Virus record (IMG/VR): IMGVR_UViG_3300005530_000004
Location: 1-64,000 of that record
Length of the DNA stretch: 64,000 bases
Origin: a virus
Reading direction: 5' to 3' (one strand)
In this document: one piece after another, positions 1 through 64,000 of the stretch
Numbering within the stretch: position 1 is the first letter of the stretch
How the letters are laid out: each line of letters opens with the position of its first letter
The notes under the pieces: model-generated
What the model was told of the DNA's origin: nothing
Databases searched by the model: none
The model's input: the letters and a program-made list of their open reading frames with translations, nothing else
Translations under genes and position numbers: made by a program

Positions 1-11
1 TTCCTAACGAA

Positions 12-197
12 GTGAATATAATCTTCTCTGATGGAAGTATATTAATATTTCCTGATGTGTTGCTTCAAGATGAAGAAGAGGAACAGCATATTCCCGAAGA
101 TCATCATATCGTAGAAGACGCTGATGGTGAAAGACTTGTGAAGAACAATCTCAGTAGGGATGTTAATGATCCTGACGATGATGGTTGTGGAACTTAA
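12..197 (+). CDS. hypothetical acidic protein
   Basis: ORF track; co-oriented with the downstream operon. Confidence 0.45.
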   Translation: MNIIFSDGSILIFPDVLLQDEEEEQHIPEDHHIVEDADGERLVKNNLSRDVNDPDDDGCGT

Positions 198-242
198 ATA
201 ATAAGAGAATAACTGTAAACTCGAAAGAAAAGGAAAAGAGCG

Positions 243-617
243 ATGTCAGTGTTTAACATTAAAATTCGATACAATCGTGCCCTATATGCAGCTGCATTTT
301 GGGCACATCGCCGTAAAGATATTACGGACGAACAATTTACTGCAATTCAAAATACTTTACAGGATGCAGGAAATTCAGACGGTTCTTGTGGTCATTGCGA
401 ACAATTTTCTTATAACGCCGGTGTAGATAATGGTGTTATTGATGCAAATGCACAACCTTTAGGAACTATTAACTGGGGTAATTTCTTACAATTCTTGACT
501 GCTTTGTTGCCGTTAATATTGCAATTTATTGCAATTATTAATCCTCCGAAGCCTCCGGTTCCGCCTACTCCTAGTTTAACTAGTGGCACTGGTAAGGATG
601 ATGTAGTTAAGAAGTAG
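243..617 (+). CDS. membrane protein, possibly lysis-related
   Basis: AAGGA RBS; amphipathic/hydrophobic INWGNFLQFLTALLPLILQFIAII followed by a Pro-rich tail. Confidence 0.55.
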   Translation: MSVFNIKIRYNRALYAAAFWAHRRKDITDEQFTAIQNTLQDAGNSDGSCGHCEQFSYNAGVDNGVIDANAQPLGTINWGNFLQFLTALLPLILQFIAIINPPKPPVPPTPSLTSGTGKDDVVKK

Positions 618-664
618 TGTTTGTTTTGGTCTCAACAAACTGTTGAAAAGAAAAAGGATAATGT

Positions 665-1153
665 ATGAAGAATTTATTGAGTGTTCTATTTAGTTTAGGT
701 TTACTGTGTTCAGGATTTAATAATATAAGTAATGCTGCTGTTGACAACCCTACTTGCTTGTGCGATGATTGTACGTGCAAAGACTGTAAGTGTAAGTTAT
801 GTAATGTGTCGGAGATCAAGCAAGTTGCTTATCGACCACGAATAATTTTTCGTGGCAGTAACAATAATGGTGGGACTTGTGCAAATGGAAGTTGTAATGC
901 ACCGCAGCAATCTAATTTATTTGTTGTTCCGATGCCGCAACCGCCGCAAGTAAATGATACAGTAAATGATACAGTAATTCTGCCTACACCAAATGCGCCG
1001 AAAGCAGCTTGCAGCAATTGTCCTGCTAACAATGTTGGCTCTACTCAACACGATTATAATTATAGCTATAATTATAATTATAAGCAGAGTTCTGGATATA
1101 ATAGAGGAAGTGGCCCTGTAAGAAAATTTATTAAGAAAATTTTCAATAGGTAA
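665..1153 (+). CDS. secreted Cys-rich protein
   Basis: N-terminal signal peptide; CLCDDCTCKDCKCKLC, CANGSC; basic C-terminus GPVRKFIKKIFNR. Confidence 0.65.
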   Translation: MKNLLSVLFSLGLLCSGFNNISNAAVDNPTCLCDDCTCKDCKCKLCNVSEIKQVAYRPRIIFRGSNNNGGTCANGSCNAPQQSNLFVVPMPQPPQVNDTVNDTVILPTPNAPKAACSNCPANNVGSTQHDYNYSYNYNYKQSSGYNRGSGPVRKFIKKIFNR

Positions 1154-1207
1154 GAGTAGAAAGAAAGAAAGAAAGAAAGAAAGAGTATATTAGACAAGGA
1201 AAGGCAG

Positions 1208-1582
1208 GTGATCGTGTCTAAGGCCACAACTACAGATAACAATATTGATGATAATGACAGTGGTGATAGAGATGGTGATAATGATTATAATATAAAAACT
1301 TATAGTCATATGAAAAGAAGTAGAAGAGAAGAGGAAGAATCACATTTTAAAATCCCTAAAGTGTGGTTACATACTTTAGGGGCATTAATTGTCACCAATA
1401 TTGTTACTGTAGTTGTGGCCGGTATTTCTTTGTATGTTGATGTTCAATTACTAAAGTCTAGGTCAGTTGACCAAATGAGAGCAATAAATAATCTGCAAGA
1501 TATTGTTCTTTATGGTAGATATCCAGGTTCAAGTAAACATCATTCTGGTTCTAATGGTTCGGATGACTCAAATCAGGATTAA
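1208..1582 (+). CDS. single-pass membrane protein (holin-like candidate)
   Basis: one TM segment WLHTLGALIVTNIVTVVVAGISLYV followed by a coiled coil. Confidence 0.5.
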   Translation: MIVSKATTTDNNIDDNDSGDRDGDNDYNIKTYSHMKRSRREEEESHFKIPKVWLHTLGALIVTNIVTVVVAGISLYVDVQLLKSRSVDQMRAINNLQDIVLYGRYPGSSKHHSGSNGSDDSNQD

Positions 1583-1587
1583 TATTC

Positions 1588-1800
1588 ATGTCAGTTCAAA
1601 TTAAAATAATTGAAGTTACAAGTAACGTACCTGCTCAGATTGAAAATTCTTTAAATGACTGGATAGATAATAGAGAGTTTAAGACCCTCGATATTCAACA
1701 TATTGTTGAATATAGCCCACCTAAGATTGGTACAAGAATTTATGTCTTGTATGAATTGCAAGAAGCATTTGTAGAAGAATTGCAAGAAGCCAGTGAATAA
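1588..1800 (+). CDS. small hypothetical protein (Cse60/DUF2758-like pattern)
   Basis: QIKIIE...IENSLNDWI...LDIQ...IYVLYE pattern. Confidence 0.45.
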   Translation: MSVQIKIIEVTSNVPAQIENSLNDWIDNREFKTLDIQHIVEYSPPKIGTRIYVLYELQEAFVEELQEASE

Positions 1801-2440
1801 CATGAAACCTACATCTTCTATGTCTCCAGAGCATTATAAGATTATTTGTTATACTGCTAATAAGCTCTATAAGAATAGTAGATCAGTTCGTGCATTAGGA
1901 GATATAGATGATGTAATTCAAATAGGCGTGATTGGTTTTTTAGATGCAGAGAAAAAATTTAAGCCGGAAAAAGGTTTCAAATTTGAAACCTATATGGTTT
2001 GGCGAATAAGAGGGGAAATATTAGATGCTGCAAGAAGTGCAGCATTTATTAAAGTTCCACGTCAAGCCATAATACACGGTGAAAAATTTATCCCAATAGA
2101 AAGCTTTGGTTCAGATAGACTAACATATCGTAATTGTAGCAATAGAAAAACATCAACCCATAAAGACTTTGATCCAGAAGATTTTTATTCATGTAGAAAT
2201 AGAGTGGAAAAAAATAGGGATATCAAGGAAGATATTAAAATATTTCTTAGAGGTTTATCTAATAGACACTTATATATTGTAGTTAGATACTTTGGATTAG
2301 ATGGAGATAAATCAGATACATTGAAAGTTATCGCTAAACAACTAGGACTTAGTGAGAGTAGATTATCACAAATATTGTCTGGTCTTTTAAAACTGTTTAA
2401 AGACGATAGTATTCTGCAAGACTATAAAGTCGCGTCATAA
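1793..2440 (+). CDS. sigma-70 family RNA polymerase sigma factor (FliA/WhiG-like)
   Basis: region 2 DDVIQIGVIGFLDAEKKFKPEKGFKFETYMVWRIRGEILDAAR; region 4 HTH TLKVIAKQLGLSESRLSQI. Confidence 0.92.
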   Translation: MNNMKPTSSMSPEHYKIICYTANKLYKNSRSVRALGDIDDVIQIGVIGFLDAEKKFKPEKGFKFETYMVWRIRGEILDAARSAAFIKVPRQAIIHGEKFIPIESFGSDRLTYRNCSNRKTSTHKDFDPEDFYSCRNRVEKNRDIKEDIKIFLRGLSNRHLYIVVRYFGLDGDKSDTLKVIAKQLGLSESRLSQILSGLLKLFKDDSILQDYKVAS

Positions 2441-2474
2441 ACCGAACATTATCCAAAGTATATGAACAGCATTT

Positions 2475-2690
2475 ATGGAATGGAACTGTTATGCTAGAAA
2501 CTATTTTCTAGGTGTAGTTATAGCAAATAAAGGTGAATCTGCAATAGAGCTTGCAGCATCTAACGAACTTTGGAGAAAATACTCACTAGTAAAATCTGAA
2601 ATATCTGTAATACAATCTAAAAAAGATGTGAATAAGCATAAAATAAATATAGAATCATGTAGAGACTATAGAATAAAGTATCCAAGTTGA
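2475..2690 (+). CDS. hypothetical protein
   Basis: ORF track; tight packing. Confidence 0.45.
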   Translation: MEWNCYARNYFLGVVIANKGESAIELAASNELWRKYSLVKSEISVIQSKKDVNKHKINIESCRDYRIKYPS

Positions 2691-2691
2691 A

Positions 2692-3003
2692 TTGCTAAAT
2701 AATATGATAACCACCCATGTAGCTGGAATACAAATAGTAGTTGGAAAATATAATATTCAACGATGTATTATTTGTGGACATGCAATAATATTAGAAGACC
2801 TATCAAGAATAGTTTATTCACATTGTGAAGGATCAAATGATAAACCATTTAAACCAAGTTGTTTTGATGTAGGGGCTTTGATTGAAATTAATAAAGAAGT
2901 GGGTGGTATTGCACAATATATAACAAAAATAGGTATGTTAGAAGAAGATTTTAAAGTAGAAAATTTACCTAAGAATATTTGTTTAGATTTGTTAGAATTA
3001 TAA
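2692..3003 (+). CDS. hypothetical protein with HxxG...QRCxxCG putative Zn motif
   Basis: ORF track; motif. Confidence 0.55.
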   Translation: MLNNMITTHVAGIQIVVGKYNIQRCIICGHAIILEDLSRIVYSHCEGSNDKPFKPSCFDVGALIEINKEVGGIAQYITKIGMLEEDFKVENLPKNICLDLLEL

Positions 3004-3009
3004 AATAGT

Positions 3010-4479
3010 ATGCTCACTCCTTCATGGACACCATTAAAATATCACGCTTTGCAAACAAAATTATGGAGAACTAAAGCACAATTTGTCGCTGTTGCAGCAG
3101 GTCGAGGATCTGGTAAAACAGAATTGGCGAGAAGGCGTGTTGTAAGATTTCTCCCAATTAAAAAAGATTGGCCAGACCCAATATATTTTTATGCTTTGCC
3201 AACAATAAAACAAGCTAAGCGAGTTGCATGGAATAAAATACTACATTTAGTACCAAAAGAATGGATTAAAAAAGTAAATATTACGGATATGACAATATCC
3301 ACAATATTTGGCAGCACACTATATGTTTTAGGAATGGATCAACCTCAAAGAATTGAAGGGGATCAATGGGACGGTGGAGTTCTTGATGAATCTTGTGACC
3401 AAAAACCAAAAGTATTTGATTTAAGTGTATTACCAGCACTTACACATAAAAATGGTTGGTGTTGGAGAATAGGTGTACCAAAAAGACACGGTATTGGTTC
3501 CAGAGATTTTAAAAGATTTTATAATTTAGGTGCTGGAATAAATGACGAAGAACATGTTGAAGAATATGAAGATGATGAATCAGAAGCAGCAGCTTTACAA
3601 TTAAAATCGGCAGCAATAGAATCATATTCTTGGCCCAGCAAAGATATATTATCTCCACAACAATTAGCTTGGTCAGAAGCAAACCTTGATCCAAGAGATT
3701 TTAACGAACAATATAATGCAACATGGGAAACTGCGAGTGGTGCAATTTTCTATGCTTATAAAGATGTAGAAGTATCTAGTACATCTAGTACATCTAGTAC
3801 ATCTAATGGAAATCTTGACAGCACAATACAATATCGTCCGGACTTACCATTAATAATAGGTCAAGATTTTAATGTCGATCCAATGGCTTGGATTGTTGCT
3901 CAGTGCAATCATCCTGATGATAAGAAAATTAGATTCAATGTATTTGATGAAATATACATACGAAACACAAATACAATAGAAGCACTAAAAGAGTTATATA
4001 AAAGATATGGACAACATCAAAATGGATTTGCATTTTATGGTGATGCTAGTGGTCGTGCAAGAAAAACTTCCGCTAGTATGTCAGATTACTTGTTAATTCA
4101 GCAAGCTGTACAACGAGGAGAGTTTAAAGGCGGCAGAGTTTACTTTTTAAGGGCAAATCCAAGAGTTCAGGACAGGCTTGCAGCATGTAATGCAATGTTT
4201 TGCAATGCAAGAAATGAACGAAGATTATTTATACATCCAAAATGTAAACATTTAAGACAAGACCTGCAAGAACGACAATATAAAGAAGGGACAAATGAGC
4301 CAGATGATTATGGTGATATTGGACATTGTTCTGATGCTTTAGGTTATCCAATACATAGAATGTTCCCAATTGGAGTAAAACTTACGGATAAAGACCCATC
4401 AGTACATACAAGTTATGCAAGTCAATCTAATACAGGTCAAAGAATAATTCCAGGAATGTCACCAGCTATTTTTAGATAA
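3010..4479 (+). CDS. terL: terminase large subunit
   Basis: Walker A AAGRGSGKT, Walker B GVLDES, nuclease motifs GQDFNVDPMA, YGDASG, HCSDALGY. Confidence 0.96.
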   Translation: MLTPSWTPLKYHALQTKLWRTKAQFVAVAAGRGSGKTELARRRVVRFLPIKKDWPDPIYFYALPTIKQAKRVAWNKILHLVPKEWIKKVNITDMTISTIFGSTLYVLGMDQPQRIEGDQWDGGVLDESCDQKPKVFDLSVLPALTHKNGWCWRIGVPKRHGIGSRDFKRFYNLGAGINDEEHVEEYEDDESEAAALQLKSAAIESYSWPSKDILSPQQLAWSEANLDPRDFNEQYNATWETASGAIFYAYKDVEVSSTSSTSSTSNGNLDSTIQYRPDLPLIIGQDFNVDPMAWIVAQCNHPDDKKIRFNVFDEIYIRNTNTIEALKELYKRYGQHQNGFAFYGDASGRARKTSASMSDYLLIQQAVQRGEFKGGRVYFLRANPRVQDRLAACNAMFCNARNERRLFIHPKCKHLRQDLQERQYKEGTNEPDDYGDIGHCSDALGYPIHRMFPIGVKLTDKDPSVHTSYASQSNTGQRIIPGMSPAIFR

Positions 4480-4503
4480 ATAAATGTCAACAGGCAATAC
4501 AAT

Positions 4504-4728
4504 ATGTCAACAACATATAAAATTAAAAAACTGTGGGAAATAGAGTACCCAATTGGTGAAAGCCCTTATGGGCCAGATAACATAGTTACTGAACATTGGG
4601 AAATAGCAAAATATATACTTGATGAATTAGTAAAATCAAAATCCCTTGAAATACCTGTATCTATTGCATATCTTATTTTAGATTTAAATTCGATGAATCC
4701 AGGTTGGGAAATTAAGTTAATAGATTAG
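4504..4728 (+). CDS. stand-alone paralogue of an internal portal segment (presumed clip region)
   Basis: 23/52 identical residues, ungapped, to portal aa ~293-344 (YPIGESPYGP vs YPIGTSPYGP ... DLN). Confidence 0.8.
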   Translation: MSTTYKIKKLWEIEYPIGESPYGPDNIVTEHWEIAKYILDELVKSKSLEIPVSIAYLILDLNSMNPGWEIKLID

Positions 4729-4746
4729 GTAAGCTAATAACATAAT

Positions 4747-6468
4747 ATGCCACAATTACGCGGACAAAAAGATTTAGACTCTTTGATTCTTTCATTGGAG
4801 AATCAAGGTGGAAGTAATTCTTCGTCCATAGCGAATATAAATACTGGAAGTGTAGGTGCAGAGCGCACTGGTGCGCAAATTCTTGCACAACCTCTTGCTG
4901 GTGGAATATTACATCCGAGTTGGAATGATGAACTCCCACAATCTTACGGAGATATTTGGGGTGAATTAGCAGATTTTCCAGGATTTCCTTGTGCAGATAT
5001 TTCTGGAACTGATGCTCCTGCAAATGATGCTTTTGGTTTACAAAGTGGTTGGAATGCTTTTTATACTAAGAGAGCATTATGGTATCGAGCAATTCGTTCG
5101 ATGCGGCGCGATCCAACTATTAATCTTGCTAGAATATTATCTATTGCACCGATTCTAGCCGCTGGTTGGTCATACGAAGAAAAGGAAAATGCACCTAAAG
5201 GTGCGAGACAATACATAGAAGATGAGATAGAACCGTATAGATTGCACTTAATTCAAACAGGAATGATGAACTGTTCAGATTTTGGCTGGCAATCCTATGA
5301 AATTGTTAAACATTATACAGAACAAGACAATAAAATACATATAAAGAAATTAAAACCACTATTGCCTGATTTAACACATATTCGTGTCAATCAAAGCAAT
5401 GGAGAGTTTATAGGCTTGCAGCAATTTCAGAACTTTGCAAGCATAATGAAGAACTCTATAATAAATTTAAGTATTGATGAATCTTTACTGTATTATATTG
5501 ATTATGAAGGAACAAATTGGTACGGCAACTCTACAATGCGAATTGCAGAGATGCCATATAGGTTTGCTGCAATTACTAATAAAGCGGCAATGCGATATGA
5601 TTTAAAGATTGCTGGTTCGCATTGGGTTGTTAGTTATCCTATTGGTACAAGCCCTTATGGGCCTGCGAAAGTTGAAACAGATAATTTTATAATAGCTCAA
5701 GATATAATTAGAACATTAGAAGCATCTGGCGCAGTTGCAATTCCAACGATGCTAGCTGCTTATATTTCTGATTTAAATGCTGTTGGTGGTGAATTTGCGT
5801 CTGAAAAACGAGATTGGAGAGTAGAAATACTTTCTGATAATTCTGGCGGCGCTGGTAGTTTTGATACGAGATTAAGATATCTTGACTCTTTAAAATTTAG
5901 AGCATTTGGACTTCCTGAACGATCTGCAACAGAAGGGCAATTTGGAACAAAAGCTGAATCAGCTACACAAATAGATTTTGCTTTGACACATATCATGTTT
6001 CGTGGAGATATGTTTTGTCAGCAGACTAATAAGGGCTTAACCAACTTATTATTAAAATTAAATTACGGTCCATGCTACGAGGGATCAGTATTCATAAAAC
6101 AAAAGCCATTAACTGATGAAGCAAAGGAAAGATTATTCCAGATATACATGAAGTTACTTGAATTACCAACAGCGGAGCCACAAGAAGTTGCTGGAATAGA
6201 CTTCAATGAATTGAAGAAAAAATTAGACATTCCAATAAATAAAGAATATATGGAAAGTAGTGAAGATGAAGGTTTAGAAAATTCAGAAGATGAAGCACCA
6301 GTAGATGAATCTACAAGCTTAGAAAGCATATTAAATTCAGTAAATCAAGGTCCAAATTATAACTATACATATACAGGTGACCCAGAAAAAGATAAAGAAA
6401 GCTTAGAAGAACTCACTAATAGAATAAATGGTAATGCGTATAAAGGCTATTCTTACTTAAAGAATTAA
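4747..6468 (+). CDS. portal protein (Mu gp29/DUF935-like)
   Basis: position after TerL; FGWQSYEIV, WYGNS, helical stem, acidic C-terminus. Confidence 0.85.
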   Translation: MPQLRGQKDLDSLILSLENQGGSNSSSIANINTGSVGAERTGAQILAQPLAGGILHPSWNDELPQSYGDIWGELADFPGFPCADISGTDAPANDAFGLQSGWNAFYTKRALWYRAIRSMRRDPTINLARILSIAPILAAGWSYEEKENAPKGARQYIEDEIEPYRLHLIQTGMMNCSDFGWQSYEIVKHYTEQDNKIHIKKLKPLLPDLTHIRVNQSNGEFIGLQQFQNFASIMKNSIINLSIDESLLYYIDYEGTNWYGNSTMRIAEMPYRFAAITNKAAMRYDLKIAGSHWVVSYPIGTSPYGPAKVETDNFIIAQDIIRTLEASGAVAIPTMLAAYISDLNAVGGEFASEKRDWRVEILSDNSGGAGSFDTRLRYLDSLKFRAFGLPERSATEGQFGTKAESATQIDFALTHIMFRGDMFCQQTNKGLTNLLLKLNYGPCYEGSVFIKQKPLTDEAKERLFQIYMKLLELPTAEPQEVAGIDFNELKKKLDIPINKEYMESSEDEGLENSEDEAPVDESTSLESILNSVNQGPNYNYTYTGDPEKDKESLEELTNRINGNAYKGYSYLKN

Positions 6469-6474
6469 ATAACA

Positions 6475-6843
6475 ATGAGCAAAAAGCAATTTTCAGAAAC
6501 TCCTGGTGGTATTGCACTTCCTCAAGATTTAGCACAAGGGCAATTACAAGCTATGCAGCGTAATATGCTCCGTGTTCAAGCTGCGATAGAAATAATGGGT
6601 AAAGTTACTTCTATCGCATATATGGAAGCAACTAATTCCGCTAGAACATCTAAATTCAATGAAATTAAAAGTAGATTAAAAGCGGAATCTCCAGAATATA
6701 CAACTGATGAAGAATTAAATCAAAAAGCTATGGAAGAATTTAATAAAGAAGGTCAAAACGTAAATATGCAAATTCCACTGGGTCAGTGTGCTGATCTTTC
6801 TGTAAAAGCAGCGGAGATATTAATAACAAGATTAGGTATTTAA
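6475..6843 (+). CDS. hypothetical protein
   Basis: ORF track. Confidence 0.6.
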   Translation: MSKKQFSETPGGIALPQDLAQGQLQAMQRNMLRVQAAIEIMGKVTSIAYMEATNSARTSKFNEIKSRLKAESPEYTTDEELNQKAMEEFNKEGQNVNMQIPLGQCADLSVKAAEILITRLGI

Positions 6844-6876
6844 AAGTATTTCTGAAAAACAGGAGAAGAAAATCTT

Positions 6877-7515
6877 ATGTTCTTAAATTTTACGAAGCAG
6901 GCAATTCTCAACCATTTTTTCAAAGGGACTGTTTATTCTCAGCCGGCAAATTTATATGTTGGTTTAAGTACAACTGATTTATTAGCTGATGGTTCTGGTA
7001 TTACAGAAGTTAGCGGAACTGCTTATGCTAGAGTTAATACAAATCTATGGACTGTTACAGCACCTAATCAAATATCTAATACTAATGCTGTAACTTTTGC
7101 ACAAGCCGGTGGTTCATGGGGTACTCCAATACAATGGTTTTTAAATGATGCAACTACTGCCGGAAATTATTTGTGTCGTGGCCCAATTGTATATCCAAAT
7201 ACACTTGTACCATTTATTGCGGATCATACTAATAATGTAGTTTATGTTCCAAGTGTTGGATTTACTAATGGACAAAATGTTCGTTTTTATGCACAAAGTT
7301 TACCTTCTGGCATATCTGGAAATACTAGCTACTTTGTTATTAATGTAAGTGCAACTAATGATTCATTCCAGATTAGTTTAACAAGTGGTGGTGCCGCAGT
7401 AACAATTGCCGCTGATGGACACGGATTTGTTGGTCAAGATTTCTCTCAGCCTGTTGTATTAAATAATACAGTAAGCTTTGCCGCTGGACAATTAATTGGC
7501 TTAATCGAAGGTTAA
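6877..7515 (+). CDS. virion structural protein (fibre/decoration type)
   Basis: LYVGLSTTD..GITEVSGTAYARV..ISNTNAVTFAQA..WGT, a common phage structural pattern, plus an inserted beta domain (GFTNGQNVRF..YFVINV..FQISLTSGG). Confidence 0.7.
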   Translation: MFLNFTKQAILNHFFKGTVYSQPANLYVGLSTTDLLADGSGITEVSGTAYARVNTNLWTVTAPNQISNTNAVTFAQAGGSWGTPIQWFLNDATTAGNYLCRGPIVYPNTLVPFIADHTNNVVYVPSVGFTNGQNVRFYAQSLPSGISGNTSYFVINVSATNDSFQISLTSGGAAVTIAADGHGFVGQDFSQPVVLNNTVSFAAGQLIGLIEG

Positions 7516-7523
7516 TAGGTAAA

Positions 7524-9089
7524 ATGAAAGATTTTCTTAATGCTTTATTACCTTTTAGTCCATTCACAGGAATTAAAAAGACAAAATTATCTTCTTCAAT
7601 AGTAACAGCCGGTGATAAAGAATATTTTGTCCCAATACAAGCATTAATATCTAGTATAAATCTTTCACATGAATTCATTAATACACCTTTTATACGTGCT
7701 CGTCTTGTCGTTTGTGATTTAGGATTCACACAACGTCAAAGAGAATGGATAACACGACAAGGCGAGCACGGCTTTAATATATTATTATTCAAACCAAAAA
7801 TTGTAATTGGTAAGGATGTATTCTTTTGGCAAACGTGGAATAAACCCTTTTATATTAAACAAGCAGCTAAAATATGTAAAACAAGAATTATTTGGATTGA
7901 TGCAGACTGTATTGTAACTGGACCACTTAAAATATTAGATAAGTTAGTATCTGAGAGATTTACAATAATATCAGATACAGCAGCAATAAACCACAGTGGT
8001 TTTGAACACGGTACTAAAGAAGCAAGAAATAGTAAAGAGCTATATAATCTATATCCAACCTCTTCTCGTTTTGAAGCTGGTGAAATACCTAATGCTGGTG
8101 TAATAGGAATAGATGTAAATAGAGAATTAGATGCAAAAATTCTTGACAATTGGATATGGTTGATAGGTAAGTGTGTTAAGGATAAAAGATTATTAGACAA
8201 GAAAATAAAAGATAGGCACACTCAAGGATGGATTGCATGGCACGATCAAGGGGCATTACAATGGGCGATGGAAAAGTGCAATGCTACAGGCAATTCTATA
8301 AAAGATTTAAGATTTAATGACCCTAAAACTTTAAGTAAAATAAATAGTTATAAAAATTTAATAGGTAGACTACACGATATTGAAGACACTAAAATAGCTC
8401 ATTTCCCATCTGGAGATAAACCATACAAGCATTTTCCTAATACATTTAATCCAGAAGCCATACAATATCCTAAAAATAGAACGGATTTAAAAATATTTGT
8501 GCTTGGGCATAAACCAGATAAAAAAAATGGTAAATTATCTGGTCCGTGTTTAGAACACATATATTTACCAGGTATATCTAAGGAAAATGACCTTGCAGAG
8601 TCCCGTATATTTTTAACTAATAAAATAAGTTTATGTAATAAAGAATATATAGGTTTAGCAACCGCTCAATGGGATATTAAGTACAAAGATAAATGCTTAC
8701 CATTAAACGAATTGCATAAATTACCTATGCAATTAAGTAGAGTGTGGTGTGGAGCAAAATCAGACTTTTATTGGTATGAATATACAGAACAAATTCATCC
8801 AGGAATGAAAAAGTATCTTGATTATTTAATTAAAGAGTTAAATATAAAATACATTAAGCATGAAATTCCTTGGAGCAATAATTTTATAGCTCACCATTCT
8901 GTACTTAATAATCTACAGCAATGGTGGTGGAATTGCTGGTCACTGTTAAAAATAAAATTCGGTAGTAATATAAAATATGGAATGGATGGTTTTGATACAA
9001 CAAGAACTGGATCGTATCTTGCTGAGAGAATCAGTATGTTGTTCTTTTGTATGCGAGATGATTTGAAATATATACAGATACCACAATAA
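7524..9089 (+). CDS. glycosyltransferase (GT-A fold, two domains)
   Basis: VVCDLG, WNKPFYI, IIWIDAD (DxD), NAGVIG, HDQGAL; C-terminal YLAER motif. Confidence 0.8.
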   Translation: MKDFLNALLPFSPFTGIKKTKLSSSIVTAGDKEYFVPIQALISSINLSHEFINTPFIRARLVVCDLGFTQRQREWITRQGEHGFNILLFKPKIVIGKDVFFWQTWNKPFYIKQAAKICKTRIIWIDADCIVTGPLKILDKLVSERFTIISDTAAINHSGFEHGTKEARNSKELYNLYPTSSRFEAGEIPNAGVIGIDVNRELDAKILDNWIWLIGKCVKDKRLLDKKIKDRHTQGWIAWHDQGALQWAMEKCNATGNSIKDLRFNDPKTLSKINSYKNLIGRLHDIEDTKIAHFPSGDKPYKHFPNTFNPEAIQYPKNRTDLKIFVLGHKPDKKNGKLSGPCLEHIYLPGISKENDLAESRIFLTNKISLCNKEYIGLATAQWDIKYKDKCLPLNELHKLPMQLSRVWCGAKSDFYWYEYTEQIHPGMKKYLDYLIKELNIKYIKHEIPWSNNFIAHHSVLNNLQQWWWNCWSLLKIKFGSNIKYGMDGFDTTRTGSYLAERISMLFFCMRDDLKYIQIPQ

Positions 9090-9100
9090 TATAATAAATT

Positions 9101-9676
9101 ATGAACCACGAAAAGGATCTAGTAAGTGCTGGAATACCAGATCAATTAGAGCTAATACGTTTAGTTAAGCAATTAAAAAATAAAAAGCCAATATGCGTAG
9201 AAATTGGAGCGTATATTGGAAGAACTGCAAGCGCTTTAATTCAAGGCGGTGCAGAACATGTTTATAGTATAGATTTATGGTCTGGTGATTTAACTGATGA
9301 TAGTAATTTGAAAGATTGGAGATGGGAACAAAATATAATAAAAGGTGAGAATGTACTTTCTCAATATTGTAATAATGTACCATTATTGAGTAAATGTACA
9401 CCGCTAATTGGTGACAGTATATGGTGGGCAAATAAATGGCCTTTTAAAGTTGACTTAATATTTATAGATGCTGACCATAACTATGAGTCTTGTTTATTAG
9501 ATATAAATGCTTGGTGGCCGCATCTTAAAACTGGTGGTATATTGTGTGGACATGATTATTGTGAACAATGCCCAGGGGTAATTCAAGCAGTTGATGAAGC
9601 ATTCATAAGTGAAATGGTTAATGGTAATAAAGTATCTATTGGTGGTTGGTCAATTTGGTCCATATATAAAAGTTAG
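9101..9676 (+). CDS. class I SAM-dependent methyltransferase (Methyltransf_24-like)
   Basis: VEIGAYIGRT, IDLW, DLIFIDADHNYE, LKTGGILCGHDY. Confidence 0.92.
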   Translation: MNHEKDLVSAGIPDQLELIRLVKQLKNKKPICVEIGAYIGRTASALIQGGAEHVYSIDLWSGDLTDDSNLKDWRWEQNIIKGENVLSQYCNNVPLLSKCTPLIGDSIWWANKWPFKVDLIFIDADHNYESCLLDINAWWPHLKTGGILCGHDYCEQCPGVIQAVDEAFISEMVNGNKVSIGGWSIWSIYKS

Positions 9677-9703
9677 ATACAAAAGTTAGATATAAAGTTA
9701 AAT

Positions 9704-10276
9704 ATGCCATTAGAAGGGCCACATTATTTTTCAACAGTTAGTAATCCTGGTGGAAGCTGGAATAACCCTTCTTTCGCAGAAAATGCACCTGACGGCTCAA
9801 GTGCAACATGGAATGCGTCACCAACAAACCCTGATTGGTTACTATTTACTAGCTGGCAATTTATATTCTCTACACCAGCTGTTTTAATACCTAGAGGATT
9901 TATAATTGAAATATTTGCTAAATCTCTTGCTCAAACAATAAATTTTTATACTCAGCTATTGGTTAATGGTTTAGTATACGGCAGAACGGCAGTAAAAAAT
10001 ATACCTGTACCTACAGCTTTTCAGTGGTTTACAGTAGCAGATTCAACATGGGATGAAACAGGATTTTCTGTAATCAATAGTCCTAGTGATATTGGTTTTC
10101 AACTTCATTTTGATAGTCCAATAGGTCAAATTTTTATTGACTCTGCTAGAATGACTGTACAATATAATGATGGATTTTTCGATCCTGGATATGGGTTCAG
10201 TAAAAGAACCAGAAGATTCAAATCTACACGAAATCATCAAACAAAAATAGTCTCACAAGTAAGATTTAATGGGTAA
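9704..10276 (+). CDS. putative virion protein (beta-sandwich)
   Basis: WNNPSFA..PDGSSA..IDSARMTVQY; structural gene context. Confidence 0.55.
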   Translation: MPLEGPHYFSTVSNPGGSWNNPSFAENAPDGSSATWNASPTNPDWLLFTSWQFIFSTPAVLIPRGFIIEIFAKSLAQTINFYTQLLVNGLVYGRTAVKNIPVPTAFQWFTVADSTWDETGFSVINSPSDIGFQLHFDSPIGQIFIDSARMTVQYNDGFFDPGYGFSKRTRRFKSTRNHQTKIVSQVRFNG

Positions 10277-10292
10277 CAGGTAATATATTATT

Positions 10293-10778
10293 ATGGGACG
10301 AGTATACTCCGTTTCTTTTGAACAAATTACTGTAAGCGCACTGCAAGATTTATTTGAATTATTTTTTCCTTCTAGCACTTATAAATCTCTAAGAATACTT
10401 AGACAATGGTTAAATTGTTCTGATACAACTTTGCCAGCATCAACATTTTTGCCTATTCGTAGTAGAATATTGCCATCTGTTGTCACTAATGGTTCTGGTG
10501 GTGGAACAGCTAAAATTGGTAGAACTGATCCAGGAGATTCTGCTGCAAGCTTTACTGCTAAATGTAATAACACTACTAAAGCTACAACAACTAGTTTATC
10601 TCCAGAAATAGTGTACGATGATGGATTTCAATTATATCAAGGACATGAATGGATGTATGATAAGCCACCAGTAATTATTGGTGGACAAGGACAAAGTTTT
10701 GTAATGGAGTTATTAGGAGTACCAGGAAGCTTTTCAGTAAAGATGTCAGGTGGATTAGTGGTTGAAGAAGCTGGTTGA
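10293..10778 (+). CDS. putative virion structural protein
   Basis: MGRVYSVSF..VEEAG, beta-rich; context. Confidence 0.6.
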   Translation: MGRVYSVSFEQITVSALQDLFELFFPSSTYKSLRILRQWLNCSDTTLPASTFLPIRSRILPSVVTNGSGGGTAKIGRTDPGDSAASFTAKCNNTTKATTTSLSPEIVYDDGFQLYQGHEWMYDKPPVIIGGQGQSFVMELLGVPGSFSVKMSGGLVVEEAG

Positions 10779-10813
10779 TATTGGTTGATATTGGTTAATA
10801 AGTATATTGAACC

Positions 10814-12874
10814 ATGAAAAAAGAAATATTTCCTGCATTAGAGTGGATGCAGGAACTTCAAGATCCCGAAATACAGCTTAAAGATCGAACAAAGTTCGGT
10901 CCTTGGTTTTTTGGTCAAAGAAATTATCATGCAACTGCAATAGCAAGTAGTTTTGCATACGGTAGAATAAGTATACTGCAAGGGAAGTCGTCTAAAGGAA
11001 TTTCTCAGTCAGAGTCAACCGCACAAGAATCAATTGCAAAACATTTATCTAGTACAGTATATGTACAATCAGAATCTAATAGTAATTTCTATCTTGCCAA
11101 TTTACTTTTATTAAAAAGTACGTCGATATGTCAGAGCTTTGCCGGTGGAACTGAAACAGATGTAACTAAAGTGCAGCAATTAAAAGGATCTACTAAATCT
11201 TATTCTATATCATTATGCACACCTATATATTATGTAAATTTTGCTAGTGCATTTGTATCACAATCATATTTCTTTGAAAATACAAAATCTAAGGTAGTAA
11301 ATCTTCAAAGTAAAACAATATCTAACAATAGATTCTTTGCTGCACCGGCTGGACCTTTTGCTAAGCTACTAAAATTAACTAGTATATCAATATGTCAGTC
11401 TAAATCATTAGCTGAGATAACTAGAGCATTCAATTTATATTCTACGATTATTTCACAATCTTTAAGTAAGGCATCTGATTCAATAACCAGAAAGTTGTCC
11501 AGTAATATAATTGCTCAAAGTATATCTAAGCCAAATAAAAATCTAAAAATAAACTTAACATCTAATGCTAATTCTATTTCTAAGTTATCTGCACCAAAAA
11601 GTATAAAACAAGGTTTGCACAGCAGATTTTATAGTGAAAGTATTATTGGTGGATCAGGAATAATAACTAGACCGTTATCTGCTAAATCAAATTCTCAATC
11701 ATTCCCTAAACAAACTACAACTCTGTCCAAGAAAATAAATATTAATAGTAAAATGGTAAGTCAAAGTATATCTCGTGCTGGAGAAACAGTAACTAGACTA
11801 GTCAACGGTGTTGCTGAAAGTATTTCTATTGCTCAAAGATCATTTGGTTCAGTGCATAGATTATTTGTAAGTAATTCAGTTTCTCCAAGCTTTAGCAAAG
11901 CTACTGGCGGGTATATTACAAAGAATATACACTCCTCTATGTATTCACAAGTATTAGTACATGGTAGTGAAACAGTTACTAGACCGCTTGCAGCAAAGAG
12001 TGCTTCACAAAATCCTTTTCATGGTAATCAATCGGTTCTACTTGAATTAAATAGTAAAGCTGCGGCAGCTACAATATCTTCTGGACAAGAGAATATATCT
12101 AAGCCTTTAGCTGCAAAAGGTATATCACAGAATCCATTTCATTCTAATCCAAATATATTTAGGCAATTGCAAGCTAAAGCACAAGCAGAGTCTTTTGCAA
12201 AAGCTAATGGTATAAATAAGAAATTAGGGTTAAGTGCTAAATCTATTTCTCAAAGTGAAGCACACACTCAAGAAATAGTATCTCGTCCATTGGCTTCTAA
12301 AATAATTGCTCAAGAATATTCAGATGCAGATATACGTATAGCTAGACATGTTAATAGTGTATCAGTAACTCAAAGCAATTCTAATGTACAAGAAAAAGTA
12401 CTTAGACCAATGCAGTCTAAAACTGTTGTACAATCAGTGTCAATTAAAAGCAATCAAACAATAAAAAGATTACTTGCTAGTACAACACAAATTGATACAC
12501 ATTCTCTTGCTCAAAATCCAAATAAGAAGATTAATTTACTAACTAAAGCTATTTCTAAATCAGATGCTTCTGGAAATGAGATAGTAAGTAGAAAGTTATC
12601 TTCTAAGAGTGTAGACCAATCTCAATTACATTCAAATGGATTGAACATATTAGTTAATATGTATGGATCAGCAATATCTACAAGTAGTGCTAGATCTGAT
12701 TTAATGAATAAGAGAATAGACTTACACTCAGAGATAATTATTCAAAGCTATATTGCTGCGACTGATAATTATCTAGGTAATAAGGAATCGGAAGTCACGT
12801 TTGCAGAACCGCGAGTAGATCAAGACGCAATTAATCTTGCACCGTTTAATTATGGGACGAATAAGCAGATATAA
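10814..12874 (+). CDS. Ser-rich ~20-aa repeat protein (putative fibre/beta-solenoid)
   Basis: about 30 imperfect repeats such as VTRPLAAKSASQNPFHGNQS / ISKPLAAKGISQNPFHSNPN. Confidence 0.7.
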   Translation: MKKEIFPALEWMQELQDPEIQLKDRTKFGPWFFGQRNYHATAIASSFAYGRISILQGKSSKGISQSESTAQESIAKHLSSTVYVQSESNSNFYLANLLLLKSTSICQSFAGGTETDVTKVQQLKGSTKSYSISLCTPIYYVNFASAFVSQSYFFENTKSKVVNLQSKTISNNRFFAAPAGPFAKLLKLTSISICQSKSLAEITRAFNLYSTIISQSLSKASDSITRKLSSNIIAQSISKPNKNLKINLTSNANSISKLSAPKSIKQGLHSRFYSESIIGGSGIITRPLSAKSNSQSFPKQTTTLSKKININSKMVSQSISRAGETVTRLVNGVAESISIAQRSFGSVHRLFVSNSVSPSFSKATGGYITKNIHSSMYSQVLVHGSETVTRPLAAKSASQNPFHGNQSVLLELNSKAAAATISSGQENISKPLAAKGISQNPFHSNPNIFRQLQAKAQAESFAKANGINKKLGLSAKSISQSEAHTQEIVSRPLASKIIAQEYSDADIRIARHVNSVSVTQSNSNVQEKVLRPMQSKTVVQSVSIKSNQTIKRLLASTTQIDTHSLAQNPNKKINLLTKAISKSDASGNEIVSRKLSSKSVDQSQLHSNGLNILVNMYGSAISTSSARSDLMNKRIDLHSEIIIQSYIAATDNYLGNKESEVTFAEPRVDQDAINLAPFNYGTNKQI

Positions 12875-12891
12875 GAAACAAGGAAATAGAA

Positions 12892-13254
12892 ATGGCAGTA
12901 AATCCTAGACAACAGTTTTGTTTAGATAGTGCAAATAATTATAAGTCATTCGCTGCTAATCTGGAAGCATTAGTTTTACAAGCTCAAACTTTACAATCTC
13001 GTGCATCAAAAGAAGGGGCATCTAATTTACTGCAAAATCAACAAACTGCTCCAATTGGTCCTGATGGCGTTATTTCTGCAACTCCTGATGGAACGCCAAA
13101 TACAGCGCATCCAATTGTGGCATTAGGAATTTCATGGACAGCATATAATGGAATAGATATTGCAATTACCCAACTATTAAACTTATGGAATAATCAAGTT
13201 GTCGGACAAATTGATATGAAGCAATATTGTCTTGATATTCAAACAGGTAAATAG
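12892..13254 (+). CDS. hypothetical virion-region protein
   Basis: ORF with AAGGA RBS. Confidence 0.6.
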   Translation: MAVNPRQQFCLDSANNYKSFAANLEALVLQAQTLQSRASKEGASNLLQNQQTAPIGPDGVISATPDGTPNTAHPIVALGISWTAYNGIDIAITQLLNLWNNQVVGQIDMKQYCLDIQTGK

Positions 13255-13257
13255 TCA

Positions 13258-13647
13258 ATGGGTATAGCACGAACATCTGGATTTCTAATAGGTACTAGTA
13301 GTACTGTTGGCGATACAATTGCTAATGGTGCTTCTGATACTGGATTAGGTATTGTTGATTTATTAGGTAATGATACATCAATAGGTGAAGCAGATTTATA
13401 TTTATATGCAACATCTACTGTAACTGTTGGTACAATTGATGTTTATTTTAATAAACAACAAGAATCTGGCGGTACAGTATTAAATGCTACACCCGACTTG
13501 CAAATTACACCTATAAATGGAACTGTTAAATACTTTCTTGGACGAATATCTGTAGGAAGATATTTTGGTGCTAAAATTATTAATAATGCAACAGGTGCAT
13601 CTTTAACTAATGTTTCTCTTGGATATGATTTGTATAAAGCAAGCTAA
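13258..13647 (+). CDS. putative virion protein (beta-rich)
   Basis: G/T-rich beta composition; context. Confidence 0.6.
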   Translation: MGIARTSGFLIGTSSTVGDTIANGASDTGLGIVDLLGNDTSIGEADLYLYATSTVTVGTIDVYFNKQQESGGTVLNATPDLQITPINGTVKYFLGRISVGRYFGAKIINNATGASLTNVSLGYDLYKAS

Positions 13648-13659
13648 ATATAAAGTGTA

Positions 13660-14817
13660 ATGATTACAGCAAGTTATCAAAATACCCCAACTGCATTATC
13701 AGAGTTAGACTCTGATTTTGTTAAGTATTTTGGTATGCCTGCTTTATTAACTATTCCATGCAAAGGTCCAGAAAAGAAAGCGTATGATTTTAGTAGGAAT
13801 AAATCGGGTAGAAATACTGGAACATTAAATGGTGGCGTTACCGTCGTGCCGGCGAGTGCGGGGATTTTCGGAGCGGGGTGGAAGTTAAATGGTACGAATC
13901 AGTATCTTTTAATGCCCGACATGAAGCTTACTTCCGCATGGGTCTCAATGACCATCGTGCCGACGACAGTGACGGGCGACCTGCGCATCTTATCGCAAGC
14001 CAGCGGCGCAACGAATCAGGGTGGCGCGTTGGCAATCAACCAATCGAGCGGAGAACACGGATCGGTCTGGGTTTGGACGGGTGGTGCGATGCTGCGACTT
14101 TGCGCAGATGCGACTCTCGTTGCCGGCCAGCGGAATCATCTCGATTTCCTCTTTTTCGGGGGAACTTGCACGATGTATTTCAACGGGCAGGTTCAAATGA
14201 CTCAGACGAGCGGATTCGCTTTCAACGGCGTGCCATTGACGTTTTTCGGTAAATATGTGGGCAGCTTCGGAAATACTTTCCCAGGGGTGGCGTACCAAGT
14301 TTCGCTTTTCAAAACGCAGCCGACAGCCGCCCAAGTATCTACATTATATAATTCATTAAAATATGGTAAACCATTCAAATTGTTTGCTACACCTAGAATA
14401 AGAAGATTATATTCTTTTGGTACATCTAATATACCTTTAGCATTAACTGGAAAATCATTATCATATTCTTTTAGTGAATCAAGAATATCTACAGCAAGAA
14501 AGTTGTCTGCACAATCTGAATCTCAAAGTCTATTAAGTGCAAGACAAGCAATACTGCAAGGCTTATATTCACAATCTATAGATCAATCAATAAATCATGC
14601 TTCGGAAAATATAGGTAAAGCTTTATCATCTAAAGCACTTGAATATTCTATTGGCCAGGGCAATACAAATGTTTTACGTAAGCTCCATGCTGAATCAACT
14701 TCTCAAACATCATTGATAGCAAGCTATGCAAGTACAAAATTTGAACTATTAAGTATGAGAAGATACTCTTCTCAATACTTCGTACAAAGTGGTTCAGCGG
14801 AAGATACAGGACAATAA
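13660..14817 (+). CDS. LamG/concanavalin A-like lectin domain virion protein with C-terminal Ser-rich repeats
   Basis: AYDFSRNK..GTLNG..KLNGTNQY..MYFNG..VSTLYN pattern. Confidence 0.75.
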   Translation: MITASYQNTPTALSELDSDFVKYFGMPALLTIPCKGPEKKAYDFSRNKSGRNTGTLNGGVTVVPASAGIFGAGWKLNGTNQYLLMPDMKLTSAWVSMTIVPTTVTGDLRILSQASGATNQGGALAINQSSGEHGSVWVWTGGAMLRLCADATLVAGQRNHLDFLFFGGTCTMYFNGQVQMTQTSGFAFNGVPLTFFGKYVGSFGNTFPGVAYQVSLFKTQPTAAQVSTLYNSLKYGKPFKLFATPRIRRLYSFGTSNIPLALTGKSLSYSFSESRISTARKLSAQSESQSLLSARQAILQGLYSQSIDQSINHASENIGKALSSKALEYSIGQGNTNVLRKLHAESTSQTSLIASYASTKFELLSMRRYSSQYFVQSGSAEDTGQ

Positions 14818-15386
14818 TGTTAACAGAAGTTGTTGAACATCTTAGTAAAGAATATAATTGGGATGTTGAGGTATACGAAGATGAAGAGTTTAGAGATATT
14901 ATAGTAGATAGTATAGATTATACAGGTATTTATCAAGTATCTAATTATGGTAGAGTCTGGAGTATAAAAAGACAGTCGTTTTTAAAAGAAGGTAGAAGTT
15001 CTAATGGATACTTACATGTAACATTATGCAAAAATAAAATACATAAAACTTATTCAATACATAAATTAGTTTTAACAGCTTTTAAAAGACCTAAAAAATG
15101 GTTTGAAGAATGTCGTCATTTAGATAGAGATAGACAAAACAATCATATAGATAATCTTGAGTGGGGTAGTAATTGTGACAACTATAAAGATAGAATAAGG
15201 CATGGAACGGACAATAAAAGAAATGAAGACCACCATATGGCAATCTTGACAAATGAACAAGTAATAGAAATAAGGGATAAATATAAAACTGGAAAATATT
15301 CTCAAAGAGACTTAGCAAAAGAATACTCAGTTACACAAGTTAATATTTGGTATATTGTTAATTATATTACATTTGAGGATATTTAA
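14817..15386 (+). CDS. NUMOD4-HNH homing endonuclease with C-terminal HTH
   Basis: YQVSNYGRVWS, IHKLVLTAF, CRHLDRDRQNNHIDNLEWG, SQRDLAKEYSVT. Confidence 0.92.
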   Translation: MLTEVVEHLSKEYNWDVEVYEDEEFRDIIVDSIDYTGIYQVSNYGRVWSIKRQSFLKEGRSSNGYLHVTLCKNKIHKTYSIHKLVLTAFKRPKKWFEECRHLDRDRQNNHIDNLEWGSNCDNYKDRIRHGTDNKRNEDHHMAILTNEQVIEIRDKYKTGKYSQRDLAKEYSVTQVNIWYIVNYITFEDI

Positions 15387-16172
15387 GTGGCTAACATTCT
15401 AGTCGTTGGTTCTGATAATTTATTAACTATAGATAAATTGATGCAACCTAACAGTGATCCACCCAATTATATAAATAATGCTACAATAATTTGGACATTA
15501 ATAGATCAAAGTAATAATACTGTAGGAACCGGCAGTTATACATATGTAAATGGAAGCAACGGTGAATATCAAGCAGTAATTCCTGCATCATTAAGTACAA
15601 CATTAGTTGCTAATAATACTTATACATTAAATCAAAATGTGACTGCAACAGGATTTGTTTCATTATTCAAAGATACTTATCTTGCAAGAACCCCACAATC
15701 TGCGCAGTTTACTTACTGCGTAAGAAAAGATATAGAGAATATATTCGGCTCAGTAAATGTTAAAAAATGGGCGGATATTGATGCTGATGGAGACCCACAA
15801 AAGATAGATGCAAAAATAAATTGGGCGCTACAATTAAGTTATGATTATGTGAACTCTAAATTATCTGGTGGCCCATATGTAATACCATTAGCAGGTAAGT
15901 ATCCCGTTATAATAACTTGCCAAGCAAAGCTTGCAGCAGTAGAAATATATGAAGCAAGGGGCTTGCAAAATTTTGATGAGCAAGGAAAACCTATTCATCA
16001 ATTGCAAAACTCTAAATCTTGGGCAGATAATATATTGGCCCAAATAAGGGCTGGAATATTACGATTGCCAAATGCTTTACCACAAGATATTGGCGGAACA
16101 ATAGTACCACAAGCAGTTAGAATATCAAGATCAAGACTATCTGGATGTGGTTATCCGTTTATAAATTGGTAG
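15387..16172 (+). CDS. head-tail adaptor (Mu gp36/DUF1320-like) with N-terminal Ig-like extension
   Basis: YCVRKDIENIFG..VNSKLSG.YVIPL..LAAVEIYEARG..LAQIRAG; extra ~105-aa beta domain. Confidence 0.75.
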   Translation: MANILVVGSDNLLTIDKLMQPNSDPPNYINNATIIWTLIDQSNNTVGTGSYTYVNGSNGEYQAVIPASLSTTLVANNTYTLNQNVTATGFVSLFKDTYLARTPQSAQFTYCVRKDIENIFGSVNVKKWADIDADGDPQKIDAKINWALQLSYDYVNSKLSGGPYVIPLAGKYPVIITCQAKLAAVEIYEARGLQNFDEQGKPIHQLQNSKSWADNILAQIRAGILRLPNALPQDIGGTIVPQAVRISRSRLSGCGYPFINW

Positions 16173-16302
16173 ACTGATAATGATATTTCCAATATACTTG
16201 GCAAATAATAAAGTAGCAGTATTAGATCTAAAAATAGTTTCAACTTAATAAAAGAGCAACTAGAATTTTATACTAAAATAATTGATCAAATAAGTATAAT
16301 AG

Positions 16303-18228
16303 ATGAGGAACAAACAATATCATGAAATAGATAAGATAGAACTTCATGGAACAAGAATAGCTGTTCGTACGACAAGTAGAATAAGAGCGAAGTTAATAGA
16401 AGCATTTAAGCAACATAAGTTTGCTGACATATCCAATGATCTGTTCAATGATATATTTCTACCGTTAATGACTGCAAGTCTGCTTGCAGACTTGCGTGGA
16501 AGAAAAAGAAGTTTTCTATTCGCGGATACATCATTTAATGCAGGTAAATCAGTATTACCAGAGCTACAACTAGCATTCGGCAAAAAGGCAAAAAAGACAC
16601 TTAAGCGAGTAGTTAAATTACCTGTTAAAAAGATAATTAAGAAGGGTATTATAAATGTATCTGTTGAAAATATACCAGAAGATGTAACAAGTACTTATAA
16701 GAAGGCTAAAAAAATATACAAAGGTGGTAAGAGCTTACATAAAAAAATAAAATCCACACCCATACAAGAAGTCGGCAAAAAAGCAAAAATAAAGCCAGTA
16801 CCAGAACGTGTACCAGTAACAAAAAAGAATAAACGACAAAGATTTAAAGAAGTATTAATAGAAGAAAATGAAAGAGTTAAACAAGAAGTTAAGCAAAAGA
16901 TAAAGCATGAAAAGAAGTATATCTATGATGAAATAATTCGGCATCTTCGAGTGTTATTAAAAGATGTAGCGGTAGAAACAGTTAAAGTTGTTAATTGGGA
17001 GGAAGTATTAGATAGATTAAATAATGATGAGAGAAATGTTAAAGATATAAAGAATATTTTTAACAGAAAGCAGGTTACCCGATCTACTGATAAAATAATA
17101 ACTAAGCTAATAAATAAAGTAGAGAGAAAGATAAGAGATAAAAAAGATCGTGCAAAAGCAGAGATTAAAGAGAAGATAACTAAAGAGTCATTACGAGCAG
17201 GTAAAAAATATGCTGCTCAACCGATTAAAAAATCAATAGGTCAAAAAATATCTGAAAAGATATTTGGTCAACCTAGAAGAAGTGGTTCTCATAGACAATA
17301 TAGAAGTAGTTATTACTATATTGCCAAGACTTTACAAGAGCTAGAAAAAGGTCAACGTAGACGAAGACAATACGAAACTGCTAAGCATACATTAAGTGCA
17401 ATAGGTGGAATAGCTGATTTAATAGGTTTCTTATCTCAGTATAATATACAAGACTTATTTGTATTCTTAACTGAATTAGGTGGAGCAAAGTTTTTTCCTG
17501 AAACATATAAAATTGGTGGTGTAGTAAAAGCAGCTAATTATATAGGTGAAGTAGGAAAGACATTAGAATTTGTTACGGAAGATGATGAGTTTAATAAAGT
17601 AAAAGAATATGAAATTAAACGTGTTCTTCGTTTAATTCAAGAACTACAAACGATAAAGAAGTTATTTACTAAATATCATCCGCCAGTTTTTAATATATTA
17701 AAGAATGCAAGTCAAAAAACAAATGATAATCTTCGACAAGTAGTAAATGATCTAATATTGCAAGGAACACCGATAAAAGAGGGTAGTAAAATATTAGCTG
17801 AGGCATTTGCCGCTAATGGTTTATCTATCAAAGAACCTTTTAAAATAGAAACAATATTTAGAACGCAATCCGCTTTAGCATACTCTGCTGGAAGATGGCA
17901 AAGCGATCAACACCCTGCGATACAAGAAATATTATGGGGTTATAGATATGTAACAGTAGGGGATTCTCGTGTAAGACCAGCACATAGAATACTTGATGGT
18001 GTAACTTTACCTAAAGGCTCTGAATTTTGGCTATATTTTTGGCCACCAAATGGTTGGAATTGTAGATGTTCAGTAATAAGCTTGTTTGAAGAACCAGAAA
18101 CAGGGATAGTTTTACCACCATCAGACTGGAAAGGACTTGCAGAGATAGACAAAGATTTTACATTTAATTCTGGTGTTTTGTTTATGGAATCTTCTGCACG
18201 TTTCGCTGGTTTACAGACTCAAGTATAA
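16303..18228 (+). CDS. MuF/SPP1 gp7 minor head protein with large Lys-rich insertion
   Basis: ETIFRTQ..AYSAGRW, YVTVGDSRVRPAH, PPNGWNCRC. Confidence 0.92.
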   Translation: MRNKQYHEIDKIELHGTRIAVRTTSRIRAKLIEAFKQHKFADISNDLFNDIFLPLMTASLLADLRGRKRSFLFADTSFNAGKSVLPELQLAFGKKAKKTLKRVVKLPVKKIIKKGIINVSVENIPEDVTSTYKKAKKIYKGGKSLHKKIKSTPIQEVGKKAKIKPVPERVPVTKKNKRQRFKEVLIEENERVKQEVKQKIKHEKKYIYDEIIRHLRVLLKDVAVETVKVVNWEEVLDRLNNDERNVKDIKNIFNRKQVTRSTDKIITKLINKVERKIRDKKDRAKAEIKEKITKESLRAGKKYAAQPIKKSIGQKISEKIFGQPRRSGSHRQYRSSYYYIAKTLQELEKGQRRRRQYETAKHTLSAIGGIADLIGFLSQYNIQDLFVFLTELGGAKFFPETYKIGGVVKAANYIGEVGKTLEFVTEDDEFNKVKEYEIKRVLRLIQELQTIKKLFTKYHPPVFNILKNASQKTNDNLRQVVNDLILQGTPIKEGSKILAEAFAANGLSIKEPFKIETIFRTQSALAYSAGRWQSDQHPAIQEILWGYRYVTVGDSRVRPAHRILDGVTLPKGSEFWLYFWPPNGWNCRCSVISLFEEPETGIVLPPSDWKGLAEIDKDFTFNSGVLFMESSARFAGLQTQV

Positions 18229-18242
18229 GGTAATATGTTAAT

Positions 18243-19523
18243 ATGTACAATCCATTAGTAAACCCTATTGTATATTGCTCTCCAAAGAGACAAGCTTTAA
18301 AATTATCTAATGGACTATATAAAATAGAGACAATTCCTGTAGGTGCATTTGTTAAAGATAATGCAAAAGCAGGCGATGAACATGAAAGGATACCATTTGA
18401 AGTAGATTTAAATACTTTAAAGCATTGGAAAAATACATTTAAAGCCATGATGTTTAATGGTATAGAAGTTCCTATGCCATTAAATCATACGGAAGACCCG
18501 GAAGCACGTCGCGCAACTGTTGTAGATTTTGAAATAGATAAAAACGAGAGAGGGGAAGATTCTTTATTCACTATCTTTAAATTTAAAGATAAAGAAGCAG
18601 AAAAGTCTTTAAAAGATACTCGGGTAAGTGTATTTGTCCCACCTAAATTTGTAGATGGAAGAGATAATGAATATATTTATCCAATCCGTCATGTTGCGTT
18701 TACAGATTATCCAGTAATTCCTGGGTTATCTAAAATGCAACCTTTAGCTATTGCTGCAAGTTACGTAGAAAGTAAATCAGAAAGTAAATCAGAAAGTAAA
18801 AACGACAAGGAGAAAAAGAAAATGCCATTCCCTCCGAAAAAGAAAGATGGTGAAGGTAATGAGGAAAAAGAATTAGAAGGAAAAGAAAAGAAAGTAGAAG
18901 GTGGAGAAGAAGAAACTGCAACAGTAACGATTGAAGATTTTCGAAATATTGCTGACAAGCTAGGATTAGAAGGCATTCCTGATAATAAACTAGTTGAAGC
19001 AATTAATCATGTTATTGATGCAATTTTAGAAGAGAGTGGAGATGATGAAGAAGATAATGAATTAGATAATGAATTAGACGAGGAAGGTAAAAAGAAAGGA
19101 ACTGGTCCAGTGGCACATAGAATTAAGCACGAAGAGGAACATTATCACGCACCTAATGGTGCAGCTAATCAGCCACCTATTGCTGCTGGATTTATTTCTT
19201 TAGGTCGAAAGCAAAGATTGACTGAAATTCAAGCTTTAGCAAAAGACGGGTATGTAACCCCCGCTACAGCTAAAAATTTAGTTGGTCAATTTTGTACTGA
19301 TGATGCTTTACAATTGGCATTTTCAAAGGATGGTGATGTTCTTGATAATTTTGACAAGACTGTTGAATTATTAAAGACTAATGGAAAAGTTGTAAGCTTA
19401 GATAAGGAAAAGTCTCAAAATGACGCTTTAGAATTAAGCTACTCAGACGTTTTTAATAATGAAACGTCTAATCCTTTAATGAAAGATGCTTCTCGTCGAG
19501 CTAAAGCTGCTGGTCAAGCTTAA
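18243..19523 (+). CDS. prohead protease (Mu gpI-like) fused to scaffold
   Basis: VPMPLNH, RVSVFV, IRHVAFTDYPVIPGL; acidic C-terminal half. Confidence 0.85.
   Translation: MYNPLVNPIVYCSPKRQALKLSNGLYKIETIPVGAFVKDNAKAGDEHERIPFEVDLNTLKHWKNTFKAMMFNGIEVPMPLNHTEDPEARRATVVDFEIDKNERGEDSLFTIFKFKDKEAEKSLKDTRVSVFVPPKFVDGRDNEYIYPIRHVAFTDYPVIPGLSKMQPLAIAASYVESKSESKSESKNDKEKKKMPFPPKKKDGEGNEEKELEGKEKKVEGGEEETATVTIEDFRNIADKLGLEGIPDNKLVEAINHVIDAILEESGDDEEDNELDNELDEEGKKKGTGPVAHRIKHEEEHYHAPNGAANQPPIAAGFISLGRKQRLTEIQALAKDGYVTPATAKNLVGQFCTDDALQLAFSKDGDVLDNFDKTVELLKTNGKVVSLDKEKSQNDALELSYSDVFNNETSNPLMKDASRRAKAAGQA
18822..19523 (+). CDS. nested in-frame scaffolding protein (Mu gpZ-like internal start)
   Basis: AAGGAG RBS upstream of the in-frame ATG (MPFPPKKK...) inside the protease gene. 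Confidence 0.6.
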   Translation: MPFPPKKKDGEGNEEKELEGKEKKVEGGEEETATVTIEDFRNIADKLGLEGIPDNKLVEAINHVIDAILEESGDDEEDNELDNELDEEGKKKGTGPVAHRIKHEEEHYHAPNGAANQPPIAAGFISLGRKQRLTEIQALAKDGYVTPATAKNLVGQFCTDDALQLAFSKDGDVLDNFDKTVELLKTNGKVVSLDKEKSQNDALELSYSDVFNNETSNPLMKDASRRAKAAGQA

Positions 19524-19648
19524 ATAAAATGTTAAAAACAGAATATTTAAGATTGTGTATATTACTGAACAAAAAATTTGGTTGGACATTTAACGATATA
19601 AGAAAAATGTCCTTAAAGCAACTTAAAGTAATGGAGACAATGTAAAAC

Positions 19649-20095
19649 ATGACTGCTACTTATCCAATTCAAAATCAGCCGCGTCGTTTAGGTGATCTTT
19701 TAATCTTTGAACTTCACCCTGGTTATCAGCGTGTAAGTGCTGTAGTTAAAAATGGGAGTGGTTCTGCTGTAGATATTACTGATCCTGTTGGTTATCCAGT
19801 TAAAACTGATGGCGCCGGTGGATATGCTTTAGCTTTTGCTGGTGACGAAGCTGGAGTATTAGGATTATTACTTTGGATGCACGAATTATCTATTGCGGCC
19901 GGAGTTGCTACAACTTATCAAGTACCAATTCTTGTTCGTGGCCCGGCAATTTTAGATTATACTGGTGGAATTCCCGCACTTGATGCTGCTGGTGCAGCAT
20001 TTACTATTTCTACAATATTAACTACTTTGAAAGCATTAAGTCCTCCGATGGTCCCGCTTGCTGAACCGACGATTTCTGTTACTCAAACTAGCTAA
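19649..20095 (+). CDS. head decoration protein (lambda gpD-like)
   Basis: RLGDLLIFE..ILVRGPAIL; lies between scaffold and MCP. Confidence 0.8.
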   Translation: MTATYPIQNQPRRLGDLLIFELHPGYQRVSAVVKNGSGSAVDITDPVGYPVKTDGAGGYALAFAGDEAGVLGLLLWMHELSIAAGVATTYQVPILVRGPAILDYTGGIPALDAAGAAFTISTILTTLKALSPPMVPLAEPTISVTQTS

Positions 20096-20157
20096 TAATT
20101 CAATTTAACAACAATTTAAATTCAAATTAGAAGGAAAGATTAGGAGACAATTTAATT

Positions 20158-21600
20158 ATGGGTGCCATTCTTGACATTTTTCGTAAGGACGCTTTTAATG
20201 TAGTTAATTTAACTGCTGCAATAAATAAGCTTCCTTATAAACCAACTAGAATTACCGACATGGGTTTATTCCAAGAAAAAGGAATAAACACTACTATGGC
20301 GGCTGTTGAAGAACGAGATGGAAAGTTAGGGCTATTAACTTCTCGCGCTCGTGGCGTAATGACAGAAATTAATACCATTGGTTTGCGAAAAGTTCGTGCG
20401 TTCCAAGTTCCTCATATTCCCATCAATGAATCTGTGCTTGCAGATCAAGTGCAAAATTTACGCGCATTTGGTTCTGCAAATCAAATGGAAACAGTTGCTA
20501 CTGCAATTAATGAACGATTGCAAAGCATGAAAGATTGGATTGACACGACAAAAGAATATTATCGTGTTAGTTCTCTGCAAGGCAATTTGTTGGATGGGGA
20601 TACTACTACTGTTCTTTTTAATTGGTTCAGTGAATTTGGACTTACTCAAACCAGTTATAATGTAGATTTTACTTCGTTTAATTCTTTTACTGCACCTGGA
20701 GCATTAACTGCTGCCGATGGTGGTGGTAGCGGCTTATTATCTGCTGGTGCATATACTTATAAAGTAACTTTTGTTACTAGTGCTGGTGAAACTCAAGCTA
20801 GTGTTGCAAGTAACTCTATTACTTTAGCAGCTTCTCACAAAATGACTTTAACGGCAATTCCTGTTGGTCCCGCAGGGACTTTATATAGGAATCTTTATCG
20901 TACTACTGCTGGTGGTTCTAGCTATTTATTCTTGACACAAATTTCAGATAATACTACTGTTGGTTATACTGATAATATTGCGGATGCAAGTTTGGGTAGC
21001 AATGTTGCACCGACTGTTACTAATATTCCTAGCGCTCGTGATCCATATACTTCTGTAATGGACATGAAAAAGGATGTAGCAACGAAAATTATTCGAGCAA
21101 TCGAAGATGCTTTGGGCGTTACAATGTATCGTAGCATTCGAGTTCTTTGTGGAAATGCTTTCTGGGATAATTTTATTAATCATCCAACCGTTATTCATTC
21201 TTATGAACGATGGTTGCAAGCTGGTGATACTGGAACTGGTGGAAGCTTTTTCCGAAATCAACAGCGTCAACAATTAAATCGTCAGGGAGATTCTGTTGCT
21301 CCTGGTGGTTTTGAATTTGCTGGAATGTATTGGGAAAATTATCGTGGCCATATTGGAACAAATTTCTTTGTTCCTGATAAGGGTGCAATTGCATTTCCTG
21401 AAGGCTGTCCAGATTTATTTATTGAACATATTGCTCCTGCACCGTTTATTGAAACGGTCAATACTATTGGTTTACCGTATTATGCAAAACAAGAACTTAT
21501 GCGATTTGGTTTAGGTATTGAATTGCACGCAGAGGCTAATCCTTTGCCTATGTGTACTCGCCCCGGTGCTTTAATTAAATTAACTCAAACTGCACCGTAA
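20158..21600 (+). CDS. major capsid protein (phage cap E family) with internal Fn3/Ig-like insertion
   Basis: FNVVNLTAAINKLPY, AFQVPHIP, FEFAGMYWENYRG, APAPFIETVNTIGLPYYAKQ, EANPLPMCTRPGAL. Confidence 0.95.
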   Translation: MGAILDIFRKDAFNVVNLTAAINKLPYKPTRITDMGLFQEKGINTTMAAVEERDGKLGLLTSRARGVMTEINTIGLRKVRAFQVPHIPINESVLADQVQNLRAFGSANQMETVATAINERLQSMKDWIDTTKEYYRVSSLQGNLLDGDTTTVLFNWFSEFGLTQTSYNVDFTSFNSFTAPGALTAADGGGSGLLSAGAYTYKVTFVTSAGETQASVASNSITLAASHKMTLTAIPVGPAGTLYRNLYRTTAGGSSYLFLTQISDNTTVGYTDNIADASLGSNVAPTVTNIPSARDPYTSVMDMKKDVATKIIRAIEDALGVTMYRSIRVLCGNAFWDNFINHPTVIHSYERWLQAGDTGTGGSFFRNQQRQQLNRQGDSVAPGGFEFAGMYWENYRGHIGTNFFVPDKGAIAFPEGCPDLFIEHIAPAPFIETVNTIGLPYYAKQELMRFGLGIELHAEANPLPMCTRPGALIKLTQTAP

Positions 21601-21658
21601 TATTTATCTAAGGTTTATTTTGACGGAATGTTTATAAGCAGGCGAGGCGATGGGTCGG

Positions 21659-21726
21659 ATATGCGGGTATATTAATATAAATTAGTTGGGTCCGATTTAT
21701 ATTAATCCCTGCCCGCATATTCTTTT
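21659..21726 (+). terminator. long hairpin downstream of MCP (terminator or stability element)
   Basis: ATATGCGGGT/GCCCGCATAT and ATTAATATAAAT/ATTTATATTAAT stems followed by TCTTTT. Confidence 0.55.
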
Positions 21727-21745
21727 ATATAAAGAAAAACTAAAA

Positions 21746-22354
21746 ATGCCAAATAAGACTCCTGAGTTTGAATTAAAATTATCAGAAGCATTGCATTTTG
21801 ATAATAAAGATAAAATGCGAAGAACAATAGTAAAATCTATAAATAACATACGAACAAAAAATGGACTGGCTGAATTATCTCTATCATTTTTTGAAGAAAG
21901 CAAGCATCCTAGAGATCATGGAAAATTTGCTTCAAAAGGTGGAAGTGGCGGTAGTGGAAGTGAAGAAAATAATGGTGATGAGGCAACATTTAAAGGTGAA
22001 AGTTATAATCGTAAAGAAGTACGTAATAAAATAAAAGAAGGTGATGCTAAAGAAAGATTAAGTAAAATTTTAACAGGGGCTAAGTGGGCTGGAATAATTG
22101 GTGGTGGCGCTGCTGCTGTTGCTACTGGACACCCAATTATTGCTGCCGCTTTATTTGGATATGGAGCAACTAAAATTGCTTCTAAAATGGCTGCTGCTGC
22201 AACTTATGCAACTGCAAAATATGGTACTAAAACTGTAATAGGTGCTAATATTGCTGCCACAAAAATAACGACTGCGCCTAGTAGATTTATTTTAAGAAAA
22301 GCTGGACAAGGTATATCTGGTATTGTAGATGCAGTTAGTTCTGAATTTAAATAA
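21746..22354 (+). CDS. putative internal/ejection protein with HPRD motif and hydrophobic Gly/Ala helices
   Basis: LSLSFFEESKHPRDHGKF; start moved to ATG 21746. Confidence 0.7.
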   Translation: MPNKTPEFELKLSEALHFDNKDKMRRTIVKSINNIRTKNGLAELSLSFFEESKHPRDHGKFASKGGSGGSGSEENNGDEATFKGESYNRKEVRNKIKEGDAKERLSKILTGAKWAGIIGGGAAAVATGHPIIAAALFGYGATKIASKMAAAATYATAKYGTKTVIGANIAATKITTAPSRFILRKAGQGISGIVDAVSSEFK

Positions 22355-22364
22355 GGATATAACA

Positions 22365-23603
22365 ATGATAGATAAACGAATATTGTCCAGAAAAAGATTA
22401 ACAGAGATATCTTTATCATTTAATAATGATATATCTATCCTTGCTGCTTTTGAAGAAAGTAAACATCCTAGAGATCATGGAAAATTCACATTTAAAAATG
22501 GTGGAAAATCCAGTGGTTCTGGCGGTTCTGGAAGCGTTATAAGTTCTGGAAAAAGTAAAAAGAAAAGAAGTGTCAGAGAAGTTTCTCAACAAGTTTCTCA
22601 ACAAGTTTCTCAACCTGTCCAGCAACCCAAACAGCAACCTAAGCAACAACAATCTAAGCACGAATTTAAGGAGTGGGAAAGCCAAATTCGTGCGGTTAGA
22701 AATGAAACAATAGCTCAGCAAGCTAGAGAAGGTGAATATCAACCCGAACATGCTGCAAAATCTTCTTTTGCAGAACATGCTGCAAAAGAAGCTGGAATAA
22801 TTTATGGTTTAGGTGCAATAAAAAATGTAGGTAAAAAATTCTTTGGTGGAGCTAATAAGACTAAAGAAATAGTTACTGCGGAAATTGTTCCAGAATCTGC
22901 TGAAACAAGAAAAAAGGCTGTTGCTGCTGCAAAAGCTGCTGCTGGACCTAAATTAAAAAAAGCAAGGAAGCTTACTAATGCTACAGCTAGAAGTGCAGGA
23001 ATTAAAAATGCTCAAAAAGCTGCTAATGCTGCATATAAAGCTACAATTAAAGATTTAGCAGGAAAAGTTGGTGCATCTGCTACAGTAGAAGAAGGTGCTA
23101 CATTAGCTTCAAAAGCTGTTGGTGGTAGTAGATTAAAAAAGGCTGCTAGTGCAATATTTGGAATTGGAACATTAATTCCAAGATTAAGTGTTCCTCATTT
23201 AGCTATAGCTACAGCTGTTGCTGCTGCTGGATATTATGGATATAAAAAATATCAACAAAAGCAACGACAGCATGAAATAATGCAACATGAACGAGAATTA
23301 ATGAAGGAAGAATCTGAGTCAGCATATAATTCTGATGATGATAGACAATTTAATAAAGAAGTTAGAGAGAAAACAGCTAGAGAAGTTGCTAGACAAGCAA
23401 GTGTTTATGCCGCCAAGCAATATTCTCAGCAACAAGTTAGTTATCAAAAACAAGCTATTGATGAAGAATTAAGTACAGGAAGAGTTCAAAGAAAAATGCG
23501 TAGATCGGCACGTATTACTGCTTATGCTGCTGCTAAAGAATACGCAAGACAAGAACGTACTCAAGCATATAAAACTAGAGAGTCAGATAGTTTTCTATAC
23601 TAA
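22365..23603 (+). CDS. putative internal/ejection protein with HPRD motif
   Basis: ILAAFEESKHPRDHGKF; Ala/Lys-rich; hydrophobic segment LAIATAVAAAGYYGY; AAGGA RBS before ATG 22365. Confidence 0.7.
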   Translation: MIDKRILSRKRLTEISLSFNNDISILAAFEESKHPRDHGKFTFKNGGKSSGSGGSGSVISSGKSKKKRSVREVSQQVSQQVSQPVQQPKQQPKQQQSKHEFKEWESQIRAVRNETIAQQAREGEYQPEHAAKSSFAEHAAKEAGIIYGLGAIKNVGKKFFGGANKTKEIVTAEIVPESAETRKKAVAAAKAAAGPKLKKARKLTNATARSAGIKNAQKAANAAYKATIKDLAGKVGASATVEEGATLASKAVGGSRLKKAASAIFGIGTLIPRLSVPHLAIATAVAAAGYYGYKKYQQKQRQHEIMQHERELMKEESESAYNSDDDRQFNKEVREKTAREVARQASVYAAKQYSQQQVSYQKQAIDEELSTGRVQRKMRRSARITAYAAAKEYARQERTQAYKTRESDSFLY

Positions 23604-23606
23604 TAT

Positions 23607-24158
23607 ATGATAACAGTCACAGTAAAAATAGACCTTAAAAAACTTAAAAAATTTCAAGGTCTATTAAAAAGAGATTTAAGAGCTGGTGGACAAACTTCTG
23701 GTGGTTCACCAATTAATAATGCTTTTAAGCAATGGGGTGTTCGTGTAAGAAGTTATTTACAACAAAGATTTGTATTATATTCTCGTGGTGGTGGAGATTG
23801 GGCACCATTAAAACCATCTACAATTAGAGCTAGAAGAGGTTCCAAAAAAGGTAAACGTAACTCAGTAGCAATATTAAGAGATACTGGAACTTTATATAAT
23901 GCACTTTCACCAGAATTTACTGGAAAACCTGGTGCGATAGAAGAAAAAATACCTTATGGAGTAAGAATAGGGTATGGTGGTCCAGGAAGATACACTAATA
24001 AATATGGTGGAGTAGCTACCATTGCAGATATTGCTAGTTTTCATCAAGTGGGTGCTGGGTATTTACCAAAACGTGAAATTATTGTATTACCAGACGATCA
24101 TACTTTAGAGTTAATGTCAGAGGATATGTTAAGAGCTTTAGATAAGATGAATAGATAA
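23607..24158 (+). CDS. virion morphogenesis/tail completion protein (Mu gpG-like)
   Basis: WAPLKPSTIRARR..ILRDTGTL..HQVGAG.LPKR. Confidence 0.85.
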   Translation: MITVTVKIDLKKLKKFQGLLKRDLRAGGQTSGGSPINNAFKQWGVRVRSYLQQRFVLYSRGGGDWAPLKPSTIRARRGSKKGKRNSVAILRDTGTLYNALSPEFTGKPGAIEEKIPYGVRIGYGGPGRYTNKYGGVATIADIASFHQVGAGYLPKREIIVLPDDHTLELMSEDMLRALDKMNR

Positions 24159-24715
24159 TGCCACCTACTCCTGCAAATAACGACGGCTTTATTGTAAATC
24201 CATTTACTTTGGTATTTGATGCTCTTTGGAGCATATTAGAAAATTCTCCACAATTTACGGCTGATGTAAAAGCCGGTAATAGAATACATTTAAATAGGAC
24301 TAATGATCCTAATGCTTTAAAACCAGAAATACAAGATAGTGATCTTCCAGAAGTAATATTAACATCTGCTGGTTCAGGAACAATAGGATTATTTGTAACA
24401 TCATCTACAAGTAAAATAATAAAACGATATCAGTTTTTAATTTCTACTGGAGATCAGAGAGTTCAGAATTACTTAAATCAGGTTCAGTTCGACATATTTG
24501 CAGCATTCACTGGTTGGCAAGATTTATTGGGGCAATTAATTTGGCCAGTAAATTCCGGTAGAAATTTTGTAAAGCGTGGAGATTTAGTAGATTGTGAAGA
24601 GGGCTTATCTAATTCTGAAAGAAATCGTGGAATAGTTGGCTGGTCATCAATTTGGTCCGCAGAAGTCGAAATGCACTTTGCAACAAGTGATTTAAAGGCA
24701 TATCGTGGTTATTAA
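24158..24715 (+). CDS. putative tail terminator
   Basis: synteny; DLPEVIL motif; size. Confidence 0.55.
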   Translation: MPPTPANNDGFIVNPFTLVFDALWSILENSPQFTADVKAGNRIHLNRTNDPNALKPEIQDSDLPEVILTSAGSGTIGLFVTSSTSKIIKRYQFLISTGDQRVQNYLNQVQFDIFAAFTGWQDLLGQLIWPVNSGRNFVKRGDLVDCEEGLSNSERNRGIVGWSSIWSAEVEMHFATSDLKAYRGY

Positions 24716-24719
24716 ATAT

Positions 24720-25115
24720 ATGGATATACCTCTATTTGAACATGAAATTTCTTTGGTCTTATCATTTGATGAAAACAAACACCCAAGAGATAAAGAAGGT
24801 AAGTTTAAGACATATTATCACGGATCACCTAATCCAAATATTGAAGTATTAAAAGCTGGTAGCTATGTAACTAAGCATTTATATATTGCTAAGATAATGG
24901 GTATACATAATAAAAGAAACAAAAAAGTTTGGAATGATAAAGATTTAACGAAGCCATATAAATTTGGTAGTAAAATAAAATTTAAAAGTAAAAATAAATT
25001 TTCTGGTAAGCCAATTATTTATAAATTAGAAGTTAAAGATGAAGATATTGATTTTTTAAACAATCCTTTTGAGCATACAATTAAAGTACCAATTAAAGTT
25101 ATTAAATTAATCTAA
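24720..25115 (+). CDS. HPRD-tagged putative ADP-ribosyltransferase-fold protein
   Basis: LVLSFDENKHPRDKEGKF, then YYHGS..GSYVT..A..IYKLEV. Confidence 0.5.
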   Translation: MDIPLFEHEISLVLSFDENKHPRDKEGKFKTYYHGSPNPNIEVLKAGSYVTKHLYIAKIMGIHNKRNKKVWNDKDLTKPYKFGSKIKFKSKNKFSGKPIIYKLEVKDEDIDFLNNPFEHTIKVPIKVIKLI

Positions 25116-25137
25116 GGTAATAGGAGATTGAAAATCT

Positions 25138-26037
25138 ATGGGATATCATTCTGGAAAGTTCGGTGTTATCAACAATGTTCCTGCAATGATTAGCTGGAGC
25201 ATTGAAGATGATTCTGATACAAAAGAAGCTGTTAATTCACAAACTTATTCAATGCCAATGCAGCTTCCCGGTGTAAATCATTGGTCGGGAAGTATTGAAC
25301 AAAACGGTGCAAATCCGGTTGCAGGATTAATGCCTGGAGCCATATTTGCATTTCAAGGATATACTGCACCAGATAATGATACTGCTTCTGGAACTGGGAG
25401 CATATATTCTGGAAATATAATGGTCGAAAGAATGACGTTAGCACTTAATTGGGAAACAGGTGACGTAGAAAAGATTTCTTATGAATTCCAAGGTGCATTA
25501 GGTTTAACTTTTGCTACTGGACAAGCAGCATTAACAGATGTTACTACGCCAAATTATTACGGAACAAAACAATTACCTACACCGCAAGTTGCAGTAGCAA
25601 ATGCAGCTGGAAGTTGGATTCCGGGATCTTTTGTTGCTTGGCCAAATGTTTCGCAATTATCTATATCTATTTCAAATGAAGTTCAATCAGTAGTCAATTC
25701 ATCTACTGGTGGAAATACAGATAAAAAAGCTGGTCCTTGGAAAATGGAAGTTACTGCGACTGAGCAAGAAATATTGCGAGCATTATTTGAAAAAGATAAT
25801 ATTCTTCATTTAAAGGTGTTCACTAAGCCGGATTCCTCCCAATTTTGGGACATTAAATGGCTGCACGTAAAGAATTTTACCGGCATTCAAATTAGCCGTG
25901 AAAGCGGAGCTATTATTACTAGAAATGTTAGCTTACCTTTCCAAGCTTACGATAATGAAGCTACTCCAATTTTAGGTGCAATAACTTTACCTGGCGCCGG
26001 TAGTGATTGGTGGCCATCTGTTGCTGGTGGTGCGTAA
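25138..26037 (+). CDS. major tail tube protein
   Basis: GGAG RBS; SGKFG..SWSIE..WSGSIE..ISYEFQG; precedes chaperone and TMP. Confidence 0.75.
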   Translation: MGYHSGKFGVINNVPAMISWSIEDDSDTKEAVNSQTYSMPMQLPGVNHWSGSIEQNGANPVAGLMPGAIFAFQGYTAPDNDTASGTGSIYSGNIMVERMTLALNWETGDVEKISYEFQGALGLTFATGQAALTDVTTPNYYGTKQLPTPQVAVANAAGSWIPGSFVAWPNVSQLSISISNEVQSVVNSSTGGNTDKKAGPWKMEVTATEQEILRALFEKDNILHLKVFTKPDSSQFWDIKWLHVKNFTGIQISRESGAIITRNVSLPFQAYDNEATPILGAITLPGAGSDWWPSVAGGA

Positions 26038-26082
26038 TATTTTCACGTATTTCTTTTTCAACCTTTAAGTAGATAACTTAAT

Positions 26083-26565
26083 ATGGATAGTGCAAATATA
26101 AATGATTCAACTATAACTGGTGCTGCTAGGCCACTTATATTTGCAGATGGAACGCAAATACTTCTTAGTCCATTAGGCGATAAAGATGTAACAGAATTAG
26201 ATAATTGGGTTAAAGCCAAATATCTACATGATGCACGCTCAACCATTCCAGAAAATGCAACAGAAGAACAAAAGGATCGTATAGAAAGAATTGCGCAACA
26301 AACTGCAACAACTTTATGTTGGTGGATGGGGCACGGCGCATCTATTATGGCAAGCATAGATGGAATGACACAAGTCATTTATCAATCTGCCAAAAAGAAT
26401 AATCCTAATATTACTTACGATGAAATTCACTCTAAATTATTTGTCCACGAAAATTTAGATTTGGCAAATGAGGCAATTTCTAAGACAAATAACTTAAACA
26501 CTGAATTGAAAAAAAAGAAGGTGGCAGTACAAGTAAAATATCTGAAGAAAAAAGGTTCAAGATAA
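26083..26565 (+). CDS. tail assembly chaperone (gpG-like)
   Basis: position; slippery A AAA AAG at 26511-26517. Confidence 0.75.
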   Translation: MDSANINDSTITGAARPLIFADGTQILLSPLGDKDVTELDNWVKAKYLHDARSTIPENATEEQKDRIERIAQQTATTLCWWMGHGASIMASIDGMTQVIYQSAKKNNPNITYDEIHSKLFVHENLDLANEAISKTNNLNTELKKKKVAVQVKYLKKKGSR

Positions 26566-26780
26566 AAAAGAGGAGATATAGAACATTAGCTAAATTATAT
26601 GGATGGACATTTGATGTAATAGCAAATATGACAGAGGAACAGCAAGACATAGCTTTAGAGGAAGACAAAGAAGAGGAAGGTTCTAACAACACTGACCCAA
26701 ATATTTTATCATTCAAAGATGATAGAGAATATCAAGCATATTTAGCTAATATATCTAATTCAAATGCCAATAAAAGATAA
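26083..26780 (+). CDS. tail assembly chaperone GT, -1 frameshift product
   Basis: -1 frame after the slippery site is open to TAA 26778-26780 and encodes YRTLAKLYGWTFDVIANMT. Confidence 0.75.
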
Positions 26781-29313
26781 AAACAAAGTCCAGATAGATA
26801 TAACTGGTAATGAGGCACAACTTAATGAATCTTTAAAAGATTCAGAAAGTGTTATTGCCAGTTTTGGAAAAAAGATTACTAGCTCTTTTAGTAAAATAAT
26901 TTCTATATCTAATGATTTAAAAAATGGAGTTGTTGATACTTTTACTAGAGGGTCACAAGCAGTAATAGATTTCACTAATAACCTAAAAGATTCATCTATC
27001 GCTGCTGGTTCTCTTAGAAGTGTTTGGCAAAGAACACAATCATATTTAGCAAACTATATATTAGATGTACGAGAAGTAATAATCTTACATAAAGATTTAG
27101 CAAAGGTAAATCAATTAGTTGATAAGTCTACAGGATACTCCACCAAATCTCTGCAAATATATGCTGAACATTTAGAAAAGATAACAAAATTCTCCGCTGA
27201 GACTACAAAAAGTGCAATGCAATTAATAATGCACTTTCGTAATATTCACGGAGACGACTTCCTTGCAGCAACTCGCGCAGCACAAGATTTAGCCACTGAA
27301 TTGCGAACAGATTTAAATTCTGCTGCGCAATTAGTTGGAGAATCTTTAAATGATCCAGTAGCAGCCTTGCAGAAATTGGCTTCTGCAAACATATTCTTTA
27401 CTGAAAGCGAAGAAAAAGCTGTTAAAAGAGCTATGGAGGCTAATAATGTATTATTAGCCCAAAATTTAATACTAGGAAAATTAAATAAATCTTTTGGTGG
27501 TGCTGCAAAAGCTGCTGGTGATACATTCTATGGGAAGCTGGATAGACTTAAAAATGTATTGCATACTATAGGAACTAAAATAGGTGAGACTGTATATAAT
27601 AGATTTAATCAAATATTTAATGAGATGTATAAGGGTAGTAGAATATTTGATACAATAATACAAAAAATAACTGACTGGGGCAATATAACTATAGCAACTA
27701 TTGACACCTTACTACCTAAAATATTTGATTTTATTGGTAGTTTTAAACTCAATTTCGAAATAATATATGACTGGTTGATAGATGCAACGATAAATACTTT
27801 TACTGTTGTCCAAACTATTATTTCTCATGCTAGTGAAATAATACATGAATTAAATCTGTTTCTTTTCTCATCTTTTTCTAAGATATGGTCAGGTATTGCA
27901 GAAATATTTACTGTGATACTACCTAAATCATATCAATACATGGCAGAGGTATTTTCTAATGTTATAAACAATATAATAAAAGGCGCAGAATCATTTTGGT
28001 ACAAAATGAAATTGTTTTCTATTGTTGCTTTTAATAATATATCATTGGAGATAGTGAAGTTCTTTATAAAAGTTGAAAAATGGCTAATTCAATTAGGGTC
28101 AATGTTAATTCCTTGGGTTCGTTCTTTATCAATACCTTTAAGACTTTTATTTGGTGTTACACTTAGTGATATACTAAATAAAGCAGAAAAGGCATTAGAT
28201 GATTTCGTTGATAAATCAAAACAAGCATACCCAGAATTATTTTCAGGATATAATTTTGAGAACCCGTTCAAAAATGTTGATATTCCTGATTTTAGTGAGT
28301 CTGTTGATGATATAAAAGCCAGTATGAATTTGACAACTGAATGGGGTAAGTTATTAGATAATATATCTAATAATTTTGGTGATGAATTTAAAGATAATGT
28401 TGAAAAGAATAAAAAACAATTTAATTCACTAATAAATGATATTAAAAATAAGGCAAAAGGACAAAAACTTCTCGAAGACCCTAGACTTAAAATAGAACAA
28501 GATAGACGTAAAGATGATTTGAAAAAAGAAAAAGGTTTTGTGTCTAAAATGGTTTCTGGCTTAGAGGAGTTTTGGTATAAAGGTGCCAGCGAACAATCTA
28601 AAAATACGTCTGCTATTAAAGAAAATACAGCAGCTCTTAAGAATGAAAAGAAAAAAACTCCAGCCGAGCTAAAAAAAGAAAATGTAGAGAAAAAAGAAAA
28701 TAAAGCAAAGAATGCAGATGAAGATAAGGCTGCAAAACGTCGAGAGCAACAAGAAAAGAGGTTTAATTATCTACGTAAGCAAGGGAGAGTAAAAGAGGTT
28801 TTATCCGAAGAAGAAACCCAGAAAAAAGAAAATGAAAAACTAGATCGCACTCATGCCATGCAAGTAAGACTTCATGGAATGAGTGACAAAGAAATAAAAG
28901 AATTAAATGAGCTTTCAGATAAAGCTCGTGATGGCAATGCGTCTACTAATGAAATAGATAGAATGTTTGAATTAAACCAGAAAGAGATGGATAGAGCAGA
29001 GAAGATTTCTAGGATGAAGAAGAAAAGTGAATCTGGACGTGAGGAACTTATAGCCAGGGCTAAGCAAAATAGAGAGCGTCAAGAATTATTATCTGGTATG
29101 GGAAGCAAAACTAATAATTTTGCTATTGATAAAAATACAAAAGCATCTAAAGCTAGTGCAAGCAATAGGGGCGATTCTAAAAAAGAATTGTCGCAAGATA
29201 ATGTTAAAGTAGCAATGAGAGATGCTAATAGAGATTTGATATCTGAATTAAGACAAGTTACTAAGAATACAAAAGAAGCTGCCGATAATTTAAAGAAAAT
29301 TGGATCAGCCTGA
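26764..29313 (+). CDS. tape measure protein
   Basis: AAQDLA..DLNSAAQLVGESLNDPVAAL..AQNLILGKLNKSFGGAA; aromatic periodic region. Confidence 0.92.
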   Translation: MPIKDKNKVQIDITGNEAQLNESLKDSESVIASFGKKITSSFSKIISISNDLKNGVVDTFTRGSQAVIDFTNNLKDSSIAAGSLRSVWQRTQSYLANYILDVREVIILHKDLAKVNQLVDKSTGYSTKSLQIYAEHLEKITKFSAETTKSAMQLIMHFRNIHGDDFLAATRAAQDLATELRTDLNSAAQLVGESLNDPVAALQKLASANIFFTESEEKAVKRAMEANNVLLAQNLILGKLNKSFGGAAKAAGDTFYGKLDRLKNVLHTIGTKIGETVYNRFNQIFNEMYKGSRIFDTIIQKITDWGNITIATIDTLLPKIFDFIGSFKLNFEIIYDWLIDATINTFTVVQTIISHASEIIHELNLFLFSSFSKIWSGIAEIFTVILPKSYQYMAEVFSNVINNIIKGAESFWYKMKLFSIVAFNNISLEIVKFFIKVEKWLIQLGSMLIPWVRSLSIPLRLLFGVTLSDILNKAEKALDDFVDKSKQAYPELFSGYNFENPFKNVDIPDFSESVDDIKASMNLTTEWGKLLDNISNNFGDEFKDNVEKNKKQFNSLINDIKNKAKGQKLLEDPRLKIEQDRRKDDLKKEKGFVSKMVSGLEEFWYKGASEQSKNTSAIKENTAALKNEKKKTPAELKKENVEKKENKAKNADEDKAAKRREQQEKRFNYLRKQGRVKEVLSEEETQKKENEKLDRTHAMQVRLHGMSDKEIKELNELSDKARDGNASTNEIDRMFELNQKEMDRAEKISRMKKKSESGREELIARAKQNRERQELLSGMGSKTNNFAIDKNTKASKASASNRGDSKKELSQDNVKVAMRDANRDLISELRQVTKNTKEAADNLKKIGSA

Positions 29314-29314
29314 T

Positions 29315-30115
29315 ATGTACAGCATAATCCCATGCGCTGAAAAGCATGACAGTTTAGAAGAAAATTTTTCTATACTTGAAGCTCCAGAAGCTAGAGTCAC
29401 TTTACAATGTGCATATGCAGATAGATATGCTTTGGTTTCTGATTTATTATTAAATCGTAGACCGTGGCCGTATTATACTGCGCCGTTCATGCCATTGGCC
29501 ACAACTTGCAGTATTACAAATATTCCAGGAAAATATACTACTGATGCTACAAAGCAAGCAATATTTTATGAAACAAGTGAAGTTACTGTAAATTACACAA
29601 GTAAATTTCAAGATTTATATTCTGAAGAAATAGAGCCAACATCTGAATTTCAAACTATAGACAATAAGTTATTTAGATGGGTAAGTGGTGGACCGTTATC
29701 GGAAGATACAGAAGTAGGGTTTCTACGCAGAGGTTTAATGTTATCTAAAACATATTTTGATGTTTTAGATCCTTTACCAGACTTTCTAATAAGTTATGTA
29801 GGATTTGTAAATTCTGATACTGTTGTAAATTCAATGGGATTTGTATTTACACCAGAAACATTACTTTTTGTGCCGCCGCATTTATCAAGAACTGTAAGAT
29901 TTGATTCTACAAATGCTTGGCAAGTAGGTACAAAATTTATGTATAAAAGACCATTTCCATCTGACGACCCAAATCCAGGATGGAATACATTTTGGAACCC
30001 AAGCACACAATTGCATGAAAGAATGGTTGTAAAAGAAAATATGTTTGGTTTTGGTACACCATCAGAACCATATTATCAATATCCATTAGCACCGTTTACA
30101 AGTGTATTTTTCTAA
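29315..30115 (+). CDS. tail tip protein (distal-tail-like)
   Basis: follows TMP; ETLLF..GWNTFW; ATG start at 29315. Confidence 0.6.
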   Translation: MYSIIPCAEKHDSLEENFSILEAPEARVTLQCAYADRYALVSDLLLNRRPWPYYTAPFMPLATTCSITNIPGKYTTDATKQAIFYETSEVTVNYTSKFQDLYSEEIEPTSEFQTIDNKLFRWVSGGPLSEDTEVGFLRRGLMLSKTYFDVLDPLPDFLISYVGFVNSDTVVNSMGFVFTPETLLFVPPHLSRTVRFDSTNAWQVGTKFMYKRPFPSDDPNPGWNTFWNPSTQLHERMVVKENMFGFGTPSEPYYQYPLAPFTSVFF

Positions 30116-30153
30116 ACTGGTGTATTTTTCTAAGCAGATAAGCAGATAAATTT

Positions 30154-31872
30154 ATGCCTCTTGCAGAAGACCTAAAAAAACTGTCTGGTCAAAATAAAAA
30201 TAATTACATAAAGACAGAGACATTCAATGCGATAGTAGATGCTTTAAAAGAAAATACATTAAATCAACCCGGATATGGATATTCAGGAAATAAAGCTGCC
30301 ACCAGACAAAAGTCTAAAGGTAGAAGCTATTTCTTTTTTACTGCCGATGAAAGTCTACCTTTTAGAAGTATATTTGGAGCAGGGGAATTTTTTGAGTTCA
30401 ATGATCCACCTATAATAAATGCAATAAATATAGGTGATTATGGTATCACATTTAATTTATTTACAAATATTCTACCATTTAATTTAACCGATATATATGG
30501 ATTATGCAGGCCAATAGGCTATTATGAACCAGTATTATTAAATGTAACTGATGAAGAACATTTTCCTACTGTTGGAATGCCTTGCGGGCCAGATAGAAAC
30601 CCTGAACAATGGGGAATATCTGCTGCGTCTTTCGGTTTAATTTGTATTTCTCCGCCAGGAGTTGATCCTGATAATGAAAATAATGTTTGGTGTGTAAGAA
30701 CAAATGATCCTGCAAGCGTGATAGGGACAATATTTGAAACAGACGTTCCTGCTTTTGATCCAGCATCCGATCTTCTTGGTCAAGGAAGCATAATATTACA
30801 ATATAGAAATAGTTCAGGACAACTAGAAAATGCCACTGGACCTGATGGTGAACAATTAACTCTTCCTGTTTACAATGCTTCTGCAAGCTCTGTATTCAAA
30901 GCAAATACGCTCGTTAAATGTATTTGCGTAATAGGTGTTGGATTAGTAATAATTGATTCTAGCAACCTTGTTTGGGGTAGAGCAGATGATAACATACCAC
31001 ATTTTTCATCTGGAAAAGTAAATGTATATAGAGGAATTCCTGGAAATGAATCATTAGATGGGGAAGCAACACCATATATGTCTTTTAACCACCTTGCAGA
31101 AGTGGTTAAAGATGAATGGTGTTTTTTAACATCTACTGGAGATAAAAACATACCATATTATATTGTTCAAAACGAATATAATGGTATGGTGCTTGGTAAA
31201 ATAAATACAGATGCTAGGGCACCAGATGATGTTTCTTCCGAAACAGTAAATATTTATGGTGGACAACCGGGAGCAGAAGTAAGTTTTTCTACAAGTGTTA
31301 AAGCAAGACTTAAAAATATATTTGGTGCGATAACAAAAAATTCTTGGACAATATCAACTTTTCTTGGCCCTGATGCAGAAGCAAATCATGGTGGATGGTA
31401 TATAACTGCAGCGCAGCGTGGTAATCTTTATACCGGAAAAATAAAAACTGGTCAAGCAGATCAGTCAACTCAATGGCTAAATGTTGGAACTAAAATAAAA
31501 GTAAGATTATATACTGGAGACAAAAATCAAACAGATTCAGGATTAGATGTTGATGCTTTAGTTTGGTTTGCACCATTATTAGAAAATGAATGGGTGCAAT
31601 TAGAATGGAACGGAGATATATTTGTAATAACTAAAGCAGAACTAGATGGTGGATTTTATGCTAAAGTAGTATTTGACATAGAAAAACAAGGAGTTGGATA
31701 TATTAATGTTACACAAGCAACAATAAGTCAAGGGCAAGGGGTTGGTCATGGTACTTCTGTAAACGTAGATGGATTACAAGTATTTTCTGCTTTAGGTAAA
31801 GTAAAAACCGATAAATTAGTGTGGATAAGTAGAAATAGTTGTGGATTCTTTTTAATCTCTTCTGAATGCTAA
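30154..31872 (+). CDS. tail protein with ~75-80 aa internal repeats
   Basis: repeated GK...V.VY.G..G.E units; ends FFLISSEC. Confidence 0.65.
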   Translation: MPLAEDLKKLSGQNKNNYIKTETFNAIVDALKENTLNQPGYGYSGNKAATRQKSKGRSYFFFTADESLPFRSIFGAGEFFEFNDPPIINAINIGDYGITFNLFTNILPFNLTDIYGLCRPIGYYEPVLLNVTDEEHFPTVGMPCGPDRNPEQWGISAASFGLICISPPGVDPDNENNVWCVRTNDPASVIGTIFETDVPAFDPASDLLGQGSIILQYRNSSGQLENATGPDGEQLTLPVYNASASSVFKANTLVKCICVIGVGLVIIDSSNLVWGRADDNIPHFSSGKVNVYRGIPGNESLDGEATPYMSFNHLAEVVKDEWCFLTSTGDKNIPYYIVQNEYNGMVLGKINTDARAPDDVSSETVNIYGGQPGAEVSFSTSVKARLKNIFGAITKNSWTISTFLGPDAEANHGGWYITAAQRGNLYTGKIKTGQADQSTQWLNVGTKIKVRLYTGDKNQTDSGLDVDALVWFAPLLENEWVQLEWNGDIFVITKAELDGGFYAKVVFDIEKQGVGYINVTQATISQGQGVGHGTSVNVDGLQVFSALGKVKTDKLVWISRNSCGFFLISSEC

Positions 31873-31884
31873 AATATAAATAAA

Positions 31885-32367
31885 ATGGGAATACGCTTTT
31901 CTCCAGGATGTGAATGTTGTTATTCATACGTGGCATATGTTAAAGGTATAAATATATTTGGTGGAACAATAACTTTCGGTATTGCTGGGTTTATTCCTCT
32001 TGAATTTGTGTTTGTGACGGGCAATGGAACGTATGGGGTACTAGTTAGTAACGAAGATTTATCTTTTGACGTAGCGACAAACCCTGTATTTACTCCAAAT
32101 AATCTCGGGTTGCCAATAATTGCACCAAATCAGGTACAAATAAAAGGATATAATCAATTTCTTCCATCATTGGATACTCCTGGAACATATAAATTAGTTT
32201 TTGGTGGGACTATTGGATTTACTGCCACTGTAGATTTTGGACTATATCTTTTGAGCGGAAGTCGTGGCTCGTGGAATATTATCGGACATAAAATAAAAAC
32301 AGTTACAGATGTCTATGAAAATATGAACGCAACATTCAATATTGATGCAAACGGTGTGATAACTTAG
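31885..32367 (+). CDS. tail tip/receptor-binding candidate
   Basis: N-terminal FSPGCECC; last gene of the tail module. Confidence 0.55.
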   Translation: MGIRFSPGCECCYSYVAYVKGINIFGGTITFGIAGFIPLEFVFVTGNGTYGVLVSNEDLSFDVATNPVFTPNNLGLPIIAPNQVQIKGYNQFLPSLDTPGTYKLVFGGTIGFTATVDFGLYLLSGSRGSWNIIGHKIKTVTDVYENMNATFNIDANGVIT

Positions 32368-32522
32368 TACAATAATTTAATTATTAAAATGCCAATAAAT
32401 AATAATTATTTAGCTCCTACTGTCCATCCGTCCACCTATCGCCGTCGTCGCCTAGGACGTTCGCCTAGGCGTCGATCCGATGGACACCTAACCATCGGCC
32501 CTACCTAGACTTAGCTCGCCTA

Positions 32523-32560
32523 TTGACGCCGTAGGGACTGACAGTATATACTGTCAGTCC
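32523..32560 (+). promoter_or_regulatory. sigma70-like promoter overlapped by a perfect 26-bp palindrome
   Basis: TTGACG-18-TATACT; GGACTGACAGTATATACTGTCAGTCC at 32535-32560. Confidence 0.65.
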
Positions 32561-32722
32561 GCCGAGCCATGCGGACTGCCCCCTAGGCCGACCAGCACAG
32601 CGCAGCAAGGCAAAACAATAAATATCTAACAATAAAATAACCTTCTCAACTCTTTTCTCTCGATTTCCCCATTGCTTCTTTTTCACCGCAGAAATATCTA
32701 ATAAATTTTCTGCCACAATAAA

Positions 32723-34933
32723 ATGATTGAACCACTCTCTGAAAAAACTGCTTTAATTTTTTCTCCGATTGAATTCTTGGAGACTGATCGTTTAGCAATT
32801 TCACTATCCAATAAACCAGATAAAGATGGATATGCAAATTTTGTCGTAAATATCTACGGAGCAACAATCTCCGAAGAAGAGTTTAGATCAAATTATAAAA
32901 ACCATTATTCAAATCAATGGTTGCCGAACGAAAAAACATATCTATATTATGCTCGACCATCGTATGCCGCAATTCACGATTTTCCGTTAAGAATTCCTGA
33001 AAGAAAGAAACTTTCCGATGCTGCAAATTATCGCGGCGAAAGATATGAGTTTGCAGCAACAGATATTACTGCAAGCATCATTTATAAGCTGTGGAAACCA
33101 GAACAACTAGCATTCAAAGATAATGACGCCAAGATTCTATATCAATATTTACTGGCATCATCTGCAAGGATGTCAGAAAATGCTAAGATTTCCGCAAACT
33201 ATAAAACCGTTAAAGAGGAGATGGACAAGGAATTAGAAAAAGTAAAACTAGAAAATCCTGGGCTTGTTAATGGTGAACTTCATAAAGTAAAAGAAGAGTT
33301 GCAAAATAAATATTTTGATAGATTGGTTCCAAAGTCGAATAAACAAGATTCTAAGCCGCTGCAATTCTGCGCGGAACGTCCATTAGCCCCTTATCAACAA
33401 GTTGTTCTTTATTTGAACAATAATAATGAAGGCTTTGGAAGTTTCATGGAGCAAGGGACTGGAAAAACTCCGCCGTCCATTGCAAATATTGATAATCTTG
33501 CCTTAGAAAAATGGGAAAAAGAAGGTAAGATTCTCAAAGTCCTTATTTGCTGCCCAAATAATGTTAGGGCAAATTGGCAAAATGAATTTCAAAATTTCAG
33601 TACAGTAGATGGTCGCGTTACAATTTTGCGCGGCGATGAAATGAATCGCATTAAATGTTTCTTTGAAGCATTTATGCACATTAAAGAAGAAAAGTATACT
33701 GTACTGATTGCTGGATATGATATTGTGCAAAGATTCAGTGCATTATTTGACTTTCCACAATTCATGGATGGCGATGATAAATGGGATGTAGTTATCTGCG
33801 ACGAAGCCCATTATTTCAAAGACCCAAAAACAAAGAGATGGGAAAAAGGTTTAATCAAAGTACGCGACCGCGCAAAAAGAAGATATGTATTAACCGGAAC
33901 TCCGGTTTGCAATAGTGTAAATGATCTTTGGTCGCAATTGGAATTCATCAGAAAAGGTGGAAGTGGTTTTGTTAATTTTAAGAATTTCCAAGACTTCTAT
34001 TCTGTTTATGATGAATTTTCAAGAACTGTAGAATATCAAAACCTTCCGTTCATTCAGGAAAGATTGGCAATGATGTCTTTCTTTATTTCTAAGAAAGAAG
34101 CGCTGCCAGATTTACCTGAAAAGGTTTATGATATTATCGAAGTTGAAATGACAAGTAAGCAAGCTTTGGTTTATCAAAAGATTGAAACCGAACTTCAATA
34201 TAAGATCGAACAAGAGCTTGCAGCGTCTGCTAATTCAGATGGTAAAAATGATGCAATGACTGTCAATAATATTTTGACACAATTGCTTAGACTTGCTCAA
34301 ATTACTTCTGGTTTTATTACATATGATGAAGTGTGCGATTTCGACGGTACAGTAATTAAACCGAAAAGAATTGAAAGGTTTAATGAACAACCTAAAATCG
34401 ACGCTACAATGGAATTGCTTGCAGCAAGAAAGCCGGAAGAGAAAACTTTAATTTGGGCTTGCTTTCAATCAGATATTCATGCTCTGCAAGATGCTGTAGA
34501 ACAAGCTGGTTATAAATATGTAATGTTTTATGGTGAGACAAGCGAATCACAAAGAACAGAGGCAGAATATTTATTTAACCACAATGATGAATACACTGTA
34601 TTTATTGGAAATGCTGCTGCTGGTGGAACTGGATTAAATCTTCTTGGCTATCCGCCACAACATCCAGAAGAATCTGAGTCTAATGTAACAATGGAAATAT
34701 TCTTTTCACAAAATTGGTCAGCAGTTTATCGTGCGCAAGCGGAAGATCGTGCGCATCGTCGCGGAACTAGAACAAATGTAAGAATTGTAGACTTACAAGT
34801 TCCAGCAACTATTGACCAAGAAATTCGCAAAAGAGTAATTGATAAGCGGCAATCAGCTTATGAAATTGCAGACCTAAAAGAAGTGTTGAGAGGAATATTG
34901 AATCCGAATTCTATTGCTGGATTGTTGACATGA
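32723..34933 (+). CDS. SNF2-family (SF2) helicase
   Basis: MEQGTGKT, ICDEAH, LTGTPV, GGTGLNL, QAEDRAHRRG. Confidence 0.95.
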   Translation: MIEPLSEKTALIFSPIEFLETDRLAISLSNKPDKDGYANFVVNIYGATISEEEFRSNYKNHYSNQWLPNEKTYLYYARPSYAAIHDFPLRIPERKKLSDAANYRGERYEFAATDITASIIYKLWKPEQLAFKDNDAKILYQYLLASSARMSENAKISANYKTVKEEMDKELEKVKLENPGLVNGELHKVKEELQNKYFDRLVPKSNKQDSKPLQFCAERPLAPYQQVVLYLNNNNEGFGSFMEQGTGKTPPSIANIDNLALEKWEKEGKILKVLICCPNNVRANWQNEFQNFSTVDGRVTILRGDEMNRIKCFFEAFMHIKEEKYTVLIAGYDIVQRFSALFDFPQFMDGDDKWDVVICDEAHYFKDPKTKRWEKGLIKVRDRAKRRYVLTGTPVCNSVNDLWSQLEFIRKGGSGFVNFKNFQDFYSVYDEFSRTVEYQNLPFIQERLAMMSFFISKKEALPDLPEKVYDIIEVEMTSKQALVYQKIETELQYKIEQELAASANSDGKNDAMTVNNILTQLLRLAQITSGFITYDEVCDFDGTVIKPKRIERFNEQPKIDATMELLAARKPEEKTLIWACFQSDIHALQDAVEQAGYKYVMFYGETSESQRTEAEYLFNHNDEYTVFIGNAAAGGTGLNLLGYPPQHPEESESNVTMEIFFSQNWSAVYRAQAEDRAHRRGTRTNVRIVDLQVPATIDQEIRKRVIDKRQSAYEIADLKEVLRGILNPNSIAGLLT

Positions 34934-35166
34934 ATAAAACACCATTCTTGAAATTTATACTGGATGGTACTAGTGAAAGTGGTAAAACAAATAGATACCA
35001 TGTTTATTCAAATATAAACAGTTCTTTTCTTGGAACAATTAAATGGTATTCTAATTGGCGAAGATATATATTTTGTTCTGATATGGGTACTGTATTTGAT
35101 GCAACTTGCTTAGATGAAATATCGGATTTCCTAAAGAAATTGATGTGTGAAAGAAATAAGAGATAA
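34930..35166 (+). CDS. hypothetical phage protein
   Basis: GKT..LGTIKWYSNWRRYIF..FDATCL pattern. Confidence 0.7.
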   Translation: MNKTPFLKFILDGTSESGKTNRYHVYSNINSSFLGTIKWYSNWRRYIFCSDMGTVFDATCLDEISDFLKKLMCERNKR

Positions 35167-35171
35167 ATAAA

Positions 35172-35603
35172 ATGGGATGCGACATACATCTACATATCGA
35201 AATTAAAATAAATAACGAATGGCATCATTATAATCATCCAAATGGATTATATGCCGGAACAGAAAATAGAAGAAACTATAAGTTATTTGCTAAGATGGCT
35301 GGCGTAAGAAATTATGAACCACTAGTTCCAATTTGTCAACCTAAAGGTTTACCAGAAGATATAACATTTATTACAAGGTTTGATTGGTCTAAAGATAATT
35401 ATCACGATGAAAGTTGGTTCAATTTAGAAGAAATAAGAGAATTAAATGAATGGTGGGAAGAACAGCCAGAATTCAATCCACAAAATCCAGAATCTCATTT
35501 TGAAGAATATTTTGGGTACTTATTTGGAAATGTGCACTGCGAAGAAACTTTAAAATTAAATAATATTCAAGATGTAAGATTTGTGTTCTGGTTTGATAAT
35601 TAA
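35172..35603 (+). CDS. conserved hypothetical phage protein
   Basis: MGCDIH..RNYKLFAKMAGVRN..KGLPED..RFVFWFDN. Confidence 0.8.
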   Translation: MGCDIHLHIEIKINNEWHHYNHPNGLYAGTENRRNYKLFAKMAGVRNYEPLVPICQPKGLPEDITFITRFDWSKDNYHDESWFNLEEIRELNEWWEEQPEFNPQNPESHFEEYFGYLFGNVHCEETLKLNNIQDVRFVFWFDN

Positions 35604-35614
35604 GATGTATTCTT

Positions 35615-35688
35615 GGAGCCGTAACTCAATTGGTTAGAGTAGGAAACTCATAATTTCTTAGTTGCAGGTTCGAGTCCTGCCGGCTCTA
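35615..35688 (+). tRNA. tRNA with CAT anticodon (probably Ile2/lysidine type; Met not excluded)
   Basis: acceptor GGAGCCG/CGGCTCT, anticodon arm GGAAA-CTCATAA-TTTCT, T-arm GCAGG-TTCGAGT-CCTGC; no encoded CCA. Confidence 0.9.
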
Positions 35689-35717
35689 TTTAACGTGTTA
35701 ACCAGAAAAGCAGAGAA

Positions 35718-36155
35718 GTGGTAAATAAAATGTCAACTGATAATATGGCCAATCAACCAGATAATCTGGAGCAACAGCAGCAACAAATACAGCAATCAAT
35801 ACCAAAACATTCTAGCCGTGTATTTATGCTGGAACAATCTCAAAATGTAGATGTAGTGCCAGCATTTCAATACGGACCAATAATTCCATTATTTAAAAGT
35901 ACAACAATTGATAGGAACAATAAAAGTGAAAAGAAAATAGATCGACCATCAATGTGGCATACAGAGGAATTTGCCGATGAAATAATAAAGAAACTAGAAG
36001 AACACAACTATAATCCAGAAACTGATTATCTACTAGTAGCTGGTCACGTTGTACCATTAATAATATTTACTTGTACAGTAGTTTCTCAATGGGAGAATGT
36101 ACAAGTATTATTTTGGTCCAGCGGCTTTCAGAAGTATGTTGTTCGTAGATTGTAG
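35718..36155 (+). CDS. hypothetical phage protein
   Basis: PAFQYG..YNPETDYLLVAG..LFWS pattern. Confidence 0.7.
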   Translation: MVNKMSTDNMANQPDNLEQQQQQIQQSIPKHSSRVFMLEQSQNVDVVPAFQYGPIIPLFKSTTIDRNNKSEKKIDRPSMWHTEEFADEIIKKLEEHNYNPETDYLLVAGHVVPLIIFTCTVVSQWENVQVLFWSSGFQKYVVRRL

Positions 36156-36210
36156 TGTTTGTTGTTTACGTTTTGTCTACTTTCGTTCACCTTTTGTTGG
36201 AGAAATAAAA

Positions 36211-36678
36211 ATGGCTAAAAATCGCGATGAAGTTAAAAGTATCGTAGATGAATTCTTCAATTTGCTTTACAATCTAAATGATCTTCCAAATATCAGAAGC
36301 ATTAGCTGCCTTGTTTCTGATATTGCAGACGTTGAATCAAAAGAAGAATTTCAAGACTTAATCAATGAATCAATTACATTACTATTAGATGAAGATGAAT
36401 TAGACGATGAAGATGAAGATGAAGATGAAGATGAAGAATTAGACGATGAAGATGAAGATGAAGATGAAGATGAAGATGAAGATGAAGATGAAGAATTAGA
36501 CGATGAAGAATTAGACGATGAAGATGAAGAATTAGACGATGAAGATGAAGATGAAGATGAAGATGAAGATGAAGATGATGAATTAGAAGACGACGAAGAT
36601 GATAGTCTCGATGTAGATAATCTTGATAAACTTGACGAAGAACTAACTCAACTTGAAGATGTAAATAAGAAACTGTAG
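36211..36678 (+). CDS. highly acidic protein with a long D/E tract
   Basis: GGAG RBS before ATG 36211; (GATGAA)n low-complexity tract. Confidence 0.7.
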   Translation: MAKNRDEVKSIVDEFFNLLYNLNDLPNIRSISCLVSDIADVESKEEFQDLINESITLLLDEDELDDEDEDEDEDEELDDEDEDEDEDEDEDEDEELDDEELDDEDEELDDEDEDEDEDEDEDDELEDDEDDSLDVDNLDKLDEELTQLEDVNKKL

Positions 36679-36718
36679 TAAATAAGAGGTTACTACATAA
36701 CAAACTGGATACAATAAA

Positions 36719-37366
36719 ATGAAAGAGTCTGCAAAAACATTATTTAGGAATGTAAAAGAATCCCATGAGATAATCTATAAATGCATGTCTGAACTCAGAC
36801 AAGAAGTGGAGAAATGCAATAACTATGTAGAATTGTGTGATTATGCTTTTGCAGTAGATCAATCACACGAATATGTACAAGATTTAAAAGTAGAATTATG
36901 GAAATTTCGTGAATTCTTGAATAAAAAAGTGGATGAACTTTGGCTGCAAGCCGCCGTAAACGGTGGCTGTAGTTTTCCAAGAAGTATCCACACAGATTAT
37001 GTAACTGCTACACCAGATATTAAACAAGCACCAAATATTCCATCACAAAAATCTGATCCAGAAGCATATAAAAAGCTTATGGATTATTTAAACATTGATG
37101 TTTCAAATTGGCCCGTAAAAGAAGATGGTGGGTTAAGTGAAGTAGTAAAAATTCATTGGCCCGGACTCTGTAACTTAGTTACAGAAAAAATGGCTAAAGG
37201 TTTATCTGCCCCACCAGGAATAGACATTTCTAAATTAACTCCAGTCTTTAAGTTAACACTAAGAAAAAAGAAAGATATATTAGACAAAACCGATTCAGAG
37301 ACTTCTGTTGAAGAGATGAAAGCAGAATTAACAAAATTAGAGAAAGAAATGGAGGACAGATTTTAA
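36719..37366 (+). CDS. hypothetical replication-region protein
   Basis: ORF; N-terminal coiled coil; PPGID motif. Confidence 0.7.
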   Translation: MKESAKTLFRNVKESHEIIYKCMSELRQEVEKCNNYVELCDYAFAVDQSHEYVQDLKVELWKFREFLNKKVDELWLQAAVNGGCSFPRSIHTDYVTATPDIKQAPNIPSQKSDPEAYKKLMDYLNIDVSNWPVKEDGGLSEVVKIHWPGLCNLVTEKMAKGLSAPPGIDISKLTPVFKLTLRKKKDILDKTDSETSVEEMKAELTKLEKEMEDRF

Positions 37367-37414
37367 AAATGGAAAGACGTTGATTAAACGGAAATGCAAT
37401 CGCAACCCGTCAAT

Positions 37415-37478
37415 TTGTTAAGTTGTTAAGTTGTTAAGTTGTTAAGTTGTTACGTTGTTTGAACTTTGAACTTTGAAC
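37415..37478 (+). repeat. tandem repeats (TTGTTAAG)x4-5 and (TTTGAAC)x3
   Basis: direct reading; immediately upstream of the RBS of 37491. Confidence 0.9.
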
Positions 37479-37490
37479 AAGGAAATTGAA

Positions 37491-38441
37491 ATGTCTAAAG
37501 CATCTAATGTTGACAATGTTGAAAGCAATCTCGGATCGGAAAGTCGTGTTGAATCGGCCAATAATGCCAATACTTCTAACACTAATCTTGCGCAAGCATC
37601 TACGCAAAATCTTCCTGCATACTTGCAAAAGCGGCTTGCAGAATCTTCCGGGCAAGCAACAGGAATTCAAAATCTTCAACAATATTGGGTTCCGCCAAGA
37701 TTAAAGATTGTTCAAGCGCAATCTGGGGATCAATATAGAAATGCAGGATTTAAACCTGGAGATATTTTACTGGTTCCAGAAATGTCTTTAATCGCACATT
37801 CTGGAGAACCACTTTGGATTACTCCAATTTTTATGTATACGGATTTTGCTAAATGGAGTCCGTATGGAATGAAAGGTCAAATGCCTGTCATTCAAGAAAG
37901 AACAGTAGATATTGATTCGTATATTGCAAAACGTGCAAGGTCAAAAAAAGAAGAAGATTGGTATGAAATTTGTCCTGATGCACCAAAAGCAAAACAAGGG
38001 GATCAACAATATCAATATAGGTATTGTGAGCATATCAATTTCTTGTGCGTTTTGCGTTTAAACAACAAGTTTCCGGAACATCCTGCAAACAGAAATATTA
38101 ACAATCCGTTCTTGCTTTCTTTTCATCATGCAGGATTTCATGAAGGAAAACAACTTTCAACTCTGATTGTTAATCGGAGAATTGATATTTTTACTGGACA
38201 ATATGAGTTGAAAACGACTGATAAAACAAATAAGAAAGGAACATGGAAAGGATTTGCTGTTACTAATCCAAGTTTTGAATCAGGAATGTCTGGATTCGTA
38301 GAATCTGAACAAGATGCTTTAAATTATGAAGCAATGTACAAAAAGATTCAGGATAAGTTTGCTGCCGATGAAATTCGTCCAGATTACGAAGACGATTCAT
38401 TGGAAGGTGAAGTTGTTTCTGATTCCAAAGGGAAGTTTTAA
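37491..38441 (+). CDS. putative single-stranded DNA-binding protein
   Basis: PPRLKIVQAQS..G.KPGD; TNKKGTWKGF; acidic C-terminus; position before primase. Confidence 0.55.
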   Translation: MSKASNVDNVESNLGSESRVESANNANTSNTNLAQASTQNLPAYLQKRLAESSGQATGIQNLQQYWVPPRLKIVQAQSGDQYRNAGFKPGDILLVPEMSLIAHSGEPLWITPIFMYTDFAKWSPYGMKGQMPVIQERTVDIDSYIAKRARSKKEEDWYEICPDAPKAKQGDQQYQYRYCEHINFLCVLRLNNKFPEHPANRNINNPFLLSFHHAGFHEGKQLSTLIVNRRIDIFTGQYELKTTDKTNKKGTWKGFAVTNPSFESGMSGFVESEQDALNYEAMYKKIQDKFAADEIRPDYEDDSLEGEVVSDSKGKF

Positions 38442-38460
38442 GCTGTATTGATACCCTTAG

Positions 38461-38631
38461 CAATTCCTAGATCAATGTTAATAATACATCTTAGAGGTGG
38501 GCTGTATTTTAACCTCTTGGTCTAGGAATTGTCCTTTTATTTTTTGACTTTAGATTTTCTAGGCCAATGTTAAGCTATTTTAATGCTAGCGCACATATAA
38601 AAATATCTTAACCTCTTGAGCCTAGAAATCT
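38461..38631 (+). other. two tandem related RNA hairpins
   Basis: both contain CAATGTTAA...TTAACCTCTTG closed by CTAG-containing stems (38461-38531, 38552-38631). Confidence 0.7.
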
Positions 38632-38717
38632 GCCGGTGTGGTGGAATTGGAATACACGACAGACTTAAAATCTGTTTGAAGGTAACTTCAATATCGGTTC
38701 GAGTCCGATCATCGGCA
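38632..38717 (+). tRNA. tRNA-Leu(TAA)
   Basis: acceptor GCCGGTG/CATCGGC, anticodon arm ACAGA-CTTAAAA-TCTGT, long variable arm, TTCGAGT T-loop. Confidence 0.92.
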
Positions 38718-38785
38718 TTTGATTACTTGTCGCAAATTAGATTACTTGTCGCCAATCAGTAGACTAGCAATGAAACAAATGTATA

Positions 38786-41662
38786 ATGTCCTCAATAAAT
38801 CTTGAGAATGTAAATGTACTCGCAGAATTTGAGCATTATAAAATAAAATTTGAATTTACTGGTGACTCCGATGAGTTAAAGACTACTTGTCCATTTCATT
38901 TGGATGAAAATCCTTCTTGCTTTGTTAATATAAGCAAGAAATCTTTTTGCTGCCATACCGCCGGGTGTGAAAAGCACGGCGAGATTATATCATTTCTTGC
39001 AGCAAAGACCAAAATATCTCGTGCGCAAATTGTAATTGAATTAGCACAGAGATATTCTCTTGATGGCGAAGAACAACAAGTAATTGATTTTCGTACTGTA
39101 GAAAGATTCTACGCTACGGAAATGCCAGAGATATTGCGCAATGAACTCTATAAAAGAGGAATCACAGACGAAGATATTAAGTTTCATAGAATAGGTTATG
39201 ATATATCAACAAAAAGAATTACAATACCTATTCGCAATCGTGAAGGTTTATTTGTTAATGTTCGCAAATATTTACCTGGCGCACCTGGAGCAGAAAAATT
39301 CAAAAATAGCAAAGGGCACGGTAAAGTAAGATTATGTCCTGTAGAACAATTAAAATATGAAACACTAATACTTTGTGGGGGAGAAATAAAAGCATTTGTT
39401 GCTGCAAGGCTAGCTAATCCACATAATGTTGGCGCAATTAGTGCAACTTGCGGAGAAGATAATTGGTCCAAAGAACTTACTGAAAACTTTATTGGTAAGC
39501 ATATAATTATATGCTTTGATATTGATGAGGCAGGTAAAAATGCTGCTTTGTTACGTGCAAGAATATTGTACAAAGTAGCTGCAAGCGTTAGAATTCTAAC
39601 GCTGCCGTTAAGCAGAGATAAATATCCAAAAGGCGATATAAATGATTACGTAGGACAAGAAGGCAAAACTGATATAATCGAATTATTATCTAATGAAGAA
39701 CTGTGCAAAGTATATGCACCAGTATTTACTAAGATATTAGATAATACAGAAGAGCCAGTTAAACTGCACTTATCGGAAGCTATTGCAGCCAAGAATGTTG
39801 GAAGTAGAATACAAATAAGCTCTGTTTTATCTAGCATAGATACAGCACCATTTGTTATTCCTAAAAATACATTTGCTTCGTGCGATCGCTCTCAAAAAGT
39901 ATGTAATATTTGTTCTATCTTTAGAAATAAAGAGAATGATTTATATGACCTAAATCCAGAAAGTAGTAATCTACTAGAGCTTGTGCATTCGAGAAAAAAT
40001 GCACATAGAGATGCTTTAATGGAATCATTGGGCATACCTAAAAAATGTCCGATTGTTGAATTCCATACAAACAATTTCTATAATTATGAAGATGCAAGAA
40101 TCTCTCCGCAGCTTGAAATTACAGATCGAGCTACAGATAGATTCTTACAGCCAAGTTTAATATTGTCTGATGATACAAATAAACTTGAACTAAATGAATC
40201 TTATGAACTTACCGGCAGAAATTGGCCGCATCCTCATTCACAACAATCTACGTTAATATTGTCTGAATATAAACAGACTACAGATGCTCTTAGTAATTAT
40301 AAACTAACGGATGAATATAAAGAAAAGCTAAAAATATTTCAGCCAGAGAACGACATTAATGACAAGTTAAATTCCATATATGCAGATTTATCCAGCAATG
40401 TAACAAGAATATTTGCTAGAGAACCTTTGCATTTAGCTGTTGACTTAGCATTTCATTCACCATTATTCTTGAACTTCGATAAAGAGCAAGTAAAAGGTTG
40501 GCTTGAAATATTAATTCTCGGAGATTCTGCGCAAGGTAAATCAAAAGTAAGTACAGGTCTTCGAGAATTTTATGGTCTCGGTGAAAAAATAGAAAGTAAA
40601 AATGCAACTATTGCTGGATTACTAGGTGGACTTCAAAAAACCGGCGATAGATGGTTTGTTACTTGGGGAATATTCCCTAACATGGATAAAAGACTTGTTA
40701 TCCTTGAAGAATTAAAAGGGATGCCGCAAGAAACATTTGCTAAATTAACGGATATGCGAAGTAGTGGGCTTGCAGAAATACCAAAAATTGAAAAACGAAG
40801 AACTCACGCAAGAACTAGACTAATTGCAATATCAAATACTAGATCAGGAAGAGAGTTAGCTGGATATGTTTATGGAGTTAAAGCTGTAGAAGAGTTAATT
40901 GGAAGTATAGAAGATGTAAGAAGGTTTGACTTAGCATTAATATTGTCTAATAAAGATGTTCCTCAAGAATTAATCAATATACCTTCTGAAAAACGAGAGA
41001 ACATCGAGCATAAATATACAAGTGATTTATGCAGAAATTTAATATTGTGGGCATGGACCGCAGAATGTAATTTTGACTTAGAAGCAGTAGAATTAATATT
41101 CAGTGCTGCAAATGAACTACCAAACTTATTTCACGATTCTATACCATTAATAGATAAAGGCTCAACTAGACATAAAATAGCCAGACTCGCAGCGGCATTG
41201 GCTGCAAGGTTATTTTCACATTGTGAAACTGGAAACTACAATATACTTGTCAAGAAGATTCATGTTGAGCATATAATTAAGTTTATAAAAGAAGTATACT
41301 CTACAGCATCTTTTGGCTACGATAAATACACCGAAGCAATAATAGAGTCTGGTAGACTGCTTGACGAGAAACAAATCATCCATGAATTTACAAATATGGA
41401 TGATCCAAAAGCTTTCTGTAGAAAATTACTTAACACTAATAGTATGGATCAAGTTGATGTTGCAGATTTCTCCGGATCAGATAGAGAAACAGCAAATAAT
41501 CTTGTAGGTATGTTAGTAAGAAAGAATGCAATATTTAGAGCTGGTGGAAGATATTTCAAAAATCCAGAGTTCATTACCAAATTAAGATATTGGGAAGGTA
41601 ACGGCGTCTTAAATACTAAACCAGACTACCTAAAGAAAAAGAAACCAGAGGAGAAATTCTGA
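38786..41662 (+). CDS. primase-helicase: CHC2 Zn finger + Toprim + MCM-family helicase
   Basis: CPFHLDENPSC..CHTAGC; ICFDIDEAG; KGDINDY; GDSAQGKS; LVILEELKGM; RRFDL. Confidence 0.9.
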   Translation: MSSINLENVNVLAEFEHYKIKFEFTGDSDELKTTCPFHLDENPSCFVNISKKSFCCHTAGCEKHGEIISFLAAKTKISRAQIVIELAQRYSLDGEEQQVIDFRTVERFYATEMPEILRNELYKRGITDEDIKFHRIGYDISTKRITIPIRNREGLFVNVRKYLPGAPGAEKFKNSKGHGKVRLCPVEQLKYETLILCGGEIKAFVAARLANPHNVGAISATCGEDNWSKELTENFIGKHIIICFDIDEAGKNAALLRARILYKVAASVRILTLPLSRDKYPKGDINDYVGQEGKTDIIELLSNEELCKVYAPVFTKILDNTEEPVKLHLSEAIAAKNVGSRIQISSVLSSIDTAPFVIPKNTFASCDRSQKVCNICSIFRNKENDLYDLNPESSNLLELVHSRKNAHRDALMESLGIPKKCPIVEFHTNNFYNYEDARISPQLEITDRATDRFLQPSLILSDDTNKLELNESYELTGRNWPHPHSQQSTLILSEYKQTTDALSNYKLTDEYKEKLKIFQPENDINDKLNSIYADLSSNVTRIFAREPLHLAVDLAFHSPLFLNFDKEQVKGWLEILILGDSAQGKSKVSTGLREFYGLGEKIESKNATIAGLLGGLQKTGDRWFVTWGIFPNMDKRLVILEELKGMPQETFAKLTDMRSSGLAEIPKIEKRRTHARTRLIAISNTRSGRELAGYVYGVKAVEELIGSIEDVRRFDLALILSNKDVPQELINIPSEKRENIEHKYTSDLCRNLILWAWTAECNFDLEAVELIFSAANELPNLFHDSIPLIDKGSTRHKIARLAAALAARLFSHCETGNYNILVKKIHVEHIIKFIKEVYSTASFGYDKYTEAIIESGRLLDEKQIIHEFTNMDDPKAFCRKLLNTNSMDQVDVADFSGSDRETANNLVGMLVRKNAIFRAGGRYFKNPEFITKLRYWEGNGVLNTKPDYLKKKKPEEKF
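41635..41660 (+). repeat. 26-bp direct repeat, copy 1 (copy 2 at 42147-42172)
   Basis: GAAAAAGAAACCAGAGGAGAAATTCT identical in both. Confidence 0.9.
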
Positions 41663-41847
41663 TGCCAAGGTCAGAAAGTTTAACATTTACTGATGTATCA
41701 GAATTTGAAATGAATTCAATTCGTTCGTGGGTTGGTAGAAAAGAACAATCATTATTTATGGGCGAGCTACATCGTGAACGACTACTAAAAGAAATTGATC
41801 GTTTAAATAATTTACTTGAAGAAGTGTCTACTGTCTATAAGGATTAA
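41662..41847 (+). CDS. hypothetical protein
   Basis: GAGGAG RBS; TGATG coupling. Confidence 0.6.
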   Translation: MPRSESLTFTDVSEFEMNSIRSWVGRKEQSLFMGELHRERLLKEIDRLNNLLEEVSTVYKD

Positions 41848-41853
41848 ATTCTG

Positions 41854-42174
41854 ATGGGATTCTATATTAATCCACCAAATGAAACTAAAGAATCTTTCTT
41901 AAAAAGAGAAGGTCTACCTATTGAATATCCATTCACTTGGGATGATATTTTAGATGATTATCTTCCTGTAATATTAATAAATAATGGTGTATTTAATGCT
42001 GCTGGAATTGCATATTGTGAAGATAAATTAAATGTTTTTTGTGATCCACGTGATCCTAGACCAAAAAAATATTTTGTTGTTAAAATAGATAAACTATATG
42101 ATGTTTCGCCAATACCAACGGATTTTGTATCTAAAAATTCAATAATGAAAAAGAAACCAGAGGAGAAATTCTAA
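41854..42174 (+). CDS. hypothetical phage protein
   Basis: MGFYIN..LPVILINNG.F.AAGIAY..D.RPK. Confidence 0.7.
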   Translation: MGFYINPPNETKESFLKREGLPIEYPFTWDDILDDYLPVILINNGVFNAAGIAYCEDKLNVFCDPRDPRPKKYFVVKIDKLYDVSPIPTDFVSKNSIMKKKPEEKF

Positions 42175-42617
42175 TGAAGATGTTAATTGATGCTGTTCGT
42201 TATCAACGTGAAAAAGGTCTGAACACTAATCGACATATTATCCGTAAATTTAAAGATGATTCAGAAGCTTTAAAAGAAGCTGCCGAGATAATTCGCACAG
42301 TAGTATCTGAATGTATAGAAAGAAATCTGCCCATAGACGATGCACTTGCAGTAATGCACATTGCTACTTTAAATAATAGAACTTTAACTATCGAAGAATA
42401 CACTAGAATAATTGAAGCATCGAAAGAGAATGTAGGCCCATCATTGAATAAAATTAGACAACATGATCGAGGCAACTCTGCAAGCCTCTATAAGAAAATA
42501 GACGAGCAACATAAAACAGAATTAAATACATTACGAGAGAATCTTACGGAGAACCATAGAAAAGAGCTTGAAGCACTTAAAGATCAGCATAGAAGAGATT
42601 TGGAGAAACATATATGA
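42174..42617 (+). CDS. hypothetical protein
   Basis: ORF; RBS. Confidence 0.6.
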   Translation: MKMLIDAVRYQREKGLNTNRHIIRKFKDDSEALKEAAEIIRTVVSECIERNLPIDDALAVMHIATLNNRTLTIEEYTRIIEASKENVGPSLNKIRQHDRGNSASLYKKIDEQHKTELNTLRENLTENHRKELEALKDQHRRDLEKHI

Positions 42618-42859
42618 ACAGCATATATCTAATAAGAAATAAATCTTTTCTTGATACAAATAGATATATTGCAATCTGCGCAAAAGATAGAGTTGATGCA
42701 GTTAGAATATTGCTGGAAACTTGTGGTTTAATAGTCAAAAATTGTCCTCATCCAGATATAGAAAGACTAGAAGGATTGAATTCTGGTTCGCATACAATTT
42801 ATCGTGTATACTTGAATGATTCAAACCATACACAATTAGAGTTTCTGGTGACAGGATAA
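42614..42859 (+). CDS. hypothetical protein
   Basis: ORF; ATGA overlap. Confidence 0.55.
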   Translation: MNSIYLIRNKSFLDTNRYIAICAKDRVDAVRILLETCGLIVKNCPHPDIERLEGLNSGSHTIYRVYLNDSNHTQLEFLVTG

Positions 42860-42864
42860 TAGCT

Positions 42865-43122
42865 ATGAACGAATACATCCTTAGTCTATATTGTTATGGC
42901 AAGTTAAGACCAAATCAAGAATTACATATAAGGAATGATAGGGCATCAAATTCAAAGGATATAATTCTTGAAATATATGATTATGATTATAAAACATATA
43001 GATCATATAGAGCCTTTAGACGTGTACCAATAGAACAATTAAAGCTGTCTACTATTGATCTTATTGAATATACAATAAACAATATGCTTGAAGAGATAGA
43101 AAAAGAATATGAAAAACGCTAA
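42865..43122 (+). CDS. hypothetical protein
   Basis: ORF. Confidence 0.55.
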   Translation: MNEYILSLYCYGKLRPNQELHIRNDRASNSKDIILEIYDYDYKTYRSYRAFRRVPIEQLKLSTIDLIEYTINNMLEEIEKEYEKR

Positions 43123-43405
43123 AAACAACAAACATAAAAATAATGCTAAAAACAACGCTAAAAACAACGCTAAAAACATTCGTCAAGCCTATAACGAACT
43201 AGAAAATCGTTATAGGCTTCTTGCAGATGCACATTTAATTCTGCAACGCACAATGAAGCTGATACTAATATCTCAGAAACAAAGTCCGCCTATGCTTTCT
43301 TATTCAAATAAAGAAGCAGAATATTACACTCTCCATGAATTAGATGATATGCGATTACAAGTAAGAGAAAATGAAGAATTAAATAGAATGGAGATAAGTA
43401 TTTAA
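43109..43405 (+). CDS. hypothetical protein (KNNA repeats)
   Basis: ORF. Confidence 0.55.
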   Translation: MKNAKNNKHKNNAKNNAKNNAKNIRQAYNELENRYRLLADAHLILQRTMKLILISQKQSPPMLSYSNKEAEYYTLHELDDMRLQVRENEELNRMEISI

Positions 43406-43406
43406 T

Positions 43407-45665
43407 ATGAGCGAGCCAGCACAGCAGCAATCCTTATCAGATATATTTGAAGAATTTGATAATATATTTGAGAAGAAAAAACGAAAGAAAAAAGATGTAT
43501 TCACTAAAACAATATCTGTAAAAGAAATGGAGGCTTCGCATGATATTAGATTTGCACAAGCTGCTTCTACTTCTACTTCTACTTCTACTTCTACTTCTAT
43601 TCCTAAAAGCAACGGAGGTTTAATTTGTTACAACGATTCTTATGAACGAGTTCTTCGAGGAATAATTGGTGCTGAGACAATATTTCTCGATTTAGAAACT
43701 GGCAGCTATGATCCTAAAATAACTTCATTAGATCCTTGGAAAAATTGTTGGCCAATAGGTGTAGCAATTTGTGTAGAAGAATATGGGCCAGCTTACTATA
43801 TTCCAATAAATAAAGACAACGAAAATAAAGTCTATGATCTAATATTTGCAATATTTCACCATCCAAACTGCAAGCGGTGGGTAAATCACAACGTAAAATA
43901 TGATGCTCACGTATTAAAGAATTCTGGTGGAATTACACTACCGTATTCGGTGCAGTTAATCGACACTGTAACATTGTCTAAACTTATTGATTCAGATAGA
44001 TTTAGATATGGCTTGGATATATTATCAAAAGATTGGTTAGACGAAGATATATCACAATATGAACTTGCATTCAAACCATACTTACATAAAAATAAAGACT
44101 ACTCTGTAATACCAGTAGATATTATTGGGCCATATGCTTGTCAAGATGTTATTACAAATAGGAAGTTATATAAATATATTTGTGAGAATCTCCCAGAAGA
44201 GTGCTATTTTGTTCGTGATATAGAAATAGAATTGACAAGAGTTCTATTTGATATTGAACAAAATGGAATGCGAATAGATCCAGACAGTTTGCAGATAACA
44301 GAGGTTCTTAACTATAAAAAACTAATAGAAATAGAAGAAGAACTAGAACGCATTACGGGCAGGATTTTCCGTCCGCATACAAATGCAGATTGCTTTGACA
44401 TTATATGTAACTTTTATGGTTTACCAGTTCTTAAATGGACAAATCAATCTGATGATGAAGAAGTAGAAGTAGATGAAGCGGAAAATGAAGATGAAGGAAA
44501 AAAAGGAAAAGGTGGTCCAAGTTTCGACAAGTTTGCTTTAACAGCATATTTATCTCATCCGACTGTACTAACAAACCCAAATATAAGACGGGTAATAGAA
44601 TTAATATCTGAATACAGGAAGAAAAATACATTCAACAATCTATTTGTTAAAAAATATAGGGAATTGGCAAGTGGAAATTTGTTACATCCATCTTACAATC
44701 AATGTGTACGATCTGGAAGATTGTCCTGCAAGCATCCAAATGCGCAGCAATTAAATGAAGAAGCTAAAGAGTTGATATTGCCGTATGGTAATGAAGGTAA
44801 TGAAGTATTCGTATCGTATGACTTTTCGCAAATTGAATATAGGACAATTGCACATTATATTGAAAGTCCATTATTATTAGATAAATATAATAATGATCCA
44901 GACGTTGATTTCCATGAGTTCGTTGCTGAATTAGTTAGAGAACAAACTGGCCTTGAAGGAATGACAAGAAAGGGTGGTAAAACTTTAAACTTCGGTTTAG
45001 GTTTTAATATGGGGAAGGCAAAGCTATTAAAATCTTTGCGTGGCGTTAAAGATTTAATGGACAGTTTATCAAAAGAAATAGATGAAGCCGGGGTTCCTGA
45101 AAACGAAAAAGAATCTGTATTTGCACGAGAATCAGAAAAACGCGCAGAGGCAGTATTCAATGCTTATCATAGAACTTTTCCAGAAATGAAAAGAACGTCT
45201 CGACAAGCACAAGCAGTTTGCGAACAACGTGGATACATCAGAAATCTATACAATAGACGAAGACACTTAAATAAGCAATTTGCATATAAAGCTTTCAATA
45301 CAATAAATCAAGCCAGTGCTGCTGATTTGATGAAGGCAGCTATGGTTAAAATTGGTAAATTACTTAGAGATTGTAATGAAAATAGCAGCAAAATCCGTAT
45401 TGTTGCTGATGTTCACGATGAAATATTATTCTCCATGCCAAAGCAGCTTGCAGAAGATGAACGAATTACACATACTATTGCATATATTCTTGAACATCCT
45501 ACTTTACCGAATAATATAGATGGAACAGAAAAGAAGTTGCTTGTTCCAATTCGTGTCTCAATGGGGATAGGTAATAATTGGAAAGAAGCCAGTAAATCTG
45601 CCAGAGTTTACAATTACGATAAAGCAGTAAGCGTTGAAGAGTTTAAGGAGATAATCAATGGATAA
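43407..45665 (+). CDS. polA: DNA polymerase family A with 3'-5' exonuclease
   Basis: FLDLET, HNVKYD, YACQD, SGRLSCKHPNAQQ, YDFSQIEYR, RKGGKTLNFG, NTINQASAAD, VHDEI. Confidence 0.96.
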   Translation: MSEPAQQQSLSDIFEEFDNIFEKKKRKKKDVFTKTISVKEMEASHDIRFAQAASTSTSTSTSTSIPKSNGGLICYNDSYERVLRGIIGAETIFLDLETGSYDPKITSLDPWKNCWPIGVAICVEEYGPAYYIPINKDNENKVYDLIFAIFHHPNCKRWVNHNVKYDAHVLKNSGGITLPYSVQLIDTVTLSKLIDSDRFRYGLDILSKDWLDEDISQYELAFKPYLHKNKDYSVIPVDIIGPYACQDVITNRKLYKYICENLPEECYFVRDIEIELTRVLFDIEQNGMRIDPDSLQITEVLNYKKLIEIEEELERITGRIFRPHTNADCFDIICNFYGLPVLKWTNQSDDEEVEVDEAENEDEGKKGKGGPSFDKFALTAYLSHPTVLTNPNIRRVIELISEYRKKNTFNNLFVKKYRELASGNLLHPSYNQCVRSGRLSCKHPNAQQLNEEAKELILPYGNEGNEVFVSYDFSQIEYRTIAHYIESPLLLDKYNNDPDVDFHEFVAELVREQTGLEGMTRKGGKTLNFGLGFNMGKAKLLKSLRGVKDLMDSLSKEIDEAGVPENEKESVFARESEKRAEAVFNAYHRTFPEMKRTSRQAQAVCEQRGYIRNLYNRRRHLNKQFAYKAFNTINQASAADLMKAAMVKIGKLLRDCNENSSKIRIVADVHDEILFSMPKQLAEDERITHTIAYILEHPTLPNNIDGTEKKLLVPIRVSMGIGNNWKEASKSARVYNYDKAVSVEEFKEIING

Positions 45666-45855
45666 ACAAAATCAGCAATATAAAGCATATCTCGGCGATA
45701 GCGTCTACATAGATTTCGATGGATATGGTTTAGTATTAACGACTGAAAATGGTATAGAAACAACAAATAGAATTTATCTTGAACCAGAAGTATTCAATAA
45801 ATTAGAAGTGTATGTTAAAGAATTAAAGAAACAATTATTAGATGCGAGAGATTAA
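45658..45855 (+). CDS. hypothetical phage protein
   Basis: YLGDSVY.DFDG..LTTENG..NRIYLEPEV. Confidence 0.75.
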   Translation: MDKQNQQYKAYLGDSVYIDFDGYGLVLTTENGIETTNRIYLEPEVFNKLEVYVKELKKQLLDARD

Positions 45856-45915
45856 ATAATGTATTTTTAAGTTTTTGGGGAAAGCTAGGGAATTAGCCGA
45901 TATATGTACACTATA

Positions 45916-45929
45916 TGTACATTTGTACA
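45916..45929. promoter_or_regulatory. TGTAC-N4-GTACA palindromic operator candidate
   Basis: lies within a cluster of four TGTACA (45905-45944); second copy at 63465-63478. Confidence 0.4.
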
Positions 45930-46107
45930 CTATTTTACTGTACATTTGTCTATCTATCAAGAAAATAATATTTGGAAAATAAGAAAAATTTCCTGCTAAA
46001 CAAAGTCAATTTTCTCGGGATTTTCAACAAAATATATTTGACAACGCAAGTATCATACCGGGAATGGTATTTGCGTCGCGGGCGCGGCCGCGCGAAGTAA
46101 CACTGTC

Positions 46108-46200
46108 TCGGCGGATCGTCGGGCGACCGACGATCCGCCGACGATCCGCCGACGATCCGCCGACGATTCGGCCCGCTGCGCTCGATTAAATCGAGCGCAG
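46108..46200 (+). repeat. GC-rich hairpins and 11-bp tandem repeat (CCGACGATCCG x4)
   Basis: 15-bp stem with GCGA loop at 46108-46141; repeats at 46127-46170; 11-bp stem at 46176-46200. Confidence 0.85.
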
Positions 46201-46240
46201 CACTTGCAAAAGATTCCTCAAAATAATCGTGGCAAGAGTA

Positions 46241-46269
46241 TTGACTTGCCGAATGAATCATGGAATACT
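46241..46269 (+). promoter_or_regulatory. putative sigma70 early promoter
   Basis: TTGACT-17-AATACT with TG extended -10. Confidence 0.5.
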
Positions 46270-46288
46270 TCACCTAGTTGATTGATTG

Positions 46289-46302
46289 TGCTCTTTGAAA
46301 AC
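46289..46302 (+). promoter_or_regulatory. rrn-type boxA antitermination element
   Basis: TGCTCTTTGAAAAC about 15 nt after the predicted +1; resembles boxA (E. coli TGCTCTTTAACA). Confidence 0.6.
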
Positions 46303-46375
46303 TTGGTTAGCGCGGCAACGGTTCGACGGAGCTAGCTCCGTCCCTGCCTAATCAAGCTTGCAAGCCGCGTACACA

Positions 46376-46762
46376 ACCACTAGGCGTTTTATTGTGCGGC
46401 GTCGTGTTCAACAGGGCAACAGGGCAATGGTCGCCAAACAACACGACAACCACAATAAAACGGAGAGAACAAAGTGAACAAATACTTTGTAATTTGGACC
46501 TACGTTGCGAATTACGGAAACTTGGAAGTCTTCGCCGATAGTGCGGAAGAAGCTTCCAAGATCGTGCTTAGCTCTTTCAGCACTGATTTCTCGGAACGCG
46601 GAACGGTCTATGTTTTTTCCGAGCCGGAGTACATTTACAACGGCCGCGAAGAAACGAAAAAGCGGAAGCAACAGAAAATCCAACAGGATATTGATAACAG
46701 ACTCAGCCGATAAGCAACACGACAACACGACATGGACGCCGCACAATAAAACGCCTAGTGGT
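46376..46762 (+). repeat. 28-bp perfect inverted repeat enclosing gene 46474-46713
   Basis: 46376-46403 is the reverse complement of 46735-46762. Confidence 0.95.
46474..46713 (+). CDS. hypothetical early protein
   Basis: GGAG RBS + GTG; LEVFADSAEEA motif. Confidence 0.7.
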   Translation: MNKYFVIWTYVANYGNLEVFADSAEEASKIVLSSFSTDFSERGTVYVFSEPEYIYNGREETKKRKQQKIQQDIDNRLSR

Positions 46763-46768
46763 AACAAG

Positions 46769-47133
46769 TAGCTCACCAGTGATTTAATCCTGCCCTGTTG
46801 ATTGTGTATCAAACGCCAAACAACACGACAACACGACAACACGAAGGATACAATAAAATGACATTGGCTAAAAAGCGTTTCGACGACAATGAAATCGTGA
46901 AAGAACACGAGCTGCCCTATCGACCATTCCGTGTCTCAGCCTCTTTGGAGAGTTTTTTTCTGCGGCTTGATGCCGCACAAATGACGCGCGAGAAATTAGA
47001 GTCTATCCAGACTCTAATCTGGCAAAAGCGCAAGGTAGAACACGATCTATGTTCCGCCGTGCAAAATGTTTTGAGGGGGCAATCTCGATAACAGGGCAAC
47101 ATAACAGGGCAGGATTAAATCACTGATGAGCTA
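46769..47133 (+). repeat. 32-bp inverted repeat enclosing gene 46858-47091
   Basis: 46769-46800 vs 47102-47133; one C.A mismatch and a terminal G.U. Confidence 0.95.
46858..47091 (+). CDS. hypothetical early protein
   Basis: AAGGA + ACAATAAAATG start context. Confidence 0.65.
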   Translation: MTLAKKRFDDNEIVKEHELPYRPFRVSASLESFFLRLDAAQMTREKLESIQTLIWQKRKVEHDLCSAVQNVLRGQSR

Positions 47134-47148
47134 GCAATCGTGCAACTA

Positions 47149-47194
47149 ATTCGGTAAATTCTCGCGCCGAATAAACTAACAATAAATGCGAGAA
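47149..47194 (+). promoter_or_regulatory. H-type RNA pseudoknot in leader
   Basis: S1 ATTCGGT/GCCGAAT, S2 TTCTCGC/GCGAGAA. Confidence 0.6.
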
Positions 47195-47219
47195 AACACT
47201 TTGTTTTGGAGACTGTACA

Positions 47220-47909
47220 GTGTCAACCACCCACAAGAATGCCCCCGCCAATCGTGACTCCGCGAAAGTTTCTGATCGGCCAGCCGAACAGAAAACCGAA
47301 ACGGCCACGACGACGGAAAAGAGGCGTGGTCGTCCGGCCGGAAACGGCGAGAAAAAGCAAACCGGGAAAATCAAATATCCCGGAGTTGCGAACGGGGAAA
47401 AACTCTCCGTCGTGCCGACGGATTTCGACCCCGCCAAACACAAGCGATTATCTGCGGACAATTTCACTTCACCCGCGCTTTTTGACGCGCACAAGGCGAA
47501 GCATTCCAAGCCGCGAAATTTCCACCCATTGCTTTTGAATGAGGCGGGCGAACCGGAAAACAAATTGTCGGAATTCCCTTCTGATGTTTCGGTCGAAGTG
47601 AGTTACGATTATTCGCTTAACGGCGAAAAGATCGTCGCTTTCCGCCCGCGTCATTTTTCGGATCGTCGTGCGCTTGCAAAAGCTCTGGTTCCCGCGCTGC
47701 AAAAGCAAATCGCCGCGCTGGAAAAAATCAGCACGATGACGGACGATCAAATCGAAAAACTCGGCCGCAAGGAAGAGTTGAAGCGCGGCATCGAGAAGAA
47801 AATCAAGGAAGCGACCGGATCGACAATCAGCATGGAGATGCTCGAAAAGATGCTCGCAACTCTTCCGCCGGAGATGCAAGAAAAGTATGCTGCGGCGACG
47901 GCGGGCTAG
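47220..47909 (+). CDS. basic early protein with AT-hook-like motif
   Basis: GGAG RBS + GTG; KRRGRPAG; GC-rich codons; followed by a terminator. Confidence 0.8.
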   Translation: MSTTHKNAPANRDSAKVSDRPAEQKTETATTTEKRRGRPAGNGEKKQTGKIKYPGVANGEKLSVVPTDFDPAKHKRLSADNFTSPALFDAHKAKHSKPRNFHPLLLNEAGEPENKLSEFPSDVSVEVSYDYSLNGEKIVAFRPRHFSDRRALAKALVPALQKQIAALEKISTMTDDQIEKLGRKEELKRGIEKKIKEATGSTISMEMLEKMLATLPPEMQEKYAAATAG

Positions 47910-47947
47910 TTGCTTGCGAATTACTTGTTTGGCGACAAGTTTTCTCG

Positions 47948-47982
47948 ACCCCTACGAAACAATTGTTTCGTAGGGGTTTTTT
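47948..47982 (+). terminator. intrinsic terminator
   Basis: ACCCCTACGAAAC-AATT-GTTTCGTAGGGGT followed by a T tract. Confidence 0.85.
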
Positions 47983-48002
47983 CGTGCGCTGAAATAATAC
48001 TT

Positions 48003-48108
48003 GCGTCGTCCAGGGAGCGAGCCAGCGTCGTCCAGGGAGCGAGCCAGCGTCGTCCAGGGAGCGAGCCAGCGTCGTCCAGGGAGCGAGCCAGCGTCGTCCA
48101 GGGAGCGA
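48003..48108 (+). repeat. 22-bp tandem repeat x4.8 (GCGTCGTCCAGGGAGCGAGCCA)
   Basis: perfect copies at 48003, 48025, 48047 and 48069; partial copy at 48091. Confidence 0.95.
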
Positions 48109-48122
48109 ATCCTAACAGCAGC

Positions 48123-48151
48123 TTGACGCGCTGCCGCGCTGTAGTTACACT
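48123..48151 (+). promoter_or_regulatory. sigma70 promoter
   Basis: TTGACG-17-TACACT. Confidence 0.7.
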
Positions 48152-48193
48152 GGCCGCACCGGGGCAATAGGCGCACCATGCGTCAAATAAAAA

Positions 48194-48252
48194 TATTTAT
48201 TTTCTCATTTAGCGGCGAGAAAAATAGATACAGTGAACAATAAAATGCCGCT
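48194..48252 (+). promoter_or_regulatory. H-type RNA pseudoknot in leader (second copy of the architecture)
   Basis: S1 TTTTCTC/GAGAAAA (extendable), S2 AGCGGC/GCCGCT. Confidence 0.6.
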
Positions 48253-48473
48253 TTTTCCACTGCACACTTCTACTCCTCTTTTTTGGAGAAAATATAATCA
48301 AGCAATAATCCGACAATCCGACAATCCGACAATTCGACAATTATTTTTTTCTCTGAACAATAAAACATGCTGTAACATTGGAGTTGCTGCAAGCCGATCG
48401 GATCGACCAAAATAAATCATTCACGCAAATAATTCCTACGTAGGAATTAAAAATTGAAGGGATACAAAAGACA

Positions 48474-48920
48474 ATGGAAATTACAGTAGAAAAAATTGCC
48501 AATTTACTCTTAAATCCAGAAAATCGTGATAAGATGCGAGAAACGAAAAATAGGGCTTGTGTAGAAATAGAAGAAGCCGCTAAGCAAATAGCTTTCCAGC
48601 GTAAAAAAATCGACGATGGTTTGATGCGACTCGCAGCCGCGAAAACGGACAAGGAAAATCCTAAGCATATCGAATCATATATAAAAAGCTTCAAGGAACG
48701 TCTTGAACGTGCTAAAAAAGAAATTGCAGAATGTCAAAAGCAAATTGAGATTCTGCAAGCTAGACTACCATCGGAAGCGCGGGCCGCTAAGGTAGAAAGT
48801 ATCGAGCAAGAGCTAAAGCAATATGAAAGCAATGTTAATGCGCTGATTTCGCAAAAGGGAGAATGGACTAGGTTGCGAGATTTAATTTCGCAAGCCGAAG
48901 AATTAAGAAAATTGTCTTGA
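48474..48920 (+). CDS. coiled-coil hypothetical protein
   Basis: ORF; heptad pattern. Confidence 0.75.
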   Translation: MEITVEKIANLLLNPENRDKMRETKNRACVEIEEAAKQIAFQRKKIDDGLMRLAAAKTDKENPKHIESYIKSFKERLERAKKEIAECQKQIEILQARLPSEARAAKVESIEQELKQYESNVNALISQKGEWTRLRDLISQAEELRKLS

Positions 48921-49073
48921 ATATCTTGAAAACAGAAACAAAAACAAAATTCGAGAACCCGACATAATTCCGTACAGTAGTGTACAAAATTGGTACGGAA
49001 TTTTGCCGCGTTTTCTGTCGAGTGGTATCGACGGCGCAGCACAATAAAACTTGTTTTGAAGAAAAGGAAGAAG

Positions 49074-49241
49074 ATGACATACAATCAATTACTAGATTGC
49101 ATTGAAGCAATGACATTAGAGCAAAGAGAGTGTGATGTTACAGTAGAAATAGACGATGAATGCTATCCAGCTACACTATATATTTCTGACGATAACCACG
49201 ACTCTTTAGAAAAGGATCACCCTGTTTTGAAAGCAATGTAA
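49074..49241 (+). CDS. small hypothetical phage protein
   Basis: AAGGA RBS; MTYNQLL..LEQ..CDVTV..HPVL. Confidence 0.7.
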   Translation: MTYNQLLDCIEAMTLEQRECDVTVEIDDECYPATLYISDDNHDSLEKDHPVLKAM

Positions 49242-49243
49242 AT

Positions 49244-49296
49244 AACAGCCATGTTTCCGCCGCAACATAAATGTTGCGGCGGTGGCGTAGGTTGTT
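49244..49296 (+). repeat. conserved intergenic hairpin element, copy 1
   Basis: AACAGCCATGTTTCCG-[stem]-CGGTGGCGTAGGTTGTT. Confidence 0.9.
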
Positions 49297-49374
49297 TGCT
49301 ATTTATGTTGTACTAGCAAGCCTACAATTCCGGCAAGTTGGAATTAAAAGAATACTTGCAATGAATCTTTTCCA

Positions 49375-49845
49375 ATGAGGGAAGTTGTGATGATCGCAAC
49401 AAAAAAGACGAATGGACGTTTCTCACGTTTCTCGGAACAGGATGCAAATGATCTAGCAACGAATCTTGCTAAATCTCTTTCGCATCAATTCTCTTTCCGC
49501 GAAAGCAAAGCTCTCGAAAAGAGAGTTGCAGCGTCTCCAGAGACGACAACAAAAAAGCTTCGATCTGGAAGCAAACTCTTTCAAATGCGGACAATTCTTT
49601 CGTCCGCCAAACGCGATAAATCTTTTCGCGTGAATCTGCAAGCCACAGAGCTTGCAGTAAAACTGTTCTCTCGCATGTTTTCTCGAAAACTTTGGCGAGA
49701 GAATATTGTTTATTCTCGTCGCGCCTGGTTGAACGGTTTTCCGGTCAACTATGACCAGCAAGATTTAATGCTGATTTGTCGTCGCGTTGCGAGAAGAATT
49801 GCGAGAAGAGTTGCTTCTAGCAATTGCTATGAAAATAGCAAATAG
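49375..49845 (+). CDS. basic hypothetical protein
   Basis: ORF; Arg/Lys-rich. Confidence 0.65.
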   Translation: MREVVMIATKKTNGRFSRFSEQDANDLATNLAKSLSHQFSFRESKALEKRVAASPETTTKKLRSGSKLFQMRTILSSAKRDKSFRVNLQATELAVKLFSRMFSRKLWRENIVYSRRAWLNGFPVNYDQQDLMLICRRVARRIARRVASSNCYENSK

Positions 49846-49855
49846 CTGATTCTGC

Positions 49856-49919
49856 AGACAGTCATGTCTCCGTGCTGTTATTTAACAGATAAATAACAGC
49901 ACGGTGCCGTAGATTGTTT
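49856..49919 (+). repeat. conserved intergenic hairpin element, copy 2
   Basis: AGACAGTCATGTCTCCG-[stem]-CGGTGCCGTAGATTGTTT. Confidence 0.9.
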
Positions 49920-49961
49920 TCTAGTTTCTGACACAATAAATTGAAGAAGGAGAGAAAGAAA

Positions 49962-50720
49962 ATGCAATTCGACAATGAAAAATTAAAAAAGATTATTGAG
50001 AAGCATCGAAAATATTATCTTAATGAAGAAGGTGGAGAACGTGCAGATTTGTCCGGTGCAAATTTGTTTGGTGCAGATTTGTCACGTGCAAATTTGTCCG
50101 GTGCAGATTTGTCCGGTGCAAATTTGTCGCGTGCAAATTTGTTTGGTGCAAATTTGTTTGGTGCAGATTTGTTTGGTGCAAATTTGTCTGGTGCAGATTT
50201 GTCGCGCGCAAATTTGTCTGATGCAAATTTGTCGCGTGCAATTTTGTCCGGTGCAAATTTGTCGCGTGCAAATTTGTTTGGTGCAAATTTGTCCGGTGCA
50301 GATTTGTCGCGTGCAAATTTGTTTGGTGCAAATTTGTCCGGTGCAGATTTGTTTGGTGCAAATTTGTTTGGTGCAAATTTGTTTGGTGCAGATTTGTCCG
50401 GTGCAAATTTGTTTGGTGCAAACTTATCCAGTGCAAAATTAAATGAAGAAACCAATATTACAGGAGAGTCTTGGAAGGAATATTTAGAAAAAGTTGTTCC
50501 GGCTTTACTGACAGCTGGCGGAAAAACAATCCAAGAAATTGTAGAATCTGGCTGTTGGAATTGCCATGAATGGCAAAATTGTCCAATGCACATCGCATTT
50601 GGAATTAATAATAAAGAGGACGGGCCAATTTTATTAAGGCCTAGGATCAAACAATTTATTCAATTATTTGATTTTAATTTGATCCCATGTCCGGTTGTTC
50701 CATTTACTTCTGTTAATTAA
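49962..50720 (+). CDS. pentapeptide repeat protein
   Basis: ~28 A(D/N)L(S/F)(G/R) repeats; Cys/His C-terminal domain. Confidence 0.92.
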
Positions 50721-50721
50721 C

Positions 50722-50782
50722 AAACAATCATGTTTCCGCGCCACGATATTTTTATATCGTGGCGCGATGACGTAGATTGTTT
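50722..50782 (+). repeat. conserved intergenic hairpin element, copy 3
   Basis: AAACAATCATGTTTCCG-[stem]-CGATGACGTAGATTGTTT. Confidence 0.9.
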
Positions 50783-50844
50783 TCTGGTTCTAGTTTCTAG
50801 TGGTTTCTGATTTCTGGCACAATAAAAGAAATGGAGATTGACAA

Positions 50845-51081
50845 ATGAAAGAAAAGATTGAATGTTTACTTCCGGATGATGGAAAAACTTGCGTCCGGCT
50901 ACGCGGAAAGAATGGTAACTTTGTTACCATTTTGCCTTGTGGAACCGACGTAAATGGAAATGTTACAAATGTCGATTTGTGCAAACCGAATGGAGAAGTG
51001 TTGTATTGTGGAGTAGATATTGAACTGGTCAATATCTTTTGTGAAGAACTCGGATTGGAAAGAATCTTGCAGGAGAAGTGA
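50845..51081 (+). CDS. hypothetical protein
   Basis: GGAG RBS. Confidence 0.65.
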   Translation: MKEKIECLLPDDGKTCVRLRGKNGNFVTILPCGTDVNGNVTNVDLCKPNGEVLYCGVDIELVNIFCEELGLERILQEK

Positions 51082-51086
51082 AATAA

Positions 51087-51788
51087 ATGAATCGCGATGA
51101 ATTGCTTGACACAATAAAAAGATTGCTTGCGCTTTCTAGCTCATCAAATGAGAATGAAAGCGCTTCGGCGCTTGCGCGAGCAAATAAATTGATGATGGAA
51201 CATAATATTTCCATGTTTGATGTTAATAATGAAACATCAACATCAAATTATGATGAAATAGATGTTTATACCGCCGGGCGAGCATCATCAAAAGATCCGT
51301 ATTTGTGCAGTATTCTGCAAGATTACTTCTTTGTGAAAGCGATTTATATTCCATCCGACGGTTATCAACGAAAAACCACGTTGAAATTTTTCGGTGATAA
51401 AGTAAATATTCAAATTGCTGTATATGTCTATAAAGTATTGGATATACTTTTTAGTGTTTACGCAGATGTAAACAAGATTCAAGTAAAACATCGGCGAGCA
51501 TATTATCAAGGATTATGCCACGGATTTAAGCGAAAACTTAAAGAAGAACGTGATGCAATGAATAGAAACATTGCAAGTAGTGGAACAGCACTTGTCTTAA
51601 TTGATAAGGCGCTTGTCAAAGCATATAATAACAGATTTCCGACCACTAAAACAAAATCTGTTTCTAAAATGACAATGAATGACCGTGCTTACAATCAAGG
51701 AATTGTTGACGCAAAAGAAATAAACTTGCGTCAAGGTATAGAAGGTACAAAAGGCACCACACAACCAAAGATTCAAGATTGGAGTTGA
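51087..51788 (+). CDS. DUF2786-family protein
   Basis: TIKRLLALSSSSNENESASALARANKLMMEHNI; AYYQG; AYNQG. Confidence 0.85.
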   Translation: MNRDELLDTIKRLLALSSSSNENESASALARANKLMMEHNISMFDVNNETSTSNYDEIDVYTAGRASSKDPYLCSILQDYFFVKAIYIPSDGYQRKTTLKFFGDKVNIQIAVYVYKVLDILFSVYADVNKIQVKHRRAYYQGLCHGFKRKLKEERDAMNRNIASSGTALVLIDKALVKAYNNRFPTTKTKSVSKMTMNDRAYNQGIVDAKEINLRQGIEGTKGTTQPKIQDWS

Positions 51789-51790
51789 TA

Positions 51791-51847
51791 AAACAATCAT
51801 GTCTCCGCCGTGCAGAATATTCTGCACGGCGACGGCGTAGGTTGTTT
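51791..51847 (+). repeat. conserved intergenic hairpin element, copy 4
   Basis: AAACAATCATGTCTCCG-[stem]-CGACGGCGTAGGTTGTTT. Confidence 0.9.
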
Positions 51848-51880
51848 CTGGTTTCTGACACAATAAATGTAAGGGAGAAG

Positions 51881-52096
51881 ATGGTTATGTCTAATTCAAT
51901 TCATTATTTCGGAATAACAATTAACAGAGAGGGTGATATAGTAGTAGATGATATTACTATATTTAGTCATATAAGAGAAACAGCAAAATATTTAGGGTAT
52001 CGAACACAAGATATACACCGAGATTCTCGTCTCCCTCAACTTGTAATTCTAATTGGCAATCAAAAAGATGCGATCGCCTTTATTGAATTGATATAG
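51881..52096 (+). CDS. hypothetical protein
   Basis: AAGGGAG RBS before ATG 51881. Confidence 0.6.
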   Translation: MVMSNSIHYFGITINREGDIVVDDITIFSHIRETAKYLGYRTQDIHRDSRLPQLVILIGNQKDAIAFIELI

Positions 52097-52174
52097 GGGT
52101 GTAGAATTTCGCGGATTATGGCTAAAAAGATATTGCGTTATAGTTTCTGGTTTCTGATACAATAAATTGGAGAA

Positions 52175-52411
52175 GTGAAACAAATGGAAGAAAAAGAAAA
52201 ATCAAGATTAGCAATTGGATTCAATTGTGAACAAAATTACACTCGTTCAATTTGGACTTTCAGCACTGATCCACAAGAAGTTGCTAATCAATTTTCTATT
52301 GATGGTAATTCTACCACGTTAGATCAAATTCTACTTGTTTCTAATTCACAAGACAAAAATAATGGACCGATTGTAGTTAAGCATTGGAATCTCGACAAGG
52401 ACTATAAATAA
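52175..52411 (+). CDS. hypothetical protein
   Basis: GGAG RBS. Confidence 0.6.
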   Translation: MKQMEEKEKSRLAIGFNCEQNYTRSIWTFSTDPQEVANQFSIDGNSTTLDQILLVSNSQDKNNGPIVVKHWNLDKDYK

Positions 52412-52866
52412 TGGCAATTAAAACCCCATATTTAATTCAAAGATGCACAATACAGAAATTTAGTGGTAATCAAAAAGTTAGTGAATTTTTACAGTTTGAT
52501 TACATGGGGTCGGCTGAATTTGAATTTGGTGCATTACCTAAATGTCTTCGAGAAATATTTTCTATTAAAAATGACTTAAAAATCTTTAGAGTATTATATC
52601 TTAAAGATCTATATGTTCTTTGCACCGAGAGTAATATAAGAGAAATTGAAGTTTATTTATCAAGATTATGTGGATTAGGAGATATCCTAATCTTAAAAGA
52701 GCCAATCAGTATAGAAAAACTATTAAAAAAAGAAAAACCATATAGACGAGATAATTTTTGGATTGATATTGAAAATTATTTTTGTTTCTCTTTTGATAAA
52801 AAAGCTCTGCAAAATTTTAGAATTGCATTAGACAATTCCATTTCTTATATGGATAAGAATAAGTAG
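52411..52866 (+). CDS. conserved hypothetical phage protein
   Basis: YLIQR..FDYMGSAEFEFGALPK..FWIDIEN. Confidence 0.8.
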   Translation: MAIKTPYLIQRCTIQKFSGNQKVSEFLQFDYMGSAEFEFGALPKCLREIFSIKNDLKIFRVLYLKDLYVLCTESNIREIEVYLSRLCGLGDILILKEPISIEKLLKKEKPYRRDNFWIDIENYFCFSFDKKALQNFRIALDNSISYMDKNK

Positions 52867-52871
52867 ACAAC

Positions 52872-53225
52872 ATGCACATTCGCGCTGTAATTGGCGGAAG
52901 ATATACTAATGTTGTTTTCGATATTCCTGTTCCCATTGTAGATTGGCTATGGGAAGACTTACGCGAGAAGATGTTGCAGAAAAGACGAATAAATGAAGAT
53001 GCAATAAAACTAAAATTGGCAAGAGAAACATATGAAAAAGCTGCAAAGCTGCAAGCTGAAATTGCTGCCGATTGTGCAGTAAAGTTTGCAGAGTATTCAG
53101 AAATTGATTCTGGATTGAAAGAAGCAGAAAAAGCGATGGGCGGAAGAGGAAAAAAACCGCGAGTGCGGTCGAGAAAAACTAATTACAAAAAGAAGTCAAT
53201 GTATAAATTGAACGGAGAGAATTGA
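52872..53225 (+). CDS. hypothetical protein
   Basis: ORF. Confidence 0.6.
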   Translation: MHIRAVIGGRYTNVVFDIPVPIVDWLWEDLREKMLQKRRINEDAIKLKLARETYEKAAKLQAEIAADCAVKFAEYSEIDSGLKEAEKAMGGRGKKPRVRSRKTNYKKKSMYKLNGEN

Positions 53226-53226
53226 G

Positions 53227-53427
53227 ATGTCTAAGATGATACTAACTGAATCAGACTTGAAATTACTTGAAAAATACAATGTTACACTTGATGGCGCAAT
53301 AACTGAAGCCCCAGCACATTTTCAAAATAGTGATGCAGCGCTCGCTGGATATTGGTATGCAATGTACAAACAACTCAAAAAAGAGTTTGATTATTACAAA
53401 AAGTTAATTGAAGATGGTAGAAAATAG
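53227..53427 (+). CDS. hypothetical protein
   Basis: GGAG RBS. Confidence 0.6.
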   Translation: MSKMILTESDLKLLEKYNVTLDGAITEAPAHFQNSDAALAGYWYAMYKQLKKEFDYYKKLIEDGRK

Positions 53428-53462
53428 TCGATGATTTGAAATAACAATAAACAAATTTAATT

Positions 53463-53512
53463 TAATTCCCTAGATAATTATTATCTAGGGAATTATTTTT
53501 ATTTTTATTTTT
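53463..53512 (+). terminator. intrinsic terminator ending the early unit
   Basis: TAATTCCCTAGATAAT/ATTATCTAGGGAATTA followed by T tracts. Confidence 0.8.
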
Positions 53513-53557
53513 GGACTAGTGTACAAGAAATTTTGCCGCTTTTGAAGGTGTGGAACG

Positions 53558-53881
53558 ATGGTCATTTATAGTGAGGGTTTAACGATGGTCGTTTGGAAAT
53601 ATGATATTTTATTAAAGTCTGGAATTCAAAAGATAAGGATGCCTAAAGGTGCAAAAGTATTAACAGCACAAGTGCAAAGAGAAAATGATGGTTATGACGA
53701 TATTAAAATCTGGTGCTTAATTGATAATGGACAAGCAGAATTAGAATTAGTAGATCGACATTTTATTTTACGTGGAACTGGTCATTCATTCGCAGTTTCA
53801 AATAGTTATCCATTAAATTATATTGGAACAGTGCAAATTGATTATAGTGTTTGGCATATATTTGAAATTATAGGGGTGTGA
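53558..53881 (+). CDS. conserved hypothetical phage protein
   Basis: VWKY..MPKGAKVL..IW..GTGH..YIGTVQ..VWHIFE. Confidence 0.8.
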   Translation: MVIYSEGLTMVVWKYDILLKSGIQKIRMPKGAKVLTAQVQRENDGYDDIKIWCLIDNGQAELELVDRHFILRGTGHSFAVSNSYPLNYIGTVQIDYSVWHIFEIIGV

Positions 53882-54912
53882 GGAATATCAGCAGGAATAT
53901 CAATATGAAAATTAAATCAGAAATATGGGATGGCATTACACCATCTTTATATGCACACCTAAAAATAGACGGTGCATTTTTAAGGATAAAAAAGGATGAA
54001 CAAGGTGAGATTAAATGTTTATCCAGTATTGACACAGATTTAACTACGGCGATTACTAACTGCAAGCCTAGGTGGTTAGTTAATTTATACAAGAATATGC
54101 CGTTCAATTCTTGTATACTAGGCGAATTATTTTACTATGATACAGTAAATAGAAAAGGGCTTCCTGCAAGCTATATAAAGACCGGCTTAGCAAACGGTGA
54201 AAATTATTATGATGAAAACTCAACAGATATAACAGTAAGTAAGAAGTTAATGAAGGGGCAAGGACAACAGCAACAGGAACAGCAACAATATCAATTATGT
54301 TTCAGTGGATTTGCAATTGAATATGGATTTCCTGGAATAGATCACAATAGTGAATTAGACCAAGTAGAAATTAAATTAATGGCTCTAGGAATAGATGTTC
54401 CGCCAGCAATATCATTTAGATATAGTGAAGAATTTCCTAGCAAAGAAGAATTACTTGATAAGTATCTACAGAGAGATTATTTCAAAAATCGAACAAAATT
54501 TGATTATTCTACTCTTGCAGAAGGGTGGATGCTTAAAAGTGGTAATTTGACTGGTTGGAAAAAAGTTAAAAAAGAAAATACAATAGATTGTTTCATTGCT
54601 GGTTATATTCCAGGAAAAGGAAAATATTATGGAAAAGTAGGCAGCTTAATTTGTTGTGTATATAATGCCGCTGGTGCAGCTATGCAAATAGCTACGGCTG
54701 GTGGATTTAATGATGAGATAAGGGACTGGTTGACAGAACAATTTAAGAGCAATAAAGACGAATTGATTGGACAAGTAATAGAAATTCAATATCAATTTGT
54801 TGCAACGCAAGGTAGGTTGCGACACCCAAGATTTAAAAATTGGCGAGATGATAAGCTTGCAGAAGAATGCTTAACTTCGCAAGATGAAGAATTGGTCAAA
54901 TATTGGGGGTGA
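53878..54912 (+). CDS. ATP-dependent DNA ligase
   Basis: LKIDG, LGEL, EGWMLK, WKKVK, GKGKYYGKVGSL, LRHPRF..RDDK. Confidence 0.9.
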   Translation: MRNISRNINMKIKSEIWDGITPSLYAHLKIDGAFLRIKKDEQGEIKCLSSIDTDLTTAITNCKPRWLVNLYKNMPFNSCILGELFYYDTVNRKGLPASYIKTGLANGENYYDENSTDITVSKKLMKGQGQQQQEQQQYQLCFSGFAIEYGFPGIDHNSELDQVEIKLMALGIDVPPAISFRYSEEFPSKEELLDKYLQRDYFKNRTKFDYSTLAEGWMLKSGNLTGWKKVKKENTIDCFIAGYIPGKGKYYGKVGSLICCVYNAAGAAMQIATAGGFNDEIRDWLTEQFKSNKDELIGQVIEIQYQFVATQGRLRHPRFKNWRDDKLAEECLTSQDEELVKYWG

Positions 54913-54931
54913 TGAGGATAATGGAGATAAA

Positions 54932-55255
54932 ATGAACAGCAACAACAACATTATTGTTAAACATTGGCTAAACAATAAATTTGCATGTCTTGAAGACGGT
55001 GGATATTGTGGACATGATATTCAAAACAATATTGATATTTATGTATTTAAAATTATCGGTGTAAAGATACAATCCAGTTTCAAAGAATCTAACATCTACA
55101 TTCGTGGAGAACATACTTGTTGGTTTAATATAAATGGATGTTTGATTTATGCAGATGAGGATGAGCTGCAAGATTATGTTGAGATTCGTGCTAGAGAAAA
55201 ATTGCTGAAAACAGAAACGTATATTATCAATATAAATCCAAGTCAAGAATTTTAA
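54932..55255 (+). CDS. hypothetical protein
   Basis: GGAG RBS before ATG 54932. Confidence 0.55.
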   Translation: MNSNNNIIVKHWLNNKFACLEDGGYCGHDIQNNIDIYVFKIIGVKIQSSFKESNIYIRGEHTCWFNINGCLIYADEDELQDYVEIRAREKLLKTETYIININPSQEF

Positions 55256-55265
55256 GGAATAAAAC

Positions 55266-55742
55266 ATGCTTCAATGGATACTTAGAACAATTATTTGTGG
55301 AGAATTTGAAAAGAAGTTTAGAGGGCCGGAAAACAATACAGTAAATAATACTGCAATGCTAATGATTTTTGACAGCGATCCCAAGCCAAGATTTCAATTA
55401 AAAGAAGTTCACCACCATACAGATTTGTTAATATATCAAGAACCGAATTCCAGATTCGTTGCAGTATATGAAAGAGATTGGTGGACGCCTTATTACGGTA
55501 AAGGTGAAAAGTTTAGTGGAGTGACAGAATATAAATGTGTAGCTTACCATGATTCTTGTTGGAGAGAAGACGGTGTTGGAAGATTTATTCTGTTTAATTC
55601 AGAAAAATTAACAGGCTTAAATTATGTTAATATGCTCAGTGGAATGGGTGGAAACGGATGGTACAAAACTATTATAATTGATCAAGCAATGAGGAAAAAC
55701 TTAAGGAACATAAGGAATTTGAAGTATGACTTCTCGAATTAG
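55266..55742 (+). CDS. hypothetical protein
   Basis: AAGGA RBS. Confidence 0.6.
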   Translation: MLQWILRTIICGEFEKKFRGPENNTVNNTAMLMIFDSDPKPRFQLKEVHHHTDLLIYQEPNSRFVAVYERDWWTPYYGKGEKFSGVTEYKCVAYHDSCWREDGVGRFILFNSEKLTGLNYVNMLSGMGGNGWYKTIIIDQAMRKNLRNIRNLKYDFSN

Positions 55743-56619
55743 TTCACCCGTCAAATATTTTGGTGGAAAATATTATATTGCAAAAGATATTGTTAGATTG
55801 TTTCCAAGCAAGAGTACATACCTTAATTATGTAGAACCTTATTGTGGCGGAGCAAGTGTATTCTTTGCTGCAAGCGATTTACACGTTGGGCGATGTAGTG
55901 AAGTATTAAATGATAAGTATGAAACATTGATAAATTTCTTTAAAGTATTACAAGATAAGTTTTTATTTGAAGAATTTCACAGAATAATTAGCTTGCAGCC
56001 GTTTGCAGAACAATCATTTGAAGAGTGGTGGACACACTTAGAAAATCTACTAGACATTAATAAATCACTAACTTTAACATCTCAATACCATGAAGGAAAT
56101 ATGCTTGATGAAGCTATTGCATTTTTTATTGTAAATAGAATGTCTTGGGCTGGCAGAATGACAGATTTTGCCGCTATAACTAAGAAAAGATTACGCGGCG
56201 GAAAGAATGAACAAGTTAATGCGTGGCTAGGTGCAATAGATAAATTACCTGAAATCGCAATGCGCTTACAACATGCTTTAATATTAAACCGTGATGCTCT
56301 GCAAGTAATCAATAACTTCAATGATCCAAAAACTTTATTTTATCTTGATCCGCCATATTTATTGGGCGATACTGGAGTACGAACTAATAAAGATGGTGGA
56401 GAATATAAACATGAAATGACTTATGAACAACATGAAGCAATGTTAAGTATAATTTCTTTAGATAGTTTCAAGGCTAAGTTTTTGCTTAGCTGTTATGATA
56501 ATAAACTGTATAATGATTATGCGCATGATTACCGATGGAAAAGACATGAAATAAAGTGCGTGGAAAGATCGAGCGGTGCCGCAAACGAAAGAATCGAGGT
56601 GGTTTATGCAAACTACTGA
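55726..56619 (+). CDS. DNA adenine methyltransferase (D12/Dam class)
   Basis: YFGGKY, YVEPYCGGASV, EVLND, FYLDPPY. Confidence 0.95.
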   Translation: MTSRISSPVKYFGGKYYIAKDIVRLFPSKSTYLNYVEPYCGGASVFFAASDLHVGRCSEVLNDKYETLINFFKVLQDKFLFEEFHRIISLQPFAEQSFEEWWTHLENLLDINKSLTLTSQYHEGNMLDEAIAFFIVNRMSWAGRMTDFAAITKKRLRGGKNEQVNAWLGAIDKLPEIAMRLQHALILNRDALQVINNFNDPKTLFYLDPPYLLGDTGVRTNKDGGEYKHEMTYEQHEAMLSIISLDSFKAKFLLSCYDNKLYNDYAHDYRWKRHEIKCVERSSGAANERIEVVYANY

Positions 56620-56995
56620 AAAACAATTGTATGATGTAAATAAACAGGTTGCTAATTTTATTAATGATTCTAAGCTACGAATCAATTCAAGATCATGGAT
56701 ATCAAATGATCTAATGCAAGTATATGTTAGAGTAGCATATAGATATATTAATAATATAGGCTACAGAACATTCGAAATAGCCAGTGTTCAGGTTTATAAT
56801 CCTGGAAAGGGTACATTCACAGCGTTTTTAAAAGAAGTCTTATTACTGTGCTTTGAAGATAATTATATACAAGTAATTTATATTGAAAATGTTTTAAATG
56901 AAAGATTTGCTTCATTTTTTGATAAATTAGGTTTTGAGAAAAGATTAGACCTAGCAGAAGTTCCGTCTTTTTATAAGATGCTAAAAAGGTGCTAA
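56606..56995 (+). CDS. GNAT-like hypothetical protein
   Basis: VYVR..IASVQV..PGKGTF..IYIENVLNERF..LGF. Confidence 0.6.
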   Translation: MQTTEKQLYDVNKQVANFINDSKLRINSRSWISNDLMQVYVRVAYRYINNIGYRTFEIASVQVYNPGKGTFTAFLKEVLLLCFEDNYIQVIYIENVLNERFASFFDKLGFEKRLDLAEVPSFYKMLKRC

Positions 56996-57183
56996 GGAGA
57001 AGATGGATGAATGACAGCAACGATAATATTATTGCAATATGTCACCATTATTTAAAGCATAAATGGATAAGTTTCAATTGTAGAACATTAAGTGAATTAA
57101 ATAGTCATATTAATATTTGTAGAGGTAAATTAGGTCCACACTCTAAAACACCGTGGTTTATTGAATGGGTGAATAATGAATGA
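56989..57183 (+). CDS. hypothetical protein
   Basis: ORF. Confidence 0.5.
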   Translation: MLRRRWMNDSNDNIIAICHHYLKHKWISFNCRTLSELNSHINICRGKLGPHSKTPWFIEWVNNE

Positions 57184-57463
57184 TTTAATCAATATTCTAT
57201 TGATATACGAAATTCGCGGCGACGGTGCAGATGAACATAGCATAACTGCATATAAAGGCAAAGCCACACGCGAAGAATTTGCTAAATTAATTAAATCTCA
57301 CGGAAAACTTTACACTCCAGAAGAAGTTGATAGTAATTTAAATTTTATATTTTTATGTACATGGTTAAATAGAGAAGATGTAGCGCCTCTATATAATGAA
57401 GCCATTGTAAAAAATATACATCTTGAAGGAATCTACAAGGTTATAATTACAGGAGAATTGTAA
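57176..57463 (+). CDS. hypothetical protein
   Basis: ORF. Confidence 0.6.
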   Translation: MNDLINILLIYEIRGDGADEHSITAYKGKATREEFAKLIKSHGKLYTPEEVDSNLNFIFLCTWLNREDVAPLYNEAIVKNIHLEGIYKVIITGEL

Positions 57464-57685
57464 ATGCACAGTAGCACCACAATTAAAACATTTCTTCGTA
57501 CATACGGAGACATGAATAAATTTGACTTAATAACGGAGTTAATGAATAAATATAATAATGAAGGATATTTCGGGCAAAGAAAGTCTTGGATTAAAAGAAC
57601 ATTCGGAGAATTACTGGTTGTTCTTTATGAAATAGAGATAGAATTAGAAAAAGAAGAAAAAGATGGACTTGAATTTGATAACTAA
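57464..57685 (+). CDS. hypothetical protein
   Basis: ORF; AGGAG RBS. Confidence 0.55.
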   Translation: MHSSTTIKTFLRTYGDMNKFDLITELMNKYNNEGYFGQRKSWIKRTFGELLVVLYEIEIELEKEEKDGLEFDN

Positions 57686-57709
57686 CGAGAAGAGGAGCAA
57701 TAAACTACG

Positions 57710-58048
57710 ATGCTTTCACTAACTGCTCATTGCGGTGATATAATTACAATCGGCAGGTCTATCATTAAAATTGACAGAAAAAATACCGGCAATGGTCTGC
57801 AAATCCTAATTGAGGCAGATAGGACAGAAAAAATATTGCGTGGTTATTTGGTTGAACAACTTATTAAAGAGAGTGGGTATCAATTTGTTGGGCAGGAAGC
57901 ACGAGTTAGAAAATATAAAAGGCTAAGCGACGGGGCTATTGTTACAGATTTTATGGCATTGAAAGAAATATTGCGACAGAATTTAGAAGACAAAGACGAG
58001 GGGAATATAGAAAGCGAAGGTGGGGAGAACAACGATAATGGTGAATAA
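57710..58048 (+). CDS. CsrA/RsmA-like protein with C-terminal extension
   Basis: MLSLTAHCGDIITIG..GNGLQILIEA..KILR aligns with CsrA MLILTRRVGETLMIG..GNQVRIGVNAP..VHRE. Confidence 0.65.
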   Translation: MLSLTAHCGDIITIGRSIIKIDRKNTGNGLQILIEADRTEKILRGYLVEQLIKESGYQFVGQEARVRKYKRLSDGAIVTDFMALKEILRQNLEDKDEGNIESEGGENNDNGE

Positions 58049-58430
58049 AGGCCCGGAAGGAAAATTTCGTACAAAGACTGTAAATGAGTTAAAAAAATAT
58101 AATGCAAAGGTTATAAATAATGTACAATACATGGGAGAAACAAAATCTGGAATGATATTAAGCCCTGAACCTGGTGTTTCGGATATTACATTAATTCATC
58201 CATATACAGGAATCATATTTCTTGAATTTAAGTCAATAAATGGTAAATTAAGCGCCGTACAGAAAAGATTCCTTGAAGAAATTAATTTGCGAGTACCATA
58301 TTCTGGATTTGTTGCTTGGGAAGATTTAATACAAGGGGGGATATTGAGATGCTCTGATGGAATATCTTATGGAAGTTTCAATAATGGTGGTGAGTTGATT
58401 GACATTATTCGTTCGTTGAGAAATTTGTAA
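58038..58430 (+). CDS. VRR-NUC domain nuclease (resolvase-like)
   Basis: E..F, PGVSDI, FLEFKS..GKLSAVQKRF. Confidence 0.85.
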   Translation: MVNKGPEGKFRTKTVNELKKYNAKVINNVQYMGETKSGMILSPEPGVSDITLIHPYTGIIFLEFKSINGKLSAVQKRFLEEINLRVPYSGFVAWEDLIQGGILRCSDGISYGSFNNGGELIDIIRSLRNL

Positions 58431-58455
58431 GGTTATTTTTGTAAGGAGAGTTGTA

Positions 58456-59304
58456 ATGCCGCGTCAAGTTGAGATTAATATTTTTAACATTGCAAGAACT
58501 GCTGTTGATGTTAAAGAAGTACAAAAGTGGATGGATTTTCTTGGTGCAAATGAATTCTTTGAGGAACAATTTAATAATAGCTCGGAGAAGCCTTGCAGCG
58601 ACGGAGCACTTTTAGTTGCTATGGCTGCAAAACGGTGTTATAAATCTTTTCAAGTTGGGATGAATCCAAATATTACGAAAGTTCGCAAAGATTTATGTGA
58701 ATATTTGGATAATATTCTTGCAAGTGGGCACGGTAGTGTATTAGAGCATGCGGTCTATTCTTTTGCAATTGAAAATATTAGTAGAGTATTCACAGGAGAA
58801 ATGAATAGACATAGAGCTGGTTGGTCAATAAGTGAAGGTTCAATGCGATATATTAGATATGATGAAATCCCTTATTGGTTGCCAACTAGTTTGCGACTCG
58901 ATTTAGCAAATGATAATGTAGAGTTAGCTTATAAGAAAGGTGCATCTGTAAAGATATTTGATGATATCTTTACAAAAATCGAAGATGCTTACAAAAAATT
59001 AATGAAGATATGGGAAATGGATGAATCAGATAAGAATTTTAGTTATAAAAAGAAAATGACTAGCTGTTTAAGAAGAATTATTCCTATGGGAATTGCAACT
59101 GGTGGTGTTTGGACTGGAAATCTTAGAGCGTTGCGTCATGTTATTGCTTTGAGAACAGAACCAGCAGCCGAAGAAGAAATTTTTTATGTTTTCAGTCGAA
59201 TTGCAGGGATTATGATTGAAAAGGAGAATTTTGTATTTAAAGATTTTGAGAAAAGAGACGCTGGACATAGCGGCGGATTCGTTCCGAAGTATCCGAAGGT
59301 GTAG
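58456..59304 (+). CDS. thyX: FAD-dependent thymidylate synthase
   Basis: GHGSVLEH, ISRVFTGEMNRHRAGWSISEGSMRY, TGNLRALRH, AEEEI. Confidence 0.95.
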   Translation: MPRQVEINIFNIARTAVDVKEVQKWMDFLGANEFFEEQFNNSSEKPCSDGALLVAMAAKRCYKSFQVGMNPNITKVRKDLCEYLDNILASGHGSVLEHAVYSFAIENISRVFTGEMNRHRAGWSISEGSMRYIRYDEIPYWLPTSLRLDLANDNVELAYKKGASVKIFDDIFTKIEDAYKKLMKIWEMDESDKNFSYKKKMTSCLRRIIPMGIATGGVWTGNLRALRHVIALRTEPAAEEEIFYVFSRIAGIMIEKENFVFKDFEKRDAGHSGGFVPKYPKV

Positions 59305-59361
59305 TTAAGATTTAACTGTTTAACTGTTTAACTGTTTAACCACTTTGTAAGGAGATTTGAC

Positions 59362-60075
59362 ATGTTGTATTTTAAGAAAAATAACGATCTTAGAGTTGTT
59401 TTTTCTGATAAGCATTATCGAGGAGAAGCAATTGAAGCTCTGCAAGCTATGTGCAATACCTTACGATCAAAGTTGGGTACTAGGACTAATTATCCTGTTG
59501 TAGATAGCTGTGCAACAGAAATACCCATTATTTTAATTAGAGAGGATGATTTTGAAACTCGAATTCTACTATTTGAATTAGGTGTTAGGGTAGATCAAGA
59601 TGGTAGTAAATATTCTGCGGCACTACTTGAACAAGGGATTAATAAACCTGTAGATAAATCACACCATAATTCGCTTGCGCAATATGTAAAAGATGCTTGC
59701 AGAACTGAGTGTGAATATACCGATGGATTAAAGTCGCGAGTTATAGCAAAAATTGATTTACTTCATGGTGCAATTGGACTTTGTACGGAGGTGGGTGAAC
59801 TGCAAGACCAAGTTAAACGACATATGTTTTATGGTAAACCATTAGATGTTGTAAACATTGAAGAAGAACTTGGCGATATAATGTGGTTTTGTGCCATAAT
59901 CTGCAAGTCGCTTGATTTGAGCTTAGATGTAATACTTCAGAAGAATATTGCTAAGCTAAGGGCTAGATATCCAGAGAAGTTTACGGAAGAAAAAGCAGAT
60001 ATGGCAAACCGTAATTTGAAAGAAGAGAGAAAGGTGCTGGAGAGAGAAAGGTGCTGGAAGACAGGAAGCATGTAA
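59362..60075 (+). CDS. MazG-like nucleotide pyrophosphohydrolase
   Basis: LHGAIGLCTEVGEL.D.VKR..EELGDIMW..NIAKLRARYP. Confidence 0.9.
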   Translation: MLYFKKNNDLRVVFSDKHYRGEAIEALQAMCNTLRSKLGTRTNYPVVDSCATEIPIILIREDDFETRILLFELGVRVDQDGSKYSAALLEQGINKPVDKSHHNSLAQYVKDACRTECEYTDGLKSRVIAKIDLLHGAIGLCTEVGELQDQVKRHMFYGKPLDVVNIEEELGDIMWFCAIICKSLDLSLDVILQKNIAKLRARYPEKFTEEKADMANRNLKEERKVLERERCWKTGSM

Positions 60076-60217
60076 AGATTCTTTAATTAAATCAATCAAG
60101 AAACAAATTAATAGCCAGGATATACCCATTGAAAGATCTGAATATGAATTGATGGTTCAAGAATTAGAAGGTGGCGTTTATGATAAAGAATTGCCGCTTG
60201 GTTAGGATTGATGTAGC

Positions 60218-60532
60218 ATGAAGAAAAGTAACACAAAAGATTACAAAAGTTATTTGTCTGATGAGGATTTGGATAAACTAGACTTAGGGAATTCAAATGA
60301 AGATTTATGTAGATTTAAAGAAGAATATCGCACACTTCGCAAAAACTTTATTAAGATTATCGGTAAGCTGCAAGGCCGTGTAGAGTTGGAGCGAGCAAAA
60401 GATATTGTTATGGACCATTTTAAATGTACTGCTGATGGAGCAATGAAACATTTATCTAAAGTTGCCAGTAGTAAAAATATAACAATCGAAGAAGTTGCTA
60501 AAATGATTGTTACATCGCTCTGCAAGGATTGA
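60218..60532 (+). CDS. ANTAR-domain RNA-binding protein
   Basis: coiled coil + LQGRVELERAKDIVM..TADGAMKHLSKVASSKNITIEEVAKMIV. Confidence 0.8.
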   Translation: MKKSNTKDYKSYLSDEDLDKLDLGNSNEDLCRFKEEYRTLRKNFIKIIGKLQGRVELERAKDIVMDHFKCTADGAMKHLSKVASSKNITIEEVAKMIVTSLCKD

Positions 60533-60542
60533 AGGATTAATT

Positions 60543-60758
60543 ATGAATATTGATGTACATGACTTAGGTAATAGTATTAGAGGGTTTTTGATAGGTAAGT
60601 ATGGAGATAAATTTGAAAGGTCTGAAACTGCTGGTAAACAAAATATTCTCTGTGCGAGCAATTATACACCGAAAAAATGTTCACACTGTTATGAAGTGCT
60701 TAAATCTACATTAAGTGTATTACTAGAAGATCTTGAAGAAGCTGTGCAGCATAATTGA
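60543..60758 (+). CDS. hypothetical protein
   Basis: AAGGA RBS; CxxC. Confidence 0.5.
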   Translation: MNIDVHDLGNSIRGFLIGKYGDKFERSETAGKQNILCASNYTPKKCSHCYEVLKSTLSVLLEDLEEAVQHN

Positions 60759-60761
60759 AGA

Positions 60762-61478
60762 GTGGAGGAACAACTAGATATGAAAAGCGGACAATTTAAA
60801 GATTTAACTGGTAATAGATACGGATATTTAAAAGTAATAAGTTATCATGGAAGAATTAATAAACAAACATACTGGAACTGCAAGTGCCTTCTGTGTGGTA
60901 ATATAAATAAATATACCATTGCTAATTTAACCAGAGTTGATAGGAAGGCAATTAAATGCCTTCCTTGCTCCAGAAAATTACGCAGGAAGTACGATGATAT
61001 AATTAAAAGTGGTGAAGGAAGTAAAAGTAAAATATACGCAACATGGAGACATTATAGATCTAAGGGTATATTATGCAAAGAGTGGTCTGAGTCGTCTGAA
61101 TCTTTTAAAGAGTTTTATAGAGTTGTTGGAGATCCGCCGAAATACAAGGCTAATAGTAATGTTAAGGTTAAAAGATGGTATCTAATACGACTAGATAGAG
61201 ATAGGTTGATGGGATCAGATAATTTTTGTTGGACACATATTCCTGCGGCTGCGTTAAGACTTAAAGAAAACTGTAGGCGAGAGTTCTTTCATGGCGAGCT
61301 ATTAACTATATCTGAAATTGCAAAGAAACTTGGTGTATCAAAACAAGCACTGTATTTGAGATTGTCGAGATTGCCGAGATTGCAGACAGGTAAATCAGAT
61401 AAATCAGATAAATCAGATAAATCAGTGCAGGAGATTATTAAGTATTATGAGCAGAAAAAACAGCAGAAGCAGCAGTAA
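60762..61478 (+). CDS. HNH-like (possibly degenerate) homing endonuclease/DNA-binding protein
   Basis: DLTGNRYG.L.V..WNCKC..CG, CKEW..FKEFY..GD.P, DNFCW; C-terminal HTH. Confidence 0.7.
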   Translation: MEEQLDMKSGQFKDLTGNRYGYLKVISYHGRINKQTYWNCKCLLCGNINKYTIANLTRVDRKAIKCLPCSRKLRRKYDDIIKSGEGSKSKIYATWRHYRSKGILCKEWSESSESFKEFYRVVGDPPKYKANSNVKVKRWYLIRLDRDRLMGSDNFCWTHIPAAALRLKENCRREFFHGELLTISEIAKKLGVSKQALYLRLSRLPRLQTGKSDKSDKSDKSVQEIIKYYEQKKQQKQQ

Positions 61479-61728
61479 AAACAAACTACCACGCGGCAAT
61501 TGGTCAAAAGATCTTTGGTATTCATATCAAAGCAAGAAAGATGACTTGATTGATATGATATTCACTAAAGCGGATAATTTAAGCATTTCAAATTATGAAC
61601 TTGCAAGGATTTCTGGATTGTCTTATAGTACAATACAGAAATTGGAGGATTACACTACACAACAACCATTCGATACAACTCTTTTTAAATTGTGCAACGC
61701 ATTAGATATTGAGGTTAAGTATATATGA
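61447..61728 (+). CDS. XRE-family HTH regulator
   Basis: ISNYELARISGLSYSTIQKLE..P..TLFKLCNALDI. Confidence 0.88.
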   Translation: MSRKNSRSSSKNKLPRGNWSKDLWYSYQSKKDDLIDMIFTKADNLSISNYELARISGLSYSTIQKLEDYTTQQPFDTTLFKLCNALDIEVKYI

Positions 61729-62198
61729 GCAGTAATCTACATCCAGACTTTATTAATCATGGTCCAGATGGATATGTAACTACGCACGAATTCCATTACA
61801 CACCATTAAAATTTCCTGAAATCTCTTTAAATAAAATGGGTGCTATGACATATATTTGTCATGGTATGCCACCAGTATATTTAAAAAGTCCTGCTTATAG
61901 GCTGCAAGCTTTAAGAAGCTTGTGGATGGGAAAAGCTGGTGCATTAGCATTAGTTGTTGGAGAAGTGTGGAGAAAGGTGGAGAAAGGTGAAGTGACTGAT
62001 CTATTATGGACATTCAGTAACGACTGTGTAATTAATTGGACAAAACCTGGAGCAGTTAAAATTGATCGGAGACACTTTATTAAATTTCAAGTTATGACTG
62101 CACCAGAAGTATTCGCTGGGAGTACAAAAATAGAATTGGACGGAGAAGTTGCTTTAGCATATATTGTAGACAATACTAGGGGTACTGTTAGTAGGTAA
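61725..62198 (+). CDS. hypothetical protein
   Basis: ORF. Confidence 0.65.
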   Translation: MSSNLHPDFINHGPDGYVTTHEFHYTPLKFPEISLNKMGAMTYICHGMPPVYLKSPAYRLQALRSLWMGKAGALALVVGEVWRKVEKGEVTDLLWTFSNDCVINWTKPGAVKIDRRHFIKFQVMTAPEVFAGSTKIELDGEVALAYIVDNTRGTVSR

Positions 62199-62210
62199 GG
62201 ATAGAAGGTT

Positions 62211-62762
62211 ATGGACACTGAAATATTAAAAAGATTGTACATTGTTGAAGATCAAAGTAAATTCTATGAATATGGATTTTTTGCACCGGAATGTATTCCA
62301 GTTGAGGGCATATTAATATCTAGTGCTTTGACAAGAGAACAAGCTATTGAAGATTTACGTGAATTTACTTACCATGTATTAAACTATTCACTAGATGGAG
62401 CATCAAGATTAAAGAAATATTTTAGTGTTGATAGAAATGTTTATTTACTATGTAAAGAGTATCAAATTAGAGGTAAGAATATTCCTGTTCTAAGCGATAT
62501 GGAGGAATTTAAAAAGATAGTTGATAGACAGAAATTTGATGCCGGTGATGGTGAGAAACAAAATATTAAAAATCTTAAGGATCTTATTTATAGGTTGAGA
62601 TTTGTATTAGGTTTAACAAATACATTTGATACAGATATAATTGGTATAATTGATAGAAATATAACGGAGATTTGTGAGGTAACTGAAAAAGAGCTAAATA
62701 AATTGCTAGAAGAACAGAAAAGACAAATGTTATTCACTAGTGGAATATTTAGTAAAGGATAA
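62211..62762 (+). CDS. hypothetical protein
   Basis: ORF. Confidence 0.65.
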   Translation: MDTEILKRLYIVEDQSKFYEYGFFAPECIPVEGILISSALTREQAIEDLREFTYHVLNYSLDGASRLKKYFSVDRNVYLLCKEYQIRGKNIPVLSDMEEFKKIVDRQKFDAGDGEKQNIKNLKDLIYRLRFVLGLTNTFDTDIIGIIDRNITEICEVTEKELNKLLEEQKRQMLFTSGIFSKG

Positions 62763-62774
62763 AGGATAAAGAAT

Positions 62775-63116
62775 ATGGCATGTCCAACGTGCGATCATAC
62801 GATGCAGAATTTGGGTGTTGATAGTGGTGTTGATAAACATAAAAAAATATTCTGGTGCCCAAGATGTGGTACAATTAAAGAGGTGGTGAAAGATCACGAA
62901 CAAATTGAACAAACTATATGGTCAAGATTAATTATTAATGAAGTGAAATTTCAACCATTAGTTGAATGTGAAGAACCTCTTATCTGTAAAATATCTACGA
63001 GATTTATTGCTTATTTAAGTTATAATTCTGCCGGTAATAATACTGGTAATAAAAGTAATGTAAAATTAATGCTAGGTAATATAAAATTAGCATTAGAAGA
63101 AGTTAATAAAGAATGA
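62775..63116 (+). CDS. Zn-ribbon protein
   Basis: MACPTCDHTM..FWCPRCGT. Confidence 0.75.
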   Translation: MACPTCDHTMQNLGVDSGVDKHKKIFWCPRCGTIKEVVKDHEQIEQTIWSRLIINEVKFQPLVECEEPLICKISTRFIAYLSYNSAGNNTGNKSNVKLMLGNIKLALEEVNKE

Positions 63117-63169
63117 TTTAGCATATTATTAGTGTGATTTTGCCGGTTTTGCCCAGTCTCGGCCACCCG

Positions 63170-63217
63170 ATCTCGCCGCAAGTGTCTGCCAGCACAGCAC
63201 TTGCGGCGAGATTTTTT
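63170..63217 (+). terminator. intrinsic terminator-like hairpin
   Basis: ATCTCGCCGCAAGTG/CACTTGCGGCGAGAT followed by TTTTT. Confidence 0.7.
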
Positions 63218-63388
63218 CGCTCACCCCTCGCTAGGCTGCAAGCTACTCTACGTACCTACGAGTTCTCTTTCTCTTGTTTTCCTCTCTTAGTAAGAGTAGT
63301 AGTAGTAAGTAAGTAATAATGTAAGTAAGTTAGTTGGAAAATTACTAGGTAGGTAGGTTACTTACCTGATCGCTCCCATATAAAGAGC

Positions 63389-63418
63389 TTGACAAGTGCT
63401 TGGCCGGTCTGCTATGCT
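63389..63418 (+). promoter_or_regulatory. sigma70 promoter
   Basis: TTGACA-18-TATGCT with TG extended -10. Confidence 0.65.
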
Positions 63419-63524
63419 GGCCTAGGGTGGGCCGAGCGGGTCTAATAGGTAGACTAATGCTCAGTGTACGGGTGTACAGCCACATAATTTAATATAATTT
63501 TATTTTAATAGATTATAAATTATA

Positions 63525-64000
63525 ATGAACAAAGTAGAGGAATTATATTGCCAATTAAATATTATTCTTTCTGAATTAAAGAGAGAAGCTTCAAAACTAC
63601 CTTTCATTGAGTCTGAATTATTTTTAAGTAATTTAAGACTTTATATTTATAATTTAGGTGGTTTTATTTTACACAAAGATGAAGTGTTTATAAAAGTATT
63701 GGATTATAAAGAGAAATTTGAATTTGATGAATATCTTATATCTAATTATGGCAAGATATTTGATACTAGGGAGGGTGTATTATTAAATCTTACAGTTCCA
63801 GAGGAACGAAAATATACACTTATAAATTTAAGATATAAGGATAATAAAAAATATAAATTTGCATTAAGGAAAGTTCATCAATTGGTAGCTTTTAGCTTCA
63901 TGGATAAATTTGAAGAAATACCTCTTGTAAGACATTTGCATAGTTTAGACGGTGTCAGAGAAAGAAGAAAGAAGAGAAAAGTAGAGATAAATGAGTTTTG
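63525..64000 (+). CDS. NUMOD4/HNH-type protein, truncated by the window end
   Basis: manual translation open to the end: YLISNYGKIF..RKVHQLVAFSF..VRHL. Confidence 0.7.
   Translation, partial: MNKVEELYCQLNIILSELKREASKLPFIESELFLSNLRLYIYNLGGFILHKDEVFIKVLDYKEKFEFDEYLISNYGKIFDTREGVLLNLTVPEERKYTLINLRYKDNKKYKFALRKVHQLVAFSFMDKFEEIPLVRHLHSLDGVRERRKKRKVEINEF

Follow-up and report, generated by a model that had tools for sequence, protein, structure and literature searches.

A conserved hairpin element at the ends of early genes in an uncultured soil phage

The early region of an uncultured soil phage with a complete genome of 74,872 bp (74.9 kb) carries four copies of a conserved, covarying and sense-strand-specific hairpin structure at gene ends, all of them located within the 64,000-nucleotide stretch analysed here (the window). 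Comparison of the copies, including one from a distant relative, shows the base of the element to be under sequence selection across phages with proteins just about 40% identical. The hairpin element is considered a real and apparently undescribed regulatory motif, which is most likely a signal for RNA processing or for termination; a new kind of system is the less likely reading. Tentatively, the element is read as a 22-27-bp double-stranded RNA punctuation signal that would be cut by host RNase III, a model that is favoured here although it is held with less than even confidence.

Position, sequence and fold of the elements

The elements follow small early genes on the + strand. Gene A (49074..49241; 55 aa, no family match), covered by metatranscriptome contigs at 49019-49210/49214, forms a unit closed by copy 1 (49244..49296, +) 2 nt after its stop codon. 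Gene B (49390..49845; 151 aa), equally without family match and with a 42% identical homologue on L194, a metagenome contig of the distant relative, is followed after 10 nt by copy 2 (49856..49919, +), and gene C (49962..50720), encoding a pentapeptide-repeat protein (PF00805, E 4e-40), is followed after 1 nt by copy 3 (50722..50782, +). Genes D and E (50845..51788), encoding 78 aa and a 233-aa protein with DUF2786 and DUF7168, constitute a single unit closed by copy 4 (51791..51847, +) 2 nt after the stop codon of gene E. Downstream of gene F (51881..52096, +; 71 aa), a leader box is found without hairpin. A preliminary description of this DNA had placed four copies at 49244, 49856, 50722 and 51791, 1-10 nt past stop codons, with which the sequence and the individual distances of 2, 10, 1 and 2 nt agree.

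The phage is a siphovirus from an uncultured soil lineage. Its host might belong to the Firmicutes, as indicated indirectly by strong Shine-Dalgarno (SD) sequences and by relatives of its primase and pentapeptide-repeat protein in Bacillus and Listeria phages. Genes with a role in transcription control encode a sigma factor (1793-2440) and an ANTAR protein (60218-60532); a phage-encoded RNase III was not found in the genome.

The conserved parts of the element are restricted to these four places. On the + strand, CATGTYTCCG has exact matches at 49250, 49863, 50729 and 51798, with one additional, unrelated match on the - strand at 57505, while CGTAGRTTGTTT occurs exactly at 49286, 49908, 50771 and 51836, an equal number of matches being reached in 0 of 100 shuffles. 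The combined arm pattern has four forward and no reverse matches in the whole 74,872-bp genome (control, 0), and no further hairpin copy exists in the 74.9-kb genome; a weak covariance-model match at 52862-52922 (12.6 bits, E 0.09), located within an ORF, was taken as chance. The hexamer CGTAGG as such is not enriched, with 9 and 5 copies per strand versus approximately 6 expected, and exact repeats between copies extend to about 18 nt at most.

As RNA, each of the four window copies folds into one long hairpin. From bottom to top, it comprises a base of 8 bp, a bulged A, a wobble-rich helix of 5 bp, an internal loop (1x1 or 2x2) and a perfect top with 11-15 bp. Copy 1 has a 7-bp base, the bulged A, the 5-bp wobble helix, a U/U loop and a perfect 11-bp top; the perfect tops of copies 2, 3 and 4 comprise 15, 13 and 11 bp. 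Fold energies of -32.2 to -36.2 kcal/mol with z-scores of -6.9 to -8.8 (-35.0 and -6.9 for copy 1, -32.2 and -7.2 for copy 2, -36.2 and -8.8 for copy 3, -34.8 and -7.5 for copy 4) were matched by 0 of 200 shuffles, and the copies score 75.6, 72.9, 76 and 74.8 bits, respectively, with the model. When the copy on L194 is included, the total helix measures 22-27 bp in five of five copies, counting one small internal loop and one bulge, with 22 bp where the top has 10 bp only.

Sequence and structure are distributed unequally over this helix, with a sequence-constrained base and a structure-only top, as had been proposed. The conserved lower part consists of the 8-bp A/U-rich base, the bulged A and the 5-bp G.U-rich helix, and about 30 nt are near-invariant across the five copies, while the top varies freely; together, the tops comprise 60 bp with neither a G.U pair nor a mismatch. 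Among the cells of the base stem in the five sequences, 96.5% are paired, a value that drops to 34-59% if the partners are slid by 1-3 columns, and three pairs have changed on both sides; 1 of 500 shuffles attains the covariation score observed. The suggestion of a sense-strand structure equally holds: the + strand folds the whole stem, whereas the - strand folds the top only and is 4.6-10.6 kcal/mol weaker, because the G.U pairs become A.C mismatches on the other strand.

A search against Rfam 15, in which only two tRNAs in the window pass the gathering threshold, gave no element match above this threshold, in line with the earlier proposal of a new motif. In the range 45800-52600, the best matches on the elements were to miRNA and 3'UTR models with 18-24 bits versus thresholds of 45-245 and E-values of 0.18 or worse. 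An exact-pattern scan of IMG/VR retrieved four matches, all hairpin-less and hence chance, and a pattern scan with one genome per GTDB species retrieved 42 matches, none with a hairpin; more than 100 single unrelated matches to the box pattern in IMG/VR were uninformative. Searching IMG/VR with neighbouring proteins, a PolA single-sequence query and an alignment query with ORF 52872 returned nothing, while a PolA alignment query returned 63 loci of at most 45% identity. Elements were found neither in these 63 loci nor in the closest GenBank phage MW202657 with a regular expression permitting 3 mismatches per arm and with the covariance model. The PolA relatives P0002-P0009 are 60-75% identical. 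In REP elements of RAYT systems, GTAG adjoins a palindrome of conserved sequence. An assignment to REP elements was rejected on the features of the copies: GTAG is present but, on the strand that folds, follows the hairpin on its 3' side, the palindromes are unrelated to each other in sequence, and no matching copies occur in the GTDB species genomes.

The leader box and possible transcription termination

Copies 2-4 are followed by the box TTTCTGRYACAATAAA, which recurs without hairpin at 52151. This is as described earlier for a leader recurring near 52150, to which a copy at 32707 directly 5' of the helicase gene can now be added. Box TTTCTAGTTTCTGACACAATAAA after copy 2 (49918..49940, +; family D3) is followed by an SD and the ATG at 49962, whereas, after copy 3, (G)TTTCTR heptamers form an expanded run that ends in TTTCTGGCACAATAAA (50776..50826, +), with an SD and the ATG at 50845 downstream. 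Copy 4 is followed by box TTTCTGGTTTCTGACACAATAAA (51845..51867, +), an SD and the ATG at 51881/51887, the same box with no hairpin ahead (52144..52166, +) is located before the ATG at 52184, and the copy TTTCTGCCACAATAAA (32707..32722, +) abuts the helicase ATG at 32723.

With its 16-23 nt, the box resembles an extended -10 promoter, TcTGnCACAAT, and, judged by this resemblance, may be a promoter of the extended -10 type instead of a mere leader. If so, the hairpins would be terminators rather than sites at which a polycistronic RNA is processed. In this reading, the main alternative, which is possible though in our view not probable, the elements might represent the terminator half of cassettes that combine terminator and promoter, as PeSLs or morons do. 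The hairpin with its UUGUUUUCU tail would stop or attenuate host RNA polymerase at the end of a unit, and the TTTCTG(N)CACAATAAA box, as extended -10 (TGn followed by NACAAT), would serve as early or middle promoter of the next unit. The order of stop codon, hairpin, box, SD and ATG is indeed the layout of T4-type PeSLs (PMC2839356, PMC4122927). In these, as in the lambdoid 'morons', a stem-loop adjoins a conserved promoter-like box, the two forming a composite motif in the gap from a stop codon to the following SD; the surrounding genes are small ORFans whose content differs between relatives. The elements take the same intergenic position from stop codon to SD among ORFans, which are variable in the one relative compared, L194. 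Furthermore, the box occurs with and without hairpin, also ahead of the first replication gene, and an identity over 16-23 nt is what a class of phage promoters typically shows. Both TcTGaCACAAT and TcTGaTACAAT conform to TGn followed by a -10 hexamer in which the key A and T are in place, the perfect Watson-Crick tops of 10-15 bp are as in the canonical terminators of the phage, and a sigma factor and an ANTAR protein are encoded by the phage itself.

The details of both halves argue against such a cassette. PeSL promoters are near-consensus sigma-70 promoters (-35, N17, -10), whereas a promoter scan found no sigma-70-like promoter at the boxes, only TGn with CACAAT or TACAAT, maybe inside RNA, without a -35 at constant spacing and at a variable distance of 0 to approximately 24 nt from the hairpin. 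At four early sites, RNA contigs include the ACAATAAA octamer, which follows their starts by 21-53 nt. The octamer abuts the ATG at 32723, 36719, 46858 and 48245, start codons that a transcript beginning about 7 nt downstream of NACAAT would miss. No such box is present in L194 and no promoter-like -10 is found there between element and next SD, so that read-through transcription is favoured in L194. Two further promoter arrangements were dismissed: read on the minus strand, the box shows the spacing of an ECF-type promoter in copy 4 only, and a CGTAGR-N17/18-CACAAT promoter fits copies 2 and 4, but fails in copies 1 and 3. Short conserved motifs directly upstream of many starts of non-structural genes, some with an adjacent inverted repeat, also occur as the SAS/ESAS of Cluster K mycobacteriophages (PMC3203893); these, unrelated in sequence and from a different host group, are comparable to the ACAATAAA box, not to the hairpin.

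As for the terminator half, PeSL stem-loops are short G/C runs with tested terminator function, while the stem of the elements extends over 22-27 bp with a conserved imperfect base. Canonical terminators of the same genome (47947-47978; 53463-53495, +; approximately 63169-63216) have a G+C-rich stem base followed at once by a T run. In the elements, by contrast, 10-11 nt separate the G+C-rich top from the UUGUUU tract, and the intervening helix is A/U- and G.U-rich with a bulge. A scan with the terminator consensus lists 47947-47978 and 53463-53495 (+), but none of the four elements, which lack the layout of a plain intrinsic terminator, in which a U run follows a G+C-rich stem at once. A terminator has no need of a conserved sequence, while the base of the elements does not vary between distant phages.

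Possible processing by RNase III and possible recognition by proteins

In the preferred reading as RNase III signal, the element would be a cis-acting sense-strand RNA structure by which a small early or delayed-early unit is marked off at its 3' end. The lower part would lengthen a plain hairpin of 10-15 bp to a helix of 22-27 bp with one small internal loop, and host RNase III, which is double-strand-specific, might cut in or beside the conserved lower stem, around CGUAG. The upstream mRNA would be left ending in a very stable perfect hairpin, a barrier to 3' exonucleases, and the U-rich leader downstream (UUGUUU, GUUUCUG repeats, ACAAUAAA and SD) would be freed for translation. Action at the RNA level, RNase III as the enzyme and the position of the cut are what we infer.

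Intercistronic RNase III sites in T7 early RNA are established. Early-RNA sites of Bacillus phage SP82 are on record through a passage of PMC4838370 that cites Panganiban & Whiteley (1983). The sites of both phages are, like the elements, long intercistronic hairpins in early RNA, helices of about two turns with a small internal loop or bulge, in which the sites of a given phage share sequence close to the presumed cut and the 3' hairpin would stabilise the upstream message. In contrast to these sites, the tops of the elements are perfect and wholly different in each copy, the base is conserved beyond the need of RNase III, and cleavage here is putative; no Rfam model exists for the T7/SP82 sites, and the likeness drawn here is one of architecture.

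The helix length of the five copies exceeds or equals the approximately 20-22 bp expected for an RNase III substrate and fits the about 22 bp that the enzyme accommodates (PMC6212723). The weak A/U- and wobble-rich, bulged stem beside the U-rich tail, unlike the canonical terminators, is equally counted for RNase III, as are the strand-specific fold with its covariation, the finding that the arms of copy 1 are unchanged in L194 despite protein identities of 35-42%, and the retention of CGUAGG and the basal arms at the L194 junctions J1 and J3, which possess no large hairpin.

The transcript data, consisting of assembled metatranscriptome contigs of 2-3x depth from three rhizosphere runs with ends and strands not given, demonstrate that the early region adjoining the elements is transcribed. 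Just upstream, the RNA contigs of the three metatranscriptomes break at gene-enclosing inverted repeats of 28-31 bp while a DNA contig continues through, which fits active double-stranded RNA processing of the early RNA of this phage; processing of long-range duplexes has been described in B. subtilis (PMC11780869). The RNA contigs of two runs end at 49210/49214, approximately 30 nt before copy 1, and none follows downstream, a weak hint at termination; the lack of RNA contig cover over 49215-54000 in the three runs is likewise a weak hint only and not evidence of silence or termination. These ends before copy 1 fit termination at least as well as processing. If each unit had its own promoter, a terminator would be the more natural partner of the box, and the weak sequence preferences of RNase III alone do not by themselves explain about 30 near-invariant nt across distant phages.

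This invariance over five copies, from phages with approximately 40% protein identity and with tops that vary, might on the other hand point to a site bound by a sequence-specific RNA-binding protein of the phage, such as an antiterminator, a translational repressor or an endonuclease, a reading we consider unlikely. The internal loop, the bulged A and CGUAG would be recognised by the protein, with the variable top as a clamp only. Proteins commonly recognise a bulged A flanked by wobble pairs. In two of the L194 junctions (J1 and J3), CGUAGG and the basal arms are kept without a large hairpin, and these hairpin-less junctions hold CGUAGG in a loop on a stem of 5-6 bp, which is counted for a protein site. 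A search of the phage genes yielded no candidate protein, with most early ORFs being without family match, and the ANTAR protein is the one recognisable RNA-binding protein. ANTAR targets are composed of two small hairpins having hexaloops in which position 1 is A and position 4 is G; the second hairpin overlaps the 5' arm of a terminator (PMC3369931). Despite the ANTAR gene of the phage, a role of the elements as target of an ANTAR antiterminator was rejected, since hairpins with an A1/G4 hexaloop are absent from the elements and from the sequence immediately 5' of them.

Gene turnover between elements and significance

The fifth copy of the element is located on L194, a contig of 1.36 kb with proteins 35-42% identical to those of the source phage. 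Its 5' arm is identical to that of copy 1 over 10 nt and its 3' arm over 17 nt, while its top hairpin is unrelated. The genes between two shared anchor genes are all different from those of the source phage, and element-derived sequence is found at every junction, in one case without the core. The preliminary view of the elements as cassette boundaries or homology joints is thereby supported in part, with respect to the replaced gene content and the element-derived sequence at all junctions of this one relative; the homology part did not fare as well, since exact shared stretches amount to approximately 15-18 nt only and no joined or deleted forms at the elements occur in the DNA contigs, which drop rare forms. 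In T4-type PeSL cassettes, copies recombine to give indels and mini-circles.

A site acting at the DNA level, either an attC-like recombination site folded from single-stranded DNA or a homology joint that moves single-gene cassettes, is suggested by these junctions but appears very improbable. As in integron attC sites, it is the central structure rather than the sequence that is conserved, the imperfect base carries an extrahelical base, the terminal stem is variable, the location is just 3' of the cassette ORF and the fold is strand-specific; tops that tolerate neither G.U nor mismatch would be expected if the DNA palindrome itself matters. This likeness is architectural only, as both the R''/R' cores and an integrase are missing and every unit is headed by a leader of its own. 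An assignment to attC sites was rejected, as the arms AAACAAYC and GRTTGTTTYC miss R'' RYYYAAC and R' GTTRRRY and the complete genome has no PF00589 match indicative of a tyrosine recombinase. Besides the short repeats and the lack of joints or deleted forms, variation in the base stem is tolerated only as G.U, which is G.T in DNA, and on one strand.

Equally improbable, in our estimation, is a dedicated phage nuclease or recombinase that would recognise the elements on the folded sense strand, as RNA or single-stranded DNA, by reading the base with bulged A and CGUAG, and that would both process transcripts and swap single-gene cassettes. Such a system would explain the all-Watson-Crick variable tops, the core-less L194 junction and the full gene turnover between anchors, and, if true, would be a counterpart of integron attC cassettes without integrase.

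Phage early regions are dense in small genes of unknown function, and the partitioning of their expression is known in detail for few model phages. The element appears as a compact punctuation signal, with a base of approximately 30 nt selected in sequence and a top selected only as a perfect stem, different in each copy. If the elements are RNase III sites or protein sites, they would make mRNA processing in a soil phage lineage that has not been cultured accessible to experiment and supply a ready set of non-repetitive insulator hairpins. If they are recombination joints, the PeSL idea of regulatory cassettes that drive gene shuffling would extend beyond T4-like myoviruses to a siphovirus.

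Anatomy and strand of the hairpin family

The hairpin element occupies 49244-49296, 49856-49919, 50722-50782 and 51791-51847 (copies 1-4), and the genome has exactly four sites that match both conserved arms together, each of them on the + strand; the backwards control yields no such site, and the 3' arm alone gives more matches than any of 100 shuffles. Copy 1 begins 2 nt past the stop codon of gene A (49074-49241, 55 aa), copy 2 10 nt past that of gene B (49390-49845, 151 aa), copy 3 1 nt past that of a pentapeptide-repeat gene and copy 4 2 nt past that of a DUF2786/DUF7168 gene. Upon RNA folding, each copy forms one long hairpin (-32 to -36 kcal/mol, z-scores -7 to -9), and an 80-nt sliding fold of the whole genome ranks the four elements among the strongest local structures. 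The preliminary description has thereby proved accurate in copy number, strand, distance from the stop codons (1-10 nt) and fold.

From the outside inwards, the element consists of an 8-bp A/U-rich base (AAACARYC paired with GRUUGUUU), a bulged A in the 3' arm, a G.U-rich 5-bp helix (AUGUY with RYGVCGU), a 1x1 or 2x2 internal loop and a perfect top of 11, 15, 13 and 11 bp in copies 1-4, which starts with C/G pairs and shares no common sequence among the copies. A covariance model that takes in the base stems plus the first four top pairs scores the four copies at 73-76 bits on the + strand and at 22-34 bits on their reverse strands, and has no convincing match in the remainder of the genome or in 63 related phage loci (1.1 Mb). 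With a fifth copy, from the metagenome contig L194 of a distant relative, 96.5% of the modelled cells are paired as compared to 34-59% with partners slid, three pairs carry changes on both sides, and one of 500 shuffles attains the covariation score. Every single-sided change leads to G.U, and a U.G pair is the same in all copies; the opposite strand would have A.C mismatches at these places, so that the entire stem belongs to the + strand alone. In fact, the + strand folds the entire stem in all five copies and the - strand the top alone, weaker by 4.6-10.6 kcal/mol. What carries the extended structure, previously proposed for the sense strand, is therefore either the sense RNA or single-stranded DNA of the top strand. 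Throughout the 60 bp of the five tops there is neither a wobble pair nor a mismatch, against many wobble pairs in the lower 13 bp; for random stems, PMC6212723 worked with 18% wobble pairs. The tops may differ since identical ones would mispair within one transcript and recombine in DNA.

A fifth copy and the turnover of the region

Five of six matches in a metagenome scan for the element are chance matches, and the sixth is L194, a contig of 1,358 bp (37% G+C, minus-strand reading) holding a full element. The match of its arms to copy 1 is exact (5' side 10 nt, 3' side 17 nt). The 10-bp top has no relation to the other tops, a C-to-U change in the base creates a U.G pair, and the element reaches 41 bits (E 2e-7) with the covariance model. 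Two proteins encoded by the contig are homologous to those of gene B (42% identity) and ORF 52872-53225 (35%), and the interval between these anchors, seven genes over 3.0 kb in the window, holds three unrelated ORFs over about 0.7 kb in L194. The remaining two junctions of the contig, J1 and J3, carry versions without the hairpin: at J1, AACAATC is followed at once by GTAGGTTGTTT, which amounts to both basal arms with the core missing, and J3 reads AATCAA, ACACGTAGG and TTGATT; at both, a 5-6-bp stem closes a loop that contains CGUAGG. L194 has no ACAATAAA box, and its elements run into the Shine-Dalgarno region UUAAGGAAAGG of the next gene with no -10-like hexamer between. Comparison with this one relative indicates that the element base is under strong sequence selection, that the top is selected for pairing alone and that the region is hyperplastic; sequence derived from the element is present at every junction.

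The idea that the elements mark cassette boundaries has thus gained one supporting comparison, the genes between the anchors being different in L194, but DNA contigs show no joined forms. The lack of joined forms equally speaks against a role at the DNA level, for which core sites and a recombinase are missing and which, despite an attC-like architecture and tops that are all Watson-Crick, is considered very improbable.

The mini elements without hairpin (L194 1023-1100 and 38-100, minus-strand reading) present CGTAGG in a loop on an AACAA/TTGTT-type 5-6-bp stem at two gene junctions, one of them with the stop codon TAG within the motif. In the phage itself, CGTAGG also occurs in the perfect palindrome AATTCCTACGTAGGAATT (48431-48448, + strand), just 5' of the ribosome-binding site of gene 48474, and together with AAACAAT words in the terminator 47947-47978.

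The phage and its early transcripts

The full IMG/VR virus record, of which the window is a part, is complete at 74,872 bp with direct terminal repeats of 100 bp and 33% G+C, and codes every gene on the + strand. The phage is of the siphovirus type, with a tape-measure protein (26764-29313), large terminase (3010-4479), primase/helicase (38786-41662) and family-A DNA polymerase (43407-45665); no RNA polymerase gene is present among the scanned ORFs, and neither an integrase nor an RNase III gene was found in the phage. A sigma factor gene (1793-2440, +; Sigma70_r2 51.5 bits, plus r4) adjoins the packaging and structural genes on their 5' side and presumably encodes a late-gene sigma. The closest GenBank phage has a different gene organisation and replication proteins just 35-38% identical, and DNA of the phage is present in soil and rhizosphere metagenomes. 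A putative Firmicutes-like host is suggested by indirect signs: Shine-Dalgarno sequences are strong and of the GGAG type, and the primase and the pentapeptide-repeat protein have relatives in phages of Bacillus and Listeria. Two islands with little or no coding sequence, at 45900-48470 and 32400-32720, have G+C up to 49% against 33% for the genome. They contain strong hairpins and tandem repeats (11 nt x4 at 46116-46170, 22 nt x5 at 48003-48112, 8 nt x3 at 48307-48338), and their appearance is that of regulatory hubs or origins.

Three rhizosphere metatranscriptome runs contain parts of the stretch. Between 45000 and 54000, the contigs of these runs span 46406-46740, 46796-47109, 47130-47947, 48737-48903 and 49019-49210/49214, the third stretch stopping at the foot of the canonical terminator 47947-47978. 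A DNA run covers the region evenly throughout, and the unevenness of the metatranscriptome contigs speaks for RNA as against contaminating DNA. Gene A is expressed. The RNA contigs of two runs end about 30 nt short of copy 1 and none lies downstream, a weak hint at a transcript boundary at copy 1, as would arise by termination or, equally, by processing if the downstream product is unstable. Furthermore, two long inverted repeats of 28 and 31 nt (46376-46403 with 46735-46762; 46769-46799 with 47103-47133) each enclose one small early gene, and RNA contigs of three runs break there while the DNA contig is continuous. Such breaks are as double-stranded RNA processing of the early transcript would give and are consistent with RNase III-type excision of early genes; in B. 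subtilis, long-range duplexes are typical RNase III substrates (PMC11780869). The most abundant RNA contig (depth 10-16), which ends at the canonical terminator, spans the gene of a 229-aa early protein (47220-47909, +) that carries an RGRP AT-hook-like motif and matches no family.

Possible processing, termination or recognition by protein

Helix length, the weak stem near the tail, the L194 junctions and early RNA that appears to be processed at long duplexes lead us to prefer processing over termination as the putative mechanism, tentatively and at somewhat less than an even chance. The conserved lower stem, by its 13 bp, adds just enough for helices of 22-27 bp throughout, as long as RNase III requires, and with the shortest top (10 bp, L194) the whole helix still measures 22 bp. 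Against termination, a possible but rather unlikely reading, the weakest part of the stem, with its bulge, lies beside the U-rich tail, whereas the undoubted terminators of the phage have a G+C-rich stem base followed at once by a T run; L194, moreover, retains the CGUAGG/basal-arm motif at junctions without terminator-like hairpin or promoter. With processing, a cut in the lower stem would let the upstream message end in a very stable hairpin and free the downstream leader. Dunn and Studier reportedly found the same outcome, hairpin-ended upstream message and freed downstream leader, at the RNase III sites of T7 early RNA. SP82 sites are on record as well, through references 19 and 20 as cited in PMC4838370.

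The weakness of the processing reading is the approximately 30 invariant nucleotides, which RNase III does not demand; recognition by a phage-specific RNA-binding protein therefore stays a real, if improbable, alternative. The phage encodes a small ANTAR-domain protein (60218-60532, +; PF03861, 44 bits, E 2e-11; 104 aa) without sensor domain, and such a stand-alone RNA-binding antiterminator seems unusual in a phage. It was rejected as partner of the element, the dual A1/G4 hexaloop motif of ANTAR targets (PMC3369931) being absent in and beside the elements. Elsewhere, three tandem TTTAACTGT units at 59312-59339 (+) lie just 5' of a MazG-like gene (59362) and can fold into two 3-bp hairpins. 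The hexaloops of these hairpins, ACUGUU, have A in position 1 and G in position 4, and this match to the target pattern makes them a candidate site for the protein.

Whether the box, a short conserved sequence before the next Shine-Dalgarno sequence, is a promoter decides between processing and termination. TTTCTG(N)NACAATAAA comes after copies 2-4 and again, without hairpin, at 52151 and at 32707 adjoining the helicase ATG; its sequence can well be read as an extended -10 promoter (TGn with CACAAT/TACAAT), with no fixed-spacing -35 and no call in a simple sigma-70 scan. The hairpin-box distance varies from 0 to about 24 nt through additional GTTTCTR heptamers. Against a promoter, the bare octamer ACAATAAA lies within early RNAs (at four early sites it is 21-53 nt past the start of an RNA contig) and directly adjoins the ATG at 32723, 36719, 46858 and 48245; transcription beginning about 7 nt past the hexamer would miss the start codon there. 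The octamer clusters on the + strand of the early/replication regions (32614-53451, e.g. 32714, 36710, 46849, 48236), the four ORFs whose ATG it adjoins, helicase included, are without Shine-Dalgarno sequence, and the octamer may act as a start-associated signal in RNA instead of as a promoter.

In layout, the element has similarities to the T4-type PeSL terminator/promoter cassettes (PMC2839356, PMC4122927) and to lambdoid morons; by analogy, it would work most like the T7 and SP82 intercistronic RNase III sites. No Rfam family matches it, in line with its first description as new, and it differs from PeSL in the promoter, from intrinsic terminators in the consensus and from attC, ANTAR targets and REP on the features tested, so that it cannot be filed under RNase III sites, PeSL or morons. 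The hairpins are a real and conserved sense-strand family, of which five members are known from two uncultured phages that are distantly related. As a phage intergenic signal the element is of putative function, and the RNase III analogy appears reasonable for it.
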